Origin: a virus
Virus genome (UHGV): UHGV-1550212
Strand: one strand, 5' to 3'
DNA length: 64,000 nucleotides
Shown: one piece after another, positions 1 to 64,000 of the stretch
Layout: every line of letters starts with the position of its first letter
Position numbering within the stretch: the stretch's first letter is position 1
Notes under the pieces: model-generated
What the model was told of the DNA's origin: nothing
What the model saw: the letters and a program-made list of their open reading frames with translations, nothing else
Databases searched by the model: none
Position numbers and translations under genes: made by a program

Positions 1-98
1 TTTCTTGTTTGTACAGCCATAGTATGAAATTGTTTGAAGTTTGTCTGTTATTTGTATTGCAGACAAGCTCGAACAATTTCATCATTCAAGTATGTCTG

Positions 99-506
99 CT
101 ATTTGTAGAAAGCGCGATTAATTAACACCCAACGAGTTGTGTTGCCTGCAATAAGAATTGCATATGACATTGCGCCAGTTGCATTTGCTGATACATCTGA
201 GTAGCCTGCTGCATAGTACAATGGCCCATTATTAAATGCAAATGTTGTTGTCGCATTGCAAACTGTTGCATTGCCTACTCGATTAATAACACATGATTCG
301 CCATATGTTAAGTTTGACAATGCGCATGTTATTGCTGACGATGTCGTTATATTATGCACTGTGTTTGCGACTGCATTAAATGACGCAGATTCAAGCGTCG
401 CATTCGCCATCAACGCACTATCAATGAGGTCGCCAAATTGTGCCGAGGTGGGTTTATCTCCGGTTTCAAAATACGTTTTGAGTACCGAACGTGTTTGAAC
501 TGCCAT
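99..506 (-). CDS. putative tail-fibre-like virion protein
   Basis: 135-aa ORF, ATG confirmed (cat at 504-506 on + strand). N-terminus KTYFETGDKPTSAQFGDLIDS resembles N-termini of phage tail-fibre/structural proteins (recalled, not searched). Confidence 0.4.
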   Translation of the reverse strand: MAVQTRSVLKTYFETGDKPTSAQFGDLIDSALMANATLESASFNAVANTVHNITTSSAITCALSNLTYGESCVINRVGNATVCNATTTFAFNNGPLYYAAGYSDVSANATGAMSYAILIAGNTTRWVLINRAFYK

Positions 507-615
507 ATGTTTCGATGTTTTAAGTTATGCAATGTGACATGAAAGCAACACTGCAAACTTTCCATCGAATGCAATGTCGCCTACGTTATAACAAGAGATT
601 GAGCCAGATATGTGA

Positions 616-629
616 CCCCCCCCCCAGTT
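616..629. repeat. C10 homopolymer, left arm of inverted repeat
   Basis: CCCCCCCCCCAGTT (616-629) is the reverse complement of AACTGGGGGGGGG (920-932); the arms enclose the tandem-repeat cassette. Confidence 0.7.
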
Positions 630-727
630 CAATTTGAATGTCATAAAGCTTATGAGTTTTTCAAAAATTAAATTGTTTGTTTTATATATTTTGACTGCTC
701 ATATGTACATATCAAAACTCAAAAGAT

Positions 728-875
728 TTGCATCTTGCATCAAAACTCAAAAGTTTTGCATTTTGCATCAAAACAACATCTTAGTTGTTTTGCATCTTGC
801 ATCAAAACAACATCTTAGTTGTTTTGCATCTTGCATCAAAACAACATCTTAGTTGTTTTGCATCTTGCATCAAAA
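728..875 (+). repeat. tandem 34-bp direct repeats (about 4 copies) with TTGCAT(C/T)TTGCATC core
   Basis: TTTGCATCTTGCATCAAAACAACATCTTAGTTGT at 789-822 and 823-856, a partial copy at 857-875 and degenerate copies at 728-788; each unit carries the inverted repeat GTTGTTTTG / CAAAACAAC. Confidence 0.7.
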
Positions 876-904
876 ACTCAACTCACTTCAAAAACTCAAT
901 TCAT

Positions 905-1261
905 ATGCAAATCCCTCGTAACTGGGGGGGGGCACAACAAGCCCTCCAACAAAGAAAGCTGTTAAAGCAGTTCACCGTACATATTTATACTCGGTACACT
1001 ATACCAATTAGACTGACATTTCTTGATAGAGAATTGCCACAAGAAGTTGGTCCTATTAAAACAGTGACGCCAATGTTGTATGATAATAGTACAGCTATCA
1101 CAATTTACAAAGGCACGCAAGTGTTCTATGATTTGTACTATGATGAAGTTAAGTTTGCTACGCATATCATAGCAACACAAGGCAACACAAACTATGGTGA
1201 AATTGAATTTGACGCTGATGATATCAAAGCATCAGAATATGCAATATACATTGGTATTTGA
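905..1261 (+). CDS. hypothetical small protein; G9 homopolymer in codons 7-10
   Basis: ATG at 905-907 directly downstream of the tandem repeats; reading frame runs through the G9 tract (924-932) to the stop at 1261. The track's longer 785..1261 ORF starts inside the repeats (MFCILHQNN is repeat translation). Alternative start ATG 1075. Confidence 0.3.
   Translation: MQIPRNWGGAQQALQQRKLLKQFTVHIYTRYTIPIRLTFLDRELPQEVGPIKTVTPMLYDNSTAITIYKGTQVFYDLYYDEVKFATHIIATQGNTNYGEIEFDADDIKASEYAIYIGI
920..932. repeat. G9 homopolymer, right arm of inverted repeat; lies in codons 7-10 of ORF 905..1261
   Basis: AACTGGGGGGGGG; in frame the tract reads tgg ggg ggg gca (W G G A). Confidence 0.7.
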
Positions 1262-1330
1262 TAAGTAAATTTGTAAACATTTCAGACTATATTACACTTA
1301 GACTGTATCAATTAAGCGCGTCACAGTGCA

Positions 1331-1365
1331 CAAAAAAGACTCAGCAATATTGCTGAGTCTTTTTA
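1331..1365. terminator. bidirectional hairpin terminator
   Basis: A-run, stem AAGACTCAGCAA / TTGCTGAGTCTT (1336-1361), T-run; lies between convergent ORFs 905..1261 (+) and 1381..2136 (-). Confidence 0.55.
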
Positions 1366-1380
1366 TGCATTTGCAGTTCA

Positions 1381-2136
1381 TTACAGCATATTCCAGTTTG
1401 TCATGTCATACATGTTGAAGTTGAACGCTGATGTAATATGTTCAAGAGCAGTCAAGATGTCATTACCAACTACTGGGTCATTTGCAATAAGCAAAATACA
1501 GTCAGTGACAGACGTATCGACCATGTTGCCTGCTTGAAAATCATTGAGCATTAGCCATTCAGCAAAGCAGTTGTCATAGTACGCAGGCTTGCCTGCAAAC
1601 ACTTTATCATCTCCAAATGATTCAAATGGGTGCGACAATGTCGATGCAAGCAGTTGAATGTCTTCATCTGTGCAATGAGATTCAATTCCCTCAAGCACAA
1701 TTGCTACACGCCACTCATTTGTCTCTGAATCGCCTCTATGAATTTCGTGAATCCAGGGTAAGCATGCAAGTGTATCACCACATGTCAAATTGACATTATC
1801 AAGTGTCTCACCTTGACCTGCGTAGCAATATAAAGTGGAGCCAGTGCCATAACGTAGACAGTCATTTACACTGACATTATCAAGATACACTGAACAAATT
1901 GACAATGCACCTGCACCAAGCCTGTTTGCGGGAATTGTCAACTTATATGTTGGCACGCCATTTGGCTGCACTGTGATAGGTGAGCCTGCTAAGAATTCAC
2001 CAGTGTCAGCATCATAGCATTCGACTTCTTGCATAGTCGCATATGCAGCTTCAAGCAGTGAACCATCTGCTTTATTGATAGCGCCGCTGATAATAGTGTC
2101 ACGAAGAGCCCCCCGCGATTGACTGCTGGCGTTCAA
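1381..2136 (-). CDS. hypothetical virion protein
   Basis: 251-aa ORF; start codon at 2134-2136 is TTG (no in-frame ATG upstream before a stop); first internal ATG is codon 35. Confidence 0.45.
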   Translation of the reverse strand: MNASSQSRGALRDTIISGAINKADGSLLEAAYATMQEVECYDADTGEFLAGSPITVQPNGVPTYKLTIPANRLGAGALSICSVYLDNVSVNDCLRYGTGSTLYCYAGQGETLDNVNLTCGDTLACLPWIHEIHRGDSETNEWRVAIVLEGIESHCTDEDIQLLASTLSHPFESFGDDKVFAGKPAYYDNCFAEWLMLNDFQAGNMVDTSVTDCILLIANDPVVGNDILTALEHITSAFNFNMYDMTNWNML

Positions 2137-2220
2137 ACCAGAGTTGAGTAGTTTTCATAAGCGAAAAGACTTTTGTATGTGAAATTTATTGACATATTAT
2201 ATATCATGCTGCACTACGCA

Positions 2221-2256
2221 CAAAAAGAAGAGCATCGGTTGATAACCGATGCTCTT
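2221..2256 (-). terminator. rho-independent terminator
   Basis: Perfect 13-bp stem AAGAGCATCGGTT / AACCGATGCTCTT with 3-nt loop, followed on the minus strand by a T-run; 50 nt downstream of the stop of 2305..2919. Confidence 0.5.
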
Positions 2257-2304
2257 TCAAGTTCTGCTGTAAACTGTTCAATAGTGTAATCTCGTTGTAC
2301 TCGA

Positions 2305-2919
2305 TTACGATACAGTCCACGGGCAGTTTGCAGTAACCGTAACCGTAACTGCAGGAGTACCGGCCTGAGGAATCTTGATTTCCTGCTTGTCGAGCACCAG
2401 CGTCGGGTCACCAGCAGCCTGAACGATTGCAATCTGAGCAGTCTGGGCACCGTTGGCAGTTACCAAAATCGATGTCGTACGCTCATCAATCGTCAAGTTG
2501 GCGGGAATGTCAAGCTCAATGCTGAACGCAAACTCAGCGCTAGCACCAGGGTCACCAGTGATTGCCACACCGTTGTTGGTTTCTACACCAGCAACCGCGT
2601 ACTTTTCAGGCAGTTCGATAACGAACTCGCCGCCCTCAACGACGCTGAACGTCAGCTTCAATGAGTTAGATACACCGGTTACGGTAAGAGTACCGCCAGC
2701 CTTAGGAGCTGACATCTCTGAACCGTTGTCAAATGACACGAATTCAGCCTTTGCAGTCTGCTGCACATTGTACGTCGAAGGCGTCGAAATACCGGCACCC
2801 TGAACGGTTACGACACCAGTACGTGCAATACGACCAGTGTGGGCGTCAGCAGAGTTGGAAATTGAACCATTACCCGAACCAGATGTCGGGCTAAGTTTCA
2901 ACCATGCGGGTTTAGCCAT
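2305..2919 (-). CDS. BACON-like N-terminal-domain protein (tail/fibre associated)
   Basis: 204 aa, ATG confirmed. N-terminus MAKPAWLKLSPTSGSGNGSISNSADAHTGRIARTGVVTV fits the BACON pattern (W..SP.sGsGN.....a..HTGR..R.G..tv); paralogous N-terminus with 2976..3575 and 3647..7975. Confidence 0.55.
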   Translation of the reverse strand: MAKPAWLKLSPTSGSGNGSISNSADAHTGRIARTGVVTVQGAGISTPSTYNVQQTAKAEFVSFDNGSEMSAPKAGGTLTVTGVSNSLKLTFSVVEGGEFVIELPEKYAVAGVETNNGVAITGDPGASAEFAFSIELDIPANLTIDERTTSILVTANGAQTAQIAIVQAAGDPTLVLDKQEIKIPQAGTPAVTVTVTANCPWTVS

Positions 2920-2975
2920 TGTTCAAAATTGTTATAAAGTGAGTGTATATGTGTACAAAATTCGATGATTGCTCA

Positions 2976-3575
2976 TCAAAGAATTTTCCAAGAAGCATTT
3001 GATGTCAAGTTCATTGTGATTGTTGTGCCGTCATCATCGACTGTCACAGACTCTGTGCTCAATACAAGAGTTGCTGCCGCAGCTGCTTGAGTAATACTAA
3101 CATTCAATGACTTGCCACCAGGTGTCGTCACTGTCAATACAAATGATTTCTGTTCAATTGTCAAATTTTGCGGTATTGTAACTTCAATTGACCAAGCAAA
3201 CTTTGCAATATATCCAGGGTCATTTGCAATTGCTGTGTCATTTGTTGCAGCGGCGCCATTTGCTGTGTACGCAGTCGGAATGCTAAGATTCGGATTTGTA
3301 GTTGCAAACTTAAGTTTTGCTGCGTTAGACTCACCAGAAACGACAATTTTTGTGGCAGCAGCAATCACATTATATGATGCTGTGCCTGACACAAATTCTG
3401 CAAGAGCAGCTTGGTTAATCGTCGTTTGCTTTGTAACTGTAGGTGTAGTCTTCGTTTGCACAGTCGCAATTGTGCTACGAATGCCTCTACCTGTATGAGC
3501 TCCTGCAGTAAATGCCAGGATATCATTGCCTTCACCAGACATTGGTGAACACTGCGCCCATATAGCTTTTGCCAT
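2976..3575 (-). CDS. BACON-like N-terminal-domain protein (tail/fibre associated)
   Basis: 199 aa, ATG confirmed; N-terminus MAKAIWAQCSPMSGEGNDILAFTAGAHTGRGIRSTIATV paralogous to the two neighbours. Confidence 0.55.
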   Translation of the reverse strand: MAKAIWAQCSPMSGEGNDILAFTAGAHTGRGIRSTIATVQTKTTPTVTKQTTINQAALAEFVSGTASYNVIAAATKIVVSGESNAAKLKFATTNPNLSIPTAYTANGAAATNDTAIANDPGYIAKFAWSIEVTIPQNLTIEQKSFVLTVTTPGGKSLNVSITQAAAAATLVLSTESVTVDDDGTTITMNLTSNASWKIL

Positions 3576-3646
3576 TGTTACTGTGCAATTTTTAATTGTT
3601 TGACATGATATTTATATGCATTGCTTAAGCAATGTTGAATTGACAT

Positions 3647-6600
3647 TTATCGAACAAGGAATGACGTACCAACAACCATATTCGGGATTGCCAAGCCATT
3701 GCCAGACTGGCTTACTGCAACTGTGCCACTTGTGTAACCTGACAATGCTGCAGTAATTGTTGCCGACCTGCTGTTATCTGAACCCCAGTTATTTGCAGCG
3801 GACAATGTCGAACCTCTGATTGTGAATGCGCCATTGTTCGATGAGTACGTTGGAGTAACCGCAGCATCTGATGTTGTAGACTGACCTGTCGTGTACTTTG
3901 TGACAGTTCGACCTGTCGTAGACAATGTTGCAGTGCCACCAGCAGCCCCAAAGCTTGTAACAGTTGAGCTGACAATCAGAGTCTTCGTAGTCGAAGTCAC
4001 ACTGTTGGCTTCCTGTGTAGCAGTGATTGCTTTTGAGCCAGTTTGACCATTCAACGCAACCGTCATATTGACTGTAGCGGTTCTTGCAGAACCAGCAGTT
4101 GTGCCACGATTTGCAGCAGTCAATGAACCGGTTGTACTACTGTTAAGCGTAAAGCCAGTAGTTGTAGCCATACTGTATGAAATTGTACCGCCAGATGTAA
4201 TAGTAGTTTTTGAACCACTTGTGTACGTTGCTGTCTGCGAGTATGCTGGCGTGCCTGTTGGAGTCTTTGTTGCACCTGCTGCAGCAAATGTTGCATATGA
4301 TGTTGCTGTAGTAACTGTGACTGCACTGTATGATACACTGTTAGTTGCTTGATAGACATCAAGTGCTTTTGTAGCAGTCTTAGACCCTTCACCAGTAGCA
4401 GTTGCAGTCAAAGTGCCAATCTTTGTACGAGCTTTAACTGTAGTGCCAAGCGATGATGCGCTGACTTTTGTGCTATACGCAATGCTAACTGAGCCTGCCC
4501 TTGTGCTGCCAGACGTATATGTAATTGTCTGTGATGCACTGATGCCAGACATTGATGCGACTTCACCACCGCCAGCAGGAATATCTGATACAGAACCACC
4601 AGAGATTGTTACTGCGCCATATGTCGTAATTGCATTTGCAGCTTGGTACACATCGACTGCTTTTGTTCCAGATTTGCCATTGACTGTTACAGTAACAGTA
4701 GATGTTGTAATCTTTGTGCGGGCTTTAGCAGTAGTGCCAAGTGAACTACCAGACACTGCGCCAGTAGACGTTGTTACACCAGTACCAGACCATGATTTGC
4801 TGCCGCCAGACGTAACTGTCTGTGTTGAGCCACTTGACCACGTAACTGATTGACTGAATGACACCGTAGGCGTAACTGAGCCGCCTTTTGCAGGAATATC
4901 ACCATAAGTCATCGAAACTGTTGGCATGCCATATGTAGCAGCATTAGCATTTTGAGATGCAGTAGCAGTCTTTGTTCCACTGATAGTCTTTGTGCCTGCT
5001 GCGTTGTATGATGCAGTTGGCGTCCATGTAGCCTTTACAGTCTTTGTGACTGTTGGCGATGTTGTTGCACCACTTGCAGTAGTGCCTTTTGATGATGCGG
5101 TTATAGCACCAGTAGATGCATTGAGTGCAGTGAACAATCCTGATGCGCCTGGCCAGCTATATGATGTTGTAGTTGACAATGAACCATACGTAGATGCTGG
5201 CGCAGTAGTTGAAGTACTGCCACTACTAAAGTGGTATGTTACTGTGTTTGCACCATTTGACGGTGTAGATGTTCCGCCACCTGCAGCAATTGCAGGATAT
5301 GACATCGAACCAACTGCAATATTGAGTGCAGTCACATAGTTGCCTGCCTGATAAATCGTTGCAGACTTGCTGGCAGATTTGCCATTCATTGTGACTTTAA
5401 CAGTCAGTGTACCTGCAGTAGTCTGGTTAGATATTGTAGTGCCCTTTGATTGCACAGTGACTGTCGATGTGTACTCAATTGTTCCGCCGCTTGTCAGTGT
5501 TTCTGTCGTCTTTTCACCAGTAGCATATGTCGTAGTTTTGACTTGCGAATAAGTTACTGTACCAGATTTTACAGAACCGCCGCTTGCTGCAATGATAGTT
5601 GCAGACGGTGTCAAGTTAACTGTGATATCGCTATATGTAACTGTGCCAGCAGATTGAGCTGCTTGATAAACATCTGCAGCTTTTGATGCAGACTTACCGT
5701 TGAGTGCTACTGTGACAGTTAATGTGCCAATCTTTGTTCGTGGCTTAACTGATGTGCCAAGTGATGATGCAGATATACCTGCTGCTGGGCTATATGAAAT
5801 TGTGCCACCAGTAGTAATGTTCTGAGTTGATGTTGATGTGTATGTAGCAGTCTGCGAATATGACACATTGCCACTCTTAATTGTACCACCAGTTGCAGGA
5901 ATATCTGCTACAGTGAAGCTTGAAATTGTAACTGCGCCATATGACACAGTGTTTGCAGCTTGCTTGACTGTGCAAGAACCAGTTTTTGTAACACCGCCCT
6001 CAGTGTATGAGCCAGAAATTGTAATGCTGCGTTCTGCGCCTACGACTGTTGTGCGATTTGCTGCAGTTACTGTAGTAGTCGACAATGTAAAGCCAGTTGC
6101 TGAACCGCTAAGTGTTGCAGATACTGCAGCAGATGACGTTGAGCCTGATGCATATGTGTATGACGCTGTTGAAGTGATTGTAGTTGAACCGCCACCAGCT
6201 GCCAATGTTGCAGCGCCAGGTGTCAATGTCAAGCCATTCAGCGTCTTTGAGTTTGCAGTTTGTGTTGCAGTAGCAGTTTTTGTAGCAGACTTGCCATTGA
6301 TTGCTACCGTAACTGTGACAGCATTTGAAGCATCAGTAGAGCCTACATATGATGTGCCCATTGACGTTACAGTCAATGCGCCACTTGTCGTATTCAATGT
6401 CCAGCGTGACTTAGCAGTCATTGCATAAGACAATGTAGCACCACTTGTCAATGTGCCACCTGAGCCAGCTACGCCATTCCAAGTCCAGACTTGTGAATAT
6501 GAAACAGTTGGGTTTGATGTACCACCAGCAGGAGCAATGTTTGAATATGAGAACGTTCCAATGACAGGCGTTTCATAGACTTTAGCGCCTGCAGCTTGGT

Positions 6601-7975
6601 TAAACGTGATGTCTTTTGATGCAGACTTACCATTTGCGGTGACTGTCAAGGTAACAACAAATCCATTACGTGCAGCAGTAGAATTGTTGTTTGTCACTGC
6701 GACATTCAAGCCAGATAAGCTATAGCCTGTTACAGCAGTTTTGACCGCAGCAGTCCATGTGCCACCTGATGTGTTGCTGTCAGTTGAACCGCTGCTGTAT
6801 GTCATTGACTGCGTAAATGTTGCAGATGCATTGGCTGCAACAGTTTGACCTGCTACTGCAAGAGCAACTGGTGTTGTCTTTGTAATGACTGGCGTGCCAT
6901 ATGTAATGCTGTTAGCAGCTTGTGTAATCGATACAGTAGCAGTTGCATTGCCATATGACGCTGTGCCACTAAATGACCGAGCATCACCGACAGTCTTGCC
7001 ACGATTTGCAGATGTTACAGAATTTGCAGATATCGTAAATCCTGTTGCAGTGCCAGTAATTGTAGGCTTGACATTTGTTTCAGTAGATGTAACAACACCA
7101 TTCCATGTTACAGTGTAAGTGCCTGTGATTGTTGATGTTCCACCTGCTGCAGTATGACTTGTTGAATATGCGTTCAGAGCAAGTTTGTATACGACTGAGC
7201 CTGCTGCTTGTGAACATTTAACAGTCTTCGATAAGTCATGACCACTTACAGTCAGTGTTGGTGTAACTGCTGCAGTTGATGCATTGTTCGGTGTATTGAC
7301 AGTGATTGTTACAGGGCCTGTGCCAGATGCTTTTGAGACTGACCAACCTGCAGGTACGCCTGAAATTGTCCATGCAAAGTCAGGGTTACAAGAAATTGCG
7401 AATGTTTTCGATTCACCCTTTGCAACAAATGACAGAGTTTCTGGTGATACTGCCAATGTTGCACTTGCACCAGCTTGATTTACAGTAAATGCTGCAGACT
7501 CGCCACCAGGCGTTGACAATGTAAAAGTGAACGCCTTTGCAGCGATTGCAGTATGTGCATCAATCTGCACTCGTACAATCACTTCAAATTCAGCATTGAC
7601 ACCAGGGTCATTGTCAAAGTTTGTGTTGAGCTCGTAGTTTTTGCCTGCAACAGTCACGCCAAGCACTGTGCCGCTTGCAGTACCACCAGTACTGCCAAGC
7701 ACAAGTTTTTGTGCATTTGTGACGCATTTCAATGTTGCAATAGTGCCACCATTTGACGCAATGTTTGTAGATGCAACTGTAGCTCGTATAGTTTCACCAG
7801 GAGACTCTTGCAATACTGCACAGTTTTCAGTTACTACTGGTGAACCTGTAGTTGTTTGCGCAGTAAAGCTGCCAGACCTGTTATTTCGACCAGTATGCAC
7901 AGATGCTTTGACAGACAACTGTGAGTTGCCTGTGCCAACATCAGGTGTAACTGTCAACCAAGTAGGCTTTGCCAT
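3647..7975 (-). CDS. large tail fibre/adhesin-like protein with BACON-like N-terminus and tandem Ig-like repeats
   Basis: 1442 aa, ATG confirmed; BACON-like N-terminus, then very Thr/Ser/Gly/Ala/Val-rich repetitive beta-rich sequence with recurring GGT.SG, LNGKSASK and VYQA motifs typical of Ig-like repeat arrays. Confidence 0.6.
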   Translation of the reverse strand: MAKPTWLTVTPDVGTGNSQLSVKASVHTGRNNRSGSFTAQTTTGSPVVTENCAVLQESPGETIRATVASTNIASNGGTIATLKCVTNAQKLVLGSTGGTASGTVLGVTVAGKNYELNTNFDNDPGVNAEFEVIVRVQIDAHTAIAAKAFTFTLSTPGGESAAFTVNQAGASATLAVSPETLSFVAKGESKTFAISCNPDFAWTISGVPAGWSVSKASGTGPVTITVNTPNNASTAAVTPTLTVSGHDLSKTVKCSQAAGSVVYKLALNAYSTSHTAAGGTSTITGTYTVTWNGVVTSTETNVKPTITGTATGFTISANSVTSANRGKTVGDARSFSGTASYGNATATVSITQAANSITYGTPVITKTTPVALAVAGQTVAANASATFTQSMTYSSGSTDSNTSGGTWTAAVKTAVTGYSLSGLNVAVTNNNSTAARNGFVVTLTVTANGKSASKDITFNQAAGAKVYETPVIGTFSYSNIAPAGGTSNPTVSYSQVWTWNGVAGSGGTLTSGATLSYAMTAKSRWTLNTTSGALTVTSMGTSYVGSTDASNAVTVTVAINGKSATKTATATQTANSKTLNGLTLTPGAATLAAGGGSTTITSTASYTYASGSTSSAAVSATLSGSATGFTLSTTTVTAANRTTVVGAERSITISGSYTEGGVTKTGSCTVKQAANTVSYGAVTISSFTVADIPATGGTIKSGNVSYSQTATYTSTSTQNITTGGTISYSPAAGISASSLGTSVKPRTKIGTLTVTVALNGKSASKAADVYQAAQSAGTVTYSDITVNLTPSATIIAASGGSVKSGTVTYSQVKTTTYATGEKTTETLTSGGTIEYTSTVTVQSKGTTISNQTTAGTLTVKVTMNGKSASKSATIYQAGNYVTALNIAVGSMSYPAIAAGGGTSTPSNGANTVTYHFSSGSTSTTAPASTYGSLSTTTSYSWPGASGLFTALNASTGAITASSKGTTASGATTSPTVTKTVKATWTPTASYNAAGTKTISGTKTATASQNANAATYGMPTVSMTYGDIPAKGGSVTPTVSFSQSVTWSSGSTQTVTSGGSKSWSGTGVTTSTGAVSGSSLGTTAKARTKITTSTVTVTVNGKSGTKAVDVYQAANAITTYGAVTISGGSVSDIPAGGGEVASMSGISASQTITYTSGSTRAGSVSIAYSTKVSASSLGTTVKARTKIGTLTATATGEGSKTATKALDVYQATNSVSYSAVTVTTATSYATFAAAGATKTPTGTPAYSQTATYTSGSKTTITSGGTISYSMATTTGFTLNSSTTGSLTAANRGTTAGSARTATVNMTVALNGQTGSKAITATQEANSVTSTTKTLIVSSTVTSFGAAGGTATLSTTGRTVTKYTTGQSTTSDAAVTPTYSSNNGAFTIRGSTLSAANNWGSDNSRSATITAALSGYTSGTVAVSQSGNGLAIPNMVVGTSFLVR

Positions 7976-8030
7976 TTTATGTCGTTTTGTTATTTTCTGT
8001 GATATTTACACACACAATGTAACTTGCATT

Positions 8031-9959
8031 TTATCGAACATGCCAAAGAGTGTTCGACTTCACATTGACAGAGCTCTTAAAGTTATTATGACTGCACAGC
8101 CAAACATGCGACTTGTCAAGTTCTGCATAAGCATCTGACTTTAAGAATGCTTCAGAAGATTTGCTTGTCTGTTGCTTTGTCATTGACGCATCACCTACAA
8201 GCATTGCAGTCGAACCTTTATACACTTGTTGCGCATCATCTGCAATTAACGTAGCTTCAAATGGCTGTTGTTGCATAAGCAATGCAAGCGTAGACCGACA
8301 TGAATCTTTGTCTACTCTTATATGTGTAATTTTGCCGGCAAAACCATACAGCTGAACAATGTCTGAGTCATTTGACCAGTCATGCAAAATTGATGTAGAC
8401 TTAACAACTTCTGTCAAGATTTGCATGTCATTGACTGTGGTCGATGTTGACAAACTCAGTACAAGTTCAACGTCACCATTGTTAAGATTGCGTTGTCTAA
8501 TGACTACGCCGTTCCAGCTCTTGCAAATCTTATCATCTACGCTTGCTAAGCTTTCGCCAGTTTTGACATCAAGCACATGTAACAAGCCAGATGACACTGC
8601 AAGCATCAATCTGCCAAGTCGCATCAGTTGCCATGATGCTGCTTGAGCTTTTGCATTGTCTTCAAGCATAAACAAGCAACATGCAGACCAATCTGACGTA
8701 TCAAGTGATTTGACATACTCAACTGCAATGTCATTGCCAACTGCATTCATATCATAATATGCAGCAGACACTGGCACATATTTGAACGACAGCGGTGATT
8801 CATTTACACTGACTGCTTTATGAATGAATCTACGATTATTTTCGTACATGCTCAAGTCGACATGCATGTCATTAACAAACATATTGAGAGCAATGTCTTC
8901 GACTTGTTCAGTTGCAACTTTGTCTGCATCAAAAGTATCAAATGTTTTTGTGAGCTCGTCCAAATTAAGTATCTCTTTCACATCATCAGCAACTTGCATT
9001 TTAGACTCGTCACGGTATTCAGGTCGGTGCTCATATGACTTCAATGTCAGCTCATAATATGGCGTTGATAACATAATGCCATCTGGATGTTGCACAGATG
9101 CAACTTCAAGCATTCGATTTGCTATTGGTACATAGCAATAGTCAAATTGCTGTGGCTGCTTGCCAATGCCAAACACTCGTTCGTATTCTGCTTTTGGCAC
9201 ATGAGCCGTTATACCTTGTTCAAAGTCAATGTCAAATGCGTCATATGTGACTTTGTTCGTGCTAAATTCATTGTCAACAACCATCAGCTTCAGCCACTTA
9301 ACTGCACCAGTATGAATCAAGTCATATGCACGTAATGATGCAACACGATGTTCATCTGACACTTCATGACTAAACCAGATAACAACATGACCAAGCTGAC
9401 GATTCACAGCATTTACAATGTTATCTTGCAATACTATAGCATCTTGCATGTGCGTGTATGGATTGTACAGATGATTGTCTGATTCAATGACAATTGATGC
9501 TTGTTTTGCTGGTGCAAGAATCTCATCAGCGTATGTGACATTGTCAACAGATTCTTCGTTGACTTTGATATCTTCGAGTACGTATGAGTCATGACGAACG
9601 TTTGCTGCATCTGTCCATTGCTTGCGCCATGCAACATCAACAATCATAATGAACTTGACATGTACAGGCTCATCTGCAGTTGCATATGCAAGTACAAACT
9701 CATTCAAATGTGTCGCAGCGTCATACACAGAACCAGGCTCAGACCATGTCTTGCCTGCATCTACAGACCATTTGAATTGCACATTGAGCATTGCATAACA
9801 TTGCTCAGCGTTATCAACAAGCTCAATGTTATTCAATGAGCCTTTGATATCTACAGCAAATTCAAGATACAGTGTAGAATCTTGTCTTACGATGATGCAA
9901 TCGTCATCAGCCCTTTGTGACACTGACTGCTTTGTTGATTCGTTTGATGACTTTGCCAT
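8031..9959 (-). CDS. hypothetical structural protein (baseplate/tail module)
   Basis: 642-aa ORF, ATG confirmed; position within the structural gene block; no recognisable catalytic motif. Confidence 0.5.
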   Translation of the reverse strand: MAKSSNESTKQSVSQRADDDCIIVRQDSTLYLEFAVDIKGSLNNIELVDNAEQCYAMLNVQFKWSVDAGKTWSEPGSVYDAATHLNEFVLAYATADEPVHVKFIMIVDVAWRKQWTDAANVRHDSYVLEDIKVNEESVDNVTYADEILAPAKQASIVIESDNHLYNPYTHMQDAIVLQDNIVNAVNRQLGHVVIWFSHEVSDEHRVASLRAYDLIHTGAVKWLKLMVVDNEFSTNKVTYDAFDIDFEQGITAHVPKAEYERVFGIGKQPQQFDYCYVPIANRMLEVASVQHPDGIMLSTPYYELTLKSYEHRPEYRDESKMQVADDVKEILNLDELTKTFDTFDADKVATEQVEDIALNMFVNDMHVDLSMYENNRRFIHKAVSVNESPLSFKYVPVSAAYYDMNAVGNDIAVEYVKSLDTSDWSACCLFMLEDNAKAQAASWQLMRLGRLMLAVSSGLLHVLDVKTGESLASVDDKICKSWNGVVIRQRNLNNGDVELVLSLSTSTTVNDMQILTEVVKSTSILHDWSNDSDIVQLYGFAGKITHIRVDKDSCRSTLALLMQQQPFEATLIADDAQQVYKGSTAMLVGDASMTKQQTSKSSEAFLKSDAYAELDKSHVWLCSHNNFKSSVNVKSNTLWHVR

Positions 9960-11457
9960 TGCGAGGATTTATGATTGCAAGTTCAATATCATAGTCGCCG
10001 ATATGACGAAAATGATGTCTAAAAAGATATTTGTCAGATGTAGCTTCAATGACACCACCAGATATTGCATTACGATATGCGCATGTCCATTTGATGTCAT
10101 GCGGAGCATAAGCATATGACAGCTCATCTGGGAAGCAGCACACTTGACTCCCAACTGTCACAGTTGCGCCATTGTCAATCTTGCAGAACCTTGTGTCATT
10201 TGGTCTACGTTGCACTGCATAGTGATGCTGACATTCAAACATGTCTGATTTGATTAACAGAGTTTGCCAAGGCGATTCAATGAGATATCGAGGCTTTTGA
10301 GACTCTTCACTTACAAGTTTACAATGCAGTCCAAGATTTTCAAGCTCTTCAACAAGTTGAGTATTTGCAATGTGTTGGGTGTAGTGTTTGTCATTTGTGT
10401 GTATTTCCACATCATGCTCAGTAGTGTCAACGACATCTGCAATAATTGTCGCAGGCCAGTTGCCAGTCAGCTCAAAATCATCAAATGCAAAATGCAAGTC
10501 GGTGTTAACATGCAATTGTGCTCTGCTCATAGGCTCTTTGCTGTACGCATACAATGCCCATTGCATTGAATTGTCAAGCATCTGAATTTCTTGCACAGAC
10601 CATGTAAACTTTGCAAATTGTGAATCTGCATGCAATTCACAGTAGTCATTGATTTGCTTAAGCAAGTCTTTAACATCTGCGTATGCAATGTTGACTTCAT
10701 CTGCATCAACTTGAATGCCATTGACATCGACAAACTCAGACATCGACATTGCAAATGTGTCAGCATCTTCAATATCAATTTGCATGTTCAGATATGTTGA
10801 GCCGTACTGCAACAATCGCATGCAATCAGAATCAACAAGTTTGATGTCATTCAAATGGTCAAGCCATAGAACATTTGATTGCGCCTTGTCAAGATTGTAG
10901 AGCCATTTTATGATTGAGTCGTCTTTTTTGACATTTTCTGGGTCAAACACATTTGGGTCTGGGTAGCTCATGAAATCTGGCACACCCAATGCTTTTCGTG
11001 TGCTATAGTACAATGTAGCATTGTTCATGCCTGCAATGTCAATTGACTCATCAGGCTCTTGAAGCTTTGCAGCAATTTGAGACAACGAATTGCCTGCATA
11101 TATCTGCTCAAGTGAATGTCGTTTGTTGTCTGCAATAGCAATGACAAAGTTTGCTTGCAATTCTACGATGTTCAGTGTGCGTTTGAATGCTTGTACTTGA
11201 CCATAACAATCTTTGATAGTCAACACAAGTTCATACACACCTGCAGTTGTTATGCCAAGCTTAAGATGCTGTTGAACATCAAGATACGTTCTGTCAAACA
11301 CAAGCTTGCCAGAATCATCATAGATTTCATACGTAGCTTCTCTACAATTTTGTATGAGCGCAGATAAGTCTGCGTCTTTTGATGACCATGCTGCAATTGA
11401 AATGTCTATAATTGCTACATTGTCTCTGTAAAAAAGCCCTATAGGTTGTGGATTCAT
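9907..11457 (-). CDS. hypothetical structural protein
   Basis: 516-aa ORF, ATG confirmed; 53-nt overlap with the downstream gene. Confidence 0.5.
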   Translation of the reverse strand: MNPQPIGLFYRDNVAIIDISIAAWSSKDADLSALIQNCREATYEIYDDSGKLVFDRTYLDVQQHLKLGITTAGVYELVLTIKDCYGQVQAFKRTLNIVELQANFVIAIADNKRHSLEQIYAGNSLSQIAAKLQEPDESIDIAGMNNATLYYSTRKALGVPDFMSYPDPNVFDPENVKKDDSIIKWLYNLDKAQSNVLWLDHLNDIKLVDSDCMRLLQYGSTYLNMQIDIEDADTFAMSMSEFVDVNGIQVDADEVNIAYADVKDLLKQINDYCELHADSQFAKFTWSVQEIQMLDNSMQWALYAYSKEPMSRAQLHVNTDLHFAFDDFELTGNWPATIIADVVDTTEHDVEIHTNDKHYTQHIANTQLVEELENLGLHCKLVSEESQKPRYLIESPWQTLLIKSDMFECQHHYAVQRRPNDTRFCKIDNGATVTVGSQVCCFPDELSYAYAPHDIKWTCAYRNAISGGVIEATSDKYLFRHHFRHIGDYDIELAIINPRNGKVIKRINKAVSVTKG

Positions 11458-11468
11458 TGTATTGCAGT

Positions 11469-11918
11469 CTATTGATGATTGTTGTTATCGCACTTATTGA
11501 GCAACTGGTCATAATACGTTTGCTCTGTCTTACGTTGCTGCTCTATCAAAATAATAATTTGTTCCATTTGAATTTCAAATGCAGCGTTTTTGCGAACAAG
11601 TGCTTTATGTTGCTCAGTAGTTAATGCTGCGTCAAGAATATCCAACATATCTGCATGATATGCAGCAATAATTTTGTTGTATTGCTGCATAGCAGTTTGC
11701 AAAGACTCAAATGACTGGTCAGATAGTGTTGACAAAATTTGAACATGCATTTTGTCTGTCAAGCCAATTTTTGCTTGCAGCAAATCACGTTCTGCCGAAT
11801 GCTTTCTGTCAATGTTGATGATAAACATCATCAAAATCATCAATACAAAAGCTATAACAGTCTTGTAGTTCTTGTCATCAATGAATCGCAGCAAAAATAT
11901 GTCTAAAAACTTTTCCAT
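11469..11918 (-). CDS. hypothetical membrane-anchored coiled-coil protein
   Basis: 149 aa, ATG confirmed; hydrophobic segment VIAFVLMILMMFIINI near the N-terminus followed by a predicted helical/coiled region. Confidence 0.45.
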   Translation of the reverse strand: MEKFLDIFLLRFIDDKNYKTVIAFVLMILMMFIINIDRKHSAERDLLQAKIGLTDKMHVQILSTLSDQSFESLQTAMQQYNKIIAAYHADMLDILDAALTTEQHKALVRKNAAFEIQMEQIIILIEQQRKTEQTYYDQLLNKCDNNNHQ

Positions 11919-11935
11919 TGCTTATTCTGCATTGT

Positions 11936-13261
11936 TCATTCTGCGATTTCCCAGATTCGTGTTCGTTTATTTGCTATGCTTCGTACTACAGCACTGTCAC
12001 CTATGCGAACATCCCATGCTCGATTTGATGTCAATGTGATGTTCTTTGTGCCACCAGGCTGCTCAAATGATAAGTTTGCTTTGTCAAGTTCAAGCAATGG
12101 GGCCAAGTCCATGCTTTGGTCAATAAGCCAGTCAAAGTACTCAGCGTCAATTTGCGATGTATCAATGTCTGCTTCTGTGACTACAAAAATGTCATTAAGC
12201 TTGTTTGGTCTAACAGTGTCACCAATTGGCTCAAATGCAGTGCTTGGCAGAAGCATTGTATGTGGACGAATGTAAATGATGTCTTCATCTACAAATGCAT
12301 TCATATCTTTAACTATAATTTGCGCTGCTGGCGTGTATGGTTTTGATGTTACAATTTCTGCATTGTCTGAGCCATACAAATATCGAGCCATGTATGATGC
12401 AAAAACATCAATGCTGACATCTGCAAAATGAATGTGCTCTGGCAAAAAGACGTCTTCAAGAATCATGACAAGATACTGCAGCTTCAGCAACAAATCTTGA
12501 TTGTCTGCCATGTTCTTGACAAATTCAGGCATGCCACAATTCAGATATTTGCCAGACGCTTCATTGTATTCATAGGTCAATTGCAGCAAATTTGTGCGTT
12601 TGTACATGCCTGCGTATGGCGAAATGTCATCTTGCAATGGCAGCAATGTTCTGTTGTTGCCATCAAGTGATTTGAGCACTTCATAGATGCGAACAGCTTC
12701 ACTGTAGCCAAGCCAGTCTAATGCAGCATGCAACCCATTGTATGTGCCAAGCTTGCTGTCAATATCATCTCGTCGTATAAGCCACTCTCTTGCTTTGCTA
12801 TTCTGCAATATGAAGTCAACGACATCTTGTCGAATGTCATTCAGCATCAATGCTTTGTTGTAGTACTCAAGATAGTCATGACCCATATTAGACATCATGA
12901 CAAGCAAACGTTCATCAGCATCAACTACTGTAGCAGTCACATTGATATGCAATGCAATGTCATCAACGACAACTTCAATTGCACAAACGTTGTTGCCAAC
13001 ATCGACAGCATTGAATATGATGTTTGCAGTCATGTCGTCATTGACAAGATGCCGAGTAGTCTTATCTACAAGCAGCAATTCATTATTCTCATTAACTGCA
13101 AAGAAACTCAATGCAGACGATAGCAATCTAACTGTGCATTCAACATTGTCTGAAAACAATGATGCAATGTTATATGTGCCCTTTGACACATTGCCAAGCT
13201 CTATGTTAGCGCCGTCATAGATGCGCTTGCCGAATCTGTCAAAAATGTTTATTGCAGCCAT
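11936..13261 (-). CDS. hypothetical structural protein
   Basis: Track ORF 11936..13285 begins with TTG; first ATG is codon 9 (cat at 13259-13261), used here. Confidence 0.5.
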   Translation of the reverse strand: MAAINIFDRFGKRIYDGANIELGNVSKGTYNIASLFSDNVECTVRLLSSALSFFAVNENNELLLVDKTTRHLVNDDMTANIIFNAVDVGNNVCAIEVVVDDIALHINVTATVVDADERLLVMMSNMGHDYLEYYNKALMLNDIRQDVVDFILQNSKAREWLIRRDDIDSKLGTYNGLHAALDWLGYSEAVRIYEVLKSLDGNNRTLLPLQDDISPYAGMYKRTNLLQLTYEYNEASGKYLNCGMPEFVKNMADNQDLLLKLQYLVMILEDVFLPEHIHFADVSIDVFASYMARYLYGSDNAEIVTSKPYTPAAQIIVKDMNAFVDEDIIYIRPHTMLLPSTAFEPIGDTVRPNKLNDIFVVTEADIDTSQIDAEYFDWLIDQSMDLAPLLELDKANLSFEQPGGTKNITLTSNRAWDVRIGDSAVVRSIANKRTRIWEIAE

Positions 13262-13524
13262 GTTACAGTTTCTTATCAATGTCAAAGTTTCTTGTCAATA
13301 TCAAAATATGACGTAAAGCGATTCACAAATTCAACAAACAAAATCGATAGTGCGTCACACATGCCAATGAGAGTTGACACGCCAAAATACGCTGCAACTC
13401 TTGTGCTCTTATTGAACACTACTCTACTATACACACCACTCTGCCATGATGGCTTTGCAGTGACAAGCATTGATTGCTTGATTTTGTCTCTTGTAGTGAA
13501 ATTCGATTGCATATTTGTGAATCA

Positions 13525-15135
13525 TCAACATTCTACATACGAGCCATCAGTGTTTTCAACAAGCACTTTGATACTCAAGCTTACATCTGTGCCTTGTTGA
13601 CTTCTTATCAATGGCACAATGTCTTTTGCTTGCGGTGCAATATTGCCCATATTGTCAATGTGCTTGTCATTGCCAATGAACTGCACATCTACTGATTTGA
13701 TGACATCAAGCTCTTCAAGTTTTGCAATTGCAGCAGAACGACTAACGAATGTCGATGCATTTGACCAGGAGTCTTCTACAAACGCTTTTGCGGCATCAAG
13801 CAGTTGTTGTTTGACGTCTTCTATGTTTTGCAGTACTGCAGTCTTTTTGACAAGAATGAGCATTTGATAAAATTCAAGTTGCACAGTGTCAAATTGCACA
13901 TCAGTTAGCAGCACATAGTCACCAGTGTTTTCGATAGCATTGTTCAGATATTGTCTATCTGTAGAGTCAATCGTAAATTCTGCTATTGGCAATGACCAGT
14001 AGTCATACACTATTGAGCTCGCTTTGACATACTTGTCTGCAATGTTGGGCACCAGTACAACATGAATTGTCTGAGTCTCTGTATTTGACCAGACATCAAG
14101 TATCTTGTACTGACCAAAACGTGACATAAACGCCCTGATTGAATCTGCTGAGTGCAATACAAGCGCCCTGTTAATTGAACCTGCATGTGAACGTATTGAT
14201 TCGATGTCTTCACCATTGTAGCCGCCGACAATATCTGTCAGCTGTTCAATGACTAATACACCCTTTGGGCTTACAGCAGTAGTGTTTGCATCATACATGC
14301 CATTGACCCATTCAAATGTTGCGTCATTGTCAATCAAAATGTTTCCTGCATAGCCCTCACATGCAGTGTATTCTACATTGACAACTGCATTTTGTGCAGG
14401 AATTTGACCAGCAGTGCCATTGCCAAACACAATCTGTAGTTTGCCATCATATGACCAGCGTTCAATATACCCCTTGCTGTATCTGTCCATTTCATCAAAC
14501 CCTGCATAGCGAGTCCACAGCTCATTGCCAACTGTGACAGTCAATGAATCTTCAGATACAATCAAGTTGCGTTCTTCGATAGTGAATGTTGTCATTGACT
14601 CGCCATCAGAAATGTATTGCTGAGACTTGCGTTCACCTTGTCTGACTGCGAATTCATATCGTACACCCGTCAACTCATTGTTGATGTTGAGTTGCGCAAA
14701 GTCTTGATGCATATCGATGTAGTACATCAATGAGTTCTCTTTGCATTTAATTGCTGCATATCGTTTAATGAACACAGTTGGACCAAGCTCTTTGACTGCA
14801 TCATATGAAAAACTCAATGCAATTTTGCCTGATGCTGCAATGCCACCAACACATTTGTAACATGCAAGCTGTGCAAGTCCTCGTACAGATGCGGTCTGTT
14901 CTGCAGTAAGCAAGTTGTTTTCTTTTGTGCCTACTACAATTTGCGTAAAGATGAGTGACGCAAGTTCTCTGAAACTCTGAACAAGAATTCCAAAAATTGT
15001 GTACTTACCATATTGTTTCTTTGTAGAGTTCAGCAAATTCTGCAGCCAAGTATCTATAGACTGTGACACACCTGAATATGACATTTGCATTTTCTGCATC
15101 CACGTCATATTGTCACGAGTGTTATTTGTGCGCAT
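13525..15135 (-). CDS. hypothetical structural protein
   Basis: Track ORF 13525..15237; its first ~34 codons translate the 30-bp tandem repeats, so the start is placed at ATG 15135 (MRTNNTRDNMTWMQ); ATGs at 15108 and 15099 are also possible. Confidence 0.5.
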   Translation of the reverse strand: MRTNNTRDNMTWMQKMQMSYSGVSQSIDTWLQNLLNSTKKQYGKYTIFGILVQSFRELASLIFTQIVVGTKENNLLTAEQTASVRGLAQLACYKCVGGIAASGKIALSFSYDAVKELGPTVFIKRYAAIKCKENSLMYYIDMHQDFAQLNINNELTGVRYEFAVRQGERKSQQYISDGESMTTFTIEERNLIVSEDSLTVTVGNELWTRYAGFDEMDRYSKGYIERWSYDGKLQIVFGNGTAGQIPAQNAVVNVEYTACEGYAGNILIDNDATFEWVNGMYDANTTAVSPKGVLVIEQLTDIVGGYNGEDIESIRSHAGSINRALVLHSADSIRAFMSRFGQYKILDVWSNTETQTIHVVLVPNIADKYVKASSIVYDYWSLPIAEFTIDSTDRQYLNNAIENTGDYVLLTDVQFDTVQLEFYQMLILVKKTAVLQNIEDVKQQLLDAAKAFVEDSWSNASTFVSRSAAIAKLEELDVIKSVDVQFIGNDKHIDNMGNIAPQAKDIVPLIRSQQGTDVSLSIKVLVENTDGSYVEC

Positions 15136-15160
15136 ATCAGTTAATTTGTTTGTATATGTA

Positions 15161-15232
15161 TTCGAATGTGCACACATGAGAATAGGTCTCTTCGAATGTG
15201 CACATATGAGAATAAGTCTCTTCGAATATGTA
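15161..15232 (-). repeat. tandem ~30-bp direct repeats (2.4 copies) with TGTGCACA palindromic core
   Basis: TTCGAATGTGCACACATGAGAATAGGTCTC (15161-15190), TTCGAATGTGCACATATGAGAATAAGTCTC (15191-15220), then a partial copy TTCGAATATGTACACA; sits between a terminator and the gene start. Confidence 0.6.
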
Positions 15233-15266
15233 CACAAAAAGAAGAGCTTGCATATGCAAGCTCTTC
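15233..15266 (-). terminator. rho-independent terminator
   Basis: Perfect palindrome GAAGAGCTTGCATATGCAAGCTCTTC (15241-15266) followed on the minus strand by TTTTTG; 43 nt downstream of the stop of 15309..15692. Confidence 0.55.
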
Positions 15267-15308
15267 CATCACCAAAACCTATCTAATTATGGAAACACCT
15301 CTGAAAGG

Positions 15309-15692
15309 TCAAATGATGAATCGTTTTGTGATTGGTCTAAAGTCTTCTGGTAAATCATAGCGTTTTGTAATTGTCACATCGCAAACAAGCAAATCATTCA
15401 TTTGCGTAGCAGACTTTGTAATGAAGCAATTGACTGTCCATTCAAACAAATGCTGCGTAACACTATAATTTTTGAGTGCTGTGATGATATGCGATTGAAT
15501 TGTTGCTGTTGAAATGCTTCTGTGATAAAGCGCAGCATCAATCTTCTCAACATCAAACATAATGTCAATTTCATTCAAAAAGACACGCAATGAATCTGTT
15601 GTTTGCAATTCGTCGTCTTCTTGAGTTTCTACAAAGTCAATGCCTTGCAGCTCTTGCGACATTTGTGATGTATCGAAACGATTATCTGACAT
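15309..15692 (-). CDS. hypothetical protein
   Basis: 127-aa ORF, ATG confirmed. Confidence 0.45.
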   Translation of the reverse strand: MSDNRFDTSQMSQELQGIDFVETQEDDELQTTDSLRVFLNEIDIMFDVEKIDAALYHRSISTATIQSHIITALKNYSVTQHLFEWTVNCFITKSATQMNDLLVCDVTITKRYDLPEDFRPITKRFII

Positions 15693-15698
15693 GATATG

Positions 15699-17009
15699 CT
15701 ATGCTGTTTGTTGAACATTGACAGTCACAAGTACCTGTTTGCCAGGCTCCTGTGATTTCATTTGACGCGAGACTTCAATGAAAGCATCAAGCAATTGAGC
15801 AGGTGAAACTGTCATGCCTTGCTCCATAAGCTGCTTACGTAATGCTGCGATTTGCTGACTTGCATTTTGGTCATTGCCAATTGACAGCAGCAATGCATCA
15901 AGTCTGCGCTCAAGCTCTGCAACTTTAAGCTGAATTGACTGCAATTGTGATGCTGAATCTGCAAGTTGACTGATGGCTTGCATGTACAAATCAAGCGATA
16001 CGCCATCAATATTCGATACTTCAATGGGCGCAAGCCCAACATTACATGAGCTTACTCGAGTGCAAATGCGAAATGCGATTGCATTTGCAGAGCCGTCATC
16101 AGACATTGCTTTCTTAACAAAGCGTTGCATGCTGTAGCCTCTGCCACCTGATTCTTCATATCGATTGACAAAGAACAATGAGTGCAAGCATCGTGTTTTG
16201 ATAGATGGATTTGACTGCAGCCAAACATCACAATACAATGCAATGCAATTGAATTCAATGTCTTCATTGAATGCTTCATAATCTGAGAACTGCAGCTTCA
16301 ATCTGTCAACTGCACGACTCAGACTGTATCGACTTGCAGGTTCTACAATATCTGCATTGTCATAGATAGCTTTTGTGAATGTTGTGTCGCCATCTTCAAG
16401 ACCCTGAGCATTTTCTTGAAATGCTTCTGGCACATAGCCAACTTCAATGCCTGGATATGTTGCAGCAGACCACTTTGCATTGCATCGCTTTGCATTTGCA
16501 GGTATGTACAGATACTGTTCTGTGTACGACATGCCATTAAGCTCAACTACACCAAAATCTATCGCATTGCCAATGTATGTAACAAGCGGCTGCCAATCTG
16601 AACGTTGCACGAATGCTGCGCCATCTGCAGTAGACTCAAGTTCAAGAGCAGAAGCTTTTTGAAGCATCTTCCACAACGCAGATTCTGCAAATGTTTCATT
16701 AGCAGACTCAAGCAATGAAGTTGCAAGCAATGAGCAGTTGTCAAGGTAATTTTGACACAATGCAGGCACAAGAGCATTTGCGTCTTCAACCATCGTAGTG
16801 TCATTGAACTCTGATGGATGCACAAAGAACTTTTGCCCATTATGCTCAGCGTCGTTGTACCAGTCTGGAATGTTCAAACAAGCAAACACAGACGGCGATA
16901 CGACAATGTCATGATTCAATGTTGCATTTGTCAACAATGTATTTGTGTCAGTGAACACAAGTACAGTGCCTTGTGTTAACTTTAATGGGTCGAAAACGGA
17001 AACTCTCAT
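15699..17009 (-). CDS. hypothetical structural protein with C-terminal coiled coil
   Basis: 436-aa ORF, ATG confirmed; C-terminal heptad-like region LQSIQLKVAELERRLDALLLSIG. Confidence 0.5.
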   Translation of the reverse strand: MRVSVFDPLKLTQGTVLVFTDTNTLLTNATLNHDIVVSPSVFACLNIPDWYNDAEHNGQKFFVHPSEFNDTTMVEDANALVPALCQNYLDNCSLLATSLLESANETFAESALWKMLQKASALELESTADGAAFVQRSDWQPLVTYIGNAIDFGVVELNGMSYTEQYLYIPANAKRCNAKWSAATYPGIEVGYVPEAFQENAQGLEDGDTTFTKAIYDNADIVEPASRYSLSRAVDRLKLQFSDYEAFNEDIEFNCIALYCDVWLQSNPSIKTRCLHSLFFVNRYEESGGRGYSMQRFVKKAMSDDGSANAIAFRICTRVSSCNVGLAPIEVSNIDGVSLDLYMQAISQLADSASQLQSIQLKVAELERRLDALLLSIGNDQNASQQIAALRKQLMEQGMTVSPAQLLDAFIEVSRQMKSQEPGKQVLVTVNVQQTA

Positions 17010-17011
17010 TG

Positions 17012-17446
17012 TTATGAAATTGTCAATCGATGTTCTGCATCAGTTTGCTCACTACTGAATGTCACTGTTACTGAGTGCTCAGTGTCATTGAAACTTGCAA
17101 TGCACTCATGCTCAATGCCGGCGATTCGCAAATGCACATCAGCAAAAGTCTTGTCAATTGTCGATTTGATGACATACACATATTGCGGTGACTGTGATTC
17201 AAGTCGAGTAACAGTCACATACTGATTGTCTACTTGCTCTTCACTATTTACAAGCTCAGTCAATGTTGGCTTTACTACACTGACATGTGCAAACTGCAAT
17301 GCTTTAAGTACTGCTTTGCTTCTTGAATCTACTTGTTGCTGATTTGACACCAGCAGTTTGATTGCAGAGTATGGCGTCTCTACATTAGCATCAATAGTAT
17401 TGAGTGCAATAGGCTTTACAGTAGCCAAAAATTCTGCAAGTGTCAT
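17012..17446 (-). CDS. hypothetical protein
   Basis: 144-aa ORF, ATG confirmed; tightly packed (2-nt gaps) with neighbours. Confidence 0.45.
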   Translation of the reverse strand: MTLAEFLATVKPIALNTIDANVETPYSAIKLLVSNQQQVDSRSKAVLKALQFAHVSVVKPTLTELVNSEEQVDNQYVTVTRLESQSPQYVYVIKSTIDKTFADVHLRIAGIEHECIASFNDTEHSVTVTFSSEQTDAEHRLTIS

Positions 17447-17447
17447 A

Positions 17448-17948
17448 TTATGAAAGCTGAGCTGTAGTGTACCAAGTTAAGTCAGATTCATTGTACGTCA
17501 ATGCAATTGTAAGAGCTTGACCAAGTTGCTGTGACAATTGCTTACATGAATCAATGAATGCTTGCATATCTGCATATGACTTTGTGTAGAACATGCACCA
17601 TTCTGTTGTATTGACTGCGACATTATGAACATCTGCAAGATGACAGACTTCTACAGATGATACATTAAAGTCTGAGCCATCTTCATCAACATGATGCACA
17701 TTGTTTGCGCACCAATACTGATACAAACGAGCTTTGTCTGATGCAGTCATGTCAAACTGCATGCATTGAGCAATTGATTCATCGACATTATCAATGAATT
17801 GCTTTGCTGATTTTGACTCAAGCATCGCATGATGCAGTGTATAATTTGCATGCCAGTCTGGAGTGCCGATTGCTACGCTAAGCTGATTTTCAAACACAAA
17901 CTGCTGTGCTTGAGCTTCTTCGTAGCATTGTGTCCATGTCTTTGTCAT
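17448..17948 (-). CDS. hypothetical protein
   Basis: Track ORF 17448..17978 begins with TTG; first ATG at 17946-17948 (MTKTWTQCYEE) used. Confidence 0.45.
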   Translation of the reverse strand: MTKTWTQCYEEAQAQQFVFENQLSVAIGTPDWHANYTLHHAMLESKSAKQFIDNVDESIAQCMQFDMTASDKARLYQYWCANNVHHVDEDGSDFNVSSVEVCHLADVHNVAVNTTEWCMFYTKSYADMQAFIDSCKQLSQQLGQALTIALTYNESDLTWYTTAQLS

Positions 17949-18006
17949 GTTGTTTATCTTAAGTTTGTATATGTACAAATACTGTTGATGTTGTATTGAA
18001 GCATCG

Positions 18007-18046
18007 CAAAATAAGGCCAGACTACTCGGTTGAGCTTGTCTGGCCT
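18007..18046 (-). terminator. rho-independent terminator
   Basis: Stem AGGCCAGAC / GTCTGGCCT (18014-18046) followed on the minus strand by TTATTTTG; 20 nt downstream of the sigma-factor stop. Confidence 0.5.
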
Positions 18047-18065
18047 TTCAAATGCATTTTGCTTA

Positions 18066-18962
18066 TTACAATGTTCCGCAAAGCAATTCACGTAAATCCA
18101 TGCCAGCTTGTGTACTATACTGAGCAATAAGATTACGTTCTGAATCAGACATGCTCCAATAAATCTTATGCTGAGCTCTACGAATAATAGTATGAATGCC
18201 AGATGTGCTACAATTGAACTTCTTTGCAAGTTCTGCATGAGTTAACAAATCCGCATCGCCAAGGCCATACACATGTGTGAGTACAAGCTTTTCATTTTGA
18301 GTGAGTTGTTCAAATGCTCTTTGCAGAATCTTTGTGTTGCGTTTGTGAGCATCCTCGATTTCAAGAACTTCTTGGCCTGTTTTGAAGTCTGACCTCAAAT
18401 CATTCTGAACTGGTGACCATGCATCACCATCTTTATCAAGTGTAGTGTCATCCTTACTGGTGAATTGTTTGCCTTCAAGAGCTCTTTCATATGCTCCACG
18501 AATACCAGTAGATAATTGTTGACTTGTCAGATTGAGTTCGTCAAGCACATATTTCTTAATCCAAGGATATGCATATGTGCTAAACTTTGCTTCACGAACT
18601 CCTGCAGGCAATACGCCTTCTACGTAATTCTTGGCTGCTATTGACAATCCAAGATTGCCTGCTTGAATGACGTCATCCAATGGAACCGAGCGTTTGCCAG
18701 ATGCGAACCATAAGCTTCGTGCAACTGATATGACCAATCTTAAACAAGATTTGATAAGAGCTTCACGATTTTCTTGAGTCTTCTTGAATCGAGTAACATC
18801 ACAATATCGCTTTGCAGTAGCCAGCGATTTGACTTCTTCAGGAGTAAGCTCATTCTCCATCCTCATTTGCTTGAGCTCCTCCTTTGTGTATAGACGTTCT
18901 CTTGTGATTCTACCTACGTCCTTTACGTAGCCTTGATTGATTTGTGAATTTGAACCTGCCAT
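18066..18962 (-). CDS. sigma-70-family RNA polymerase sigma factor
   Basis: 298 aa, ATG confirmed. DDVIQAGNLGLSIAAKNYV...KFSTYAYPWIKKYVLDEL matches sigma-70 region 2 (DLIQEGNIGLMKAV...RFSTYATWWIRQAI); C-terminal HAELAKKFNCSTSGIHTIIRRAQHKI is a region-4-like helix-turn-helix. Confidence 0.6.
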   Translation of the reverse strand: MAGSNSQINQGYVKDVGRITRERLYTKEELKQMRMENELTPEEVKSLATAKRYCDVTRFKKTQENREALIKSCLRLVISVARSLWFASGKRSVPLDDVIQAGNLGLSIAAKNYVEGVLPAGVREAKFSTYAYPWIKKYVLDELNLTSQQLSTGIRGAYERALEGKQFTSKDDTTLDKDGDAWSPVQNDLRSDFKTGQEVLEIEDAHKRNTKILQRAFEQLTQNEKLVLTHVYGLGDADLLTHAELAKKFNCSTSGIHTIIRRAQHKIYWSMSDSERNLIAQYSTQAGMDLRELLCGTL

Positions 18963-19064
18963 GGTTGTGTAACTTATTTAGTTTTAATTTGTTATATAAA
19001 TTTAATCATTTTTTGTCACATGTGAAACGTTTTGCACATTATTTTCACATAAAGTGTAAAAAAG
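18963..19064 (-). promoter_or_regulatory. AT-rich upstream region of sigma-factor gene with sigma-70-like hexamers
   Basis: On the minus strand GTGACA, 18-nt spacer, TATAAC lies about 30-60 nt upstream of the ATG; hexamer match only. Confidence 0.3.
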
Positions 19065-20123
19065 TTATGAACGTCTTGTTAACAATGCATGACCACAATC
19101 ATAAACTGCAACATAGCCAGTGTTAAGCATCTCTTGCTCATCTTGGCCGGCGTCTACAATATGTTCTTTGCTGTTAAGTTTGACCCAGTGCTTGCAGATT
19201 GTTGATTTATCATCTGACAATTTAGGGTTAATGCAGAAGTCTGTTGAGTTTATTGTGTTGTCGAGATGTTGTTTGATGACATCGACAACTTGCTCTGGTG
19301 TCATCCAATCAAACACTGTTATGCAAGTGTAGCCATATTTGAGAGCAAGTTGAGCTTTGTTGAAGTGATAGTCGAATGGAATTGGATGATTGTGTTTTGA
19401 TTTGCCAATTGCATATGCATAGCCATATGTAGAGTTGTGACTGATTGTTGGGCAAATTTCAATCAGCAAATGCTTATAATGCAGGTCATATGACTGGCGT
19501 TCAATATTGACGTCATCACAGTCAAATGCAAGCCCAAGTTCTTGTAACAGCAAAGTTTGCCATCGTTTGTTTGTAGCTGATATGACATTTTTGTGAGCAT
19601 TGCGACATTTTTGATGCATACAAAAGAATGGGACACCATATTTTTGCTGCATCAATTTAGTGTCAATGCCTGCTGCATTGCCATAACGTTCAAGCTTCGT
19701 TGCTCTAATTTTGTCAGCATCACCCCAAATGTTGCCATATCGTTTGCGCTTTGTGTCTTGAGACTTCTTAATGTTGCCACTGCGGTTGCCATAAATAAGT
19801 TCCTTTGATTGACACGCATGTTCAGCAGCATCTGGCCCATATATGTGACCGTATTTTTGAAGCTTAATTTCATTGATACGTTCTACTGGGCCATTTGGAT
19901 GACCATAGCGTTCTTGTTTGATGCGTTTTGTGTGCTCAATTGTTGACTTTAATGCAAGCTTTGACGTGACGCCAAATTTGCGCAAACAGCCTATTCTAAT
20001 ATTGAAACTACGTTTAATATGTGATGCTTCTATTTTTGTAACAGCCAATTGCAATGCATCATCACGTTCAGTTTCAAGCATGCAAATTTGTTCATCAATT
20101 GTCATAGCATCAAACCATTTCAT
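19065..20123 (-). CDS. homing-endonuclease-like protein, paralogue 1 (tandem R/K-YG repeats plus C-terminal putative nuclease domain)
   Basis: 352 aa, ATG confirmed. Five repeats of the type K.ERYGHPNGP / KLQKYGHIYGP / RKRYGNIWGD / LERYGNAAG / QQKYGVP, then a conserved C-terminal block (YDLHYKHLLIEICPTISHNS ... VYDCGH) shared with 35290..36585 and 48845..49876; free-standing between conserved genes. Confidence 0.4.
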   Translation of the reverse strand: MKWFDAMTIDEQICMLETERDDALQLAVTKIEASHIKRSFNIRIGCLRKFGVTSKLALKSTIEHTKRIKQERYGHPNGPVERINEIKLQKYGHIYGPDAAEHACQSKELIYGNRSGNIKKSQDTKRKRYGNIWGDADKIRATKLERYGNAAGIDTKLMQQKYGVPFFCMHQKCRNAHKNVISATNKRWQTLLLQELGLAFDCDDVNIERQSYDLHYKHLLIEICPTISHNSTYGYAYAIGKSKHNHPIPFDYHFNKAQLALKYGYTCITVFDWMTPEQVVDVIKQHLDNTINSTDFCINPKLSDDKSTICKHWVKLNSKEHIVDAGQDEQEMLNTGYVAVYDCGHALLTRRS

Positions 20124-21693
20124 TCAACTTGTCAACATTCTTTTTGGCATCTGCACTTTGTACAAATGCATAGACGTTGTCATAGACTTTGCTAATTGCT
20201 GCATCTGTATAGTCATAGAAGTTGTGTCGAGTTCTTGAAGTTCTACCACCTTTGATGCCGAGTGATGTTTTGTCAGAATCTGATGGTTTCCAATATGTTC
20301 GCCCAAACCCAGTAGATAAAATCATACTTTCCACACCAGACCTATCTCGAGGCATAGCATGCTTCAAATGGCAAGTTACAATGAAGTCAGTTGGAAAGTC
20401 ATCATAGCCAAGCTCACTTGATGCAGGTTGAATGTCAGTTTTCGTCAAGATAAGATTGCCAATGCATGCAATTGGGCGAAGGGGATTTCCTAATAGCAAG
20501 TGCCATTCGCCGATGGCGTCGCCCTTCAACAAGCTATTCATAACAGGGATTGCTGGTCGACCAATAGTGTTCAAGAATTTTGCAACAGCAAAACGTTGAA
20601 ATGCAAGTTTAGCAATCTGCTGCAATTTTTGTTTTGCTGCTTCTTTTCCACCACCGCTTGCATTCATAATGTTTTGGGCAATACCTTTGAAGAAGTCTGT
20701 GATTGAGTTGAATGAACCATCAAGTGCATCTTGAATAACTGCAGATTCAAGTTCAAGCGCTTTGTTCCAGAATATTGAAGGCTGACCGCCGACCCAATAT
20801 CGGCCCCCACCCCAAAACTTTGCATCATTGTATGTGCATTGCATCACATTGCTCAACAAGTCAAGCATTGCTGTTTTGGGATTGATTCCATCAATCGACT
20901 TCAATGAATAAAAGAATTTGACAGTCAATTCATGTTCGAAGTTCAAACCAACATCACGAATATGAGTCTGCGTAATTGAATCAATCGGGCCATAAACTTT
21001 GTTATGGTCATGTGTAGGGTCTATTGACAGTCGTGCTTTGCCACGCATTTGGTCTTTTGCATACACTGGGTCCATCAATTTTGCCACTCGACCCATCCAG
21101 CCACTAATGCCATAATTACCTCCACTGTCACCACGCATTTCGCCTTGCTCCAATGCAGCAGATAATTCTTTCCAACGCATGCCAAAACTGAAGCTTAGCA
21201 AATCTTCAAGTTTGTTGTTTTCACCATCAAACCACGTAATCATATGGGCGATTTCTGGTGTTTGCTGAACTGTTGTGTTGAAGATGTCATCTTGACATGG
21301 CTCAGCAAATCTACGCAATGTGATGAGTCTGTTGTTCGGGATTTGGCCAAGAAATCTGCAATATGCAAAGTCTTGCCAATCATATGTTGATGCACCAATG
21401 GGGTTGTTGATGATATTTGCTGCAGTAGGCGTCAAGTATTGCAGGCCTTGCAAGTCTTGGTCAAAGTACACAGTTTTGCCATCAGGCAATTGCGGTGCTG
21501 CAAATAGATTCCATGCATTGAACAAAGACTGCACACCTTGTTTTGATGCATCTTCTGCACCACGAGGCATATCAGCATTGAGCTTCTTTTCATAAAAACC
21601 ATGCTCATAATCTGTTTCTTGTGCAAATGCGCCAGTCAGTGTGCTACTATCTGCATTAAGCTTATTGTCTTTTGGCGGAGCTATTGTAGCCAT
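20110..21693 (-). CDS. hypothetical virion protein
   Basis: Track ORF 20110..21723 begins with TTG; first ATG at 21691-21693 (MATIAPPKDNKL) used; 527 aa. Confidence 0.5.
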   Translation of the reverse strand: MATIAPPKDNKLNADSSTLTGAFAQETDYEHGFYEKKLNADMPRGAEDASKQGVQSLFNAWNLFAAPQLPDGKTVYFDQDLQGLQYLTPTAANIINNPIGASTYDWQDFAYCRFLGQIPNNRLITLRRFAEPCQDDIFNTTVQQTPEIAHMITWFDGENNKLEDLLSFSFGMRWKELSAALEQGEMRGDSGGNYGISGWMGRVAKLMDPVYAKDQMRGKARLSIDPTHDHNKVYGPIDSITQTHIRDVGLNFEHELTVKFFYSLKSIDGINPKTAMLDLLSNVMQCTYNDAKFWGGGRYWVGGQPSIFWNKALELESAVIQDALDGSFNSITDFFKGIAQNIMNASGGGKEAAKQKLQQIAKLAFQRFAVAKFLNTIGRPAIPVMNSLLKGDAIGEWHLLLGNPLRPIACIGNLILTKTDIQPASSELGYDDFPTDFIVTCHLKHAMPRDRSGVESMILSTGFGRTYWKPSDSDKTSLGIKGGRTSRTRHNFYDYTDAAISKVYDNVYAFVQSADAKKNVDKLNEMV

Positions 21694-21720
21694 ATCTTCA
21701 AATGTATTTAGGATATGTAC

Positions 21721-21758
21721 CAAACAAACAAAAAGCTTGACTTATTCAGTCAAGCTTT
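21721..21758 (-). terminator. rho-independent terminator
   Basis: Stem AAAGCTTGACT / AGTCAAGCTTT followed on the minus strand by TTTTGTTTGTTTG; overlaps the last codons of 21742..22233. Confidence 0.45.
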
Positions 21759-22233
21759 GTTCAGAAAGTTCAATAATTTGTGTTTCGTATAGTCGTCGTA
21801 GTTCATCAAATCTTACACAGTTTTTGTCATACAGTGTAGCAAGGCCTTGCAATGCTTGTTGTTTGCTTGTCCATATGATGTCAGCAGTCAAATCCCATAG
21901 CCACTTTTGTGCATAATAAAACTTCCAGTCATGCCAAAATGTCTGTGCAGTGATTTGCTGTTCTTTATCATCAATGTAGATAAAGTGATGTGTTGGATTG
22001 CCGCTTTCAAGGTCTATGAATCTGAATGTTTTGTTTGCTACATGCTTAGCAATCCATTCGTCAGACGCAATGACTTCTTGTAACGCACATTGATAATAGT
22101 AGCGTTTTGCAATATCAAAGTGTCGAACTACTACGCCACGAAACAATGTCCATAGCCAGGGCTCTTCTTCTGAACTTCTAATCCAATAAACTTCTTGATT
22201 TACTGGTAGAAAATCGTAGTGAACGAGGTCCAT
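21742..22233 (-). CDS. hypothetical protein
   Basis: 163-aa ORF, ATG confirmed. Confidence 0.45.
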   Translation of the reverse strand: MDLVHYDFLPVNQEVYWIRSSEEEPWLWTLFRGVVVRHFDIAKRYYYQCALQEVIASDEWIAKHVANKTFRFIDLESGNPTHHFIYIDDKEQQITAQTFWHDWKFYYAQKWLWDLTADIIWTSKQQALQGLATLYDKNCVRFDELRRLYETQIIELSEQSLTE

Positions 22234-22236
22234 CGC

Positions 22237-22827
22237 TTACAGATGCACATTTACACTTGTCACAAGGTCGCAATCAATCAATGCTTTGAGCGTGTCAATT
22301 TCATTGTAGCCAAATGCACTTGTAGCAGCAAGCACATGATTGACATCAACTGCAGCAGTAATGTCAACCACAACAGTTTTGTCATCTTCAAGTGGCTGCA
22401 AACGTTTAATGAGTTGATGCAGCATATCATCTGCCGGTATGCTTGGCTGTTGTGCAGATTCAGCAACATAAGTGGTTTTGACTGGCTGTTGCGCAGGATA
22501 TGCAGGCACTGGTGACACTGGTTCAACTGAGCGCTCAGTTTGTAGCGCAGCAACTGGCTGCGTTGGCAAAATTGTCTCTGACACAGTACTGCCATCTGCA
22601 GCAGTTGTAGTTACGCTTGGAATCACAATTGGCTGAGAGAACACGTCGTCTTGAGGACGATTCCAGGTTTCAATTTCAGACAATGCATAAAGACGATTTT
22701 GGTCATCCCATGCCTTATCAGCTTCTTCGTCAATTGCAACAATTGTTCGAATTTCTGCTGTTGCTGGCCTATCGCCATTTTCAAGTTGTTCAATGACTCT
22801 GATAGGCGCTATTGATGTTCGTGACAT
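22237..22827 (-). CDS. hypothetical protein with Pro/Ala/Gln-rich linker
   Basis: Track ORF 22237..22866; the first 13 codons overlap a TTGTACAATATAAAAAAAACC promoter-like motif, so the start is placed at ATG 22825-22827 (MSRTSIAPIR). Confidence 0.45.
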   Translation of the reverse strand: MSRTSIAPIRVIEQLENGDRPATAEIRTIVAIDEEADKAWDDQNRLYALSEIETWNRPQDDVFSQPIVIPSVTTTAADGSTVSETILPTQPVAALQTERSVEPVSPVPAYPAQQPVKTTYVAESAQQPSIPADDMLHQLIKRLQPLEDDKTVVVDITAAVDVNHVLAATSAFGYNEIDTLKALIDCDLVTSVNVHL

Positions 22828-22837
22828 ATTTGGATGG

Positions 22838-22860
22838 TTTTTTTTATATTGTACAACGTA
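22838..22860 (-). promoter_or_regulatory. promoter-like element (CGTTGTACAATATA...)
   Basis: Minus strand reads ACGTTGTACAATATAAAAAAAACC immediately upstream of ATG 22827; same TTGTAC+TATA element as at six other loci. Confidence 0.4.
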
Positions 22861-22956
22861 AAGCATGCATTTGCATCTGTGTACGTTATTTTTATGCTGA
22901 GCACTCTGCGTAAAATAGCAAAATGCTTATTTTACGCAGGGTACTACAAATTAACT

Positions 22957-25900
22957 TTATCGTACGATGAATGGCTTGTTAGAGTCTTCAATAATCATTG
23001 AGCCGATGCCATGCAGCTCTTGAGTAACCTCGACAGATACATCTTGTGCAGTGTTGTATGAGCACTTGAATGCTGCAACTCGACTAAATGCGTCAATGTC
23101 TGAATAACTGAGTTCATCAACTTGTATTGAGATTTCACCAATTGCTGGCGCAGTCTTTGATGGTGTAATTGTGATGTCATGCAGCCAGCCCGGATTGCCA
23201 ACAATGACTGCAGTCAATGATTCACCATCAATTGGATTGACAACTTCATAATTGAAGCTCAAAGTCTTTGATGAGTCATCAGTTGTTGCTGACGCAGGCG
23301 TAATGTTGATTGTTGTTACGCCTTTCGCAGCCTGAACAATTTGTGCAGTAACATCTTGAGCATTGATGTGAGAGAACTTAACTGAGCAGCTACGTTGTTC
23401 TGTCGTTAAGTTGCGGTCACATTCAATAGTCAAGTAGCCTTTGCCTGTGTTATCATCATATTCGAAATTTGTGTCAGTGAATACGCCAGCTCCATTAAGA
23501 ACTTCATATGACAACTGCTGACCTGCAATTGGATTGCCAACAGTGACCTCAAAGACTGCTTGAGTATCTGTTGACTTCAATTGAGCAATAATCGGCTCAA
23601 CAGTTATTGTCGACACGCCTTGAGCTGCTTGTGTAATGTTGACTGTTACGTTGTCAGCAGTCATATATGACAGTCTCAAGTATAAGTTACGAGTAGCTGT
23701 TGCAGTGTTGATGTCAAGCGCAAATTGTATTGTGCCAGCTGACATATTTACTACAGGTTCGCCAACAAAGCCAGAGCCCTCTGCAGCAACTGTCAGTGTT
23801 TCGTCTTCAATAGGATTGGTGATGCTAAAGTTAACTGTAAACGAACCACCATTAGCTGCTGCGTTGATTGTCAGCGGTTCAGCATTGATGACTGTAGCTT
23901 CTTTAGCAGCCTGAGCAAGCGATACTGCTACATTGTCTGCAGTTGGATATTGTAGTACAATGTTTGCTGTACGAGTGCTTGTTTGCAATGTCTTGTCATA
24001 ATCAAATGTAATCTTGCCATCAGCAACTTGAACATTGTGAATCCAGCTTTTTGTTGCATATGCAGTGACTGCAGCACCAGCATAGCCATTACGAATTTGA
24101 TATGTAATTTCAGATGAACCGCCAGCAGCATTAAGTGACATAGAACTTGTGACAATGATTTCAGGCCTTGTTGATGCACTTGTGCTGTATTGAACTACAG
24201 ATGCAATTACACGAGGCTCAAATATGACAGCATTTGCAGAGCCGCCAAATGTCGGTGTTGCAATCACATAGATTGGCCAAACTCCACTTGATGCGACATT
24301 GCGTAAGATTGCTCGATAGTGCAGTTCATTGCATGCATCTTGCAATTCACTCCATGTTTTTGCAGTGTCAATTGTTGTCAAGCATGCAGGCAACACCGCA
24401 CATGTTGATGGCTTATCGGCGTCAATAGGTGTTGCATTGCCACTTGCTATTGGTTTGTAGCTCAAGTCGACTTTGACTGATGCATAACCATTGCCATACA
24501 CAATGAATGGCACAGTGATATCAAGCAAAATATCGACAGTTGCAGGCATGTTCAGATATGCTGGCAGCGGTACAAGCGTTTGCATTGCAGTAGCACCTGG
24601 CACATTGTCATCGAATGATTCAACATACACAGGTGGCGTCAAATCATCTTTGTGAGCATATTCTGCATGAGTGTGGTCTGAATGTGACACTGTGCTTGCA
24701 TAACCAGACCCAGCAAAGTCTTTATTGAATGCAGACTTCTTTGCTTCTTCAGTCAATCTGCCAGAGCCATCATATGCCAGCACAGTATTTGATGCGCCGA
24801 CACCTGCTGCAAGATGATTTGAGCCATCAATGAAGACATGTTTATATTGACGTTCAAACAAATGAGCATCAAAATTGTCAAATATCGAATTGAACAGCTT
24901 TTTGACTGCGGATGCTGTAGGCAGATGCTTGTTTGCATTTGCGCCATCAATGATGATACTTGCCCAATTGTCTGAGCTCTTGAAGATGCCAAGAAGCATA
25001 TCGATGACTTTGCCAGTAGCGTCTGTGCCAAGAACACTTGCACCAGGCAGTTTCATCAATTGTAAGTCGACTGTTGCAGCAAGTTTAAGCAACTGCTTTG
25101 TCAATGTCAGAATGTCTGTGACAACTCCAGCATCTGACAATGCTGCAATGCGATATGACTGATTGATGAGTTGCGCAAACTTATATGCACGAATGAATGA
25201 CTCTCGCTTTGCTTCTGCATCCAAGCCTTTTGCCAAGAACAACTCATCATATTTCAGATTTGCATATGACAATATGTCAAGCTCATTGACTGCAGATGTA
25301 AAATGATTGCGAAGTCTAATGCCCTCATATGATTGCCACAATGCAGCCAAATCAGCAAATGACTTGACATGTGAATCATCTGATGCAAAGCCAAACACAA
25401 GACCGCTGTTAAAGTCGTTTTGCAACAGCATATGTGGAAAAGCATCAATGCCTGGCAACTGATTCTTTTTGTCTGCATCAAGACGATTCAGTGTTCGTTG
25501 TGTGAGGTCGTAATAGTAATATGGATTGCCCAATATCTGCACAACTGGCTTTGCTGCTTTGTTGTTTGCATTGCCAAGACCATCAATTTGTGTATCACTC
25601 GGTGCAAGCAGAATAACTGAGCTGTCAACGTTATTGTATCGAGGCACACTTTCAAGCCCTATTGACAATGCGCCTGTATGCTTGTTTGAGTAGCTGTTGT
25701 CGATTTCTGCACCAGGCTGGCCATCTGCTGCAATGTTGAACATTGCTGCGTATGACTTGATTGTACCGCCGTACTTTGTTTTGATGAGCTCTTCAATGAT
25801 TTGCGTAATGATGACATTCAAGTTATCATTGTCACTTGTCAGCAATTGCAAGCCCGTAAATTGCCACCATTGCGCATCATCTGATGACGCGTCATACCAG

Positions 25901-26295
25901 TACACTTTGCCATCTGGTGCAATGACCCAGTCTGCGTATGACAAAGCATCTGTATGCAAAATGTTGCAAAACGCGGGTTTGTTTGCATCTGAACAGAACT
26001 CATTGAATGCTGCAGCATCGACAACTTTTGCAGTACCTGCGTCATTTTGCGTAGCTGACCAATCACTGCCAAATGTTGCATTGATATCAGCAAGTGATGC
26101 ATACATAATGCGGTTGCCTCGATAGCCATCGAAGCCAGGCAAACCGCGGTCACCAGTTTCACCAATACGACCCTTAAATAGGGGGGAATTCACAATTCTA
26201 CTGAAATTGTAATTCAAAATTTCACACAACTCTGCATAAGATGTGACTTGAAGTTTTTTCAGTACAATTGGCTGTGCTTTATGTTCTGCAGACAT
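22957..26295 (-). CDS. tail fibre/spike-like protein with short collagen-like motif and C-terminal Ig-like repeats
   Basis: 1112 aa, ATG confirmed. N-terminal GRIGETGDRGLPGFDGYRGN is a Gly-X-Y run; the C-terminal third contains repeated Ig-like blocks (VT.TQA..V.TI). Confidence 0.5.
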   Translation of the reverse strand: MSAEHKAQPIVLKKLQVTSYAELCEILNYNFSRIVNSPLFKGRIGETGDRGLPGFDGYRGNRIMYASLADINATFGSDWSATQNDAGTAKVVDAAAFNEFCSDANKPAFCNILHTDALSYADWVIAPDGKVYWYDASSDDAQWWQFTGLQLLTSDNDNLNVIITQIIEELIKTKYGGTIKSYAAMFNIAADGQPGAEIDNSYSNKHTGALSIGLESVPRYNNVDSSVILLAPSDTQIDGLGNANNKAAKPVVQILGNPYYYYDLTQRTLNRLDADKKNQLPGIDAFPHMLLQNDFNSGLVFGFASDDSHVKSFADLAALWQSYEGIRLRNHFTSAVNELDILSYANLKYDELFLAKGLDAEAKRESFIRAYKFAQLINQSYRIAALSDAGVVTDILTLTKQLLKLAATVDLQLMKLPGASVLGTDATGKVIDMLLGIFKSSDNWASIIIDGANANKHLPTASAVKKLFNSIFDNFDAHLFERQYKHVFIDGSNHLAAGVGASNTVLAYDGSGRLTEEAKKSAFNKDFAGSGYASTVSHSDHTHAEYAHKDDLTPPVYVESFDDNVPGATAMQTLVPLPAYLNMPATVDILLDITVPFIVYGNGYASVKVDLSYKPIASGNATPIDADKPSTCAVLPACLTTIDTAKTWSELQDACNELHYRAILRNVASSGVWPIYVIATPTFGGSANAVIFEPRVIASVVQYSTSASTRPEIIVTSSMSLNAAGGSSEITYQIRNGYAGAAVTAYATKSWIHNVQVADGKITFDYDKTLQTSTRTANIVLQYPTADNVAVSLAQAAKEATVINAEPLTINAAANGGSFTVNFSITNPIEDETLTVAAEGSGFVGEPVVNMSAGTIQFALDINTATATRNLYLRLSYMTADNVTVNITQAAQGVSTITVEPIIAQLKSTDTQAVFEVTVGNPIAGQQLSYEVLNGAGVFTDTNFEYDDNTGKGYLTIECDRNLTTEQRSCSVKFSHINAQDVTAQIVQAAKGVTTINITPASATTDDSSKTLSFNYEVVNPIDGESLTAVIVGNPGWLHDITITPSKTAPAIGEISIQVDELSYSDIDAFSRVAAFKCSYNTAQDVSVEVTQELHGIGSMIIEDSNKPFIVR

Positions 26296-26357
26296 ATTGT
26301 TCAGATGTTTTGCTTTGTATATGTATCGAATCTCATTGCATTTGATTATGTATCACT

Positions 26358-26397
26358 GTGTGCATTTTGCATCACGAAGTGCATTTTGCATATCATC
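26358..26397. promoter_or_regulatory. two copies of TGCATTTTGCAT operator-like core
   Basis: GTGCATTTTGCATCAC (26360-26375) and GTGCATTTTGCATATC (26379-26394) in the 100-bp gap upstream of the fibre gene 22957..26295. Confidence 0.4.
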
Positions 26398-29300
26398 ATT
26401 GCCACTCTACAATGCACCTTGCTGCGCCTTGTTGAGCTTCAAATTGCACTGTGACATATGAATTTGAGCTGTCCCTGTTCAATGCAATTGGCATGATGAG
26501 CTGACCTGTAAAGACATCATAGAATGTCAATGTTGGTTGTGGCAGTTTTGCAATCAAGTAATTTGCATATTGCATTGATTTTGCATTGTCGCCAAGCAAT
26601 TTTGCAAGTACTGCTACAAGCGATAAGCGTTGTTCTGCACCAGCAACATCAGGTAATTGCAGTTCTGCTGTTTTTGTTGTTGCAATAGACATAATTGCTG
26701 CGAACATGCAAAGTTCAAACACTGTAGGGCCTGCAATATGCTCAAATGTGCCATCAAGCCAAACTCTTGACAATTGTGTTGACAATGGGCTAATGACTTG
26801 TTCTACTGTAAGAACTTCATTGTCAATCAATGCCCACAAATGAACTGAACTTGACTGAGCAAACGCTACTTTGTGCTGCAAAGACTCATCATCATTTGCA
26901 AGCGCAGACCATTGCGTAACTTGAGTCAATTCAGGCAGACAATATGTGCCATATCGAGTCAAATTGACAAGCAGCTTATTTGTTGGACTTGCATTTGCAG
27001 GGTCTGCATCAATGATTTGCTGCTGCATAAACTTTTGCATTACTGCAATTCCATCAAGAGCATTGATTGCATCACGTTGATTGTAGAATGCTATTGGCGC
27101 GAATCTATGAATCATTGTCTGCATTGTTGGCATAACTTGCATCACAATGCTTGTCATCATTGACTCAAGAATTCGTGGTTTAACAGAGCCCTCGATAAAT
27201 GCATCGACGTCATTGTCAAATGTCACAGCAAGCTCTGTTTGTATCATATGTCGAGGCCAACTGTATGTTTCACCAGACTCGTATTCAATTGATGGAATGA
27301 TGTCTTTGACCCAGATGATTGCTTCTGTGTCATTCAGCAAGTTCACTTCAATTACATCGAACAGTTGTACAACTGCAGTCTTATATGCTACTGCACTTGT
27401 CCAGTTTGTTATGTCAAGTTTGACATTTGTGCCTACAATGAAGATGTCCTTAATTGAGAACAAGTTTTGCAATGCAATAACTTTGATTGCAATGTCAATT
27501 GAGCCGTCATCATTTATGACGATTGGCTTGTCTACTGTAGTGCCTTTGTATGGAAAGCTTGCAACAGTTTTGCTAAGCGGATAACAGTTGAATGCTACAT
27601 CTACTTGTGCAATTTTATTGTCATCAAGAGCAACGATGCTTGAATTGTCATAGTAGATGCTTTTGTCAATTGCAGATGTTTGCAAAACGCCATCAAGATT
27701 GACAAGAGACTGGTCAATAACTTTGAATGGCAATACAACTGTCAATGTTTTGAACTTGTTATTGATGATAAGCTGCGGTTTGCATTCAAATATGCTGTCA
27801 CCATCTACTCTGACTACTGCAAAACGCCAGCCAACATACGATGATGACACACTGTATTCAACACCCTTAAACAATGCAAATGCTGTGATATGGTCTGGCT
27901 TGGCGTAGCAATATGTGTAGCATGGCACTTCAAGAACAGCCTTGTCAGTTACAGCAAATTTATGTGTCAGTTTTGTGTCAAATACATCGATAGTAGTGTC
28001 AGCAAACTCTTTTATGTCAATTGCTTCTGTGGCATATGACTTGCAAAGCAGTTTTGCATGCTGATGCTGCAGCACATAGTCAGGACAACCAGACCCTTCA
28101 ACAAACCAGCTATAGTTAAATGAATCCAGCGCAATTCCTGTCAAGCGCTCATATGGCGCAAAGCCAGTACAGTTGAATGCTATTGAATTATTTGCTCTGT
28201 ATTGCTTGTTCAGCGCATCAGTAGCTTCAATTGCAGCAAAATGACATTGACGAATATTAGGCTTATTGTCCTTGTCATTAACTGCAAGGTCGTCAAATCT
28301 GTCATAGACAGAATCAGAAAATATCAATGCAGAGTCTTTTGACTCAAGAGTCTTAATTGCGTTTGGCTGTGAGTTGCCTTGCAATTGCTTAACATGCTGA
28401 GCTATTGCATCAACATATTGCATACGTTTTGACTTTTCTGCTGTAGCAGTCATGCTAGTAGCCCATGCATCAATATCGAATTCTGTGTTTGCTGTCAGTC
28501 TCAATTCAGACTCATAGAAGCCTGACCAGTCATACACATCATGCAATTTACAAAGTCGAGCTTGCGCAGCTTGAATTTGCAGCATGTCAAATGCAATTTT
28601 GACTGCAATGTCTGGTAGTACATCATCTACAAGTACTACAAGCGAATCAATAGATGTCAATGACTCATCAATTTCTGCAAGAGTCATCAATTGACGAATT
28701 CGTACTTTGATTGCATCGGTGTCATTAAGATGCAGCAACAATGCATTTGCAGTTTGCAAGTATTGTCGCATTGTAGCACTAATGACAAGTGAATTATTGA
28801 CAGTAACTGCTGCATCAAATTGCACTGTTTGACTGCTGTATGTACTTTTCTTGTACATCGACCACGGCAGCAAAACTTCAATGTTGACGTCATTTGAGTT
28901 GCAATTTGTCTCAATTCGCAGTCTTGGATTGCTTTCTGCACTATACTTTGACGATGGCAACACTGTTACAGTATAGTCATATGTAGACTTTGCTGATGCA
29001 TTTTTGAATGCTTCAATGAATCTGTCAATGCTTTCTTGCCAGTTTAGACCAAACAAGAATTGATTGTCATCAACTGTTCGGCCATATTCCCATGCATATA
29101 GACGTTCACCATCGATGCCAGCATCTTTCATTTGGCAAATAACTTGCACATCGACTTTGCCATCTACAATGATTTCGAATTTTTCACCAGGCGTCATTTT
29201 GCCTGTCAATTCCAAATCAAGTGTTCGCTTTCGTGTAAACGTGTTTGGCTTAAGACCATCATTTGCAGAAAATGATGCTACAACAGTTTCTGCGTACAGC

Positions 29301-30199
29301 TTAGATGAATCAAGCAATGCCGGCAATTTGACAGTATCGCCATCAATGTATGTCAGCAAGCCAAGCGCATCACCAGATACATATGCATCAATGAATGGCA
29401 AATGTGACAATGACATCGTTGGTGCCCACTCTGTCATTTGAGCATCTGACACATACAAGCCGACATATCGATGCTCACCTGGAGTGACATCTTCAAATTC
29501 AAATGACAAGTTGACAATTTGCGAGCATATCAGACCATTGTCTCGCCAAGCTTCTGACAACGCAGCATCAAAGTCATATGGCGACAATTCTGCGTCATCA
29601 ATGTTTGGCACACCAAGTGTAGCATCTTTATATTGCGCAGTGACTGCATCAAAGCCCCATACACGACTTTGCTGATTGCTGCTATGCGACACAAAACATG
29701 TTGCTTCAGACATTGATGCTTGATGTTTTGTCAACTCAGCAATGTCTTTCAATCGCCATTGATGCACAAGCACAGCATCTTTAATAAGTTCTTGCCAATT
29801 TGTCGCCATCAAATTATCTGAACGCAATACAACAAAGTATTGTGGCATAGACGTCTTTGACAGCAACAATGGTGCAAAATATCTGAACACATTGAGTCGC
29901 TTCGTATATCTGCAACCACATACATATGTCATGTCAAATTGTTTTGCAAGCTCATTGTTTTGCTGCATACCAACGAGTGTGCTTTGTTGCACATTGCAAA
30001 TCTTTGATATGCCCCACTTAAGACGAGACCACATTGCAGCAGCATTGTCTGCATATGAGCCTGCATTCGAGTCAAACTCAAGTGAACTTGAATTTGTAAG
30101 TGGCGCAAACTTGACTTTGCTATACATGTCTACAATGCATTGTACATCGCCAGACAGCAATGTATTTGTGCGAAACAGTGCTTTTGATTCGTGTATCAT
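26396..30199 (-). CDS. large structural protein (possible baseplate/hub component)
   Basis: 1267-aa ORF, ATG confirmed; immediately follows the tape-measure gene in transcription order; no recognisable enzymatic motif. Confidence 0.5.
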   Translation of the reverse strand: MIHESKALFRTNTLLSGDVQCIVDMYSKVKFAPLTNSSSLEFDSNAGSYADNAAAMWSRLKWGISKICNVQQSTLVGMQQNNELAKQFDMTYVCGCRYTKRLNVFRYFAPLLLSKTSMPQYFVVLRSDNLMATNWQELIKDAVLVHQWRLKDIAELTKHQASMSEATCFVSHSSNQQSRVWGFDAVTAQYKDATLGVPNIDDAELSPYDFDAALSEAWRDNGLICSQIVNLSFEFEDVTPGEHRYVGLYVSDAQMTEWAPTMSLSHLPFIDAYVSGDALGLLTYIDGDTVKLPALLDSSKLYAETVVASFSANDGLKPNTFTRKRTLDLELTGKMTPGEKFEIIVDGKVDVQVICQMKDAGIDGERLYAWEYGRTVDDNQFLFGLNWQESIDRFIEAFKNASAKSTYDYTVTVLPSSKYSAESNPRLRIETNCNSNDVNIEVLLPWSMYKKSTYSSQTVQFDAAVTVNNSLVISATMRQYLQTANALLLHLNDTDAIKVRIRQLMTLAEIDESLTSIDSLVVLVDDVLPDIAVKIAFDMLQIQAAQARLCKLHDVYDWSGFYESELRLTANTEFDIDAWATSMTATAEKSKRMQYVDAIAQHVKQLQGNSQPNAIKTLESKDSALIFSDSVYDRFDDLAVNDKDNKPNIRQCHFAAIEATDALNKQYRANNSIAFNCTGFAPYERLTGIALDSFNYSWFVEGSGCPDYVLQHQHAKLLCKSYATEAIDIKEFADTTIDVFDTKLTHKFAVTDKAVLEVPCYTYCYAKPDHITAFALFKGVEYSVSSSYVGWRFAVVRVDGDSIFECKPQLIINNKFKTLTVVLPFKVIDQSLVNLDGVLQTSAIDKSIYYDNSSIVALDDNKIAQVDVAFNCYPLSKTVASFPYKGTTVDKPIVINDDGSIDIAIKVIALQNLFSIKDIFIVGTNVKLDITNWTSAVAYKTAVVQLFDVIEVNLLNDTEAIIWVKDIIPSIEYESGETYSWPRHMIQTELAVTFDNDVDAFIEGSVKPRILESMMTSIVMQVMPTMQTMIHRFAPIAFYNQRDAINALDGIAVMQKFMQQQIIDADPANASPTNKLLVNLTRYGTYCLPELTQVTQWSALANDDESLQHKVAFAQSSSVHLWALIDNEVLTVEQVISPLSTQLSRVWLDGTFEHIAGPTVFELCMFAAIMSIATTKTAELQLPDVAGAEQRLSLVAVLAKLLGDNAKSMQYANYLIAKLPQPTLTFYDVFTGQLIMPIALNRDSSNSYVTVQFEAQQGAARCIVEWQ

Positions 30200-30204
30200 G
30201 TCTC

Positions 30205-33200
30205 TTATTTGTGTACTTTTATGCCTGCGCCTTCAAGCAATTCGAAGATGTCAATCAATATCGACATTACAGGATTGTCTGGGTCATCTGCAAATTCTGC
30301 ATATTTATCAGCGCCTTCTATAGGATTGTCTGCTGTGCCAAGTTTAAGCATTGGTTGATTTGCAATAGATGGCGTAGGCATTGCATTCATTGAACTGAAC
30401 TCATTCTGTTCATAGTTCTTTTTCAAGAATGTATCAAGAGTATCAAACAGTTTCTTAAGCGACTGCACCAGCGGCCCTTCAATGGTTGCTGCAACTTGTT
30501 TGAGTCCTGCAATCATTTCTTGTGATTGCAATGATTTATATTGAATGTCGAGCTTTGTCAGTTTTTCGAAGTTGAGTGAATTGATTGCAGTTTGAATGTT
30601 CTCAATGTTTGTTGCAGTAGATTGCAGTTCTTTATTGCGCTTGTCAAGGTTGCCATCAGCAAGAACATCAAAGAATGCGTCAAGAGATTTACCAACTGTT
30701 TGCACTCTATATGTGTTAATGCCTTGCATGCCATCAAACATTGATACGATAGCGCCTACTGCAGCTTTTGCTGTTGGTGCAAATGTCTTTTCAATGTAAT
30801 TGACATCAAGTTTTTGTTGCGAGAAGCCTGTTATGAGATTGACAAGTGGGTCAAGTATTGTGCCAATTCCATCAAAGCCAGCTTTTGCTTGTCGCATACG
30901 CTTCTTGAAATCTTCACGTTCAGCTGCGTTTATGCAAGCATTTACAAGAGAATCAATGACTGATTCAAGGCCTACACCAACTTTTGGCAATGCTTCAGAC
31001 AAATCAATTGTGCCGACAACTACGAGTTCACCATTTCGAGCTTCATATTTTGGGAACACAAGAGTCGCCATGCCCTTAATGCCCTCTGACAATTGATATA
31101 TGAGATTGCCAAGACCTGACAGCGCGTTGATTGCTTTCTTAGCGCCCTTTGCTTTGTCTTCAACGCCATCAAGAGCATTGACCATGACCTCAATGAATGT
31201 CGCAAGATTATTGCCAATGCTTACAAGTTCAGCGTCAGTCAAATTAACTTCTGACATTGTTTTGATTGTCTTTGCAAAGCTAAGCATCGACAAGCCAACA
31301 GCGCCAAGTGCTGCAGCGCCAGCAAGCGTAAATGGTAATGTGAATGGGTTGCCTGTCACAGTAGCAACGCCTACAAGAGCTGCAACAGTGCCAGCAATTG
31401 ATGCAACATCAAGGTCTTTGACTGCCTGCATCTTTTCAAGTGCAGCCGCAAAAACATATGTTGCTGCACCAGTAGCAGCCATTGCAGCTGCACCAAGCAA
31501 TGCAAGTGGACCAACCAAGCCAAGCGCAGTTGCTGCAGCAGTTACAGTAACTACAAATGCACCAAGTGCAAGCATTGTAGTGCCATCAACAGATTGAGCT
31601 TTGACAAGAGCGTTTGCATACATTGTAGTGCCGACTGCAGATAATACAAGTGCAGCGCCACCAAGCAATGCAGTCGCGCCCATATTGCCCAGAATTGCGA
31701 TTGCGCCAACATTTGCTGCAATAAACAAGCCCATCATGACAGCAGTCTCACCATCAACAGCATTTGCAATCAACAATGCGCCAGCAAGCAATGCAACGCC
31801 AACTGAGGTAATTATAAGCGCACCAGCAGCCATAAGCGGCGAGCCCTTGCTTGATAGAGCCATCAATGCTGCAAGTGCACCAGTTACAACTGCAAGCGCT
31901 GCACCAGCTTTACCCATGTCTTCCCAATCAAGCAGTTTGTAGGGCAACATTGCAATGCCAAGAATGCCAACTGCTGCAGCCATCACAATAACACCAGTAG
32001 CAATTGATAGCACTTGTTTGCTATCTTTTGCTACTCTTGTCATAACTGCAAATATCGTAGCAAGCACACCAATCCCAAGTGCAGCCTTGCCCATGTCTTC
32101 CCACTCAACAATTCGCCAAGCAAATATGCCAAGTGCAAGTGCACCAACCGCTGCAGCCATAGCAAGCACGCCTACACCAAGCTTTTGCATATCGCCATCT
32201 TTGCCAGCAAGACGATTTGCACCAGCCATTGCCAATGCAAGTGTAGTAATTGTTATTGCAGGCGCAAATGCATATGTGTAATCAGGTATGAGTTCATGCC
32301 AAGCCCAAATTGACAATGCAAGCACCGCTATTGAACCTGCAATCATCATCATTTGAGCACCGATGCCACCCTTAAGATTTGAGCCCTCTGTCTGCATTTT
32401 GCTGAATGCATCAGCATTGCCAGATAGCTTCATACCAAGGCCTGCACCTGCAGATGATATGCCATTTGCAAAGCCGATTGCAAGACCCAATGCAACAATG
32501 ACACCAAAGATTAAGCCAACAGATTCCCAGCTTGCTTCCATCAATTCACCTGCAGCAACCACTGCAAGCACAAACAGAGCAATTGAGCCTGATAGCATCA
32601 GCATTTCTTTGCCCACTGCATTCTGCTGTCCTTTCTTGCCGCCTGAACCAAACAGCGATTCACCAGACAATGCTTTGCCAAGCACCCATATTGCTCCACT
32701 GACAGCAAGCAAAGCAACTGAACCCATAACAACACCACTCCATGATACATTGCTAAATAGCATCATTGACAATGCGACCATGCTAAGCGCGCCTGCAATC
32801 ATCATGACATTCTTTGCACCAGCTGATGCATCTTTGTCAGTGATTTTGCCAATTGCCCAATATGCTGCAATGAATGTCAATGTGCCAAGCGTGAACATTC
32901 CAAGAGCTTCAAATGTCACAAGTTGACCAAATGACCATATTGTAAGACCCACAAGAGCAATTGCTGCAGCAGCTTTCATGACAACCTCTGTCGTTCTATC
33001 AAGAGATGCCACAAGTGATTCAACTTGGCTGACCATGTCAGCCACTGCAGTCATTGACTCTTTATGAGATTTCAGAGTTTCAGCAGCTTTCAAATACGAA
33101 TCGACAAGCTTATTCAAGGCAGCCTCAAATCTTGGAGCAGCCTTTTCAAGCCTGTCGACAATCAAATCGATAGCTTCAAGACCGCTTTCAAGCTGCAATC

Positions 33201-33918
33201 GTTTGACAGGCGACATATTTGTCAAAGAGTCAATGATTGTTGCAAAAGCAGTAGCTATCGTGCCCATTTTTGGGTCAATGTTGGGCGCATTGCTTGCATT
33301 GGCCTTGCTGTTTGCGATTGAGTCTTTTTCTTGACGTTCTGCAATGACGTCTGCAAATGTTGTCAGGTCATCAAGTTTTGATGACATCAATGCAAAGATG
33401 TTGCGTTGATTTTCCTCGATAACTTCAAGATAGACTCTTACAAGGTCACAATGTTGTGTAAATTCAGTATGTTGTGATTCAACATGCTCTGCAATCACAT
33501 CAAGCAAAACAGAAGCATCTGATATGTTTGTTGCAGCAGCTTTGTTTTCAATATGCTCTGCAATGATTTCAAGCAATGCGTTTGTGTCAGACAATAATGC
33601 AGATACTGATGTTGCTGAAGATGATTCGTCTGTTTGCAGTTCAGATATGATTTGAGCAAGACCTGCAAACATATTTGTTTCTGCACTCGAATCTTTTTCT
33701 TTCCATGATTGATACAAAACTGCACCAACAGTTGAGCACAATGACGCAACAATAGTGTCGTTGCCAACAATTGACATGAAAGTGTTTTCAAGCTTTGTCA
33801 GCTCATCATCACTGACATCAGTCGAAGATGCTGACGACGTGTCAGCATCTTCGAACTCTTGCCAGTTTGTTGGCTTGTCGCCTGTAGAATCGTAGACGTT
33901 TGTTTTGTCTTCAGCCAT
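30205..33918 (-). CDS. tail tape-measure protein
   Basis: 1237 aa, ATG confirmed. N-terminal coiled coil, then a long run of Ala/Gly-rich hydrophobic segments with a recurring WEDMGKA motif, then a helical C-terminal part: the usual TMP architecture and position upstream of baseplate/fibre genes. Confidence 0.6.
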   Translation of the reverse strand: MAEDKTNVYDSTGDKPTNWQEFEDADTSSASSTDVSDDELTKLENTFMSIVGNDTIVASLCSTVGAVLYQSWKEKDSSAETNMFAGLAQIISELQTDESSSATSVSALLSDTNALLEIIAEHIENKAAATNISDASVLLDVIAEHVESQHTEFTQHCDLVRVYLEVIEENQRNIFALMSSKLDDLTTFADVIAERQEKDSIANSKANASNAPNIDPKMGTIATAFATIIDSLTNMSPVKRLQLESGLEAIDLIVDRLEKAAPRFEAALNKLVDSYLKAAETLKSHKESMTAVADMVSQVESLVASLDRTTEVVMKAAAAIALVGLTIWSFGQLVTFEALGMFTLGTLTFIAAYWAIGKITDKDASAGAKNVMMIAGALSMVALSMMLFSNVSWSGVVMGSVALLAVSGAIWVLGKALSGESLFGSGGKKGQQNAVGKEMLMLSGSIALFVLAVVAAGELMEASWESVGLIFGVIVALGLAIGFANGISSAGAGLGMKLSGNADAFSKMQTEGSNLKGGIGAQMMMIAGSIAVLALSIWAWHELIPDYTYAFAPAITITTLALAMAGANRLAGKDGDMQKLGVGVLAMAAAVGALALGIFAWRIVEWEDMGKAALGIGVLATIFAVMTRVAKDSKQVLSIATGVIVMAAAVGILGIAMLPYKLLDWEDMGKAGAALAVVTGALAALMALSSKGSPLMAAGALIITSVGVALLAGALLIANAVDGETAVMMGLFIAANVGAIAILGNMGATALLGGAALVLSAVGTTMYANALVKAQSVDGTTMLALGAFVVTVTAAATALGLVGPLALLGAAAMAATGAATYVFAAALEKMQAVKDLDVASIAGTVAALVGVATVTGNPFTLPFTLAGAAALGAVGLSMLSFAKTIKTMSEVNLTDAELVSIGNNLATFIEVMVNALDGVEDKAKGAKKAINALSGLGNLIYQLSEGIKGMATLVFPKYEARNGELVVVGTIDLSEALPKVGVGLESVIDSLVNACINAAEREDFKKRMRQAKAGFDGIGTILDPLVNLITGFSQQKLDVNYIEKTFAPTAKAAVGAIVSMFDGMQGINTYRVQTVGKSLDAFFDVLADGNLDKRNKELQSTATNIENIQTAINSLNFEKLTKLDIQYKSLQSQEMIAGLKQVAATIEGPLVQSLKKLFDTLDTFLKKNYEQNEFSSMNAMPTPSIANQPMLKLGTADNPIEGADKYAEFADDPDNPVMSILIDIFELLEGAGIKVHK

Positions 33919-33927
33919 AGTGTATCA

Positions 33928-34182
33928 TCAGAACTTTGGCAGTTCAAAATTATTGTTGAACTTTGGCATTGGCAGACTTGTCGGCATCATTGACTTTGCT
34001 TTGCGCATATATGCATCTTGTTGAGCCTTGATGCTTTTATGAGTACCGCTTTGTGAATCAGCATCGCCTTTTCGAGCTTCTTCTTCAGTTTTGATAAGCT
34101 CAAGAACATCATCCAGCAGCCATTGATATTCATAGTATGGCAATGCGTCCAATTCAGAAAACTGAAGAGGACATTTTTGCAT
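33928..34182 (-). CDS. hypothetical small protein
   Basis: Track ORF 33928..34326; first 48 codons overlap the upstream gene, so ATG 34180-34182 (MQKCPLQF), 17 nt after the upstream stop, is used; 84 aa. Confidence 0.35.
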   Translation of the reverse strand: MQKCPLQFSELDALPYYEYQWLLDDVLELIKTEEEARKGDADSQSGTHKSIKAQQDAYMRKAKSMMPTSLPMPKFNNNFELPKF

Positions 34183-34198
34183 GATGTATATGCGATTC

Positions 34199-35221
34199 TT
34201 ACAAAAGTTCCGATTCGAGATTTTGAACTGGTTGAAAAATCTGCTTGATTCCCTCTGGAAATCGAAACGGGGCTTCACCCTCCATGTGACACTTCGGGCA
34301 AGTGAACTTGATATTGTTAGATGCAAGAATCATGCACTTAGACAGAATCTTCAGCTTAAGCGGCAATTCTTTGAATGCATCCATTGCTTGGAACGACTGA
34401 CAAATTTGCTCAGCTTTCTTGACATTAAGACCTCGCCAATCAGGTGTAAGCCACTGAGCTGCAAGAATGTATGTCTTTGCGTTCATCAATGTGTCTTTGT
34501 CAAGTGTTCGCATGTACTCTGCAAAAACTTTGCCAACGCCGATTGTCGATGGCTTGAGTACAAGTTCGCCATACGAACGAGTTTGAACTCGATAGCAGCC
34601 GGTTTCAGAATCAATGTATTTGTCCATTGATTCATCGGGCTCATCCCAAGTCATATTGTCAGCAGTTAAGTCAAGCTTAAAATTATGCTTGCAAGTGCCT
34701 GATGAAATTTCCAGCGTAATCGGGTTTGTCAGCTCAGAGTTCTCAGGGAATGTGAGGTCGTGAATCAACATTATCAGGTACCACTTGTCGTGTTCGTATA
34801 TATCATCAACTGACCAATGATTCATGCCAGACTTGCTGACGCATCGAACGCATACCTTAACAATGTCGTTCAAATATGTTGCTGCTTCAGCTGGATTTGC
34901 ATTGTCATCAAGATTCGACCAGTGACGAATTTCACCTGCTCGACATGCTCGATAGATAATTTGCAAATCACTTGGGTACAGTCGACCTTGCTTAGCAAGC
35001 TTCGTCATGTCAACATTGAACCAGCCAGTGTCTGTAACTTCTGATTGACGTGCTCTTTCTGCAATACGCTCTTGAGCTACTTCAGTTGCAGCATCAATTG
35101 CGCTATCATTGACTCTTGTAGCTGCTTCAGCTTCTTCTACTACAGATGCAAGCGGATTGTTTCTACCCGCATTCTCACCGCCATCTGCTGGAATGACGAG
35201 ACGTTTCTTTTCTTGTGGCAT
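34199..35221 (-). CDS. hypothetical protein (tail module, upstream of tape measure)
   Basis: Track ORF 34199..35284; start placed at ATG 35219-35221 (MPQEKKRLVIP); 340 aa. Confidence 0.45.
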   Translation of the reverse strand: MPQEKKRLVIPADGGENAGRNNPLASVVEEAEAATRVNDSAIDAATEVAQERIAERARQSEVTDTGWFNVDMTKLAKQGRLYPSDLQIIYRACRAGEIRHWSNLDDNANPAEAATYLNDIVKVCVRCVSKSGMNHWSVDDIYEHDKWYLIMLIHDLTFPENSELTNPITLEISSGTCKHNFKLDLTADNMTWDEPDESMDKYIDSETGCYRVQTRSYGELVLKPSTIGVGKVFAEYMRTLDKDTLMNAKTYILAAQWLTPDWRGLNVKKAEQICQSFQAMDAFKELPLKLKILSKCMILASNNIKFTCPKCHMEGEAPFRFPEGIKQIFQPVQNLESELL

Positions 35222-35289
35222 ATTGTAATGTATTTGAATGGTTTTGAATATGTATTTGAGATGTGCACACATTGAAAATATCACACAAA

Positions 35290-36585
35290 CTATTGTTTGC
35301 GTTGTAATGTCAGTAGTCCACAGTCATATACAGGTAAAAATCCTGCAGCATTGTAGTCTTCTGCATGTGATATGTCATTGTCTATAAAATGCTCACCAGT
35401 TCGCATATTATGCCAATGACATTGTATAACATTGCTTACTAATTTATAGTCATCTACATATTTTGTAGGGTCTTCTTTTGACAAGTCTATTGTAATAACG
35501 TCGGCAGTTTTCAATTGTTCTGTGTCATCGATGATTGACTTTAGCAATGCGACAATTGTATCAGCGTCATCCCAATCCCAAATTGTGACGCATCGATAGC
35601 CTTGCGACATTGCTTTGCAACATTTGTCTGCATGACTATTTGCATGTCTATGCCAATTTGCTGCAGAGCGGCCTGTCATATACTCAAAGCTATACGCACT
35701 ATTATGCGTAAACGTTGGATTGATTTCAATTGCTATGTTCTCATAGCGTAAGTCATATGTAAATGATTCTATTTGCGGTTGCTCAAACTCAAATTGAACG
35801 TTAAGCGATTCTAACAAGTATCGTTGCCACCATTGATTTTGCTTAGATATGATGTGACCTTGCGCAAGTTTACAATGTGTAGTCATGCAATAATATGGCA
35901 CACCATAACGCATCATATTTGTACGTACAACTGCTTGTGTGCGTCGTTTTAAGTCACCGCCCCACTTGTTGCCATACCGTTCAAGCTTTGTTTGCGTTGC
36001 CAGTTGTATATTCACACATCCATTTGCTTTGCCATATCGTTCAAGTTTGACTTGCGTAATTTTGTCCATAGGCCCAAATGCATTACCAAATTGTGCAATC
36101 TTTGTAGCTTTCATTTTGTCAATATTGCCAACACCTTTGCTGCCAAATCGAACAAGCTTAGTGTCGCCAACTTTGCATTTAACATCATGCAATTGTGATA
36201 TGAATTCTACACCGTATTTGAGCAAGTTATTGATGCGACCATTATAACGCTGTTTAATGATGCCATGCGATGTTTTGCGTGGTGCATAACGAACAAATGG
36301 TGTATTAGCAAGTTCAGCATCTCGCAATTCTTCAAGTTCTTTTATTCGAGCTGCATGTTCAGATGCGTTATCATATTGCAACGCGCCAGCATGACGTTCA
36401 TATGGCAATCTTCCATGCTTACGTATGAAAGCAATTTTGTTTGCATATTGCACACGTATCTTACTATGTGTAGATACTCTTGCGCTTAATTTTGCATATG
36501 GCGTTTCTGCAATCAATTTATCACGTTCAGCTTCAAGTTCTTTTATTCGAGCTTCAAGAGCATCACCAGTTAGTCGTTCAGCCAT
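35290..36585 (-). CDS. homing-endonuclease-like protein, paralogue 2 (with internal N-terminal module duplication)
   Basis: Track ORF 35290..36633; start placed at ATG 36583-36585 (MAERLTGDALEARIKELE). Coiled-coil N-terminal module present twice (nt 36300-36360 and 36500-36560 share CTTCAAGTTCTTTTATTCGAGC), R/K-YG repeats, C-terminal block IEINPTFTHNS ... VYDCG. Divergently adjacent to the terminase start. Confidence 0.4.
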   Translation of the reverse strand: MAERLTGDALEARIKELEAERDKLIAETPYAKLSARVSTHSKIRVQYANKIAFIRKHGRLPYERHAGALQYDNASEHAARIKELEELRDAELANTPFVRYAPRKTSHGIIKQRYNGRINNLLKYGVEFISQLHDVKCKVGDTKLVRFGSKGVGNIDKMKATKIAQFGNAFGPMDKITQVKLERYGKANGCVNIQLATQTKLERYGNKWGGDLKRRTQAVVRTNMMRYGVPYYCMTTHCKLAQGHIISKQNQWWQRYLLESLNVQFEFEQPQIESFTYDLRYENIAIEINPTFTHNSAYSFEYMTGRSAANWHRHANSHADKCCKAMSQGYRCVTIWDWDDADTIVALLKSIIDDTEQLKTADVITIDLSKEDPTKYVDDYKLVSNVIQCHWHNMRTGEHFIDNDISHAEDYNAAGFLPVYDCGLLTLQRKQ

Positions 36586-36652
36586 TGTGCATGAATGTTC
36601 AATATGTAAATTCACTATATGTACATATAACACGAATATTCAAGTTAGATGC

Positions 36653-38644
36653 ATGGCTGAAGTCAAGAATCAAGTGTTTAATCCAGTAGCACAATTCAAA
36701 TCTGCTGAAGAAAAAGAAGCTGCGAAAGTTATATGGTGCAGTGAATCAGTCGCAATGGCATATGATGCAGTTGACCAAGGCTTGCCACTTAGAGCAAATC
36801 CGTGGTTCTTTGGCAATATTGCACTGCGTAAGCCCGGATTGCTATACAGATACACTGACATAGAATTGCGTGAATGGCTTAGATGCAAGTATGACATATT
36901 ATATTTTGCTGACACATGGTGTCAGATTTTAACTCCAGATGGCACAAGAAAGCATTTTAATTTGAGACCATATCAACGCAAAATGCTGCGTGCATATCAA
37001 CGACAAAAGTATACGATAGTTCTTACTGGGCGACAAGTAGGCAAAACGGTCGTTACATCAGTATTTCTCGCTTGGGCAGTCATTTTCAATCGTGAGCTTA
37101 ACATAGCAGTACTTGGCGACCGCTTGGCAACATCAAGTGAAAACCTGAACAAAACAAAAGACATCATAAACAATCTGCCGTTCTTTATGAAGCCTGGTGT
37201 GTTTGTTTGGAATGGCGGAATGGTCGCATTTGACAATGGTTGCAAAATTATCACAGGTACTGCTCAAAAGTCATCACTTGTCGGTAAGACAATTCACATC
37301 TTATATCTTGATGAGCTCGCAATTCCACCTGCTCAGCAATCAAAGACTCTTGTAGATTATGCATTGCCAACAATTGCGTCATTGCCAACTGGCAAAGTTA
37401 TCGTAACATCTACGCCATCTGGTGATAATGTGTTCAAGACTTTGTGGCTTGGTGCAATTAACAAAACAAATGGCTTCTTTCCAATTCAAGTAAACTGGTG
37501 GGATATTCCTGGCCGTGATGAAAAGTGGAAAGCTGAGCAAATCGCAATTCTTGGTGAAGATGCTTTCAATGAGCAATACAACTGCGTGTTCTTGTCAGGT
37601 GCAACGTCAATTTTCAATTCAAGAGCAATTGATGATATTGCAAGACGACAGCAAAAGTATGAATTTGTTGCTGATGAGCGTCTTGAATCACTACTCAGAT
37701 TCTTCATTGCTGATTCAGATGTCGGCACTGAACCCGAGCCGCACTCATTTATGACTTGGCGTGCAGATATTGACCCAGCAACACTCAAAAATGAAACATG
37801 TATCATCAATATTGACATTGCTGAAGGTTTATCTGGCGACTTTTCTGTCATACATGTGCATCGTATAGTTGACATTACAAAAGATGTTGAACTTGAACTT
37901 GATGCAAGCAATCTGTATGATATGTTTGACGATGACAAAAAATCATTGTTTGCAAAAGCAGTTGAAATGCAACGTCAAATGTCAGCAACACAAGCTCAAG
38001 ATGATGACGATGATGACGATGACGACTGGTTTGGCGCAGACGATGATGTCGCTCAAGGCGTTGATGCATATCAAGATTATGCGAATGCTGCAGTAGAAGA
38101 GATTGGCTTATGGCGTTCAAATGTGACATCAATCAAAGTCATGGCTCTGTATTTGCAGTTCTTAATGACGTATGTGTTTGATGCAAACAAAACAAAGATT
38201 ATCTATGAACGCAACAAATATGGTGGAGAGTTTCGTTCATATTGTTTGTCTGAACGTGCACGCAATATTGCAATTGATGAAGAGAGCTTCGTAAGCTTCC
38301 AACGAACTCTTGGTTCAGAACAACTTGCACCAGGCTGTTCAATTACGCCTGGCACCAAACCAGTGTACGTAAGACAGCTCAAAGACCTTATTGAAACTGG
38401 CAAGATTCTTGAAAACAATGCAGATACGCAAAGAGAGCTTACATATTTTGGCGGTGTCAAAGGCAAGAATGGTCACGTGTCATATCAGGCGTCACCTGGC
38501 TTCCATGATGACATTGCAATGACTCTTGTATCTCTTGCAGCATTTATGGACACTCGATGCAATGACTGGCTTGAACTGCTTGATGTGTTCTACAATGGCA
38601 GCAGTCAAACAAGTTCTGATGATGACGATGATGACTGGATTTGA
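36653..38644 (+). CDS. terminase large subunit
   Basis: ATG at 36653 (MAEVKNQV); the track's 36425 start overlaps the neighbouring minus-strand gene. ATPase motifs LTGRQVGKT (Walker A) and ILYLDELA (Walker B), followed by a nuclease-type C-terminal half. Contains an internal D9-W-F tract (38000-38029) and ends DDDDDDWI. Confidence 0.7.
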   Translation: MAEVKNQVFNPVAQFKSAEEKEAAKVIWCSESVAMAYDAVDQGLPLRANPWFFGNIALRKPGLLYRYTDIELREWLRCKYDILYFADTWCQILTPDGTRKHFNLRPYQRKMLRAYQRQKYTIVLTGRQVGKTVVTSVFLAWAVIFNRELNIAVLGDRLATSSENLNKTKDIINNLPFFMKPGVFVWNGGMVAFDNGCKIITGTAQKSSLVGKTIHILYLDELAIPPAQQSKTLVDYALPTIASLPTGKVIVTSTPSGDNVFKTLWLGAINKTNGFFPIQVNWWDIPGRDEKWKAEQIAILGEDAFNEQYNCVFLSGATSIFNSRAIDDIARRQQKYEFVADERLESLLRFFIADSDVGTEPEPHSFMTWRADIDPATLKNETCIINIDIAEGLSGDFSVIHVHRIVDITKDVELELDASNLYDMFDDDKKSLFAKAVEMQRQMSATQAQDDDDDDDDDWFGADDDVAQGVDAYQDYANAAVEEIGLWRSNVTSIKVMALYLQFLMTYVFDANKTKIIYERNKYGGEFRSYCLSERARNIAIDEESFVSFQRTLGSEQLAPGCSITPGTKPVYVRQLKDLIETGKILENNADTQRELTYFGGVKGKNGHVSYQASPGFHDDIAMTLVSLAAFMDTRCNDWLELLDVFYNGSSQTSSDDDDDDWI

Positions 38645-38651
38645 TTTGTGA

Positions 38652-38709
38652 CACATCATCACAAAACAAGCCAGCAGAATTGTCTGCTGGCTTGTTTTGT
38701 GATGATGTG
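38652..38709. terminator. long perfect hairpin between convergent genes (bidirectional terminator)
   Basis: 27-bp arms CACATCATCACAAAACAAGCCAGCAGA / TCTGCTGGCTTGTTTTGTGATGATGTG with a 4-nt loop; between the terminase stop (38644) and the DHFR stop (38713). Confidence 0.6.
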
Positions 38710-38712
38710 CTG

Positions 38713-39216
38713 TCATCGTTTTCGATGGAAGACTTTGAATTTGTATCGTAACGTTCTGTCATTATCTGTGCATGTGTATAGTGCAGACTCAGATTTTTTA
38801 GTCCACATTCGCCAATTGACTGCAGGAAATCGAACGTCGCCTTCAGCATAATTGTCAATCATCGTCAAGTACATTCTGTCTGCATAAATCATTGCTTCTT
38901 CAAACAACTTAGAACCGCCGATGATAAACATGTTAGACGCAAATGCAGACTTGCAATATGCTATTGCATTGGCTAGCGTGCTAAATACGAAATAGTCGCT
39001 TGTTGGCTGCAATGTAGAGCTTATAACAATGTTAATTCTGTCGGGCAAGGGCTTGCAATTCATCGACTCAAAAGTCTTACGACCCATGATGACAATGTGA
39101 TTCTTTGTGAGTTTCTTGAAGTGCTGCAAGTCATGTGGAATATGCCAGGGCAAATCACCATTGCGACCTATGACATTGTTATTTGATACTGCTGCTATGA
39201 TATTGATGTATTGCAT
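38713..39216 (-). CDS. folA: dihydrofolate reductase
   Basis: 167 aa, ATG confirmed. IIAAVSNNNVIGRNGDLPWHIP...IVIMGRKTFESM...FIIGGSKLFEEAM aligns motif-for-motif with bacterial/T4 DHFR (IAALAVDRVIGMENAMPW...VIMGRHTWESIG...MVIGGGRVYEQFL). Confidence 0.8.
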   Translation of the reverse strand: MQYINIIAAVSNNNVIGRNGDLPWHIPHDLQHFKKLTKNHIVIMGRKTFESMNCKPLPDRINIVISSTLQPTSDYFVFSTLANAIAYCKSAFASNMFIIGGSKLFEEAMIYADRMYLTMIDNYAEGDVRFPAVNWRMWTKKSESALYTCTDNDRTLRYKFKVFHRKR

Positions 39217-39231
39217 TGTTGATGAAGTTGT

Positions 39232-39537
39232 TTATAATGAGTCAGACACTACAGATGCATATTGCAAGACCTGTTTGCGAATATCACTGCCAATCAGTCG
39301 TTCATACTGCAGACGCAGTTTTGTAACTGTCATATTATCTGGCAGTTCTTTGATTTTGATGAACACACCAGCTCTATGACCTTTATCGATGTAGCCGCAT
39401 TTTTCACACATATTGCGCAAATTGTCGACGTATGACTCTTTGTCATTGACTGCAGATAGCATTTGCTGTCTGCTAAATGAATCGCCAATTGCAATTGATG
39501 CTATGAATTGTTTGAATGAATCCCAAGCAGTCATCAC
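39232..39537 (-). CDS. hypothetical protein
   Basis: 101-aa ORF abutting the DHFR gene. Confidence 0.4.
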   Translation of the reverse strand: MMTAWDSFKQFIASIAIGDSFSRQQMLSAVNDKESYVDNLRNMCEKCGYIDKGHRAGVFIKIKELPDNMTVTKLRLQYERLIGSDIRKQVLQYASVVSDSL

Positions 39538-39989
39538 ATATTTGACTTATAAGTTTCACAGCGTTTCCAATCTGTTGCAGACTTCAAGCCCTTCAAGTAT
39601 TCTACATACATTGGGTGCTCCCATGCAGGGTCATCAGTCACAGCAACATAGCCTTTGCTATGCTTATCTTTGTCAATAAGCATCTCTGCGTATTTTGGTG
39701 CAAGCAGTCGTTTGTTTGCAGCCCAAGCAAAATGACATTTGACAAAGTGCCGCGTAATTCTTGTGTATGCTGCTTTGACAGACTTTAGCATATCAGGGTC
39801 TGCAATGACATCTGACAAATTCTGTGGTGCTGCAGCAATGAAAACTGCTTCACAGTCTTTGTGCTTTGCCGCAATTTGCTGCAGCAAGTCTTCATGTGAA
39901 TTGAGATGCAGAATCGTCGAACAGATGACCACGATATCTGTTGCAGGTTCGATTCGCTTTGCTTGTTCTTTAAGAGATGGTTGTTCCAT
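39534..39989 (-). CDS. hypothetical protein
   Basis: 151-aa ORF, ATG confirmed. Confidence 0.45.
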   Translation of the reverse strand: MEQPSLKEQAKRIEPATDIVVICSTILHLNSHEDLLQQIAAKHKDCEAVFIAAAPQNLSDVIADPDMLKSVKAAYTRITRHFVKCHFAWAANKRLLAPKYAEMLIDKDKHSKGYVAVTDDPAWEHPMYVEYLKGLKSATDWKRCETYKSNM

Positions 39990-39995
39990 GTTGTG

Positions 39996-40250
39996 TCAGA
40001 TTTTGATATGTCGTAGCAAAATTTTATGCAAATTCAACAATGATTGCGCTGCATATGCTGTATTTGGTTGAAGCTCTTTGCAGTTGTCGCATTTCAATGA
40101 CAGTTCAGTTATTTGAGCATCTGTGTCAATGTCAATTGCAGTTTGGCAAACTACACATTGCCATTTAAGTGTATGTGTATGCAAGTTGTTTACGAACAAC
40201 GTAGAGCCAAACTTGTCTTGCCAGTCTTCTGCGCATTTTGGATGAAACAT
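39996..40250 (-). CDS. small zinc-ribbon-like protein
   Basis: Track start 40256 is TTG; ATG at 40248-40250. Two C-x2-C pairs (CVVCQ ... CDNCK). Confidence 0.4.
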   Translation of the reverse strand: MFHPKCAEDWQDKFGSTLFVNNLHTHTLKWQCVVCQTAIDIDTDAQITELSLKCDNCKELQPNTAYAAQSLLNLHKILLRHIKI

Positions 40251-40252
40251 TG

Positions 40253-41254
40253 TCAATGAGCCCAGTTAAGCCATACGTCATCAATTGATTGCGTAGTATA
40301 TTCACAATCATACAAAAAATCTACAAGAGCATCATAATTGCGTCTGCCCCATAATTTGTGCTTCAGACTGCCGATTTCTTCGTCTTTCTTGTAATTGTTG
40401 TAGATTCGTTCAAGCATTGCTGAAGAACCTGCTTTTGTGTCATATTCTGCCTCAAACAAACAGCCACAACTTGCTTTCTTTACAATTATGCGGTCATACA
40501 TTGACACTACTGCTCTCAAAATGCTCTTTGACTGCAATCGTAGCGTGTCAAGTTTATTGCATTGAGACTCCCATTTTTTGTACAACGTGTTGAATGATGG
40601 ATTGTCAAGTAGCTTGTCTGCAATTGCATACGCAAATGACATTGCATGCCAATCATCTGTTCTGAAGTCCTCTGTGTTATGCTTGTTGTAATAGGCGCCA
40701 GTCGGTGCACAGCCAATAAACGCTTCAAGCTGTCCAGCATCATTTCGCAATATACGCAATGAATGCTTGTTAAAGAATGACACCCATATGCGATTGTGCG
40801 CAACTATCACAGAATACTTGTTTTCGCATTTTGCAGCAGCATCACTTATTGAACGACAATCAATTTGCTTGCAAATTGATGTTATGAATGCTGCAAACTC
40901 TTCATGCTTCTTGAGCTTGTTTTGCGTGACGTCATACAGATGTAGCAGTCCATTGACAACAGAGTCAAGCTTAGCTTCGTCAGATTCAAAACTGCCAAAT
41001 GTTTCAAAGACTCGCATCTCTTTGTCAACAAGTGTTTCTACAATTGCATCAATATCTTTGCTAAGTAGTGTTTTGGGTTCTAACGTTGCATGCATAAATG
41101 TCAATTGAAGCAATGCATTTGCAGTTTGCTCAGACAACACATCATTTGCACGTGCAATGTCGATTGCAGCTTTAAGTTCTGTTCGTTTGACTTCAAAATA
41201 TCGTTGCAGCTGTAGTTTAAGTTGCTGAGAGTAGACGTTATTTGGTCTGAGCAT
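40253..41254 (-). CDS. hypothetical protein
   Basis: 333-aa ORF, ATG confirmed. Confidence 0.45.
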   Translation of the reverse strand: MLRPNNVYSQQLKLQLQRYFEVKRTELKAAIDIARANDVLSEQTANALLQLTFMHATLEPKTLLSKDIDAIVETLVDKEMRVFETFGSFESDEAKLDSVVNGLLHLYDVTQNKLKKHEEFAAFITSICKQIDCRSISDAAAKCENKYSVIVAHNRIWVSFFNKHSLRILRNDAGQLEAFIGCAPTGAYYNKHNTEDFRTDDWHAMSFAYAIADKLLDNPSFNTLYKKWESQCNKLDTLRLQSKSILRAVVSMYDRIIVKKASCGCLFEAEYDTKAGSSAMLERIYNNYKKDEEIGSLKHKLWGRRNYDALVDFLYDCEYTTQSIDDVWLNWAH

Positions 41255-41294
41255 ATTTGGGACGGATTCTTGTCTTTACTTTACTATATGAAAA

Positions 41295-41340
41295 TTGTAC
41301 CACAAGTTGTCAAGTTTTGCTAACTTTGACGACTTGTGGT
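41295..41340 (-). terminator. hairpin downstream of Cys-rich gene (terminator-like)
   Basis: 11-bp arms GTACCACAAGT / ACTTGTGGTAC enclosing a second imperfect inverted repeat; weak T-run on the minus strand. Confidence 0.35.
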
Positions 41341-41363
41341 ACGTCTGTTTTGTACATATGCAG

Positions 41364-41732
41364 TTATTTGATTGCACGTTCAAACATTCTGCAGCACCAG
41401 TCTTTATATGCAGGATTGCCCTTGACATCTGCTCGGAATGCGCAGTTGATAAGAGTCTTCTCCTCATTAACAAAGCATGCATAACGGCAGTTTGCGCAAC
41501 AACGAGCATCTTCTTGTTTTGTGCAAAATGCTGCACATGTCATGTCATCTTCTGTGTTGCGAATTGTTTTTGTTGGCGTGTACTCATAAGTGCACTGACA
41601 AATGCCATTATGCTCACGATGAAAGAAGCAATTTTTGCAAATATGTGCAACTTCTTCAACTGGTGCTGATGCTGCATATGTTTGTTCTTGCTCTACTGCA
41701 GACTGTGCAGCAACTTTAGTCTTTTTTGCCAT
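41364..41732 (-). CDS. cysteine-rich protein (probable metal-binding)
   Basis: Track ORF 41364..41816 starts inside the tandem repeats; start placed at ATG 41730-41732 (MAKKTKVAAQ). 122 aa with 14 Cys including CKNCFF, CQC, CCANCRYAC, CC. Confidence 0.45.
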   Translation of the reverse strand: MAKKTKVAAQSAVEQEQTYAASAPVEEVAHICKNCFFHREHNGICQCTYEYTPTKTIRNTEDDMTCAAFCTKQEDARCCANCRYACFVNEEKTLINCAFRADVKGNPAYKDWCCRMFERAIK

Positions 41733-41757
41733 TGTATCAAATATTTGTATTTGTAAG

Positions 41758-41832
41758 TTGTTTTGATGCAAAATGCAAAACAATATAAAATTGTTTTGAT
41801 GCAAAATGCAAAACAATATAAAATTGTTTTGA
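41758..41832 (-). repeat. tandem 33-bp repeats (2.3 copies) carrying the TGCATTTTGCATC core
   Basis: GTTTTGATGCAAAATGCAAAACAATATAAAATT x2 plus a partial copy; 26 nt upstream of the Cys-rich gene and just downstream of the ligase stop. Reverse complement of the motif in the 728-875 array. Confidence 0.6.
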
Positions 41833-41835
41833 TAT

Positions 41836-43740
41836 CTACAAAGATTTGAACAATTCCTCGTATGTTACAATTTTCTTGCCTTTTGCAAGTGCTGCTTTCA
41901 TTTTGTTCGACAGCTTGTTGACATCATTTGTGACAACATAGTCACATGCATCAATGTTTGCACCGACATCTTCAAGCTTACCATTTGCTGCATCAATAAA
42001 TGCGCCTTTTGTAGCCCAAGTAGGCTTAGGCGAGCCCGTCATGACAACTTTGATTGCTGCATCATTTGTAGACGTCTCTTTATGCATTTCATTAAACATT
42101 ACGAAGCATTGCGGAAAATGCTTGAGCAATCTTTGTATGACATTCAGCTTTATGAGCTTGTCAATTGGCTCCATGCTCAAGCCCTTAAAGTCATACTGAC
42201 AATTGCTGAAGTATGCAGATAACTGATACGCTGCTTTGCTGCCAAGACCAGGAATCTGCATGCATTCAATGAAATGCGATAAGTAAATGCTACTGAAGCG
42301 TTCACGTAAGCCTGCAATGACTGTACGGTCATTTTTGCTGTTTGTGTCAAACTGCAGCAGCTCAAACAGTCGTTCATTGTCAACTTCTTGCACAATGCAG
42401 AACAAGTCTTCAATTGTGGGCGCATCAGAGAATGTCAACATGACATCAAGATTGTCTTGTGCAATAAGCAAAGCCTCGCAAATTTTCGTAGCATAAACCC
42501 AACCAAGCCCATCGATGTTAAGCTTGCAAACGCCTTTGATAAACCTCGTGCATCTTGCAAATTCCTCAGGCATCATCAAGTGAATGCCATCGACATATGC
42601 ATGTACAGGAATGTCAGCTTTGCTGATATCACCAGGTTCAATACATTCTTGAATGTCTGGAATAATGTCGCCGCCCTTTTCAATACGAACAAGAGCGCCA
42701 GGCCAAATGTCATTTGCATGCAAAAAGCCATAGTGAAATGCTGAAGCTGCTTTTACTGTAGTGCCATCAAGCTCAACAGGCTCAAGTTCAACTCTCGGAA
42801 AAAGCTCACCATTGATTCGCTGACGCCAATCAATTCTAGTCACTCGAGTTACAGCAGACATTGCATCAAGCTTCAATGCAACCATGTTTGCGTATTCTGC
42901 TGCATTTGCAAACTGCTGCTCAATCCACAAGTCATCTGCAAAAGGCTTGACTACAATGCCATCAATGCGATATTTGAATTCTGGGCGTTCATTAGCAATT
43001 TTTGTGCAAGTTTCTGCAAACTCATTGTAATCAGTGACTTCAAAGACTTCTGCAATGAATTCTGCAGGCCAGCCAACTTTAGCAAGAGCATCTGCAGGAT
43101 TGGTTTGCTCATATGTTTTGCCATCAAGTGTGTCAGTCAACATGTATGCCATAGGGTCAATGTCTTCCATGCCACACATATCTAATGACTTCACAAATGC
43201 CGCAGCAGTATTACGCTCATTTTTGTATTTAACTGAGCCATCAGAGTTGAAGTGATACTTTTGTGCAAAAATGTCTTTTGCAATGACAGCTTCAAAGCGA
43301 ATCTGATATGGCTGTTCTGCTGCAGCAAGCTGCATCGGCACTTTGCCTGCTACAACAAATTTGCGCGTGACATCATAGCCCGTATAGCCATCACCACGAG
43401 TAACAACTTTTAGCAATCTGCCATCAGTGTCGTAATGTGCTTCACAGCCCATGCCGTCATACTTGTGCATAAGTAACATTTTATAACCAACAATGTTGCA
43501 CACAATATCATGCAATGTGGTTGTAAACTGTGACTTTGTGTGAATTGCAGCAAGACTTAATGCAGGTGTAAGATGCTTAACTTCTTGCTTGTTTGACTCT
43601 TCAAAACGAATCTTATGTTTAATGTCATCATTTGCAAGAAGCTGCTGTTCAAGAGCATCAAATGCATCATCAGACATTATCGGATTGCCCGCATAATATG
43701 CAGCTATAGCGTCATGGTACGTATTGAGCATGTCAGTCAT
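41836..43740 (-). CDS. ligA: NAD-dependent DNA ligase
   Basis: 634 aa, ATG confirmed. Adenylation motif HKYDG (KxDG) and VTRGDGYTGYDVT (LigA motif TRGDGxxGEDVT). Confidence 0.7.
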   Translation of the reverse strand: MTDMLNTYHDAIAAYYAGNPIMSDDAFDALEQQLLANDDIKHKIRFEESNKQEVKHLTPALSLAAIHTKSQFTTTLHDIVCNIVGYKMLLMHKYDGMGCEAHYDTDGRLLKVVTRGDGYTGYDVTRKFVVAGKVPMQLAAAEQPYQIRFEAVIAKDIFAQKYHFNSDGSVKYKNERNTAAAFVKSLDMCGMEDIDPMAYMLTDTLDGKTYEQTNPADALAKVGWPAEFIAEVFEVTDYNEFAETCTKIANERPEFKYRIDGIVVKPFADDLWIEQQFANAAEYANMVALKLDAMSAVTRVTRIDWRQRINGELFPRVELEPVELDGTTVKAASAFHYGFLHANDIWPGALVRIEKGGDIIPDIQECIEPGDISKADIPVHAYVDGIHLMMPEEFARCTRFIKGVCKLNIDGLGWVYATKICEALLIAQDNLDVMLTFSDAPTIEDLFCIVQEVDNERLFELLQFDTNSKNDRTVIAGLRERFSSIYLSHFIECMQIPGLGSKAAYQLSAYFSNCQYDFKGLSMEPIDKLIKLNVIQRLLKHFPQCFVMFNEMHKETSTNDAAIKVVMTGSPKPTWATKGAFIDAANGKLEDVGANIDACDYVVTNDVNKLSNKMKAALAKGKKIVTYEELFKSL

Positions 43741-43972
43741 CGTCTTCTTCTGTTAAATCATTTTCTTCTACCAATGTGTCGGTTGTGTCAATATCTGGAA
43801 ATTCGTAGTTGTTAGGTCGTTTTACGCTAATGTCATGCAAATGCTTCATAAGTTTATCACGAGTCATAAAGAACGTGTTATTATTATCATTTGCATACAT
43901 TAAGGGTTTTGCTGTAGATTCATATGTAGTTGCCGTGCATACATACAACGGCGAGCCATTCAGTGTTGGCAT
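43733..43972 (-). CDS. hypothetical small protein, acidic C-terminus
   Basis: 79-aa ORF, ATG confirmed; ends LTEEDDD; overlaps the ligase start by 8 nt. Confidence 0.35.
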   Translation of the reverse strand: MPTLNGSPLYVCTATTYESTAKPLMYANDNNNTFFMTRDKLMKHLHDISVKRPNNYEFPDIDTTDTLVEENDLTEEDDD

Positions 43973-43973
43973 T

Positions 43974-44417
43974 TCATTGCAATTGTTTTTGATACGCTAT
44001 CAATTCATTAAGCAATTCATCTGCATGACATTGAACAAGCAGTTGCCACGTTTTTGAATCAATGCCCTCAGTTTGCATATACAAGTCTACTACTCGTTTG
44101 TCAAACTTGTTTATTGCATCTACAGTAGCATTACTTGCAGGTTTGTCAACTTTCTTACCGCTGATAAAAGACCATTTTGGCTGTCTTGCATTACCAAGTT
44201 CTCTATGATAAGCATTCATAACTTGTGTCATGTCCATACCGAGTTTGTTGAATGCTTGAGCAATCTGCGGAAAGGCTATGGCAACATTGCGATTTGTCAT
44301 GAATGCATTGTCTGCTTTTTGTTTTGCAGTCAACTTATCATAATCGCTATCACGAACATACAATAGCTCCTTGAATTTGAAGAAGTCTACTTTTTGTGTG
44401 ATGAATTGTTCTGCCAT
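43974..44417 (-). CDS. hypothetical protein
   Basis: 147-aa ORF, ATG confirmed (cat 44415-44417); first gene downstream of promoter-like element 44433-44478. Confidence 0.45.
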   Translation of the reverse strand: MAEQFITQKVDFFKFKELLYVRDSDYDKLTAKQKADNAFMTNRNVAIAFPQIAQAFNKLGMDMTQVMNAYHRELGNARQPKWSFISGKKVDKPASNATVDAINKFDKRVVDLYMQTEGIDSKTWQLLVQCHADELLNELIAYQKQLQ

Positions 44418-44432
44418 TGAAGTTTATTGTTA

Positions 44433-44478
44433 TATAGTGATATAGTACAACAAAAATCTCAAATTTGCACACTATGAT
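44433..44478 (-). promoter_or_regulatory. composite promoter-like element
   Basis: Minus strand: ATCATAGTGTGCAAATTTGAGATTTTTGTTGTACTATATCACTATA, 15-60 nt upstream of ATG 44417; near-identical copies at 59956-60000 and 62388-62428. Confidence 0.5.
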
Positions 44479-44996
44479 GGCTTTTTGTCATCAAATTTGA
44501 AAATGACTGGCATTGCAGAATCAGGCTTTATGTCGCCTTTGCTAACTGCGTCATTTAAGCATTCTACAATCTTTTTGCCAAAGTCTTTTACTTCTGCAGG
44601 AATTTTCTCATATGGCACATTTGATGACAATTGGGGCTCGTTTTGTTGATGCTCATTTTGTTGAAGCTCTGCTGTTTCAGATAGCTGCTTGTCAATTCGA
44701 GTACACATCAATTCATCACGTGCATCAATAAATTCTTGAATTGCTTGCAGCTGCTCAATGCTGCATATGACAACACATTGCAATAAGTTTGATGCATCAT
44801 AGAATGACATGCCAACAATTCGTGTAGTGTCATAATCGAATGCACATGAAGATTGCGCATAATCGATGTCTTTCAATGTATCCATAAACGACATTGATAA
44901 GTCTTCAATACCTGATACATCTGCAATGCTGAACACAAATTGTGTGCTGCCAACGCATTCATGCTTATCTGAAAATATGAGCTTATCTACTGTCAT
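44472..44996 (-). CDS. hypothetical protein
   Basis: 174-aa ORF, ATG confirmed. Confidence 0.45.
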   Translation of the reverse strand: MTVDKLIFSDKHECVGSTQFVFSIADVSGIEDLSMSFMDTLKDIDYAQSSCAFDYDTTRIVGMSFYDASNLLQCVVICSIEQLQAIQEFIDARDELMCTRIDKQLSETAELQQNEHQQNEPQLSSNVPYEKIPAEVKDFGKKIVECLNDAVSKGDIKPDSAMPVIFKFDDKKPS

Positions 44997-45208
44997 TTCG
45001 TAGTTACTTTTGTGATGATGCCCTTTGCAAGCATCTTTTTGTATGTGTCATAGCCGATAATGTCAATTGTTGTGTCGTTTACTCGCCGAACAATCAACTC
45101 TGCTTTATCTGCAGCAGACATGATGTTATCTGCAGCTTCTTTGTTTGCAGTGATAGCAGACCACTTACCATTACCGAGCTTAGTTATGTTTGCTTTGATT
45201 GATGTCAT
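44993..45208 (-). CDS. hypothetical small protein
   Basis: 71-aa ORF, ATG confirmed; 4-nt overlap with the downstream gene. Confidence 0.4.
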   Translation of the reverse strand: MTSIKANITKLGNGKWSAITANKEAADNIMSAADKAELIVRRVNDTTIDIIGYDTYKKMLAKGIITKVTTK

Positions 45209-45213
45209 TGTTG

Positions 45214-46557
45214 TCAGAATTGAAACATGTTGTTGATAAACGTATCGCCAAACTGCGCATCTGCAGCTTTTGACGTTATGTCATACGTTGCTGCATTGAT
45301 GCCGAGTGCAGTTATTGTTGATTGCGCATCTACAAGTTCATACACTTTGCAGCTTGGCTTTGTAATGTCTGTAAACGACATTGTGTACATGAAGTTTTCA
45401 AAGATATGTCTTGGTACTTCACGTGCATTCAAACATGCAAGTTGTCTATTTTCTGCAAATCGCGCCTTGAGCCATTCAAAGTCATCTGCAGGTACTGAGT
45501 CAACATTCATGAATGTCTTATATGCTGCAGTCAAAAACATTGCAATGACTTCGTCATCATACAAATCTTCACCAAGCATATATCGCATGCCAGGTTCCAA
45601 CTGTTTTGCATTGTCAGTTTCAATACCAAGAGACTTCAATGCATCGTAGATTTGGCCTACAGATAAATGCGACCAATTGTTGCCACGTTTCTTGAGCTTG
45701 CCAAACAATTCTGGGATGTTGTCACCAGCATCACCAAGCACAATCTTGTAAAACAAGAAACTTGGCACATGTTCATGAATCTCTGCATCAACATACTCAA
45801 GCAATGCTGCATATGGGTTGTCAAGAATGCGTGTTTTAACTTGAGCACCAGCAAAGCTGTCGAAGATGCTGCCGCCGACATTCTGCGACTTTTCACCAGC
45901 AAGTTCTTTGATGTGTTCAAGCACAAACTTGTCGCCCATCAGTACTCGAGACTTCTGCCACCCATTTGCTTTGCAGCCATTTTTGATGATTGCATATGCT
46001 GAACATGCGCCAGTGTATGTGTCAACACAAACACATTGAGTCAAGTCTTTGTCAGTGCCTTGATACAACACATTGCGGCCTTTTGACGTTGCATATCTGC
46101 TAAGCATGAAGATGACATCATCAGCTTCTGCTTCAGAAAGCTTAATGTGACGAATGCCATGCACTTCTTGCATCAACTTCAACCAGTCAAAGTATACACC
46201 ATAAACTTTGAGCCAGTTGATTGTCTGGTCATATGTTCGAGTGCCTTTGTAACCAGCATCTTCACCTTGTTCAAAGCCCTCTCTTGTCAAGTATTGATGC
46301 TTTGAGCGCCACAAATTCGACTTTTTGTCATCGACCGCAATGATGACATCATCAACAACATCTTCAAGTCTACGAAGCTCATTACAAAGGTCGAGCGTTA
46401 ACTTGGATATCAAAGACAGTCTTGATGCATTCTCATTCTTTTCGAATGACAAGTCTGTGCCTGATTTTGCTAATACTGGCACTCTGCTCTTCAACCACCA
46501 GCTTCCATCAATTACGTAGATGAACTTGTGATTATGAGTATTGTCAAGCTTTGTCAT
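45214..46557 (-). CDS. 5'-3' exonuclease / flap endonuclease (T4 RNase H-like)
   Basis: 447 aa, ATG confirmed. FIYVIDGSWW (N-terminal metal-site I.D motif), VIIAVDDKKS, LSEAEADDVIFML and GTDKDLTQCV match the FEN/T4 rnh acidic motifs. Confidence 0.55.
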   Translation of the reverse strand: MTKLDNTHNHKFIYVIDGSWWLKSRVPVLAKSGTDLSFEKNENASRLSLISKLTLDLCNELRRLEDVVDDVIIAVDDKKSNLWRSKHQYLTREGFEQGEDAGYKGTRTYDQTINWLKVYGVYFDWLKLMQEVHGIRHIKLSEAEADDVIFMLSRYATSKGRNVLYQGTDKDLTQCVCVDTYTGACSAYAIIKNGCKANGWQKSRVLMGDKFVLEHIKELAGEKSQNVGGSIFDSFAGAQVKTRILDNPYAALLEYVDAEIHEHVPSFLFYKIVLGDAGDNIPELFGKLKKRGNNWSHLSVGQIYDALKSLGIETDNAKQLEPGMRYMLGEDLYDDEVIAMFLTAAYKTFMNVDSVPADDFEWLKARFAENRQLACLNAREVPRHIFENFMYTMSFTDITKPSCKVYELVDAQSTITALGINAATYDITSKAADAQFGDTFINNMFQF

Positions 46558-46805
46558 TGTCTGAATGCTTTTGCAATTGCTGATGTTGAGAGCATTGGCA
46601 CACTACCATTTTTGAAGCGAGGCTTTTTGTTTGACAACGACCACTTTTGCTTATGCCACTTTGAGCAGTTTGTGCCACGATTTGTTACATCTGCGCCGGA
46701 CCTTGAGCACTTGAGTCGGAAATCTTGTGCAGATGTGCAGTGCTTCTTTATTGAATGCTGACAATTATAGCAGCATTTATCTTGTGGTGTCACTGGATAT
46801 CTCAT
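46554..46805 (-). CDS. small basic Cys-rich protein (putative)
   Basis: Track ORF 46554..46913 overlaps the upstream gene; an internal ATG at 46805 gives an 83-aa basic protein with CCYNC ... C ... C. Confidence 0.3.
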   Translation of the reverse strand: MRYPVTPQDKCCYNCQHSIKKHCTSAQDFRLKCSRSGADVTNRGTNCSKWHKQKWSLSNKKPRFKNGSVPMLSTSAIAKAFRQ

Positions 46806-46806
46806 G

Positions 46807-47274
46807 TCATTCAATGATAAGCGTATGACCAACTTCTTTCGCAAATGACACAATGCAGCCAAACAATTGCGGGTCACACCAAGGCTTGATGAACTGCTGC
46901 CACCAGTGAACATCAGATGACACCATCATTTCTTTGACAAGGTCTTCCTTTTCCCTGTCAAGATATGCAATATCACCCAATGCAAACATTGACTTCAAGA
47001 TGTTATCATCACTCATGTCAAACTTGCCAAGCCCTTGTTCGTCAACTTTTCGTGCAACTTTTATTGCATCAGGCAGCTTGCATGCCCCATTTGCGCATAA
47101 ACATGCTGCAAGAATTACAAATGCAGGCTTCTTATCCTGTGCAAGTCTGTATGCCCAATTGCGTGTTGCAGGAAAGTTTGGTACCCTGATGTCTACACCT
47201 TGAGGCAGATTTGATTCTTTAACTGCTTTGAGCTTGGCATCACTGCCAACCATGCCCATCTTTATTTGTGTCAT
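46807..47274 (-). CDS. hypothetical protein
   Basis: 155-aa ORF, ATG confirmed. Confidence 0.45.
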   Translation of the reverse strand: MTQIKMGMVGSDAKLKAVKESNLPQGVDIRVPNFPATRNWAYRLAQDKKPAFVILAACLCANGACKLPDAIKVARKVDEQGLGKFDMSDDNILKSMFALGDIAYLDREKEDLVKEMMVSSDVHWWQQFIKPWCDPQLFGCIVSFAKEVGHTLIIE

Positions 47275-47401
47275 ATATCAATCTTGGTCAAGAAATTGTT
47301 CTTCGTCATTTGACTGTTTCTTTGTCGACTCATCGACATTGTCTGCATCAAGCCATTTGTCATCTTGCTTGACTGTTCCAGTATCTGGTGCGTTCATATT
47401 G

Positions 47402-47797
47402 TCATCGGTTCTTTGAAAATGAAACTTGTGTTGATTGCTGTGGTCGTATATCGACAAACACTGAATCTACTGCGTCAAACTTAAGTGTCGCAAGTGAATC
47501 AATTGTCTGTCTTGCTTTTTGCAACTTGCGTGCTTTGATGCCTGATACTGTTGCAGACTTTTCAAGCAGATATGCATCACGAGGCGTCCAGTAACGAGCT
47601 TGCCAACGCATATGCATAGAGTCAACAATCAGATTTTCTGCTGCAGCGTCAATAATTGCCGCAGTTGATTGCTGAGTTGCATCAAGTCGTTGCTGCAACA
47701 CTGCTAATTGTTTTGTGTGCTGTTGCTGATGTTTGAATACTATGCTGATTGCTCCAAATAAGAGAAACCATGCAATAAACTGCAAAAATGACTTCAT
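47402..47797 (-). CDS. hypothetical membrane-anchored protein
   Basis: 131 aa, ATG confirmed; N-terminal hydrophobic segment FLQFIAWFLLFGAISIVF. Confidence 0.4.
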   Translation of the reverse strand: MKSFLQFIAWFLLFGAISIVFKHQQQHTKQLAVLQQRLDATQQSTAAIIDAAAENLIVDSMHMRWQARYWTPRDAYLLEKSATVSGIKARKLQKARQTIDSLATLKFDAVDSVFVDIRPQQSTQVSFSKNR

Positions 47798-48768
47798 GAT
47801 TGCTGCACGAATTTTGAGAGCTCGAATGATAATGCGAGCATTGTTATGAATTGGTCAATTGATTGTTTCGACTCTACACCGTATTTGTGAGCTGCAATGA
47901 CAATGTCTCCAAGTCGTGCAACAAAACCGGGTGTGTTCTTTGAGAGCTTTGCATAGCACCAATTTGCAAAGTCAGTTGAGAGAGCATTGATGACTTCGGT
48001 TTCACGACCTTTGTATTGTGACAGTGTTTTGTAAAATTCACGTGGGTCTTTGCATGCAACAATGAAATCATACAGTTCTTCAAACTTTGCTGACATGCCC
48101 TTTGTGACATGCTCAAGCGTTATATGACGCTCGCCTTGATTGAAGACAAAGTAGCAAATGTTCAGAATTTTGCGGAAGTCTGGGTAGTTATCTTGAATTA
48201 GCTTGATGAGCGCTTCTTTTTCAATTGTGCATTCATTTTCCTTCAAGATATTGTAGACGCGAACCATGCATTTCTTCATCAACTGTTCTGCGACATCATC
48301 AGAAAAGTCGAATGATAGCATTTTGAGACGAGATTGAGCAATTGATGCATCAATGCGGTCTGGATAGTTGCAAGTTGCAATGAAAAACGCGATGCCTGCA
48401 AACTCTTCAATGGTGCCTCTTAAAGCCATCTGACTTTGCACAGATAAAAAATCCATTTCATCAAGCAGCACAACCTTTACGCCACTTGACGACAATGACA
48501 TATGCTGACAGAATTCTGAAATTGTGTTGCGAACTGTGTCAATGCCAGAATTCTTTGAGCAGTTAATTTGCAAAATTGAACGCCTATCAGTCCACTTCAA
48601 TGCCAATGCTCTTGCTGCGGTTGTTTTTCCACTTCCTGGTGCTCCTGCGAACAAATAATTTTGCGGCTGACCATTAAATGCTGCAGCATAATCATCAGGC
48701 ACAATTAACTCTTCGACTTTTGTTGGCCTGTAGCGTTCTAACCAAGTTTTATCTTTAAGGGATGCCAT
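47794..48768 (-). CDS. sliding-clamp loader ATPase (T4 gp44-like AAA+)
   Basis: Track start 48801 is TTG; ATG at 48766-48768 used. WLERYRPTKVEELIVP, FAGAPGSGKTT (Walker A), VVLLDEMD (Walker B) and NYPDFRKIL parallel T4 gp44 (KYRPSTIDECILP, SPGTGKTT, VIVIDEFD, NFPDFRKTI). Confidence 0.75.
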   Translation of the reverse strand: MASLKDKTWLERYRPTKVEELIVPDDYAAAFNGQPQNYLFAGAPGSGKTTAARALALKWTDRRSILQINCSKNSGIDTVRNTISEFCQHMSLSSSGVKVVLLDEMDFLSVQSQMALRGTIEEFAGIAFFIATCNYPDRIDASIAQSRLKMLSFDFSDDVAEQLMKKCMVRVYNILKENECTIEKEALIKLIQDNYPDFRKILNICYFVFNQGERHITLEHVTKGMSAKFEELYDFIVACKDPREFYKTLSQYKGRETEVINALSTDFANWCYAKLSKNTPGFVARLGDIVIAAHKYGVESKQSIDQFITMLALSFELSKFVQQS

Positions 48769-48775
48769 TTGTTGT

Positions 48776-48844
48776 TTGTTGTGATATGTGATATGATGCA
48801 AAATGCATATTCATATTGTATATGAATATGATACAACAAACGTG
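48776..48844 (-). promoter_or_regulatory. promoter-like region upstream of clamp loader
   Basis: Minus strand: CGTTTGTTGTATCATATTCATATACAATATGAATATGCATTTTGCATCATATCAC; combines the TTGTA+ATAT element with one TGCATTTTGCATC core. Confidence 0.45.
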
Positions 48845-49876
48845 TCAATTTTGCACAGCATGACCGCAATCGTACACAGGCAAAAAGCCTGCGTCAAGCA
48901 TCTCTTGTGTATCTTGTCCACAATCTTTAACATATTGTCGTGTTTTGAAATTATGCCAATGCTTATGAATTGTTGACTTGTCATCTGACAGCTGTGGATT
49001 GAGCGCGAAGTCAGTCGAGTCTACTGGTTCACCTGCAAGATGCTTTCTAATGGCATCAATGACTTCATTGTCATCCATCCATTCGAATATTGTAATGCAA
49101 GTGTAGCCATGCTTGAGAGCAAGCTGAGTTTTGTTGAAGTGATAGTCGAATGCAAGTGGATGATTATGCGTTGATTTGCCCATTGCATATGCAAATCCAT
49201 ATGCTGCATTGTGTGAAAACGTTGGGTTAATTTCAATGAGCAATTTGCAATGTTCATTGCTGTAGTTCAAATCAAATGAAAATCTATGCAATGAAATTTC
49301 ATCATAGCCACAATTGATGCAAAGTTCTTGCTGCAGTTTATCATGCCAATATTTGTTTATCGCTGAAATTGGGCGACCATTTGCATCTCTGCATCTCTTT
49401 GTCATGCAAAACCATGGCACACCATATCGTTGCAGCGTTGTTGCATTGATTTTTTGTTTAGGCCCAAATGCATTGCCATACAAGCGTTGTTTTGTTTCAA
49501 GCATTTTGTTAATGTTGCTTAGAGAGTCACCCCACTTTGCTCGTTTTGTTTCAATTGATTTTGCGACGTTGCCCCATGCATTGCCGTAGCGCTCTAAATT
49601 TGTTTGTCGTTGTTTAGCGACATTGCCCATGCCATTGCCATATTTTGCACGTTTTGATGCAACCATTTTCGCAGCAACATCTTTGCATTGATTGCTATGT
49701 TCTACACCATATTTGTGCAAACATGCTATTTTTCGATTGTACTTTGTTTTAATTGCGCCATGCGATGTTTTACGTGGCGCATATCTCACAAATGGCGTTT
49801 CTGCAAGCAATTTGTCTCTTTCCTCTTCAAGTTCTTTTATGCGAGCTTCAAGAGCTTCTCCTGTCAATTTTTCCAT
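48845..49876 (-). CDS. homing-endonuclease-like protein, paralogue 3
   Basis: 343 aa, ATG confirmed. N-terminus MEKLTGEALEARIKELEEERDKLLAETPFVRYAPRKTSHG nearly identical to paralogue 2; R/K-YG repeats; C-terminal IEINPTFSHNAAYGFAYAMGKS ... VYDCGH. Sits between the helicase terminator and the clamp-loader promoter. Confidence 0.4.
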   Translation of the reverse strand: MEKLTGEALEARIKELEEERDKLLAETPFVRYAPRKTSHGAIKTKYNRKIACLHKYGVEHSNQCKDVAAKMVASKRAKYGNGMGNVAKQRQTNLERYGNAWGNVAKSIETKRAKWGDSLSNINKMLETKQRLYGNAFGPKQKINATTLQRYGVPWFCMTKRCRDANGRPISAINKYWHDKLQQELCINCGYDEISLHRFSFDLNYSNEHCKLLIEINPTFSHNAAYGFAYAMGKSTHNHPLAFDYHFNKTQLALKHGYTCITIFEWMDDNEVIDAIRKHLAGEPVDSTDFALNPQLSDDKSTIHKHWHNFKTRQYVKDCGQDTQEMLDAGFLPVYDCGHAVQN

Positions 49877-49898
49877 ATGTCATTTGTGTAAATGTCAA

Positions 49899-49942
49899 CA
49901 AAAATAGCGCAGCAGTGTAATCTCACGACTAACTGCTGCGCT
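49899..49942 (-). terminator. rho-independent terminator
   Basis: Stem AGCGCAGCAG / CTGCTGCGCT with a 17-nt loop, followed on the minus strand by TATTTTTGTTG; downstream of the helicase gene. Confidence 0.5.
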
Positions 49943-50110
49943 TGAACATTGTGCTATGAAAGAATGACCATCCCAAACACCCAAACAAGCACAAATGTTC
50001 CGACACAAGAAAACGGAAGAACCCGAAAGAAGCGAGGAGCACGCTTTGTTTGTGACTGGATTGTTATCAATGTATGTACTTATAGGGTGTTTGTTCGTGG
50101 GTTCTTGTCA

Positions 50111-53100
50111 TCAAAAGCTTCGATTCATCAGTTCATCAGCAAGTCGTTCAAGTTCAGTAGCAGCTTTTTGTCGCTTGGCTTCTCTTTCTGCTTCAACATC
50201 TGCTTTGCTTACTGGCGATTCCAAGTCTTTTGCAGGTGCATCTTCAATAACAGTCAAATTGCTGTCATCAAACTTGTTGTCAATGTCAACTCGTTTGAAT
50301 GATATGATGCCTGATGACACCTGAGCTTCTGCTTGTTGTTTGTCAAATACAAGGCTGCTAATTGTTGATTGCAGTTTTGTAGATGCCAGCAATCGTTCTG
50401 TGTTATCTGCAAAAATGTCATCAGTAAACAATACATGCAGCATTTGAGCAATCGAATCACGACTTCTGCTGCAGCCACTGTCAAATGCAGGCAACTGCTT
50501 AATTGCATAGATGTCGCCATCATGTACAGTAATTGCATTGAACATGCGTCTTGCAATTGATGCCACCGAATCAAGTACATCTGGTGATTGCGGCGTGTAG
50601 CCTCGTGAATCGAAGTATATGAGTGCAGAGTTCTTAACAATTTGGTCGACTACTTCTGATGCAATTGAGACTGCATCTTTGCTGTTATTGAAGACATCAT
50701 TTAGCATATATGACACAATCTTGATGTTCGACTCATGCATTGTGCCACTTGAACCCGCATCAAATATTGACACTGCATCTTTGATTGATTTGAGTCTTGC
50801 AAGTCGATACATGTCTTTGTTGTCAATGACATACATATCGATAGTCTTCATGATGGTGTCAAACAAGTAATGATGCGATAGTGTTCGCAATGCATGTCGC
50901 CAATCATCAAACACTCGTCTGTCTTCTACAAGATATGTAAGCTTGCCATTTTTCTTGACAAGTTCAAATCTGTCTGATTCTTGAACTTGCTCTGCTGGCA
51001 AATTCATGATAACTTCGAATGTAGCCTGATTGACAAATGATGCAAACATTTTGCCAATCTTGCTGTTCTTTTCTTGACGGTACTCTGCTCGAGCTTCTTT
51101 TGCAGCATTGAGAACTTGAGCAATCATCATGTCATCTGCAACAACATCTTGCACGACTTTGCATTCATAGCCATACGATGACAATGTGTTCTGAATGATG
51201 ACAAGCTGAGTAGCCCATTGTCGCCATTTCTGCTCAAACATATTGAGCTTATACGCAGTCAAGTGAATCTTGATTTCACCTGTGTACGGGTCACGATAAA
51301 AGTACGGTGCATTGAATGCCCATTCAAAGAAATCAAAGAGACTTCTTGAGTCATTGCGCTTTGTCTGCATTTGCAAAATGTCCCAGAATGACAGCTTTTC
51401 AACATTTGTTAATGTCAAGTCAAGCTCGTCATATGCAGTAATGTTTCGTGGGTCGCCATTTGATTTTGTCATACTGAAATACACATATGACTGAATGGAT
51501 ATTTTGCGAAGCCGTGAGTTAAATTGTTCGATTTCTTGACCTGTAAATGCCTCGTCATAAATGACATCAAATTCATAGCTGTCATTGATATCAATGCCAA
51601 CTGACAAGTAATTTGTGCAGAACAGCAGTTCAATATCACCAATTGTGCCAGATTCATTGATTGATTGAACAAAGTCATGCATTGCATTGTCACGCTTGTA
51701 GTACTTGACTTTTGGATTTCTGCCAAGCATCATTCGAACTGCGCCTACAATTGCATGAGTAAATGCGTCGCCTTTGTTTGTTGGGAACAGAATTCGTTTG
51801 CCTGCTTTAATTGCTGTTGAGATATGTGATGCAAGTTTTGTAATCTTGTCGCCGTCATGTTTGCAGCAGACAAATCTGACACCTTTGTTGTAATTAAGCG
51901 GCTTGTCGCAGAATATGACAGTGTCAAAATGACAGAACATGTGTTCAGCTACAGGTGTGCCTGTCATCAAAATGACTTTTGTCTGCAACTTTGTTAAGTT
52001 GTCAATCACATTTGCAGGTACAACATCACGATATGCAGACATTGTCAACAAGTGCGATTCGTCGACGACAACATAGTCATATAAAATTGACACTTCCTCT
52101 GGGTCAGCTAATGTAAATTTATCGAATGTCAAAGCTACATTGACATGCTTAGACAATTCAAGACCTCGTTGACCAAATGAGCAATACATGCCAAGGTCTG
52201 ACATCTCAATCTTTGATTGCAAGATTGATGTGTATGGTTCAATCAGCATGACTCGTTTTCCATCACGAGTAAGCTGCTTGATAAATTCTGTCTTGCCTGA
52301 GCCTGGCCGTGCAATCAAGTAATTGATGCCAGTTACAAATACTTCTTCAAGTTCATGCTTGTATGTTGACAAGTACTCATTTTCTGCAAGTTTGAAGACA
52401 TGCGTATGTCGAAGTTCAAAGTCTTTTTGCTGTGCAACTTTCGACATAATGTACTGACTGATTGCATCTTCTGTATTGTGTTCAGCAATCAGTTCATTGA
52501 CAGTTACAGATGACTTGTTAGCAAACTTGAATTTGAAGCCGTGCTTTTCACGAAGTTCTTTGACAGATGACCATACGCACGGACAAGTGCCTGCTGCATT
52601 ACGTTCAACTGCAGACCTGAATGAGTTTGCCCAGCTGTTATGCTCTGCATTGAACTTTGGATTACCCGAACACATTTGCAAGAACATTTGCAACACATGT
52701 TCATATTGACCACCTGTAGTTGACTTCAAATCATATAGCCATGCAAGTGTATAGGCCAAGCGATATCTACCAGTGTTGTCGTAGTTTTGTGGAGTGATTG
52801 TGAGCATTGTGCCCTCTTCAATCATTGTGATGTCATCACGTTGAGTGAAGACTTGCTCGCCGTCAGTCATTGCAGTCATATGAGACTTCGGCGCATAATC
52901 AAAACGACCTCGAAGTCTATCAAACATTGTCTTCAGTTTGTCGATGCAAAATTTTGCATCAACTGAAGCATAGATGCTAACATCAAACTCTGGTTGCTCA
53001 ATGAATTGCGCGTTTTGATTGATGATGACATCTTTATCACGTGCAACAAACAACGGCTGACTAATTTTGCAAACAGATGCATCAACTACTCGAGATTCAG

Positions 53101-53710
53101 ACATTTGACCTGACTTTTCAAGTCGTCTTGACAATGTATTGTTGACAGGATGCACTTCTCGAGCCATGTCATGATTGCCCTCTGATTCAAGCTGGTCACT
53201 CAGCAACACAAGGCATTTCCAAATGACATACAATTTTGCCTCATATGCATCAAGATATGCTTTCTTTGCTGCAGAAGCATTTTCAGATGACACAAATACA
53301 GCATCTTCAGTTTGAATTGACAGAGGCTTTGAGATTGTGTAGACGTGCAAGCCTGAACCAGAAGTCGACTTAAGCACAGCAACACACCACGGATATTTGC
53401 AAAGCATTGCAGCCAAACGTGGTTTGATGACTTCTACAAGTTCTTTTGAGTGAAAGTCCAAATCGACTGGCTGCAGACCTGACCAAGTCAAGTAGTCATG
53501 AACTTGTTGTTTTGGTCGAGCAAACATTGTCGATTGCGACACAAAGGGACGATGTGCTTTATCTACTGTGTCAAGTGACTCATCATTTGCAACTTTCATG
53601 ATGAGGTCATACAATGAAATTTGTTGCTTATTGACAGTGTCTTCTGTTTTACGAACACTGTCGCCCATCATGAACTTTATGCCACTGAGCAAATCTTTGA
53701 CGTTTGACAT
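50111..53710 (-). CDS. superfamily-2 DNA helicase (large replication/recombination helicase)
   Basis: 1199 aa, ATG confirmed. Walker A ARPGSGKTEF, DExH box VVVDESHLL, motif III-like LMTGTP; long N- and C-terminal extensions of unknown function. Confidence 0.6.
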   Translation of the reverse strand: MSNVKDLLSGIKFMMGDSVRKTEDTVNKQQISLYDLIMKVANDESLDTVDKAHRPFVSQSTMFARPKQQVHDYLTWSGLQPVDLDFHSKELVEVIKPRLAAMLCKYPWCVAVLKSTSGSGLHVYTISKPLSIQTEDAVFVSSENASAAKKAYLDAYEAKLYVIWKCLVLLSDQLESEGNHDMAREVHPVNNTLSRRLEKSGQMSESRVVDASVCKISQPLFVARDKDVIINQNAQFIEQPEFDVSIYASVDAKFCIDKLKTMFDRLRGRFDYAPKSHMTAMTDGEQVFTQRDDITMIEEGTMLTITPQNYDNTGRYRLAYTLAWLYDLKSTTGGQYEHVLQMFLQMCSGNPKFNAEHNSWANSFRSAVERNAAGTCPCVWSSVKELREKHGFKFKFANKSSVTVNELIAEHNTEDAISQYIMSKVAQQKDFELRHTHVFKLAENEYLSTYKHELEEVFVTGINYLIARPGSGKTEFIKQLTRDGKRVMLIEPYTSILQSKIEMSDLGMYCSFGQRGLELSKHVNVALTFDKFTLADPEEVSILYDYVVVDESHLLTMSAYRDVVPANVIDNLTKLQTKVILMTGTPVAEHMFCHFDTVIFCDKPLNYNKGVRFVCCKHDGDKITKLASHISTAIKAGKRILFPTNKGDAFTHAIVGAVRMMLGRNPKVKYYKRDNAMHDFVQSINESGTIGDIELLFCTNYLSVGIDINDSYEFDVIYDEAFTGQEIEQFNSRLRKISIQSYVYFSMTKSNGDPRNITAYDELDLTLTNVEKLSFWDILQMQTKRNDSRSLFDFFEWAFNAPYFYRDPYTGEIKIHLTAYKLNMFEQKWRQWATQLVIIQNTLSSYGYECKVVQDVVADDMMIAQVLNAAKEARAEYRQEKNSKIGKMFASFVNQATFEVIMNLPAEQVQESDRFELVKKNGKLTYLVEDRRVFDDWRHALRTLSHHYLFDTIMKTIDMYVIDNKDMYRLARLKSIKDAVSIFDAGSSGTMHESNIKIVSYMLNDVFNNSKDAVSIASEVVDQIVKNSALIYFDSRGYTPQSPDVLDSVASIARRMFNAITVHDGDIYAIKQLPAFDSGCSRSRDSIAQMLHVLFTDDIFADNTERLLASTKLQSTISSLVFDKQQAEAQVSSGIISFKRVDIDNKFDDSNLTVIEDAPAKDLESPVSKADVEAEREAKRQKAATELERLADELMNRSF

Positions 53711-53740
53711 ATTTTGTTGATGCTTTTTGTTTGGTCAAAA

Positions 53741-53767
53741 TTATATTGAATATGATACAACACTTGT
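53741..53767 (-). promoter_or_regulatory. promoter-like element upstream of helicase gene
   Basis: Minus strand: GTGTTGTATCATATTCAATATAA, 30-55 nt upstream of ATG 53710. Confidence 0.45.
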
Positions 53768-53778
53768 GACATTTTTGC

Positions 53779-54420
53779 TTAGAATGCGACACCGACATGT
53801 GCGCCAATCATAGCAGCTTTTGAGTCAACTTTCTTCATGCAGCCTGCATCAAGACCTATACGCCATTGTAAACTACTCTTACCAAATTGACGAGTGTATG
53901 ATAGCCAATACATGTCAATTGATTGCTTGTTAAATGTGCCAAATGCATAGTGAAAGTCTACATTATTTCGTGGTGCATCATGGTCAATGACTTTGATTGT
54001 CGTAGTTTGCACTTCACGAATAACTGTGTCTGCTTTGAACATCAAAACGTCCCAATCACGTTGCTTGATTGTGTTTTGCGTAATGTAGTCTTTTATTGCT
54101 ATTTGCAGTTTGTCTGACTTCAATGTGTCTGCATACTCATACTGTGCAAAGTAGTCATTAACATACTGCATAAGCTTTGTAGTGTCTATGTCAACTACAA
54201 GAGTCGTGTCACGATACACTGGCACTGGTATTGTCTTGCCAGGCATATGAACTGTGTCGTGTTTAATAACAGTGTCAGCTTTGACAATTGGCTCTGCATT
54301 TATAGCATCTTGATATGTTTGCCAGTCTTTTGGGCTGACAAAATGCCAATCTTTGAAAATCATGACAGCAGTCAATACAATGACTGCTGTCATGACTATG
54401 ATTTTGAGTGTCTTCAACAT
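53779..54420 (-). CDS. hypothetical membrane-anchored protein
   Basis: Track start 54426 is GTG; ATG at 54418-54420. N-terminal transmembrane segment LKIIVMTAVIVLTAVMIF. Confidence 0.45.
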   Translation of the reverse strand: MLKTLKIIVMTAVIVLTAVMIFKDWHFVSPKDWQTYQDAINAEPIVKADTVIKHDTVHMPGKTIPVPVYRDTTLVVDIDTTKLMQYVNDYFAQYEYADTLKSDKLQIAIKDYITQNTIKQRDWDVLMFKADTVIREVQTTTIKVIDHDAPRNNVDFHYAFGTFNKQSIDMYWLSYTRQFGKSSLQWRIGLDAGCMKKVDSKAAMIGAHVGVAF

Positions 54421-54426
54421 ATTCAC

Positions 54427-56022
54427 TTATGCTTTTGCAGTTACAGATGATAAGACAATTCGTTGCAGGAAATTGCCTGCAGTGTCCATAATGTCCCAAG
54501 TAGTACTTGAGCCCTCATTGTTTGACAATGTAAATCTGATGTAATTCGATGTTCTTGTCAATTCATCGCGAATGATATTGTTGCCTGAACGTGCAATGTA
54601 ACTGCCAAATTTTTGCAATGCTATCTGAGCATTGTCTGTGTCAAGCAATGCAATTGATATGTCTACAGAAGAGCCCTTTGGGCAGTTGATTGTCTTGACA
54701 ACGAACAATGATTGAGCATCATCATTTATCACAAGCTTGCTGATAAGCGTAGGCACAGGTCTGTCAATCTGCAAGACTCTATCTACGCCCGCTTTTGCAT
54801 TGCCAATGACTGTCTTTTGATTGATGACTTTATGCACAATGTCATATGATTCAAATTTGACTTGAGGTTTACGATGCCAGCAAAGCATTGCAATGTCATC
54901 TTCAGACAGAATCAATTGCATTGAACGACTTATGCGTACTTGTCCAAGAGTTGACACGTAATCAAGCACAGCAGTAACATACACAAGAGCCATTTTTGGC
55001 TTGTTATCTGGATTGTCATCGTCTACAATGATAGGCGACCATTCAACTGCTTGTGTCGCGTTGTCAACATTTGCAAATTGCATATGTCGTATGCTTGAAT
55101 CTATGAGAACGCCTTCTGCATTGTATGCTTGCAAGATGACGTCATACGTGACATTCGCATCATCAATCAACTCAAGTCTTGAAATCCAATCTGACAGTTG
55201 CATTGTACGATGCTTCATCTGCATTTCAATGCATGCAGGCGCAAATTCGGATTCTTGTCGCAGTACTACATCTGCATACAAAGTCTCATCTTCATTGCCG
55301 GTCAACAGCAATGCTTGTTTGATTTCTCGAAGAGCAAACTGAGTAAATGTTCTGACTGCCCCAGATACAAGTGACTGCTCAAATGAGTAAACTTTGTCAT
55401 CATACACAAGTCCAATCTCAACATTGATATTTGATTGCAATGCTCGTCTTGTAGATGTGCCAAACACGAACTCACGAACTTTAGACATTTCATCACTGTT
55501 CATTGAACACAAGAAGTCAATATCGACAATCTTGAATTCAATTTCAGTAGTGAACTGCTCATTGTCAATGACGACAATCTTGTTTTTGACAGGTGTAAAC
55601 AATGAACGTGCTTTGATGTCAAGCAATGACATCAAACTGTATTTGACATCATCAATGTCAATTGACAGTCTAAGCCAAACGCCAATGACATTTGATGCAT
55701 AACGAAATCCACTGACTGCGTATAATCTGCATGTCAGATATTGCAGTTTGTCAAGCGATGTCGTCTTATATGCCGAATCTGCAAAATTTGCGACAATTGT
55801 GTCTGTGTATGAGTCTGGTGTCAGATATGTCGGCACCTGATATGTAGTGTTTTGTGCAACTGAACTGTATTCACGAACATTGTGTGTTTCTGCACCATCG
55901 GCATTCAATAGATGCACAACACCGCCACTTGCAATCTTATGCAAGGGCACGTCTGTCATGTCGTAGACACTTGAATCACCAATCTCAAGTGCAAAGTCTT
56001 CAGTCAGTCTCAGTCGTTGCAT
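54427..56022 (-). CDS. hypothetical protein
   Basis: 531-aa ORF, ATG confirmed. Confidence 0.5.
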   Translation of the reverse strand: MQRLRLTEDFALEIGDSSVYDMTDVPLHKIASGGVVHLLNADGAETHNVREYSSVAQNTTYQVPTYLTPDSYTDTIVANFADSAYKTTSLDKLQYLTCRLYAVSGFRYASNVIGVWLRLSIDIDDVKYSLMSLLDIKARSLFTPVKNKIVVIDNEQFTTEIEFKIVDIDFLCSMNSDEMSKVREFVFGTSTRRALQSNINVEIGLVYDDKVYSFEQSLVSGAVRTFTQFALREIKQALLLTGNEDETLYADVVLRQESEFAPACIEMQMKHRTMQLSDWISRLELIDDANVTYDVILQAYNAEGVLIDSSIRHMQFANVDNATQAVEWSPIIVDDDNPDNKPKMALVYVTAVLDYVSTLGQVRISRSMQLILSEDDIAMLCWHRKPQVKFESYDIVHKVINQKTVIGNAKAGVDRVLQIDRPVPTLISKLVINDDAQSLFVVKTINCPKGSSVDISIALLDTDNAQIALQKFGSYIARSGNNIIRDELTRTSNYIRFTLSNNEGSSTTWDIMDTAGNFLQRIVLSSVTAKA

Positions 56023-56089
56023 ATTGTCGAAATCTTGTTTGTGTTATATGTACACAAAACTGCACCAGCAATTTTGCTGGTGCAGCTGG

Positions 56090-56347
56090 TTAATTGTTGA
56101 GATACTGCTGAAGCTCAACTTCTGTTGCAAGTCTACATTGCTTAATATTGAACACTGTCATAATATGACAACTCTTGCATTTATGCCAAATTTCAGCAAC
56201 AGCAGTTTGTGTGTTCTTTGGCAATGAGCGTCTGTACTTGACAATGTCTGTAGTGCCGCAGCATTTACATGTGCCAAGCACTACATACAATTTTGAGTTA
56301 GTCGCGCTCAATTGTGACATGTCTAACTTCTGCTTCTTCATAGCCAT
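56090..56347 (-). CDS. small zinc-ribbon protein
   Basis: 85 aa, ATG confirmed; CKCCG ... CKSCH. Confidence 0.4.
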   Translation of the reverse strand: MAMKKQKLDMSQLSATNSKLYVVLGTCKCCGTTDIVKYRRSLPKNTQTAVAEIWHKCKSCHIMTVFNIKQCRLATEVELQQYLNN

Positions 56348-57719
56348 GCTCTCTTAGCTTTTCAATGAGTGCTTCAACATCTGCTCGATAAGTGTCACGA
56401 TTGTCAGAACGTTCAACTACTTTGTACTCTTTCTTAAGTTCTACAATCTTTGCTTTTAGTTTTTTCTGCTCATCTTGAGTCAATCTGCTGACTGCAATTT
56501 CAAGAACTTTGTGATTGATTGAATGCTCATCAAGAATAGACTTGACTTGTTTAGTAGTCATCTTATGCAGTACAATGACTTCGTCAAGCACAAGTTGAAT
56601 GAACTTCATGATGTCTTCATACCACTGAATTGTAGTACGAATGTCTTCAAGTCGTTTTTGCTTGCGAATTTCATAGAATTGCAAACGCCACTCGACAAAT
56701 CGCATAATGAGTGAACCGACTGTTTTGTATCGACGAATCTTGTCATCGAAGTCAATGACAGTCAAGTTGTCACGTTCAATTCTGCAGAACATTGCAAGAG
56801 TCCAGTACAATGAGTCTTTTGCAAGCAACTCAACAAGTTTTGCTTTCGTAAACTTTATCTCATACAGAATCTTGTCTTTGTGAGAGTAATTTGTCCATGC
56901 TTCAATAATGTCACGGTCAAGCAGCATATTGAGATGGTTTTCATAGCCATCGAATGTGTTATTGTATGGGATTGCAGTTACATTGACTGTAGTGTCATCA
57001 ACAACTTCCATTCGACCATGATGCTCATATACACCATTGACAAGTCGCCATTCTCCTTGCAAGCCTTTGACATACGGCGTAATTTTGCGTTCAGAAATAT
57101 CTTCGCCATCAAGAGCATCAATAACAGCATTGCAAACTTCAATTGGATTACGATTGATAATTGTGCTTGAATAGCCAACCGCGATGCCCATAATTGAGTT
57201 TAGCAAAATTGTGGGCACAATTGGCAGATAAAATTGCGGCTCAACTTCAATGCCCTCTTGCCAACGATTTGTCAGCAACTCATTGTCTTTCATGAGCAAC
57301 TCAAATGCATCTGACAATCGAACAAAGATGTATCGAGGCGCACCTGCATATGGGCTGTAGAATGTACCAAACTGACCCTCACCAATGAAGTATGGAATGT
57401 TCTGCTTAAAGTCCTGAGACATGATTGTGATATTGCCCTCAAGACTTGTCTGGCCGTGTTCGTAACCACCCTCTGCTTTTACATAGCCCGCAAATGCACC
57501 TACAGTTTGCTTAACACCACCTTTAAGACGCTTGAGCGCAACATACATGATTTTTCGTGCAGTAGGCTTAAAGCCATCACGAACATCAGGTATTGCACGT
57601 TCAAATGCAGTGTGTAACGCATACTCTTTATATCGAGTATTCAAAAATTCCGCAATGGAAATTTGAATATCTTGTTCTGTCAATGGTTCTGTGTAAACTT
57701 CTTGTTTTCGTCGTGCCAT
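56298..57719 (-). CDS. DNA topoisomerase II subunit (T4 gp52-like, GyrA N-terminal homologue)
   Basis: Track start 57758 is TTG; ATG at 57719 (MARRKQEVYT) used. ERAIPDVRDGFKPTARKIMYVAL, GQFGTFYSPYAGAPRYIFVRLS and PQFYLPIVPTILLNSIMGIAVGYSS match the GyrA/gp52 breakage-reunion motifs. Confidence 0.8.
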   Translation of the reverse strand: MARRKQEVYTEPLTEQDIQISIAEFLNTRYKEYALHTAFERAIPDVRDGFKPTARKIMYVALKRLKGGVKQTVGAFAGYVKAEGGYEHGQTSLEGNITIMSQDFKQNIPYFIGEGQFGTFYSPYAGAPRYIFVRLSDAFELLMKDNELLTNRWQEGIEVEPQFYLPIVPTILLNSIMGIAVGYSSTIINRNPIEVCNAVIDALDGEDISERKITPYVKGLQGEWRLVNGVYEHHGRMEVVDDTTVNVTAIPYNNTFDGYENHLNMLLDRDIIEAWTNYSHKDKILYEIKFTKAKLVELLAKDSLYWTLAMFCRIERDNLTVIDFDDKIRRYKTVGSLIMRFVEWRLQFYEIRKQKRLEDIRTTIQWYEDIMKFIQLVLDEVIVLHKMTTKQVKSILDEHSINHKVLEIAVSRLTQDEQKKLKAKIVELKKEYKVVERSDNRDTYRADVEALIEKLREHGYEEAEVRHVTIERD

Positions 57720-57740
57720 TGTAGCTAATTTGATTTTATT

Positions 57741-57760
57741 TCCTATATTATTGTACAACG
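57741..57760 (-). promoter_or_regulatory. promoter-like element upstream of topoisomerase gene
   Basis: Minus strand: CGTTGTACAATAATATAGGA; contains the palindromic TTGTACAA core. Confidence 0.4.
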
Positions 57761-57766
57761 ATGTTG

Positions 57767-57940
57767 TTAGATTTGCATCATTTGAATATCTTCAAATCTG
57801 CAAAGCTGCGCAGTAGACTGAATACGGAATACTAAGAATACACCAGAATCAGTGACGCATTTAACAAGTGCATCTTCATTTGTGGGCGTGTACAATACGA
57901 CATCCCAAGGTTCAAGTTGTTTTGCTTCTTCTGCTGTCAT
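57767..57940 (-). CDS. hypothetical small protein (57 aa, not in ORF track)
   Basis: ATG at 57938-57940 (MTAEEAKQLEPWDVVLYTPTNEDALVKCVTDSGVF...), stop at 57767-57769; fills an otherwise uncoded gap. Confidence 0.25.
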   Translation of the reverse strand: MTAEEAKQLEPWDVVLYTPTNEDALVKCVTDSGVFLVFRIQSTAQLCRFEDIQMMQI

Positions 57941-57951
57941 ATGCGTAGTGT

Positions 57952-58920
57952 TTAATCAAGCCAATGCAACATATTCTCATCATCAAAACGAGATTCAAGC
58001 TCTGCTGTCGTAATGAATGCAAGTTTGTTCAGCATATACTGCTGCAATTCACGTTTGCGAATTGATTCAAATCTGACAAATGTTTCAGGCACTTCAAGTT
58101 CACCATCAGCATCATATGTTGCAACAGACGTGTCAACATTGATGTTATGAATCTTTTCACATGACACTCTGTACTTTGTCAAGTCAAAGCCTGGCATGCC
58201 ATCATTACGAGGCAGCAAACTCCACATAGCAAAGTTTTCTACAGCTTCAGCAACAAATGCAAGAGCTTCATGCATGTCAACACTATAGTCTTCTATAAGA
58301 TTTGCATACAATGTAGCTACAATGTTTTGGTGTGTTGCAAGGTCAAGCTTATTACTAATTGCATGCTCAAAAATGTCTTTGAAGTTCTCATACATAGTAA
58401 AGTTCTTCAAGACAAGTCGCTGTAATGCTGTGCGATCTTCAAGAGCTGCAAATGCTGCGTCATCATGCATTGCAGAAGCTGCTGCTTGCTGAGCATTCAG
58501 TACAACTGACACATCATGAATGACAAATTTTGAGTCAATCAATACTGACACTGCAATAAATGGTGCAACAGACTTTGAGTCTTTTTGAGCAAAGTCAATC
58601 TTAATGTGAAATGAATTGCCTTGTCGTGATTGCACTGAATGATAAATGTCGTAGTCGTTGACATACAGCTTAAAGTGCTGCTTGATTGCATCATTGACTG
58701 CATTGATGCCCGCATCATAAATGTTGCCAATCACTTCAAGTGCACGAGTGTTAAGCGTATGTGCAAGAAATGCTACGTTTTGATAGTTGACGAGTTTGTG
58801 AGACAAGTCAGTCGTGCTGTTAAGTTGTCTCATCAAATCATGCAGTGCATCGTATGACAATTTGATGTCATCTAATGTGTTGCACTCATGTATTGCGTTA
58901 ATTTGCTGTGCCAGAGTCAT
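57952..58920 (-). CDS. hypothetical protein
   Basis: 322-aa ORF, ATG confirmed. Confidence 0.5.
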   Translation of the reverse strand: MTLAQQINAIHECNTLDDIKLSYDALHDLMRQLNSTTDLSHKLVNYQNVAFLAHTLNTRALEVIGNIYDAGINAVNDAIKQHFKLYVNDYDIYHSVQSRQGNSFHIKIDFAQKDSKSVAPFIAVSVLIDSKFVIHDVSVVLNAQQAAASAMHDDAAFAALEDRTALQRLVLKNFTMYENFKDIFEHAISNKLDLATHQNIVATLYANLIEDYSVDMHEALAFVAEAVENFAMWSLLPRNDGMPGFDLTKYRVSCEKIHNINVDTSVATYDADGELEVPETFVRFESIRKRELQQYMLNKLAFITTAELESRFDDENMLHWLD

Positions 58921-59164
58921 TTTGTGTATGTTCTTGATTTGCTTGTTCTGCTAAGTTGTTTATGAATGCTTTGAGCAATGTAATGATTGTTGTTAGCAAC
59001 TGAATTTGAAACAATACAATGCTAAACACGACAATTGCTACAACGCAAAATGAAATGAAGAGCATATTGATGTCAAATTTGTTTGCTATCAATGTTTGCA
59101 GCCAAGTTATGACTGCAAACATTGAAATCAGTATGAATGCTTTGTGCTGTGATAACGATTTCAT
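58898..59164 (-). CDS. small two-transmembrane-segment protein (holin-like topology)
   Basis: 88 aa, ATG confirmed; two hydrophobic segments (FILISMFAVITWL and FISFCVVAIVVFSIVLF) and a polar C-terminus. Confidence 0.35.
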   Translation of the reverse strand: MKSLSQHKAFILISMFAVITWLQTLIANKFDINMLFISFCVVAIVVFSIVLFQIQLLTTIITLLKAFINNLAEQANQEHTQNDSGTAN

Positions 59165-59880
59165 TTGAAATGTGTGGATGTTGGATTAGTGTCGGTCATT
59201 CTAACATGCCAATCATAAATGAACCATCTTGCGAGGTCATCATTTTTGATGTTATGAGTTTTGACATACTGTTCAGGACCTAATGCCTCACCAGTTTCAG
59301 GATTGACTGCGAAATGAGATTCATCTACATTAGTAGACTTGTTTTTGATGTTTGAGATTCGGAGCTTTGTATGCAGTTCAGTGCCATCAGATTGCAGTGT
59401 TTTGACATAGAATGCAGTTTTTGTCGTTGCTTCATTGTCAAGCCATACTCCAAACTTAACTCCGTGCGATTTCCAGTATGCATTGTCAGCATCCCTGATT
59501 GCTTTGAAGTTCGGGTCATCCAACCAAGGTTTGAAGACGTATACAGCATGTTGTTCTTTTCGAGTGATTTCGCCTTTGCCTTCACAAACTGTATGATACA
59601 GCCGCATTGCAGTTTCTTCATCAAAATAGTAAGTCAGATTGCCTGGCTTATCAAATGTGCCAAGCTGTTGACCATCGATTACAAGAATGAATGTGTACCG
59701 CGAATCCTTAAAGAATTCTACTTGTACAGGCTGTTTGTGCTGTTTGCTGTTAAGCAGTCTGTCAATTGTAATGACTGCCCAGTTGGTGCCTGTCTTTGTT
59801 TTGTTGCCGTGAAACAGTTCAGGATATGAAACTGTGTAAGGCAATGCTTTGTACTTCCAATGTTCATTAAAGCTTTTCAT
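59161..59880 (-). CDS. hypothetical protein
   Basis: 239-aa ORF, ATG confirmed. Confidence 0.5.
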   Translation of the reverse strand: MKSFNEHWKYKALPYTVSYPELFHGNKTKTGTNWAVITIDRLLNSKQHKQPVQVEFFKDSRYTFILVIDGQQLGTFDKPGNLTYYFDEETAMRLYHTVCEGKGEITRKEQHAVYVFKPWLDDPNFKAIRDADNAYWKSHGVKFGVWLDNEATTKTAFYVKTLQSDGTELHTKLRISNIKNKSTNVDESHFAVNPETGEALGPEQYVKTHNIKNDDLARWFIYDWHVRMTDTNPTSTHFK

Positions 59881-59955
59881 ATGTAGAGATTTTTGTAGTT
59901 TGTATCAATTGCATTCTATATCAATTGTATCTTGTATCAAATACATTATATTGAT

Positions 59956-60000
59956 ATATGATAATTGTACTACAAAAATCCCAAATTTGCACACTTTGAT
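59956..60000 (-). promoter_or_regulatory. composite promoter-like element
   Basis: Minus strand: ATCAAAGTGTGCAAATTTGGGATTTTTGTAGTACAATTATCATAT, about 75-120 nt upstream of ATG 59880. Confidence 0.5.
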
Positions 60001-60039
60001 AATCAAAAGTGCAAACAAAATTCAAAGTTATATTGTACA

Positions 60040-60069
60040 TCACAAAGTGCAAATTTGCACTTTGTGATG
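60040..60069. promoter_or_regulatory. perfect 30-bp palindrome (candidate operator)
   Basis: ATCACAAAGTGCAAATTTGCACTTTGTGAT is its own reverse complement; core GTGCAAATTTGCAC is shared with the composite promoter-like elements. Confidence 0.55.
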
Positions 60070-60215
60070 TTAAAATGCCCCATTGTACAATATTTTGTGC
60101 TATTTTGCACAAAGCAGCATGTTAAAATGTAACCATTTATAACGCTGCAAAATGTCTGCATAAAATAAGCAGCTTAGCAATCTAAGCTGCTGTCATTGTA
60201 TGCATGCAGTCACTG

Positions 60216-60701
60216 TCATTTGTAGTGCTCAGTTATGTATGCTGAGCATAGCAATACAACTGATATGCAAATGACAATGTATGTTGGTGTAATCAGTGTC
60301 ACATTAAATAGCAATGCAGTCAATGCGCATACTGTTACTGATATAAGTGTTGAAATGAATACTGCATATGTACTAAACTTGCTTTTGAATAGACGCTCAA
60401 TGATGTACGTTGTTACAATAGATAGCAAGACTATGCATACAAATAACAGCAACCAAGTTGAGTTTGACGTTGTCGGCTCTTCAATAAATTGCAATGTTGC
60501 AGATGATACTTCAATGTTGTTTGGCGCTTGTAAAGTGCCACTTGCTGCATCTGCGTACATCACAGTTAAGTAGTGTCGTTGAATTTCTGCTGCGTCTACT
60601 TTATAGATTCTATGCCATGCAACATCTGATATGATGTATGTTGCAGCCATAAATGCAGCAATGCATAGCATATAAGAGCCAAACTTTGCAATCGGTTTCA
60701 T
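60216..60701 (-). CDS. integral membrane protein (about 4 transmembrane segments)
   Basis: Track start 60749 is TTG; ATG at 60699-60701 (MKPIAKFGSYM); multiple long hydrophobic stretches. Confidence 0.45.
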   Translation of the reverse strand: MKPIAKFGSYMLCIAAFMAATYIISDVAWHRIYKVDAAEIQRHYLTVMYADAASGTLQAPNNIEVSSATLQFIEEPTTSNSTWLLLFVCIVLLSIVTTYIIERLFKSKFSTYAVFISTLISVTVCALTALLFNVTLITPTYIVICISVVLLCSAYITEHYK

Positions 60702-61079
60702 GCAAATATATTTTTGTTTGTATATGTACATAAAAGAGCAAGTTCTCAATGTGGAGAACTTGCTCAGCTGACCTGTTGCCAGGTGAAAGCGTGGTGCAGC
60801 ACCTTGTGCTGCAATGGCTATGCTGCCATCGCCATAACGGGCTGAGCATTGCCCAGCATCATTACACGACCAGCTGCATTAAGCGTACGCTTTGCTTTGT
60901 TGAAAAATTTGCCAGTTATCTGGTATCTGCACATCTATTCAAGCGACCTACTATGCAATCAAATGCCTGTCGAGCCCAATGTTTGAGCAGTTGTTTGTCA
61001 GATGCTCAGCTGACTGCAGTCTTTCTGAGTGTATCAAGTTCAGCGATTCTGCATCTTTGCTAAATGGCAATAGTTCAGG

Positions 61080-61155
61080 TGGACTCGCCGAGAATCGAAC
61101 TCGGGTCTTACATAGCGCATCCTTGACTTGGTCCTGTAAACAGGGTTGTCAACAT
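61080..61155 (-). pseudogene. tRNA-like 3' fragment (T-arm plus acceptor 3' strand only)
   Basis: Minus strand: CCGAG-TTCGATT-CTCGG followed by CGAGTCC-A, but no matching 5' acceptor strand, D-arm or anticodon arm within 80 nt upstream. Confidence 0.3.
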
Positions 61156-61160
61156 GCATT

Positions 61161-61231
61161 GCAATACGACAGGACTCGAACCTGCGACCTCGGATTGGAC
61201 GTCCGCGCTCTTACCGCTGAGCTACGTATTC
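61161..61231 (-). tRNA. tRNA, probably tRNA-Gly (anticodon TCC); Trp (CCA) not excluded
   Basis: Minus strand: GAATACG-TA-GCTC-AGCGGTAA-GAGC-GCGGA-CGTCCAA-TCCGA-GGTC-GCAGG-TTCGAGT-CCTGT-CGTATTG-C. Canonical D- and T-arms; anticodon stem has a G-A pair and position 33 is G, so the register is uncertain. Hand fold. Confidence 0.5.
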
Positions 61232-61321
61232 TTATCAATTGACTGCACTGCAATGCAATCAATCGTGCCAATGATATTTGACGCATAATTGCAGTTATGC
61301 GTAACAATTCAAATGTCATTG

Positions 61322-61394
61322 AGCCAACTGCAGGAGTCGAACCTGTAACCTGCTGATTACAAATCAGCTGCTCTGCCAATTGAGCTAAGTTGGC
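61322..61394 (-). tRNA. tRNA-Thr (anticodon TGT)
   Basis: Minus strand: GCCAACT-TA-GCTC-AATTGGCA-GAGC-A-GCTGA-TTTGTAA-TCAGC-AGGTT-ACAGG-TTCGACT-CCTGC-AGTTGGC-T; perfect 7-bp acceptor and 5-bp anticodon stem. Confidence 0.8.
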
Positions 61395-61476
61395 ATAAAG
61401 TCGTTGGGCCATTGCAACCCAAACCTATCATCTTTGTCTAACCAAAGATGCAAGTGTTCTCTTACACCACGACTTG

Positions 61477-61548
61477 TAGCCGAACTTGGAGTCGAACCAA
61501 GCTTTCGAGAATGAAAATCTCGCGTCCTAACCGATAGACGAAACGGCC
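61477..61548 (-). tRNA. tRNA-Glu (anticodon TTC), acceptor stem imperfect
   Basis: Minus strand: GGCCGTT-TC-GTCT-ATCGGTTA-GGAC-G-CGAGA-TTTTCAT-TCTCG-AAAG-CTTGG-TTCGACT-CCAAG-TTCGGCT-A; D-arm identical in form to E. coli tRNA-Glu, but acceptor pairs 6-67 and 7-66 are T-T. Confidence 0.5.
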
Positions 61549-61635
61549 AAGAGCAGTTCAAGTCTGCAGCATTGAACTGCGGAAACAATGCCTGTACGGG
61601 CAGCAAATTGTGCAGATACAGCGACATTGCAAAAT

Positions 61636-61728
61636 CACACCGAACCAAGTTTGTGGCTCTTCTGTCTCATAAAAACAAGTAATCATTACACTTGGCACCA
61701 ATGATTCTGATGTAAAAATCGGTGTGTT
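61636..61728. ncRNA. structured RNA-like element with 8-bp terminal inverted repeat (not a canonical tRNA)
   Basis: CACACCGA (61636-61643) pairs with TCGGTGTG (61721-61728); internal hairpin CAAGT-AATCATTAC-ACTTG; no T-loop consensus. Lies between tRNA-Glu and tRNA-Ser. Confidence 0.25.
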
Positions 61729-61731
61729 ATG

Positions 61732-61816
61732 CGGAGAGTAAGGGATTCGAACCCCTGGTACGTTGCCGTACAGTGGTTTTCAAGACCACCGCCATCGACC
61801 GCTCGGCCAACTCTCC
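61732..61816 (-). tRNA. tRNA-Ser (anticodon TGA), long variable arm
   Basis: Minus strand: GGAGAGT-TG-GCCG-AGCGGTCGAT-GGC-G-GTGGT-CTTGAAA-ACCAC-TGTACGGCAACGTACC-AGGGG-TTCGAAT-CCCTT-ACTCTCC-G. Confidence 0.8.
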
Positions 61817-62010
61817 ATAAAACATTGCATAAGCATTCTTATCTCTTGATGAGACCAAGTAGCTAATTTGGCAAGTTTGTTATATCTATCGTGACTGTTG
61901 CAGTTTGTTTGTCACTCAATACACAAAACTTTCGAACATTCATTGACAGCACTGCAATATCGCTTTTTAAGCTTAGCCATCAATGTATTTATGCAATGTA
62001 TAACAATTCG

Positions 62011-62092
62011 TAGCCAAACCGGGACTTGAACCCAGACTCCTAATGGAACAACATTTTGAGTGTTGCGTGTCTACCAATTCCACCATTTGGCC
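62011..62092 (-). tRNA. tRNA-Leu (anticodon CAA), long variable arm
   Basis: Minus strand: GGCCAAA-TG-GTG-GAATTGGTAGA-CAC-G-CAACA-CTCAAAA-TGTTG-TTCCATTAGGAGTC-TGGGT-TCAAGTC-CCGG-TTTGGCT-A. Confidence 0.75.
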
Positions 62093-62182
62093 ATTTACAA
62101 ATGCAATCTATTTCACAACTGTTTGCATTTGCATTGTTTAACACTAAAAATATGATTCATCTAATCAAAAACCAGAGAATTG

Positions 62183-62256
62183 TAGGGTAGACAGGACTCA
62201 AACCTGCGACCACGTGGTCCCAAACCACGCATTCTAATCAACTGAACTACTACCCT
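62183..62256 (-). tRNA. tRNA-Pro (anticodon TGG)
   Basis: Minus strand: AGGGTAG-TA-GTTC-AGTTGATTA-GAAT-G-CGTGG-TTTGGGA-CCACG-TGGTC-GCAGG-TTTGAGT-CCTGT-CTACCCT-A; all stems pair. Confidence 0.8.
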
Positions 62257-62262
62257 AAGTAG

Positions 62263-62334
62263 TTGAACCGTCTGGACTCGAACCAGAAATGGCTGAACCA
62301 AAATCAGCTGTGTTACCGATTACACCACGATTCA
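62263..62334 (-). tRNA. tRNA-Gln (anticodon TTG)
   Basis: Minus strand: TGAATCG-TG-GTG-TAATCGGTAA-CAC-A-GCTGA-TTTTGGT-TCAGC-CATT-TCTGG-TTCGAGT-CCAGA-CGGTTCA-A; U1-A72 as in bacterial tRNA-Gln. Confidence 0.75.
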
Positions 62335-62387
62335 ATCAAATGCAAATCTTTGTAAGGCGTTTGCAATCCTGTAATTTGTTTATGTAT

Positions 62388-62428
62388 TTTATAGTGATAT
62401 AATACTACAAACATTTATGATTTGCACC
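62388..62428 (-). promoter_or_regulatory. composite promoter-like element upstream of the tRNA cluster
   Basis: Minus strand: GGTGCAAATCATAAATGTTTGTAGTATTATATCACTATAAAATAC, about 55-95 nt upstream of tRNA-Gln (first tRNA in transcription order). Confidence 0.45.
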
Positions 62429-62450
62429 ATATACTGTAACTTTGTATCAC

Positions 62451-62813
62451 TTAATTGTACAATATGACTCTGTCTTTAAGTTTGTGCATGTGTAGCACGC
62501 TTGTAATATCTACTGGCAACTTATATGACCCATCAGATATTGCAAATGCAGCAAGTTGCATAATCAAATCTGCATTGTCTGTAAGAACTTCTGCAAATTT
62601 ACTGGCATCACAACATGCATAATACTTGCGAATTGTTGTTGCTTGTTTTTGTATGATGACGCGCACGTAAACAGTTTGAGCAATGATTGCGCGTCGTAAA
62701 TCAACTTTGACAATACACATAGTGTCATCGTGGTCATTTATGACATGTCGCCATACACCGTCATTGCAAATGCCGTGCTGTGCTATAAGTATTTTCGTGA
62801 TATCAGACATCAT
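62451..62813 (-). CDS. hypothetical protein
   Basis: 120-aa ORF, ATG confirmed. Confidence 0.45.
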   Translation of the reverse strand: MMSDITKILIAQHGICNDGVWRHVINDHDDTMCIVKVDLRRAIIAQTVYVRVIIQKQATTIRKYYACCDASKFAEVLTDNADLIMQLAAFAISDGSYKLPVDITSVLHMHKLKDRVILYN

Positions 62814-62858
62814 CTCTGTTCAAATATAATTTTTTGATAATAAAATTCCATACAAATA

Positions 62859-63356
62859 TCATTCGATGTTACCAGATAATATCCGAATGGCATCCAATGC
62901 ATTTTCTCGTATTAAGCCAAACTTACCTATAACTTGAACAAAATGTTTGTCATTTTCAAATGTTGAGTCGTCAAGAATGACATATTGTTTGATGTTATGT
63001 TTATCAACAAGCGCAGGCACTGCAGCAAATCTGTCATAAAAGCCCTCAGCATAAATTGATGGCAACAAATAGCCCGGCATATTGCGCTTAAGCCACATTG
63101 TCTTGCAGTCATCAAGAATAGCCCAACTACTTATCAAGCAAATTGCGCCAACATCTGACATCTGACAAATGTATCTCAACCAGCCAACACAACGTTCGTC
63201 AAATAATTGACCAAACTCATCTCTCGACTGCACATCCATGTTTGCACGATGTTTTGACATGTGCAACATATTGAGATTATCTTGGCTATTCAAAACGCCA
63301 TCAATATCCAAGAAAATTACTTTGTCAGGCCAAATCACTTTGCTTGCTGCGTTCAT
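62859..63356 (-). CDS. HAD-superfamily phosphatase-like protein
   Basis: 165 aa, ATG confirmed; N-terminal KVIFLDIDGVLNS matches HAD motif I (DxDG[T/V]); later VILDDS is a candidate motif IV. Confidence 0.45.
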   Translation of the reverse strand: MNAASKVIWPDKVIFLDIDGVLNSQDNLNMLHMSKHRANMDVQSRDEFGQLFDERCVGWLRYICQMSDVGAICLISSWAILDDCKTMWLKRNMPGYLLPSIYAEGFYDRFAAVPALVDKHNIKQYVILDDSTFENDKHFVQVIGKFGLIRENALDAIRILSGNIE

Positions 63357-63951
63357 AACGATGCTTTATTATGTCTTCTATTGTTAGATTGAGCGCAGGC
63401 CACGTGTCAAACACTTTTTGTAATTGCTCATCTGACTTATTAAGAAGCTTCTTATATGTTGTGCTCAATGATTGATAATGAGCGTCAAGAGCTTTGCTGA
63501 TGTGCGCAAGTGGTATTTGCAAATGCACAATACAATGCAGCACAAATGCTTGTTTGCGAAGTCTTTGAACGCCACCATCCAAACGCCAAATTTGCAGCAT
63601 ATTGCATTTTAACGCATCTTCATACAATGACTGCACAACTTGTATGTTATGCTCTGCTGTAGTACGTCTGCTATCGCGTTTTGTTGCTGCAAGCGACCTG
63701 CGTGAATCTGGGCGTTGTCTTGTGTGCTTAATAGTCTGTGCTGTGACATCATTGATATGAATATGAGTTTTCTCAATGTCAATGAATTCAGTACGATGTT
63801 CTTTTGCTGCAGTTTTTCGTCTGCCAAGTACACGTTTGTCATATACTTGTTCTTGCAGTCGTTCAGACAACTCTGCTTGCAAATCTGCGACTTGTTTGCG
63901 CAATATTGCATTTTGCGCAGATTGTTGTGCTGCAATATCTGCAACAGACAT
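63325..63951 (-). CDS. hypothetical protein with N-terminal coiled coil
   Basis: 208-aa ORF, ATG confirmed. Confidence 0.45.
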   Translation of the reverse strand: MSVADIAAQQSAQNAILRKQVADLQAELSERLQEQVYDKRVLGRRKTAAKEHRTEFIDIEKTHIHINDVTAQTIKHTRQRPDSRRSLAATKRDSRRTTAEHNIQVVQSLYEDALKCNMLQIWRLDGGVQRLRKQAFVLHCIVHLQIPLAHISKALDAHYQSLSTTYKKLLNKSDEQLQKVFDTWPALNLTIEDIIKHRYERSKQSDLA

Positions 63952-64000
63952 AATGTCAAAGACTGTGTTGAGCTGCAGCCATACATTATATGCGCATTCT

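Follow-up and report, generated by a model that had tools for sequence, protein, structure and literature searches.

The large terminase (TerL) of a human gut phage of roughly 176-181 kb carries two runs of consecutive aspartates, each followed by a tryptophan: one lies inside the nuclease domain (D9-W-F) and the other forms the extreme C-terminus (D6-W-I). The gene is located in a 64,000-nt stretch of virus genome UHGV-1550212, referred to here as the window, and its product is a T4-type terminase. Judged from its relatives, the C-terminal tract appears to be an extreme form of a conserved feature, while the internal tract is, according to alignment and structure modelling, a variable, low-complexity part of a clade-specific acidic and aromatic disordered loop. 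By analogy with other terminases we lean towards a tail (D6-W-I) that docks the enzyme on the portal or prohead, accompanied by a clade-specific acidic loop (D9-W-F). The poly-Asp runs as such amount to low-complexity elaborations of an ordinary kind and do not constitute a new system.

Identification of the terminase gene and its domains

The terminase gene (36653-38644, + strand) encodes 663 aa followed by a TGA codon, and is the sole large + strand gene inside a long block of - strand genes. The mechanically delimited ORF spans positions 36425-38644, but the ATG at 36653 was accepted as the real start because it is also the start called on independent public contigs and the homologs are 662-664 aa long. 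The 76 additional upstream codons overlap a homing-endonuclease-like gene on the opposite strand and are used neither by gene callers nor by homologs, so the longer form was rejected.

An earlier note on this DNA had recognized the protein as a terminase large subunit, and this is borne out by database and structural matches. The ATPase part matches Pfam Terminase_6N (PF03237; E=8e-22), the protein matches T4 gp17 in the PDB (E=3e-46), and a Foldseek search with its predicted model retrieved gp17 structures 3ezk and 3cpe (E ~1e-34). The core of the ATPase domain (aa 123-323; 37019-37621) was delimited from the Pfam match, invariant residues and the alignment to T4. It contains a Walker A motif, TGRQVGKT (37025-37048), aligned with SRQLGKT of T4, and a Walker B motif with the catalytic glutamate, ILYLDEL (37298-37318), aligned with T4 IYIDEC. 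The protein thus has the N-terminal ASCE ATPase of this class (Walker A pattern G/S-R-Q-x-G-K-T, Walker B hhhhDE), and residues G130, K131, T132, D220 and E221 are invariant in a 30-sequence alignment.

The RNase-H-like nuclease domain (aa ~362-650; 37736-38602) is interrupted by the insertion described below. No match to Pfam Terminase_6C was obtained for the C-terminal half at E values up to 10, whether the insertion was kept or removed in silico, and the assignment is therefore based on PDB and Foldseek matches, supported by the AF2 model, and on invariant residues. HMMER aligned the C-terminal part with the C-domain of T4 gp17 and with the RB49 gp17 nuclease (3c6a; E=2.4e-4), while Foldseek gave a target-normalised TM of 0.70 against the RB49 and G20c nucleases. 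The candidate catalytic residues, D388 (37814-37816), E519 (38207-38209) and D619/D620 (38507-38512), are invariant in the alignment and correspond to the D401 region and the HDD of T4, in keeping with the Asp/Glu/Asp triad of RNase-H-fold nucleases (D401, E458 and D542 in T4). In the AF2 model the strands follow the order b1 (383-388), b2 (398-407), b3 (479-489), a helix, and b4 (514-519). As in other T4-type enzymes, putative functions of the protein are packaging and cutting of DNA.

Genomic context and nearest relatives

Directly after the TerL stop codon there is a long, near-perfect hairpin (38648-38716) with a predicted RNA folding energy of -50.3 kcal/mol (z = -9.9 relative to shuffled sequences). 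It separates the terminase gene (+) from a convergent - strand gene matching Pfam DHFR_1, and is probably a bidirectional terminator; it belongs to the context of the gene and lies outside the protein feature considered here. No portal, small terminase or adaptor was found in the window by comparison of 20 proteins with PHROGs, nor were homologs of T4 gp16, gp18, gp19, gp20, gp21 or gp22 found there by tblastn and phmmer. The ORFs upstream of TerL in the relatives, screened by tblastn, likewise yielded no portal, small terminase or adaptor.

A nucleotide-level comparison with a phage database gave no match, and the terminases of the nearest isolates share just 31-40% identity with that of the window. 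The nearest cultured relative is the terminase of Chryseobacterium phage MA9V-1 (WIC41526.1; 40% identity), annotated merely as a "terminase family protein", for which we know of no functional work. It has a similar acidic and aromatic insertion (...DDYYNNLLNPSDSLDYMVDGDDDFQMGDDLFEDYDIYW...) as well as an acidic-aromatic tail (...EVDDFYGDGFDEWVG), but differs in the absence of a homopolymeric Asp run and in its origin, the host being a Chryseobacterium and the source sewage.

The C-terminal tail and its conservation

The tail of TerL, SQTSSDDDDDDWI (aa 651-663; 38603-38641; net charge -6), follows the last predicted helix (637-648). Its six aspartates (aa 656-661) are encoded at 38618-38635 and the final W-I at 38636-38641, followed by TGA at 38642-38644. 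The sequence and coordinates of the SSDDDDDDWI-stop that the earlier note had placed at the extreme C-terminus (38618-38644), and those of the internal D9-W-F, were confirmed. That note had also proposed structure prediction; in the AlphaFold (AF2) model both tracts have pLDDT values below 50, so both are probably disordered. Such predicted disorder is one half of what the note had named as counting against its docking motif, the other half being a lack of partner binding.

The octapeptide DDDDDDWI is invariant in all 14 members of the cluster whose sequences include the C-terminus. The relatives L009 and L010 carry two synonymous codon swaps in this part, yet the six Asp residues are retained. 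More distant conservation was assessed in two sets of relatives, the first composed of the 25 nearest representatives of clusters formed at 90% identity (93% to ~32% identity) and the second of 142 representatives with pairwise identities of at most 50%. Down to ~32% identity, the relatives mostly retain an acidic tail that finishes in an aromatic or hydrophobic motif, in forms such as DDGFGI, DDGYGL, DDYDLY and EDDYW. In 22 of the 25 nearest representatives the net charge of the last 20 residues is no higher than -4, and most of these have an aromatic residue among the last five; just five of the 59 window proteins show so low a charge. The aromatic criterion is weak by itself, because 53% of unrelated window proteins also have such a residue in the last five positions.

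In the second set an acid-aromatic end was defined as a C-terminal 10-mer with at least four D/E, at most one K/R and an aromatic residue in the last four positions. Such ends were found in 18 of the 142 representatives versus 1.4% of internal 10-mers, which is a ~9-fold enrichment (p=1.6e-12). They occur in 9/12 representatives inside the clade that carries the nuclease insertion and in 9/130 outside it (p=8.5e-5), these counts not being phylogenetically independent. A separate poly-Asp tail was observed in an unrelated T4-type lineage, where P0225 ends with ...RYDDDDDDDF. All 55 sequences of four sister clusters keep the terminal G[FY]G[IL], with the upstream acidic run varying by one residue in either direction. 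The terminal aromatic residue is not universal: P0002 (74% identity) ends with ...DYDEDDD and P0023 with ...DEDAED, while the tail of P0014 is basic.

The Asp homopolymer is confined to relatives of at least 74% identity, whereas acidic segments are present throughout the clade. Alignment with related phages had been suggested as a way to recognize lineage-specific insertions; this description fits the homopolymer but not the acidic segments in which it is embedded.

The acidic insertion in the nuclease domain

The internal D9 run (aa 450-458; 38000-38026) and the following W-F (38027-38032) are found in the context ...QAQDDDDDDDDDWFGADDDV... and are encoded by (GATGATGAC)x3 with one mismatch. 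Among the cluster members of at least 90% identity, 12 of 13 have nine aspartates at this site and one has ten. The tract belongs to an acidic, aromatic-studded insertion in the b2-b3 hairpin of the nuclease (aa 408-478; 37874-38086), delimited from the AF2 model and the alignment. This segment of 71 aa has a net charge of -18 and contains seven F/W/Y residues; together, the insertion and the tail account for -24 of the net charge of -28 of TerL. Its predicted layout comprises helices 408-420 and 427-450, a disordered acidic stretch and a short helix at 470-476, with pLDDT of ~38-62 overall and below 50 at 411-421 and 445-471. The helix 427-450 bears a conserved Y-D-x-F...F-x-x-A motif.

The equivalent hairpin segment is 42-102 aa long in the clade versus 25-28 aa in T4-like outgroups, and the insertion is present in just 12 of the 142 representatives, the usual (median) hairpin length being 25 aa. 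Across the clade, ~20-43% of its residues (mostly 30-36%) are D/E and it contains 3-11 aromatics; its sequence is otherwise poorly conserved. The acidic loop may serve as a second docking element or as an electrostatic regulator.

Repeat DNA and tract length

Asp runs of this length are far beyond chance: at an Asp content of ~8%, one would expect ~1e-7 D9 runs in a protein of 663 aa. The two tracts of TerL are the only D/E runs of six or more residues among the 59 predicted proteins of the window, and both are followed by Trp, an amino acid that makes up 2% of TerL. As the earlier note had pointed out, the tracts are encoded by nearly the same GAT/GAC repeat, their first 18 nt, (GATGATGAC)x2, being identical. 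The tract DNA is a short tandem repeat of the 9-nt unit GATGATGAC.

We considered and rejected a DNA duplication or gene conversion between the tracts. In the register ending at TGG they share 22 of 24 nt, which is what codon usage leads one to expect: GAT and GAC are used in balance for Asp across the window (675 and 624 codons, respectively), and the calculated probability that the two codon patterns match, given poly-Asp, is ~0.07-0.1. For this reason the DNA identity is no evidence of duplication. Moreover, the codon patterns of the two tracts differ from each other in L009 (89% identical).

Indels among the relatives concentrate in the acidic runs. In close relatives (identity of 90% or more) single codons are occasionally gained or lost there, while the terminal motifs remain constant. 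These length changes are consistent with slippage, to which the repeat had been predicted to be prone.

Comparison with known terminases and acidic tails

The T4 gp17 protein (PDB 3CPE/3EZK) shares with the window TerL the Terminase_6N ATPase and the RNase-H-like nuclease, and the Walker A/B and D/E/D residues of the two proteins correspond. It differs in having a short b2-b3 hairpin (...IIDVTDDVWEQVG...) instead of the 71-aa acidic insertion and a C-terminus (...VPVSHGMSMV) without an acidic-aromatic end in place of D6WI, and the window nuclease domain is too divergent to match Pfam Terminase_6C. A T4 gp17 truncated by about 33 C-terminal residues is reportedly functional in vitro.

A closer precedent for the tail is provided by gp19 of phages T3 and T7. 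The C-terminal region of T3 gp19 bound proheads experimentally, and residues 571-576 were mapped as the core prohead-binding site and 577-586 as an anchor, according to the summary of Morita, Tasaka & Fujisawa (1995) given in PMC3276506. The T3 protein ends with ...LYWEDDDVNGDRFINW, the mapped site being LYWEDD + DVNGDRFINW, and T7 gp19 with ...YSEDDEGYGTSFIEW / ...VYSEDDEGYGTSFIEW. Like these, SSDDDDDDWI of the window TerL and ...DDDGFGI or ...DDGYGL of the sister clades are flexible segments at the extreme C-terminus after the nuclease, in which an acidic run stands beside aromatics and the chain closes with a hydrophobic or aromatic residue, and the tail is conserved under selection among the relatives. 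The likeness is one of composition and pattern: the tails are not alignable as homologues, the window tail is shorter with an acidic part of pure Asp, and gp19 belongs to another TerL subfamily (T7 gp19 matches PF22530, and Terminase_6N only marginally).

TerL C-terminal tails are regarded in the literature as binding the portal or procapsid, although there is disagreement over which TerL end is turned towards the portal, and one group now suggests, as a speculation, that the tails attach to hexons of the capsid and not to the portal. A literature search for an acidic tail in a terminase returned nothing relevant. A site of the type that D6-W-I could occupy is known from the head-tail adaptor of phage P74-26, whose flexible C-tail lies in a portal clip cleft, with the terminal Phe entering a hydrophobic pocket and with complementary electrostatics (PMC12407722); this is, however, another protein, which acts after the terminase has departed.

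The earlier note had compared the acidic tail with that of bacterial SSB proteins, and this part of its interpretation does not hold as a class assignment. The consensus of the SSB C-terminal tip, which follows a disordered linker and binds clients such as Exo I, RecQ, PriA and chi, is DDDIPF, whereas the window TerL ends with D-D-D-W-I and its relatives with GFGI, GFGL, GYGL, YDLY, DDYW or DDD; both sequence and fold identify the protein as a terminase and not as an OB-fold ssDNA-binding protein. The acidic C-tails of T7 gp2.5 and gp4 end in Phe, and in the T7 replisome such acidic tails dock on basic patches. These tails and the SSB tip resemble D6-W-I as disordered acidic docking peptides for basic patches with a hydrophobic or aromatic end, but they belong to other families with other end motifs and replication partners, so the likeness is of mechanism alone.

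Possible functions of the acidic segments

The suggestion that the tracts form a docking motif remains the best reading of the C-terminal one, because this type of tail is conserved, resembles that of T3 gp19 and agrees with the literature on TerL tails. The binding partner and the binding mode are inferred, in contrast to the terminase identity, the predicted disorder, the position of the tracts and their conservation pattern, which the analysis demonstrates. D6-W-I would be this lineage's homopolymeric version of a flexible TerL tail that tethers the packaging motor to the procapsid at its portal vertex. The acidic run may steer the tail electrostatically onto a basic surface, and the terminal Trp-Ile (G-F/Y-G-I/L in sister clades) may plug a hydrophobic pocket, comparably to the mapped T3 gp19 site (LYWEDD + ...FINW) and to adaptor tails in portal clip clefts. 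The internal D9-W-F is most likely a second element of the same physicochemical type, which could provide an auxiliary contact with the portal, capsid or small terminase, or else act as an electrostatic regulator. Selection would act on the composition of the loop and not on its exact sequence, with replication slippage shifting tract length by single codons.

A different view is that both tracts are neutral low-complexity expansions, produced by slippage of the 9-nt GATGATGAC unit in two tolerant, exposed, disordered segments; they would have no dedicated partner and would at best promote solubility in an unspecific way or act as an "entropic bristle". The predicted disorder, the tandem repeat DNA, the one-codon indels concentrated in acidic runs at 90% identity or more, and the restriction of the homopolymer to relatives of at least 74% identity all fit this view, and the poorly conserved insertion sequence and variable length of the poly-Asp part are as expected of a neutral region. 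Nevertheless we think it unlikely, since acidity and embedded aromatics persist at both sites to ~32% identity, within each cluster the WI or G[FY]G[IL] at the end does not vary, six Asp survive synonymous changes, acid-aromatic C-termini are ~9-fold enriched over internal windows in the 142 representatives, and mixed GAT/GAC codons are less prone to slippage than a pure repeat. An idea considered and not adopted was that the poly-Asp might store metal ions (Mg/Ca) for use by the nuclease. Rather improbable, in our opinion, is that the loop, the tail or both are intramolecular DNA mimics folding onto a basic DNA-binding surface of the ATPase or nuclease, and keeping the nuclease or the DNA grip off until the portal or small terminase displaces them. 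The ATPase domain is indeed basic (net +8, pI 9.1, against -24 in the insertion and tail), the insertion is located within the nuclease domain, and the TerL nuclease must be held off during translocation, for which steric-block models exist in the literature. Acidic tails of the T7 replisome bind basic patches, and that of gp2.5 competes with ssDNA for its own binding cleft. However, the AF2 model, based on an alignment of just 30 sequences, places neither segment confidently on the TerL body (pLDDT <50). The b2-b3 turn lies at the end of the sheet, distant from the catalytic carboxylates as far as can be deduced from RNase-H topology, an invariant terminal hydrophobic motif suggests a pocket and not a DNA groove, and most T4-type TerLs, with a median hairpin of 25 aa, control their nuclease with no loop of this kind.

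It is very unlikely that the tail imitates that of SSB, hijacking the pockets in which replication and recombination proteins of the host or phage bind SSB tails, and so coupling packaging to DNA metabolism. The likeness to DDDIPF and to the Phe-ending tails of T7 gp2.5 and gp4 is superficial: the W-I end has neither a penultimate Pro nor a terminal Phe, the sister-clade ends GFGI, GYGL, YDLY and YW show no convergence towards the SSB consensus, the fold is that of a terminase and not the OB fold of an SSB, and a closer precedent exists within the terminases. We consider it extremely improbable that the acidic insertion is an immune-evasion decoration hiding the conserved fold of the enzyme from STAND sensors of the Avs type, which recognise large terminases. 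With the Avs3-terminase complex 8dgc among the structural matches, TerL is known as a target of defence, and the insertion is clade-specific and fast-evolving, yet its composition is conserved and not diversifying, and the tail would be left unexplained.

A docking tail might also be combined with the loop in one co-evolved two-part module that couples docking to nuclease control, although we would give this proposal only a slim chance. The loop and an acid-aromatic tail occur together in 9/12 representatives of the clade. Such a module could provide two flexible hooks per TerL subunit on the portal vertex, a bivalent tether bridging the 5:12 symmetry mismatch; in another version, the loop would be a DNA-mimicking nuclease brake that is released once the tail engages the portal.

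Significance

Two points are still argued, namely how a terminase pentamer stays attached to the dodecameric portal and which of the TerL ends is turned towards the portal. A strictly conserved, short acid-plus-aromatic C-terminal peptide, recurring in many T4-type terminases and matching in pattern the sole finely mapped prohead-binding peptide, that of T3 gp19, is a simple experimental handle on this question, useful for peptide competition, of the kind already performed with the T3 hexapeptide in an in-vitro packaging assay, as well as for point mutants and multimer modelling. The phage group in which it was found is abundant in human-gut metagenomes. The acidic nuclease-hairpin insertion marks a distinct terminase subclade, in which it may be a regulatory add-on. 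If the two-part module were true, it would represent a coupling of docking and nuclease not previously described, in a large group of gut/Bacteroidota phages.

Identification of the large terminase and its aspartate tracts

Several lines of evidence agree that the 663-aa protein encoded at 36653-38644 (+) is a T4-type large terminase. It matches Terminase_6N in Pfam (E=8e-22, aa 123-323), and phmmer searches of the PDB retrieved T4 gp17 (3ezk/3cpe, E ~1e-46) and the RB49 gp17 nuclease domain (E=2.4e-4). The AlphaFold2 (AF2) model (mean pLDDT 82; shallow input alignment of 30 sequences) had T4 gp17 as its best Foldseek match (E=5e-35), with a target-normalised TM of 0.70 against isolated terminase nuclease domains. 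The 30 homologs show no variation in Walker A (TGRQVGKT), Walker B with the catalytic Glu (ILYLDEL) or the nuclease carboxylates D388, E519 and D619/D620. The protein was found on 128-181 kb contigs from human-gut metagenomes. Its nearest cultured relatives are those of Chryseobacterium phage MA9V-1 (40% identity) and Sphingomonas phage PAU (31%), and no nucleotide-level match was found in the phage database.

The mechanical ORF (36425-38644, +) includes ...QAQDDDDDDDDDWFGADDDV... and terminates in ...SSDDDDDDWI-TGA. Gene calls on public contigs with exactly identical protein place the start in biological use at ATG 36653, and homologs have 662-664 aa. The internal tract (D9; aa 450-458, nt 38000-38026, +) is followed by W459-F460, and the C-terminal tract (D6; aa 656-661, nt 38618-38635, +) by W662-I663 and the stop codon (38642-38644). 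The sequence of 37900-38760 thus confirms the two poly-Asp tracts, each ending in an aromatic-containing pair, described in an earlier note. They are the only D/E runs of at least six residues in the 59 predicted proteins of the window, and the calculated expectation for D9 in a protein of this composition is ~1e-7; the feature is real and non-random. Both tracts are copies of the 9-nt unit GATGATGAC (3.0 internal, 2.0 C-terminal; Tandem Repeats Finder) and their first 18 nt are identical, so the proposed shared GAT/GAC repeat exists, but its DNA identity is uninformative because Asp codon usage (675 GAT and 624 GAC in the window) makes the match expected, given the amino acids (calculated p ~0.07-0.1). 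Codon order differs between the tracts in an 89%-identical relative.

An acidic insertion in the nuclease domain

Both tracts lie inside segments of the AF2 model with pLDDT <50 (1-4, 411-421, 445-471 and 651-663), and both are predicted to be disordered, one half of a refuting condition in the earlier note. The modelled nuclease domain follows RNase-H strand order: β1 383-388 (D388), β2 398-407, β3 479-489, a helix, and β4 514-519 (E519). The β2-β3 hairpin therefore carries a 71-aa insertion (408-478) that contains the internal tract; at this place T4 gp17 has merely ...IIDVTDDVWEQVG.... This insertion is composed of a helix (408-420) with a moderately confident second helix (~427-450), the motif LYDMFDDDKKSLFAKAV, conserved in the clade of at least 55% identity (relatives have EYDDFTTDERAAFREAV and DYDNFTDEQRQSFRDAL), a disordered acidic stretch containing D9-WF, and a short helix (470-476). 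Net charge is -18 in the insertion and -6 in the tail, and only -4 in the remainder of the protein; the ATPase domain carries +8. RNase-H topology predicts that the β2-β3 turn lies opposite the catalytic end of the sheet, so that a protruding interaction arm is slightly favoured over an active-site lid.

A search of 5.8 billion proteins yielded homologs graded from 93% to about 30% identity, and every alignment member down to ~32% has the hairpin insertion (42-102 aa, about 20-43% D/E, mostly 30-36%, with 3-11 aromatic residues), compared with 25-28 aa in T4-like outgroups. A second, exhaustive search was used to compare 142 full-length representatives (50%-identity clusters), whose hairpin segment has a median length of 25 aa. 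Only 13 of them reached at least 40 aa, and the 12 of these with at least 20% acidic residues were all among the closer relatives (E 1e-76 or better). The insertion is present in the MA9V-1 terminase and absent from those inspected of phage PAU and Tenacibaculum phage PTm1. Lineage specificity, which alignment was to decide, thus applies in the strict sense to the pure Asp homopolymer, which is limited to the closest relatives (a 74%-identical one has DDDYDDDDDYYD), while the acidic insertion extends much further.

Many related terminases (e.g. P0100, P0216 and P0250; 800-1070 aa) are considerably longer and align in 3-4 separate stretches; the Pfam intein domain PF14890 is present in some. 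Their genes appear to be intein-interrupted; the gene studied here has no intein.

Conservation and variation of the C-terminal tail

In 22 of the 25 closest representatives (90%-identity clusters), the last 20 residues sum to a net charge of -4 or lower, a level reached by only 5 of the 59 other window proteins. Typical ends are DDDGFGI, DDGYGI/L, DDIGFGL, DDLDDYDLY, AYYDDY, EDDYW, DFDMFY and EDSIF; among the exceptions, P0002 ends in DYDEDDD, P0023 in DEDAED, and the tail of P0014 is basic. A tail rule (last 10 residues with at least four D/E, at most one K/R and an aromatic in the last four) applied to 18 of the 142 C-termini versus 1.4% of internal 10-mers from the same proteins (binomial p=1.6e-12), and to 9/12 in the insertion clade versus 9/130 outside it (p=8.5e-5), both values being phylogenetically uncorrected. 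P0225, an unrelated public T4-type representative (667 aa, ~33% identical, without the insertion), ends in ...LPNLFKRYDDDDDDDF (...RYDDDDDDDF), an independent poly-Asp-aromatic tail. Sister-clade terminases P0003-P0013 end in an invariant DD-G-[FY]-G-[IL]. T7 gp19 has DDEGYG eleven residues before its end, a likeness that may be convergent.

Members of the protein's own cluster (at least 90% identity) have D9 as the internal tract in 12 of 13 cases and D10 in the remaining one, and all 14 that extend to the C-terminus end in DDDDDDWI. The D10 variant reads (GATGATGAC)x3+GAT and keeps six tail Asp despite two synonymous swaps. Across four sister clusters (55 sequences), indels are limited to the N-terminal low-complexity region, the internal acidic stretch, and the tail acidic run with adjacent residues, while the last four residues, G[FY]G[IL], are unchanged throughout. 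Composition of the acidic runs is therefore constrained and their length loose. This is compatible with the slippage suggested earlier. The terminal aromatic/hydrophobic motif shows, in these alignments, position-specific conservation, and the pattern fits a putative electrostatic run leading into a short linear docking motif.

Genomic context

The terminase is the sole sizeable + strand gene in a ~64-kb - strand block (about 99-63951) containing tail and baseplate genes and genes for a sigma factor, NAD-dependent DNA ligase, 5'-3' exonuclease and topoisomerase II. Small terminase and portal genes were found neither adjoining it nor elsewhere in the window, which also yielded no candidate tail-binding partner. 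Directly 3' of the stop codon, between the convergent terminase (+) and DHFR (-) genes, a near-perfect hairpin (38648-38716; 31+5 bp; -50.3 kcal/mol, z = -9.9 vs shuffles) is probably a bidirectional terminator; a simple terminator scan did not pick it up.

Three homing-endonuclease-like paralogs (19065-20123, 35290-36588 and 48845-49876, all -; mutual identity 32-43%) have in common N-terminal ...LTG(D/E)ALEARIKELE and C-terminal ...VYDCG. One, matching PHROG 3339 (homing endonuclease), lies on the opposite strand directly upstream of the terminase and runs into the ORF's 5' extension from 36425, which was rejected as spurious given this overlap and the gene calls. Sister phage L014 has a TnsA-like endonuclease at the equivalent position. 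Apart from the terminase, only a 79-aa ORF (43733-43972, -) overlapping the DNA ligase gene end has a strongly acidic tail in the window (...TDTLVEENDLTEEDDD, net -11 over the last 20 residues). Three consecutive ORFs (2305-2919, 2976-3575 and 3647-7975, all -) share a homologous N-terminal module of ~200 aa (starting MAKP/AxWL..SP, 28-36% identity), whose homolog in sister phage L015 (4123-4734) gives a weak BACON-domain match that hints at a Bacteroidota host.

Possible functions of the tracts

Known terminase C-termini, read directly, are ...MELYWEDDDVNGDRFINW (T3 gp19), ...VYSEDDEGYGTSFIEW (T7 gp19), ...YARALSGEDE (lambda gpA) and ...VPVSHGMSMV (T4 gp17); the D6-W-I tail is a new, extreme member among known tail elements. 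T4 gp17 lacking its last ~33 residues is reportedly tolerated in vitro, which counts against generalising a docking role. As summarised in PMC3276506, the core prohead-binding site of T3 gp19 comprises residues 571-576 (LYWEDD by our count) and its anchor 577-586 (Morita et al. 1995). A contact of the terminase C-terminal tail with portal or procapsid has been proposed to keep the nuclease away from DNA, and an alternative model puts the ATPase domain on the portal (PMC5389665). In a portal-adaptor complex, the portal clip cleft takes up the adaptor C-tail, whose terminal Phe sits in a hydrophobic pocket and whose charges complement those of the cleft, and terminase tails were speculated to bind capsid hexons (2025 preprint, PMC12407722). 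We hold with modest confidence that the tail docks the packaging motor on the portal vertex: a basic surface would attract its acidic run over long range, and the terminal W-I would insert in a hydrophobic pocket. The docking suggestion of the earlier note agrees with the tail's conservation. The internal loop, a clade-specific second acidic/aromatic element, has a less certain role: it may make an auxiliary contact (portal, capsid or small terminase) or regulate the nuclease electrostatically.

Neutral low-complexity expansion of the tracts, with which loose tract length could be reconciled and the constant terminal residues less easily, is unlikely. Intramolecular autoinhibition by DNA mimicry is somewhat more doubtful still. 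The likeness to SSB tails holds only as a mechanistic analogy, and acidic tails ending in Phe are also in use in the T7 replisome; hijacking of SSB clients is nevertheless very improbable, since neither the end motif nor the carrier protein matches the SSB C-terminus. That the insertion serves Avs evasion we regard as scarcely credible. With portal docking as the preferred reading, the terminase is an ordinary member of its family with a conserved docking-type tail in unusually pure poly-Asp form, and the acidic insertion in its nuclease hairpin is an undescribed feature that defines a terminase subclade.

Follow-up and report, generated by a model that had tools for sequence, protein, structure and literature searches.

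In this study, two short open reading frames (ORFs) on the minus strand of a 64,000-nt stretch of DNA (the window) from an uncultured phage of about 176 kb with a T4-like replication module were identified as genes, a conclusion that comparison with related sequences makes nearly certain for ORF1 (57 aa) and highly probable for ORF2 (39 aa). ORF1 is predicted to fold as a small beta-barrel and ORF2 to be disordered. The account as a whole, in which both genes are real, ORF1 would be a barrel-type binding domain and ORF2 a disordered peptide carrying short motifs, is considered likely to be correct. The host of the phage is most likely of the Bacteroidota type. The features discussed are as follows.

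57767..57940, minus strand: ORF1, 57-aa gene (stop codon included in the coordinates); predicted stand-alone small beta-barrel (SH3/Tudor/KOW-like), pI 4.2.
57779..57910, minus strand: conserved core of ORF1, residues 11–54, PWDVVxYxPTxExxLVKxVTxxGVFxxFRIQSTAQLCxxED, with five predicted beta strands; from alignments.
47278..47397, minus strand: ORF2, 39-aa gene (stop codon included in the coordinates); highly acidic micro-protein, predicted to be disordered.
47323..47364, minus strand: motif 1 of ORF2, residues 12–25, DDxWLDADNVxEST; from an alignment of variants.
47281..47304, minus strand: motif 2 of ORF2, residues 32–39, EExxFLxQD, acidic/hydrophobic and C-terminal.
47402..47797, minus strand: 131-aa partner gene upstream of ORF2, with an N-terminal hydrophobic (transmembrane-like) helix.

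Coordinates and translations of both ORFs, each starting with ATG, agreed with those in an earlier note on this DNA. ORF1 occupies 174 of the 193 nt in the gap 57759..57951. ORF2 occupies 120 of the 127 nt in the gap 47275..47401 with a 4-nt spacer on each side, its ATG lying 4 nt past the stop of the 131-aa gene and the next ATG 4 nt past its own stop. With a first-order Markov null model fitted to the window, the chance of an ATG-started ORF this long in such a gap was p ~0.007 for ORF2 and ~0.009 for ORF1; with p <0.01 for each, both exceed chance, comparative evidence aside. The leaders of both ORFs are A/C-rich and G-poor, like those of other genes, and a Shine-Dalgarno motif was present in 0 of 33 confident genes. 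Neither gap contained an Rfam family or a tRNA, no paralogue of either ORF was found within the window, and blastn against GenBank phages gave no match around them. Profile searches of Pfam, PHROGs and NCBIfam returned no match for ORF1 or ORF2, nor for the neighbouring proteins of 131, 155, 83 and 322 aa. The exact sequences of both ORFs, called unannotated in the earlier note, are already present as "hypothetical protein" among IMG/ENA/Logan gene calls.

Homologues of ORF1 fell into 17 clusters with 68–98% identity, every one of them called as a gene. Comparison with a 95%-identical IMG/VR relative (L001) showed 9 synonymous and 3 non-synonymous differences (dN/dS ~0.08), with indels in both flanks and none within the ORF. 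Against homologues of 68–74% identity (L004, L012, and L013), pS was 0.57–0.97 and pN 0.17–0.26; at this distance the synonymous sites are, by these estimates, saturated. The sense frame alone is open throughout in the homologues, the other five frames all being interrupted. Judged from these codon comparisons, ORF1 is under strong purifying selection.

Homologues of ORF2 form one cluster of 27 variants, found on many contigs, and a syntenic 43-aa orthologue is present in a divergent lineage (L015 and L023), in which the neighbouring gene is 59% identical. Between the window and L015, pS was 0.70 and pN 0.36; the motifs are kept, the remainder has diverged, and the frame is open at 43 aa. All 11 loci retain the start and the stop, and indels fall outside the ORF only, including one of 17 nt directly after the stop in some relatives. 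Among close relatives, third codon positions account for 5 of the 9 variable sites. The closest pair (window and L002) differs at four nucleotides in three codons, every one of which changes the amino acid (1 synonymous and 3 non-synonymous in the Nei-Gojobori split), which points to weak constraint in the N-terminal and middle regions of ORF2. Both ORFs had been put forward as candidates worth keeping, with broken frames in relatives named as the sign against them; when conservation was tested, frames were intact in close and divergent relatives alike, and synonymous change exceeded non-synonymous change in both ORF1 and ORF2.

It could be argued that ORF2 is not a gene and that the 131-aa and 155-aa genes are separated by a conserved non-coding spacer of 127 nt (a regulatory RNA, promoter or translational-coupling element) left free of stops by chance, given that ORF2 is very short, that 39-codon open frames are not rare in 40% G+C DNA, that all three changed codons in the closest pair alter the amino acid, and that homologues were not found outside the two lineages. 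We regard this as highly improbable. An ATG-started ORF filling the gap is rare under the null, and the start and stop are conserved in 11 of 11 loci with indels only outside the ORF; in L015, synonymous sites are saturated and yet WLDADNVxEST and FLxQD are kept, whereas the antisense frame gains a stop. Furthermore, the interval had no Rfam match, and a consensus scan of it detected neither a 9-of-12 sigma-70-like match nor a terminator-like site.

Other reading frames at this locus were tried and rejected. A 59-aa form of ORF2 started at TTG would overlap the upstream gene, and the divergent lineage has an in-frame stop 5 codons before the ATG. Frameshifting that would append ORF2 to the C-terminus of the 131-aa protein is contradicted by an overlap without a slippery heptamer, by a switch of the stop from TGA to TAA without consequence, and by closure of the L015 frame 5 codons before the ATG. 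An antisense gene, the plus-strand ORF 47228..47416, which has third codon positions in common with ORF2, was rejected: L015 carries a stop in that frame. Comparative support for ORF2 comes from essentially two lineages. Near-identical contigs were all that was recovered when IMG/VR was scanned with the ORF2 alignment pattern and when the 131-aa neighbour was used against IMG/VR and JGI metagenomes. In Chryseobacterium phage MA9V-1 and Tenacibaculum phage PTm1, the closest cultured phages, genes beyond the clamp loader are ordered differently, which makes these phages uninformative for synteny.

The AF2 model of ORF1 (pLDDT 90) has five beta strands, at residues 14–17, 22–29, 34–38, 44–47, and 52–54, and shows the five-stranded, curved antiparallel arrangement over about 50–60 residues that characterises SH3-like small beta-barrels. 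In Foldseek searches against the PDB, the best matches were Tudor (TDRD3), KOW (Spt5), PWWP, and NdhS structures, with TM-scores of 0.6–0.74, probability near 1 and modest E-values (0.03 or worse). Against BFVD they were small uncharacterised phage proteins (TM-scores 0.7–0.8, E from 1.6e-3). According to the model, ORF1 is thus a five-stranded SH3/Tudor/KOW-like small beta-barrel, a fold predicted with high confidence. It resembles the known small barrels (Tudor, KOW, PWWP/Agenet, and NdhS) in topology and size, with TM-scores of 0.6–0.8, and shares its barrel with phage proteins, both DUF2158-type proteins and uncharacterised ones of 50–95 aa such as E5DS94 of Aeromonas phage 65 and Gp30.5 of T-even phage TuIa; many of the phage fold matches are, like ORF1, very small proteins without known function. 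It differs from known small barrels in having no detectable sequence relationship with them (Foldseek E only 1.6e-3 to 0.1), in a signature, FRIQSTAxLC, that has no counterpart in these families as far as tested, and in being acidic and found in metagenomic sequences only. With E up to 0.1, ORF1 had no Pfam match to the curated Tudor, KOW, SH3, PWWP, and DUF2158 families, and 24 members of its family gave no consistent Pfam match at E up to 10. Given the modest Foldseek E-values and no profile link to a characterised family, we infer the term "binding module" from the fold class. Tudor domains bind methylated Lys/Arg through an aromatic cage; in the ORF1 alignment, the aromatic residues W12, Y17, F35, F38, and F49 are conserved.

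A profile search with the ORF1 family retrieved 34 representative clusters, the match spanning roughly profile positions 4–54. The domain occurs free (53–69 aa), at the C-terminus of proteins of 83–185 aa and in tandem in one 301-aa protein. N-terminal parts of the 83–185-aa proteins are mutually unrelated, and in several homologues a membrane anchor is fused to the domain. All clusters are from uncultured sequences, and the contigs inspected were phage-like. Genes flanking the homologues in L004 and L012–L014 are unrelated to those in the window; the homologue in L020 also lies within a cluster of small genes. No homologue was found among 50,697 GenBank phage records, and tblastn with ORF1 and a consensus-like member (P0020) gave just spurious or marginal matches (ribose-phosphate pyrophosphokinase and Bacillus phage tail lysins). 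As far as these searches extend, the family is without a Pfam model and is seen solely in uncultured sequences. The domain is used as a portable module, free or placed C-terminally on unrelated N-terminal parts including membrane anchors, and we propose that ORF1 would be a binding (adaptor) domain in which the near-invariant FRIQSTAxLC segment recognises one conserved macromolecular partner. We hold the chances for and against this binding mode to be evenly balanced.

Conservation of ORF2 is limited to two short motifs, making it a tractable target for peptide pull-downs. In motif 1, the 17 sequence variants are identical over W15–T25, and the divergent lineage departs from them by a single D-to-N change; the codon alignment of this segment between the window and L015, counted manually, showed 5 synonymous differences, all at third positions, and 1 non-synonymous difference. 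In motif 2, E32, F35, L36, Q38, and D39 were invariant in five aligned ORF2 sequences from both lineages, and the sole change in E32–D39 among the 17 variants was D39Y in P0068. With an input of two sequences, AF2 gave pLDDT 62.7 and pTM 0.13, without a long helix or strand, and ORF2 is accordingly described here as predicted to be intrinsically disordered. Both ORFs are acidic: ORF1 has 9 D/E and 4 K/R (pI 4.2), and ORF2 has 12 D/E and 4 K/R (net charge -8, pI 4.05).

Within the replication module, ORF2 has the clamp-loader gene on one side and the RNase H/5′-3′ exonuclease gene on the other. The 131-aa gene preceding it and the end of the clamp-loader gene overlap by 4 nt. In L015 and L023, a 139/147-aa orthologue of the 131-aa gene directly precedes the ORF2 orthologue; a 75-aa gene is inserted downstream there, and the pairing of ORF2 with the upstream gene is kept. 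Translation of ORF2 is probably tightly coupled to that of the upstream membrane-anchored protein. ORF2 might act through DDxWLDADNVxEST and EExxFLxQD as short linear motifs docking onto a partner protein, although we offer this mode of binding, suggested by motif conservation, as tentative and somewhat doubtful.

Different functions may be considered for both proteins. Instead of a protein-protein adaptor, ORF1 could be a relative of S1/KOW modules, a mini-domain that binds nucleic acid or ribosomes. When the ORF1 profile was compared with PDB sequences, the sole matches below 0.01 were the S1 repeats of Rrp5 (E 0.003; per-domain E 0.25), an RNA-binding OB fold with which strands 2–3 of ORF1 have the short pattern G-x-V-K-x-V-x-D-x-G-x-F-V in common, and its structural matches include the Spt5 KOW, a PWWP with an ssDNA complex and an Hfq entry. 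S1 domains are about 70 residues long; the ORF1 domain is shorter (about 48 residues), and its marginal match covers just 16 residues and not the whole OB fold. None of the 24 family members matched Pfam S1 or KOW at E up to 10, a pI of 4.2 is unusual in a nucleic-acid binder, and several homologues are joined to membrane anchors. We consider such a relationship unlikely. Slightly less probable still is the suggestion, made in the earlier note, that one or both ORFs are anti-defence or host-takeover factors (DNA mimics, anti-restriction or anti-CRISPR-like proteins). Both are small and acidic, homologues of ORF1 occur amid small genes without known function in shifting contexts, as accessory genes of the counter-defence type typically do, and small phage proteins are known in phage-host interactions (review PMC11323111). 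Acidity alone, however, is not diagnostic of such a function, and the profile searches, which through PHROGs cover the known anti-restriction families, gave no match. In DNA mimics that have been characterised, a folded protein presents its acidic residues in ordered arrays; by prediction, ORF2 lacks a fold and ORF1 is a compact barrel with 9 acidic residues, a generic binding fold not suggestive of a mimic. Ocr, ArdA, and Arn are likewise small and strongly negative, but they have no sequence match to either ORF and are several-fold longer than ORF2; moreover, ORF2 does not lie in a variable accessory region but is a fixed part of a core replication operon.

The position and C-terminus of ORF2 also bring to mind an acidic decoy or competitor peptide, mimicking the tails that dock on the sliding clamp or on SSB partners and thereby regulating the phage replisome or subverting that of the host. 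T4 gp43, gp55, and gp33 have hydrophobic-acidic C-terminal clamp-binding tails (PMC2988020). ORF2 similarly ends in an acidic stretch with an F-L pair, in the conserved EExxFLxQD, is predicted to be disordered as docking tails are, and is encoded near the clamp-loader gene. Unlike these tails, ORF2 is a free peptide, and its motif is not strictly terminal, SEL following it in the divergent lineage. Among the C-termini of all window proteins none is similar to the motifs of ORF2 (that of the RNase H homologue, FINNMFQF, follows a different pattern), and no sliding clamp gene was identified in the analysis. Mimicry would leave the more conserved internal WLDADNVxEST unexplained, and synteny ties ORF2 to the membrane-anchored 131-aa protein, not to a clamp; we therefore think it quite improbable. 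A bolder proposal is that ORF2 would be a tail-only peptide, a disordered acidic decoy docking by its two motifs on a replisome or membrane-associated partner in the manner of SSB or clamp-ligand tails, and/or that ORF1 would be a portable "RIQSTA" targeting domain. This too has a poor chance of being right; if true, replication would be regulated or hijacked by a minimal phage peptide, ORF2, and the ORF1 barrel would be a new targeting domain, attached by large uncultured phages to diverse effectors so as to direct them to one conserved host target. For the preferred reading, adaptor barrel and motif peptide, we likewise infer the binding modes and the partners.

Two small genes in a large phage are an ordinary find and leave current understanding unchanged. 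Both should be retained as genes in annotation of the phage, and they enlarge by two the already very large set of small phage proteins without known function (review PMC11323111). ORF1 represents a compact domain family, confidently folded by prediction and re-used as a C-terminal module across uncultured phage sequences, that lacks a Pfam model and could become a family model. A length threshold of 60 aa misses real genes here, one of just 39 aa.

At this same threshold, and contrary to what had been claimed, the replication module has coding gaps besides those filled by the two ORFs, since a 234-nt gap (49877..50110) lies within the same span. No ATG-started ORF was detected in it by the ORF scan, and it is a true non-coding gap, carrying a strong terminator hairpin (-25.3 kcal/mol) followed by a U-run. 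Two further gaps, 60750..61148 and 61649..62450, are mostly occupied by a tRNA array.

The two small ORFs of the earlier note, both below 60 aa, were found in the sequence exactly as it had given them:

57767..57940, minus strand, ORF1, 57 aa, MTAEEAKQLEPWDVVLYTPTNEDALVKCVTDSGVFLVFRIQSTAQLCRFEDIQMMQI
47278..47397, minus strand, ORF2, 39 aa, MNAPDTGTVKQDDKWLDADNVDESTKKQSNDEEQFLDQD

Both products are acidic (pI 4.2 for ORF1 and 4.05 for ORF2), and both ORFs lie among closely spaced genes, all of which are likewise encoded on the minus strand. A spacer of 11 nt separates ORF1 from the stop of the preceding 322-aa gene; after ORF1, 8 nt remain to the earliest potential start (TTG) of the gene for topoisomerase II subunit A, and 41 nt to that gene's likely ATG. 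ORF2 is flanked by two 4-nt spacers, one from the stop of the preceding 131-aa gene and one to the ATG of the following 155-aa gene; the 131-aa gene itself has a 4-nt overlap with the gp44-like clamp-loader gene. The probability of a gap-filling, ATG-started ORF under a first-order Markov null was approximately 0.009 for ORF1 and 0.007 for ORF2.

ORF1 is a real gene. Protein search gave homologues in 17 clusters with identities of 68–98%, all of them called as genes in metagenome assemblies. Comparison with the 95% relative showed 9 synonymous and 3 non-synonymous differences (omega approximately 0.08), with indels in both flanks and none within the ORF. Against the 68–74%-identical homologues, pS was 0.57–0.97, the synonymous sites being saturated, and pN was 0.17–0.26. 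The sense frame was the sole frame open across all these homologues. The frame kept in relatives and the excess of synonymous changes therefore bear out the proposal that ORF1 be retained as a candidate gene.

ORF2 is likewise a real gene. Word-indexed search placed it in a single protein cluster, P0018, whose 27 variants are spread over many contigs. In 8 close relatives the ATG and stop were retained, a 17-nt indel was located directly 3′ of the stop, and 5 of the 9 variable sites were at third codon positions; in the closest pair, 3 codons were changed and all 3 changes altered the amino acid. This nucleotide pattern may be taken as suggestive of coding and is not decisive. The case was decided through the 131-aa neighbour: a search with this protein revealed a 59%-identical orthologue, P0055. 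Downstream of this orthologue, on L015 and on the 12-kb L023 of the same divergent lineage, an adjoining 43-aa ORF, METTTKNKTANIDDDQWLDADNVNESTSAELEEGDFLPQDSEL, was observed with 47% identity to ORF2; residues D12, D13, W15–V21, E23–T25, E32, F35, L36, Q38, and D39 are identical in the two. Between them pS was 0.70 and pN 0.36, and within W15–T25 the comparison with L015 gave 5 third-position synonymous changes and 1 non-synonymous change. The antisense frame sharing third positions with ORF2 is interrupted by a stop in L015. Since in L015 the frame of ORF2 is blocked 5 codons 5′ of the ATG, the start is this ATG and the product has 39 aa, not 59 aa. Among 17 ORF2 sequence variants, no substitution fell within W15–T25 and one fell within E32–D39 (D39Y in variant P0068). 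The divergent lineage has an inserted 75-aa gene that separates ORF2 from the 155/156-aa gene; despite this insertion, ORF2 remains joined to the 131/139/147-aa gene, indicating a link to its upstream neighbour. With frame, motifs and synonymous excess all kept in the divergent lineage, ORF2 also stands as the candidate gene that had been proposed.

AlphaFold2 with the family alignment modelled ORF1 as a five-stranded barrel (pLDDT 90), which Foldseek assigned to the SH3-like small barrels. The best PDB matches were the TDRD3 Tudor, Spt5 KOW, PWWP, and NdhS domains, with TM-scores of 0.6–0.74 and probabilities of approximately 1, yet with E-values of only 0.03 or worse. Among predicted viral structures, many small uncharacterised phage proteins matched (E from 1.6e-3), including those of Aeromonas phage 65, the DUF2158 protein of Serratia phage X20, and TuIa Gp30.5. 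No Pfam, PHROG, or NCBIfam model matched ORF1 or 24 diverse family members, and a sequence-profile search of the PDB gave only a 16-residue motif match to the S1 repeats of Rrp5 (E 0.003). ORF1 is a new member, without a Pfam model, of a class of small beta-barrel proteins that is common in phages. Exhaustive profile search showed a family of 34 representative clusters, characterised by the signature PFDxVxYKPTxExGxVKxVxxxGVFVLFRIQSTAxLCKxEDLE. Four arrangements of the domain were observed: 1) free, in proteins of 53–69 aa; 2) at the C-terminus of 83–185-aa proteins whose N-terminal parts are mutually unrelated; 3) after hydrophobic, membrane-anchor-like N-terminal segments (P0019, P0048, P0050, and P0052); and 4) in tandem, in one 301-aa protein. 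Homologues on the 293.7-kb contig L004 and on L012–L014 have neighbouring genes unrelated to those of the window, and the one on L020 lies within a cluster of small genes; these unrelated neighbourhoods indicate that the gene, or the domain, moves independently of its neighbours. No second copy was found within the window. ORF1 may be a portable module for binding, in which the conserved FRIQSTAxLC segment would contact one conserved partner.

For ORF2, AlphaFold2 gave no predicted structure (pLDDT 62.7, pTM 0.13, no long helix or strand), and 12 of the 39 residues are acidic and 4 basic. ORF2 is a lineage-restricted acidic micro-protein, best described from this model as probably intrinsically disordered with two short conserved motifs. 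Both lineages conserve a hydrophobic helix, FLQFIAWFLLFGAISIVF, at the N-terminus of the 131-aa upstream partner; ORF2 would be co-translated with this putatively membrane-anchored protein and may act through motif-mediated binding.

Alternatively, by analogy, the hydrophobic-acidic C-terminus of ORF2 might imitate T4-type clamp-binding tails (PMC2988020). This idea has no internal support, because no similar C-terminus exists elsewhere in the window. The nuclease of the same region ends differently:

45214..46557, minus strand, RNase H/5′-3′ exonuclease homologue, C-terminus FINNMFQF

and this end may be a clamp-binding tail. The earlier note had suggested, from their small acidic products, that the ORFs could be host-takeover or anti-defence factors. 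Such a role has a low probability and gained no support from the searches: neither ORF matched any known family in Pfam, PHROGs, or NCBIfam. ORF2 is located in a conserved core operon, not in a variable accessory region. The ORFs are unannotated with respect to the 60-aa track on which they were noticed, but both proteins are present in IMG as "hypothetical protein". The two genes are a sound but ordinary annotation result; the pool of small phage proteins without a known function is very large (PMC11323111).

The ORFs had also been said to fill the only coding gaps of the replication module. This is incorrect, as a 234-nt interval within the same span has no ATG-started ORF; another interval, of 249 nt (46558..46806), lies just outside the span, between the 155-aa gene and the RNase H gene, and is filled by an ORF:

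49877..50110, true non-coding gap between the 1199-aa and 343-aa genes
46554..46805, minus strand, 83-aa Cys-rich ORF (CxxC...C...C, zinc-ribbon-like)

The gap carries a stem-loop at approximately 49903..49942 (minus strand; GCGCAGCAGU...ACUGCUGCGC, -25.3 kcal/mol, z = -4.1) followed by the U-run UAUUUUUGUUG, which looks like an intrinsic terminator. The 83-aa ORF starts 1 nt past the stop of the 155-aa gene, and its stop overlaps the ATG of the RNase H gene. It is 89–94% conserved in the related contigs L002, L006, and L007, where the gene callers left it uncalled, and has a 56–58-aa orthologue in L015 and L023; the match in L008 is broken over two reading frames. Within this ORF, upstream of the RNase H gene, lies the region's best match to a sigma-70-like promoter (46764..46793, minus strand; GTGACA, 18-nt spacer, TG-TATAAT, 11/12); it may be due to chance because the sigma-70 consensus may not be the promoter type of the host.

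No DNA match to the window was found among 50,697 GenBank phage records. The window is approximately 95% identical to the 175.6-kb IMG/VR contig IMGVR_UViG_3300045988_149023, and a 176,073-nt contig in public assemblies carries the exact ORF1 and ORF2 proteins. Topoisomerase II-A showed 38.6% identity to that of Chryseobacterium phage MA9V-1 and the clamp loader 36% to that of Tenacibaculum phage PTm1, these nearest cultured relatives being phages of Flavobacteriia. A Shine-Dalgarno motif was present in 0 of 33 confident genes across the window; their leaders are A-rich and G-poor, and those of ORF1 and ORF2 resemble the rest. Such leaders without Shine-Dalgarno motifs fit a Bacteroidota-type host and, together with the cultured relatives, point to one.

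Other features of the window were as follows:

19065..20123, 35290..36633, and 48845..49876, all minus strand, three paralogous genes, 32–43% identical
56090..56347, minus strand, 85-aa Cys-rich ORF (CKCCG...CKSC), candidate gene, overlapping the topoisomerase II-A 3′ end by 50 nt
61161..62334, minus strand, seven-tRNA array (Gly-TCC, Thr-TGT, Glu-TTC, Ser-TGA, Leu-CAA, Pro-TGG, Gln-TTG; ARAGORN and Rfam)
36425..38644, plus strand, sole long plus-strand ORF, 739 aa, with an SSB-tip-like acidic C-terminus, SSDDDDDDWI

No family match was obtained for the 85-aa ORF. Adjoining the tRNA array, ARAGORN called a 443-nt "tmRNA*" (60727..61169, minus strand), which Rfam did not support at gathering score. 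The three paralogues share repeated "...RYGN..G..." units and a C-terminal G(F/Y)xxVYDCG motif, and one has a weak DUF7487 match. In L002 and L006 a diverged 396-aa version takes the place of the copy beside the clamp loader, and in L023 this copy is absent, which suggests a family of mobile, homing-endonuclease-like genes.

Follow-up and report, generated by a model that had tools for sequence, protein, structure and literature searches.

A strain-variable perfect palindrome coincides with a self-mirrored, putative phage-specific promoter in an uncultivated T4-like phage

The locus considered here is a 335-bp intergenic gap (59881-60215) within a 64-kb stretch of DNA (hereafter the window), itself part of a genome of at least 175 kb from an uncultivated T4-like phage. 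T4-like traits in the window include a clamp-loader lid domain, a T4-type terminase, topoisomerase II, an RNase H-like nuclease and a baseplate wedge, and the host is probably a member of Bacteroidota, judging from the Shine-Dalgarno-like 4-mer, which was found in none of the 54 genes of the window (0/54), and from the best hits of topoisomerase II. In keeping with the original prediction, the gap separates genes 59161..59880 and 60216..60701, both on the minus strand, which is the coding strand of nearly all genes in the window. Read along that strand, it presents a terminator (60191->60168), three promoter-like elements (P3, P2 and P1), an AT-rich leader with 16-bp repeats and the ATG at 59880. 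The features of the locus are, in this order:

60216..60701, minus strand: upstream gene, an open reading frame for a 161-aa predicted membrane protein
60159..60191, minus strand: intrinsic terminator, called by the terminator scan, with a 10-bp stem AGCAGCTTAG/CTAAGCTGCT, a 4-nt loop and the tail TATTTTATGC
60067..60129, minus strand: direct-repeat pair, 11-bp CATTTTAACAT at 60119-60129 and 60067-60077, with the 41 bp between
60082..60110, minus strand: P3, distal promoter-like element, GTGCAAAATAGCACAAAATATTGTACAAT; -35-like box 60104-60110, -10 element 60082-60087
60037-60070, strandless: perfect 34-bp palindrome, with the halves ACATCACAAAGTGCAAA and TTTGCACTTTGTGATGT
60032..60060, minus strand: P2, putative middle promoter, GTGCAAATTTGCACTTTGTGATGTACAAT; -35-like box 60054-60060, -10 element 60032-60037
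59986..60015, strandless: imperfect dyad, TTTGCACTTTTGAT-T-ATCAAAGTGTGCAAA in minus-strand reading, whose downstream arm is the P1 -35 box
59964..59992, minus strand: P1, putative proximal promoter with the full consensus, GTGCAAATTTGGGATTTTTGTAGTACAAT; -35-like box 59986-59992, -10 element 59964-59969
59881..59963, minus strand: AT-rich leader (78%) carrying tandem 16-bp repeats of the unit CAATTGATATAGAATG; on the plus strand, repeats at 59893-51
59161..59880, minus strand: downstream gene, an open reading frame for a 239-aa protein of unassigned function

The length of the upstream product is backed by its homologues, which are likewise 161 aa long at 90-97% identity; searches of Pfam and PHROG gave no match for it. 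The downstream gene opens a co-directional block reaching the topoisomerase II A-subunit gene (56298-57758), and in relatives the homologues of its product are located between both topoisomerase II subunit genes. Considered as a possible autoregulator, this 239-aa protein shows no match to Pfam, PHROG or PDB sequences, and its confident AF2 model (pLDDT 84.9) has no significant fold match in PDB or BFVD. Only eight matches to it were recovered among 1.8 billion representative proteins: five are distant homologues (P0003-P0007; 32-38% identity, 233-248 aa), and the remainder comprise P0001, which is 98% identical, and two short local matches in far longer proteins. Among INPHARED phages, neither a near-identity DNA search with the locus nor a tblastn search with the 239-aa protein gave a match.

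The two ends of the gap are occupied by the terminator and the leader. The terminator, at which the upstream transcript covering the tRNA, tmRNA-like and 161-aa genes would be expected to stop, keeps its stem in all close strains, and its loop varies between ATTG, CAAT (the reverse complement of ATTG, as found in strain L001) and CACT. In the relative L002 the terminator T-run abuts the promoter box. The leader repeat is present in 5.6 copies in L001, in two copies in the window, L010, L005 and L043, and in none in L041; a different sequence stands in its place in L004, L006 and L042. The leader is also the least stable duplex of the window at the 60, 100 and 150 bp scales, with 59879-59978 as the least stable 100-mer (-107.5, against a mean of -132.9 and a standard deviation of 5.3); other gaps reach -110.

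Inspection of the central part of the gap shows that P1, P2 and P3 all fit GTGCAA-N17-TACAAT on the minus strand. The pattern GTGCAA-N15-19-TACAAT has three matches in the window, all of them in this gap and on this strand, against 0.25 expected. A looser form, GCAAA-N15-GTAYHAT, has ten matches in the 64 kb, every one on the minus strand. Nine of these ten precede a minus-strand gene start by 25-202 nt or the tRNA array by 65 nt, and the tenth (22848) overlaps the annotated start of gene 22237-22866. The genes behind these matches include the clamp-loader gene, the topoisomerase IIA gene, where the match lies 31 nt before an internal ATG at 57719, and a gene for a 1199-aa product. Based on motif, strand, position and conservation, these elements can with good confidence be regarded as promoters of a phage-specific class with the consensus TGCAAA-N11-TGTnGTAC(A/T)AT, i.e., GTGCAA-N17-TAyhAT.

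A profile of this class was trained only outside the gap, on seven promoters from the window and six from relatives. With both elements thus held out of training, P1 scores 43.4 bits (rank 3 of 127,916 positions) and P2 15.4 bits (rank 9 of 127,916), and P3 matches the full profile weakly (-9.3, rank 42 of 127,916). By their sequence, P1 is accordingly graded as a full match to the consensus, P2 as intermediate and P3 as weak. P1 is almost the same as the putative promoter at 44474->44432 and is followed by a conserved TATCATATA. A second register is possible at P1, with a TTGACA-like element at -26 and CATATA as the -10, which might represent an overlapping promoter or a late-type TATAAAAT box; it fits P1 and three others, and not P2 or P3. 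The original prediction had recognized one composite promoter-like element and, as separate elements, two TTGTACA(A/T) boxes at 60034-60041 and 60083-60090. A promoter is indeed apparent; however, the arrangement is one of three tandem minus-strand promoter elements without separate boxes. The boxes do occur, at 60033-60039 and 60083-60089, but each is the -10 element (G)TACAAT read on the opposite strand, and a third, TTGTAC at 59965-59970, lies within the supposed composite promoter itself. The broader proposal that the gap is a regulatory hub is supported.

The most conspicuous symmetry of the gap lies on P2. A perfect 30-bp palindrome had been placed at 60040-60069; it is real and perfect (ATCACAAAGTGCAAATTTGCACTTTGTGAT), but sits 1 bp away at 60039-60068, and its true extent is greater, as it forms the inner part of the perfect 34-bp palindrome 60037-60070. 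No other perfect palindrome in the 64 kb reaches this length, the second and third longest, of 32 and 26 bp, being terminator hairpins. The longest palindrome in each of 200 dinucleotide-preserving shuffles averaged 17.3 bp, with a maximum of 30. It spans about -46 to -13 of P2, that is, the -35 box with its upstream flank plus a mirror image filling the spacer: the stretch from -46 to -29, ACATCAyAAAGTGCAAA, is repeated in inverted form as P2's own spacer. The palindrome is promoter P2 mirrored onto itself and no separate element. The earlier observation that its core is the half-site of the promoter elements is correct, GTGCAAA being the -35-like box. Five GTGCAAA/TTTGCAC half-sites fall within 59986-60110, and no shuffle had more than three within any stretch of 130 bp; across the whole window they are not enriched (30 found, 41 expected). 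The 18-bp core of the palindrome has no second copy within the 64 kb, even when three mismatches are allowed, and GTGC-N6-GCAC occurs in the window only at P2, P3 and one coding site, with 2.8 expected. An 18-bp palindrome, GATGCAAAATTTTGCATC at 52943-52960, is intragenic and has no -10 element downstream, and was taken as a chance occurrence.

Folded as a hairpin, the palindrome pairs over 15 bp around an AAUU loop, with a stability of -22.3 kcal/mol for RNA and -16.6 for DNA (z = -6.95). The stem is 35% G+C and is flanked by ACAATATAAC on the minus strand and TAAAATGCC on the plus strand. No T-run adjoins it and the intrinsic-terminator scan does not call it, in agreement with the earlier view that the palindrome goes beyond what a terminator needs. 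The two copies of CATTTTAACAT, 52 bp apart start to start, define a 52-bp P3 cassette, to which P2, a 50-bp unit, is paralogous; an alignment of the units shows that both begin with CATTTTAACAT. The P3 cassette has only the short dyad GTGC-N6-GCAC as opposed to the full palindrome of P2. A second inverted repeat had been reported at 60097-60114; it is present, but reads TTTGTGC-N6-GCACAAA, lies at 60094-60113 and is contained in P3. The dyad centres, near 60000.5, 60053.5 and 60103.5, are spaced by about 51-53 bp, roughly five helical turns.

Comparison of strains reveals considerable turnover in the gap. Promoter cassettes and leader repeats are gained and lost among strains that are 90-98% identical, and the cassettes come and go at short direct repeats. 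P3, P2 and P1 occur together in the window; L001, L010, L041 and L042 have P2 and P1 and lack P3; L021 carries P3 and P2, its contig ending at the palindrome; and L043 has P1 and a variant P3 as the sole distal promoter, without the palindrome. The palindrome is present and perfect in eight of the nine close strains, with indels in its upstream surroundings. At the mirrored positions 11 from its centre, the window has C/G and seven other strains have T/A; both alleles are perfect, and with only two alleles this amounts to a single covariation event. The T/A allele, in which the outermost pair is broken, is a perfect palindrome of 32 bp in L001, L010, L041 and L042, with partial copies at the contig ends of L004, L006 and L021. 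The mirrored substitution aside, P2 is identical in all strains that have it. P1 is unchanged across all close strains in its -35 box, in its -10 element and over most of its spacer. Differences are seen in L041 and L043, with one substituted P1 spacer base (TTTGTGAT for TTTGGGAT) and a changed flank immediately upstream of the -35 box; in both, one arm of the dyad 59986..60015 is changed to ATTAAAATGTGCAAA, without a compensating change in the other arm.

Beyond the close strains, the same promoter motif is found in the corresponding gap upstream of a homologue of the 239-aa protein (30-65% amino acid identity) in L002, L033, L034, L037 and L038. The palindrome is absent from the syntenic gap of every more distant relative examined, and these keep only a promoter. 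The exact 22-mer of the palindrome has no match in IMG/VR because the relatives carry the T/A allele. The 20-mer core is found at three loci in IMG/VR, including L009, the relative's own contig, and at 22 in metagenomes; among these, related phages are represented only by L009, L010 and L021, the others being unrelated palindromes. Searched against Rfam at gathering and E-value thresholds, the gap gives only spurious miRNA-like hairpin matches.

Sigma-70-type promoters consist of TTGACA and TATAAT hexamers 17 +/- 1 bp apart. The elements of the gap have a 17-bp spacing, and their -10, TACAAT, matches in 5/6 positions, with the -35, GTGCAA, matching TTGACA in only 3/6; a generic promoter scan does not list P1-P3. 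The primary-sigma promoter of Bacteroidota has TTTG at -33 and TAnnTTTG at -7 (PMC4747536). Ten aligned promoters of the present class show no TAnnTTTG at a fixed position, and this motif is without strand bias in the window (32 minus, 41 plus). A plus-strand reading of the elements as Bacteroidota-type promoters was rejected on account of a spacing of 14 rather than 19-21 bp, and such elements would point away from the genes.

A closer parallel might be sought in the T4 middle promoters, which combine a MotA box at -30 with a sigma-70 -10 element by way of sigma appropriation (PMC2988021, PMC6755090). Like these, the present elements have a good TAnnnT-type -10 with a phage-specific box in place of the host -35, lie upstream of replication/nucleotide-metabolism genes and tRNAs in a T4-like genome, and stand in tandem with other promoter types. 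However, their box reads GTGCAAA(T) and is separated from the -10 element by 14-15 bp, as against (a/t)(a/t)(a/t)TGCTTtA and 12 +/- 1 bp for the MotA box (PMC2988021). Further, MotA is a monomeric binder for which palindromic sites have not been described. No MotA or AsiA Pfam domain was detected in the approximately 30 window proteins scanned, the window representing 64 kb out of 175 kb or more, and a literature search turned up no relevant record of GTGCAAA or TTTGCAC serving as a phage promoter or operator.

In its overall composition, the gap recalls the PeSLs, the composite promoter-early stem-loop cassettes of T4-type phages (PMC2839356, PMC4122927). As in those, a T4-like phage carries small intergenic cassettes with a terminator stem-loop, an AT-rich stretch and a putative strong promoter whose consensus is repeated across the genome, and close strains gain, lose or replace cassettes at short repeats (here P3, P2 and the leader repeats). 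Unlike PeSLs, the promoters are not sigma-70-like at -35 (GTGCAA), the stems are AGCAGCTTAG and an AT-rich palindrome instead of polyG/polyC (GGGG...CCCC-type) stems, and only promoter units are shuffled, without a gene cassette. Moreover, the long palindrome lies inside a promoter (-46 to -13) and has no T-run, in contrast to an upstream terminator.

Taken together, we favor an account in three layers, with a probability of about 0.55, in which the gap is an operon control region, P2 is self-mirrored and the dyad adds an effect of its own. The lowest layer, with a terminator, two or three stacked promoters, a repeat-bearing AT-rich leader and a start codon in that order, is one that we hold with considerable confidence: the gap would act as the transcription control region of a minus-strand operon running from the 239-aa gene towards topoisomerase II. 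The most likely form of the added effect is more tentative. A reader of the GTGCAAA box, either a sigma region or a box-binding activator, may encounter its box twice here, back to back and in opposite orientations. If it bound pairwise or in reversed orientation, it would cover P2 from -46 to -13, which would limit or time the firing of P2 and leave P1 free, and would obstruct P3 transcripts as well as read-through from the terminator.

Repressor and Cro sites of the lambda/P22 type offer the precedent of dyad operators overlapping phage promoters; the known examples are imperfect, 14-20 bp long and present at several genomic sites. The symmetry of P2 is comparable in covering the -35 box and spacer of a promoter (a perfect 34-bp dyad, -46 to -13) and in having several related dyads about 51-53 bp apart. 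However, it is 34 bp long, perfect and unique in the 64 kb, with the promoter box itself as its half-site; neither related sites at other places in the window nor a cognate protein appeared, no HTH-type protein being identified as a DNA-binding partner. A site for a dimeric regulator, judged on the symmetry of the DNA, is plausible. Several observations go against a regulator: 34 perfect base pairs exceed the need of a simple dimer site, protein contacts do not predict a mirrored double substitution, the neighbouring P1 and P3 dyads decay without compensation, and strain L043 manages without the palindrome.

In the three-layer account, the perfect symmetry was probably produced and kept by hairpin-templated (template-switch) copying, which explains the perfection of the palindrome as well as a regulator site does; protein contact accounts for the mirrored double substitution no better than hairpin pairing or templated copying does. 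Arm homogenization and spacer inversion are signatures of template switching (PMC8604942, PMC8794818), and the change of the terminator loop from ATTG to CAAT in L001 argues that templated copying acts at this locus. Taken to its limit, this leads to a leaner explanation, which we consider somewhat doubtful, namely that P2 is a plain promoter and the palindrome has no function of its own, the symmetry being a mutational by-product. Starting from a short pre-existing dyad GTGC-N6-GCAC, such as that of P3, hairpin-templated synthesis would have built up the perfect inverted repeat and would also copy new mutations between the arms; template switching is known both to create and to maintain perfect stems (PMC8794818, PMC8604942, PMC13100816). 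The short dyad of the paralogous P3, the loop inversion at the same locus and the want of the palindrome in L043 and all distant relatives speak for it, as does the mirrored C/G to T/A change, which preserves perfection and would arise by two independent hits with an estimated chance of about 1% (1/33 x 1/3). However, the palindrome is perfect in eight of nine close strains despite the indels upstream of it, and the outermost pair, broken in the T/A allele, has not been re-homogenized. Further, T4-like phages typically carry cruciform-cutting nucleases, in whose presence one would expect a perfect palindrome of this length and with an AT-rich centre to carry a cost, unless tolerated or useful. 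A less likely option is that the palindrome acts as a nucleic-acid structure instead of a protein site. As RNA, it would form a hairpin near the 5' end of P3 or read-through transcripts, at about +5 to +38 of the inferred P3 transcript, serving as a stabilizer, a pause or attenuator, or a processing site; as DNA, a cruciform would hide the P2 -35 box under high supercoiling. The stability of the 15-bp stem is compatible with this, as is the nature of its sole variation, a compensatory C-G to U-A pair change, and its centre, AAATTT, is of the AT-rich kind that favors cruciform extrusion. Against this, four strains keep the palindrome without P3, and in these its transcription would depend entirely on read-through past a good terminator; the palindrome lacks a following U-run and is thus no intrinsic terminator; Rfam families are matched by spurious hairpins alone; and L043 dispenses with it.

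The original prediction had also entertained a replication or packaging signal, which finds no support: the palindrome is absent in L043 and distant relatives, contigs cross it, the GC skew is unchanged and the terminase is T4-type. Stacked promoters followed by the most easily melted stretch of the window are shared with T4 oriF/oriG and with the T7 primary origin, both comprising one or more promoters with a downstream unwinding element. A transcription-primed origin of this type is highly improbable here: promoters would fire into the easily unwound AT-rich repeats, the RNA would prime DNA synthesis, and the palindrome and the iteron-like 16-bp tandem repeats would be origin accessories, all in a T4-like phage and in the least stable duplex of the window at three scales. 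For T4 origins dependent on a middle promoter, PMC2988021 cites its refs 126-127. Yet cumulative GC skew falls steadily across the site, without an inflection or discontinuity at the palindrome, and there is no gene-strand change; the AT-rich element is hypervariable, with 0 to 5.6 repeat copies and outright replacement in some strains; the palindrome is not conserved; and other intergenic regions are almost as unstable. Moreover, a strong promoter with an AT-rich leader would show every one of these features too. We likewise regard as very improbable the notion that the promoters, the cruciform-capable palindrome and the unstable leader together make up a transcription-primed (R-loop) origin or a supercoiling-sensing switch; this reading, for a T4-like phage of a probable Bacteroidota host without Shine-Dalgarno sequences, also includes a phage factor replacing host -35 recognition, as an independent analogue of T4 sigma appropriation.

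Least probable, and extremely so, are back-to-back divergent promoters or, separately, a packaging or telomere-resolution site. In the former case, P2 would fire leftward and its mirror P2' (GTGCAA-N18-TAAAAT, 60047-60076) rightward, making an antisense RNA to the 161-aa gene. A plus-strand match, TGCAA-N-TAAAAT, does exist at 60048-60076, but no plus-strand position of the gap scores above -6.8 with the profile, L010, L041 and L042 no longer have the TAAAAT, and nothing is encoded rightward. In the latter case, three contigs (L004, L006 and L021) end at the palindrome. However, these breaks are confined to short-read contigs, namely the Logan k-mer assemblies L004/L006 and the ENA contig L021, and de Bruijn assemblers give contig ends at a perfect palindrome longer than k; the Logan contig L043, lacking the palindrome, is unbroken. 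Contigs of other assemblies, of 175 kb, 2.3 kb, 1.8 kb and 2.5 kb and including L001/L009 (175 kb), L010, L041 and L042, cross it. Finally, T4-type terminases package without a specific site.

Apart from an unusual detail that is specific to the strain, the locus is an element of an ordinary kind, and nothing about it suggests a new kind of biological system. On the practical side, caution is called for with k-mer assemblies, which break at perfect palindromes of 31 bp or more, where they can give the false impression of a genome end. For this uncultivated clade of T4-like phages, the analysis provides a testable promoter consensus, TGCAAA-N11-TGTnGTAC(A/T)AT, which differs from the promoters of the presumed host and of T4, and is useful both for annotation and for asking what redirects the polymerase. 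The palindrome, in turn, is a clean natural case of a promoter spacer mirroring its own -35 module, and the strains with it, without it and with the mirrored allele make possible a direct comparison of expression and fitness.

The gap at 59881-60215 separates two minus-strand genes, 59161..59880 (239 aa) and 60216..60701 (161 aa); the minus strand carries almost all genes of the 64 kb, both of these neighbors included. Read on that strand, the gap is composed of a terminator, stacked promoter-class elements and a leader, all oriented with the gene. It is a terminator and tandem-promoter region of a known general kind, and the finding that drew attention to it is real and mostly explained.

Features of the gap
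60191->60159, minus strand, terminator with a 10-bp stem and T-rich tail
60110->60082, minus strand, distal promoter-like element P3, a GTGCAA-N17-TACAAT copy
60060->60032, minus strand, middle promoter-like element P2, a GTGCAA-N17-TACAAT copy
59992->59964, minus strand, proximal promoter-like element P1, a GTGCAA-N17-TACAAT copy
83 nt, minus strand, leader, 78% A+T, with a 16-bp tandem repeat
59880, minus strand, ATG of the 239-aa gene, the downstream end of the gap

Only these three copies of GTGCAA-N17-TACAAT occur in the window, none of them on the plus strand, where 0.25 matches would be expected by chance in the window. Because the gap reads in this way, the GTGCAAA half-site of the original prediction is recast as the upstream box of a minus-strand element, and its TTGTACA(A/T) box as the reverse complement of the downstream box. 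The predicted clustering of half-sites holds, with five GTGCAAA/TTTGCAC heptamers inside 59986-60110 where shuffles gave at most three per 130 bp; across the whole window the heptamer is not enriched (30 observed versus 41 expected). The second inverted repeat and the TTGTACA boxes also exist, but slightly displaced from where they had been placed, the former being TTTGTGC-N6-GCACAAA at 60094-60113 and the latter lying at 60033-60039 and 60083-60089. P2 and P3 are paralogous: both start with CATTTTAACAT, share GTGCAAA-3 nt-GCAC and finish in GTACAAT, the P3 cassette having a short dyad only. The P1 box and an upstream inverted copy form an imperfect 30-bp dyad (59986-60015).

A looser pattern, GCAAA-N15-GTAYHAT, has ten minus-strand and no plus-strand matches in the window. 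Nine of the ten precede a minus-strand gene start by 25-202 nt or the tRNA array by 65 nt, and the genes so preceded include those for the clamp loader, the topoisomerase II A subunit (31 nt before an internal ATG at 57719), a 1199-aa protein and two small proteins; at 22848 the remaining copy overlaps the start annotated for gene 22237-22866. A position-weight profile with the consensus TGCAAA-N11-TGTnGTAC(A/T)AT-AT, for which seven window promoters and six of relatives but none from this gap served as training set, ranked P1 3rd, P2 9th and P3 42nd of 127,916 positions, the best plus-strand score inside the gap being -6.8. Given its rank, P3 has both boxes and little else of the profile.

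Homologs of the 239-aa protein are few. In relatives, the syntenic gap has a small membrane-protein gene on one side and the 239-aa homolog on the other, with topoisomerase II subunit genes flanking, and the motif is kept there even in contigs whose homolog has only 30-65% identity. Such promoters were found in L002 (two promoters), L033, L034, L037 and L038, all distant relatives; the promoter class is conserved across the clade. Both the consensus and the phage clade are undescribed. Downstream of many promoters of this class by ~5-10 nt lies a T4 late promoter-like box (cTATAAAAT / ATATAAAAATA; e.g., window 62399->62380, L034, L033, L038, L002), which hints at stacked middle-type and late-type promoters. 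Separately, 700-784 and 26340-26395, in the minus-strand reading, hold tandem arrays of GATGCAAAATGCA units upstream of late/structural genes (~28-bp units x 2.5 and ~20-bp units x 2, with ends TGATATGTACATAT / TGATACATAAT), which could constitute another class of promoter or regulator.

The perfect 30-bp palindrome is present, but at 60039-60068, one base from its predicted position of 60040-60069, and forms the center of a longer perfect palindrome of 34 bp, ACATCACAAAGTGCAAA|TTTGCACTTTGTGATGT (60037-60070). This is the longest in the 64-kb window, the next (32 and 26 bp) both being terminator hairpins; in 200 dinucleotide-preserving shuffles the longest averaged 17.3 bp and none exceeded 30. 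P2 reads GTGCAAA TTTGCACTTTGTGATG TACAAT on the minus strand, and the palindrome, spanning ~-46 to -13, is part of it: the upstream half ACATCACAAAGTGCAAA is the -35-like box with its upstream flank, a flank type also seen in P1 (ATCAAAGTGTGCAAA) and in the promoter at 44474 (ATCATAGTGTGCAAA), and the downstream half is its exact mirror image, occupying the P2 spacer.

The gap is represented, in full or in part, in nine close strains (identity of about 90% or more).

Promoter content of the gap in the window and close strains
Window: P3, palindromic P2 and P1
L021: P3 and palindromic P2, the contig ending at the palindrome
L001/L009, L010, L041, L042: palindromic P2 and P1
L004, L006: contig start inside the palindrome, then the P2 -10 and P1
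L043: a single P3-like promoter (GTGCAAAATAGCGCAAAGCGTTGTATAAT), then P1; palindrome absent

The comparison shows a modular make-up of the gap that differs between strains, and a gap without the palindrome also exists: in L043 the P3-like promoter is fused directly to the sequence downstream of the P2 -10. The leader unit CAATTGATATAGAATG, of 16 bp, is a variable-number tandem repeat (window 59893-59951; L001 2890-2978) with 5.6 perfect copies in L001, ~2 in the window and none in L041, and is replaced by unrelated sequence in L004, L006 and L042. The terminator (60168-60191) has an invariant stem and a variable 4-nt loop (ATTG, CAAT or CACT among the window, L001, L010 and L041). The palindrome occurs as two alleles differing at mirrored positions 11 from the center, C...G in the window and T...A in seven other strains; both are perfect, at 34 and 32 bp respectively, the outermost pair being broken in the latter. 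By our estimate, two independent substitutions would give such a mirrored change in ~1% of cases. The P1 upstream dyad is altered in one arm only in L041 and L043, and the P3 dyad is broken in L043 (GCAC -> GCGC); to judge from these strains, the other dyads are not maintained as the palindrome is. Distant relatives have one or two promoters at the syntenic gap, with no long palindrome there.

As to any added role of the palindrome, we favor, at a probability of roughly 35-40%, a two-way binding site for whatever protein reads the GTGCAAA box. Reverse-orientation or paired occupancy would cover the P2 -35 box and spacer; an occupied palindrome would limit P2, block transcripts from P3 and terminator read-through, and leave P1 free. 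A nearly equal rival, itself doubtful, is that the symmetry is a function-free by-product of hairpin-templated copying. Template switching is documented to leave arm homogenization and loop inversion as its signatures (PMC8604942, PMC8794818); a loop inversion occurs in the terminator at a distance of 100 bp, where the CAAT of L001 is the reverse complement of ATTG. That the palindrome acts as a structure, either an RNA hairpin or a DNA cruciform, is unlikely: P3 alone would transcribe it, and four strains that retain it have no P3.

The replication and packaging roles of the original prediction fare worse. No duplex in the window is less stable than the leader, as would suit an R-loop type origin; however, GC skew runs steadily across the site with no discontinuity, the leader is hypervariable and relatives lack the palindrome, leaving such an origin very improbable. 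Divergent promoters and a packaging or telomere site are rejected: the plus strand offers no profile match and its candidate -10 is lost in three strains, while several contigs, one of 175 kb, run across the palindrome. A perfect palindrome longer than the assembler k-mer is expected to break the assembly graph. Contig breaks here occur only in short-read contigs and exactly at the palindrome (Logan L004 and L006 at position 1; the ENA contig L021 at its end), and the Logan contig L043, without the palindrome, is continuous. Contig ends caused by a palindrome can mimic a genome terminus. Elsewhere, the 20-nt core AAAGTGCAAATTTGCACTTT occurs in ~15 unrelated metagenome contigs (L011-L031), often within longer palindromes (L014, L015, L016, L018), and might serve there as a recurring operator or hairpin.

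Among described elements, the PeSL cassettes of T4-type phages come nearest; these are small composites of terminator and promoter whose recombination leads to indels between closely related phages (PMC2839356, PMC4122927). The gap resembles them in the modular gain and loss of promoter units between strains, but differs in promoter consensus, stem composition and the long palindrome inside a promoter. The closest functional analogy is the T4 middle promoter, in which a good TAnnnT-type -10 is combined with a phage-specific box replacing the -35; however, the present class lacks a match to the MotA box (TGCTTtA, 12 +/- 1 bp from the -10 element; PMC2988021) and falls outside that group, and no MotA, AsiA or sigma domain was found in the window proteins scanned. 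Nor does it match the Bacteroidota consensus TTTG / TAnnTTTG (PMC4747536). Classical dyad operators are shorter, imperfect and multi-copy, in contrast to the perfect 34-bp palindrome.

The window encodes a T4-type large terminase, a gp44-like clamp loader, DHFR, an NAD-dependent ligase, an RNase H-like 5'-3' exonuclease, a topoisomerase II A subunit, a baseplate wedge protein and seven tRNAs; the topoisomerase best matches those of Chryseobacterium jumbo phages, Sphingomonas phage PAU and Prevotella Lak phages. Of 54 gene starts in the whole window, none is preceded by a Shine-Dalgarno-like 4-mer, and the leaders are rich in A (44%); together these features suggest a host of the Bacteroidota type. 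A TAnnTTTG-like TATATTTG precedes the ATG of the gene at 60701 by 2 nt and that of the gene at 62813 by 8 nt. On the minus strand at 60727-61169, immediately downstream of the seven-tRNA array (61161-62334), a permuted tmRNA with tag peptide GKFFNKAKRTLNAAGRVMMLGNAQPVMAMAA is called by ARAGORN, and the Rfam model tmRNA_permuted (RF04321) aligns in full at 60818-61138, below threshold (30.8 bits versus 47, E = 4.8e-4). Inside this called region, L043 carries an 889-bp insertion (1232-2120) replacing window 61084-61157; it encodes a 279-aa DUF559 protein (a weak Pfam hit), possibly homing-endonuclease-like. Homopolymers C10 (616-625, intergenic) and G9 (924-932, inside plus-strand ORF 785-1261), runs otherwise absent from the genome, are potential slippage sites. 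For the 239-aa protein (59161-59880, minus strand), structure prediction gives a confident fold (pLDDT 84.9) that matches nothing in PDB or BFVD, and the gene keeps its position between two topoisomerase II subunit genes in the relatives L034/L038.

The perfect palindrome elaborates a single promoter in an unusual, strain-specific way and is dispensable in nature. The stacked promoters themselves would probably drive and time the operon running from the 239-aa gene towards topoisomerase II.
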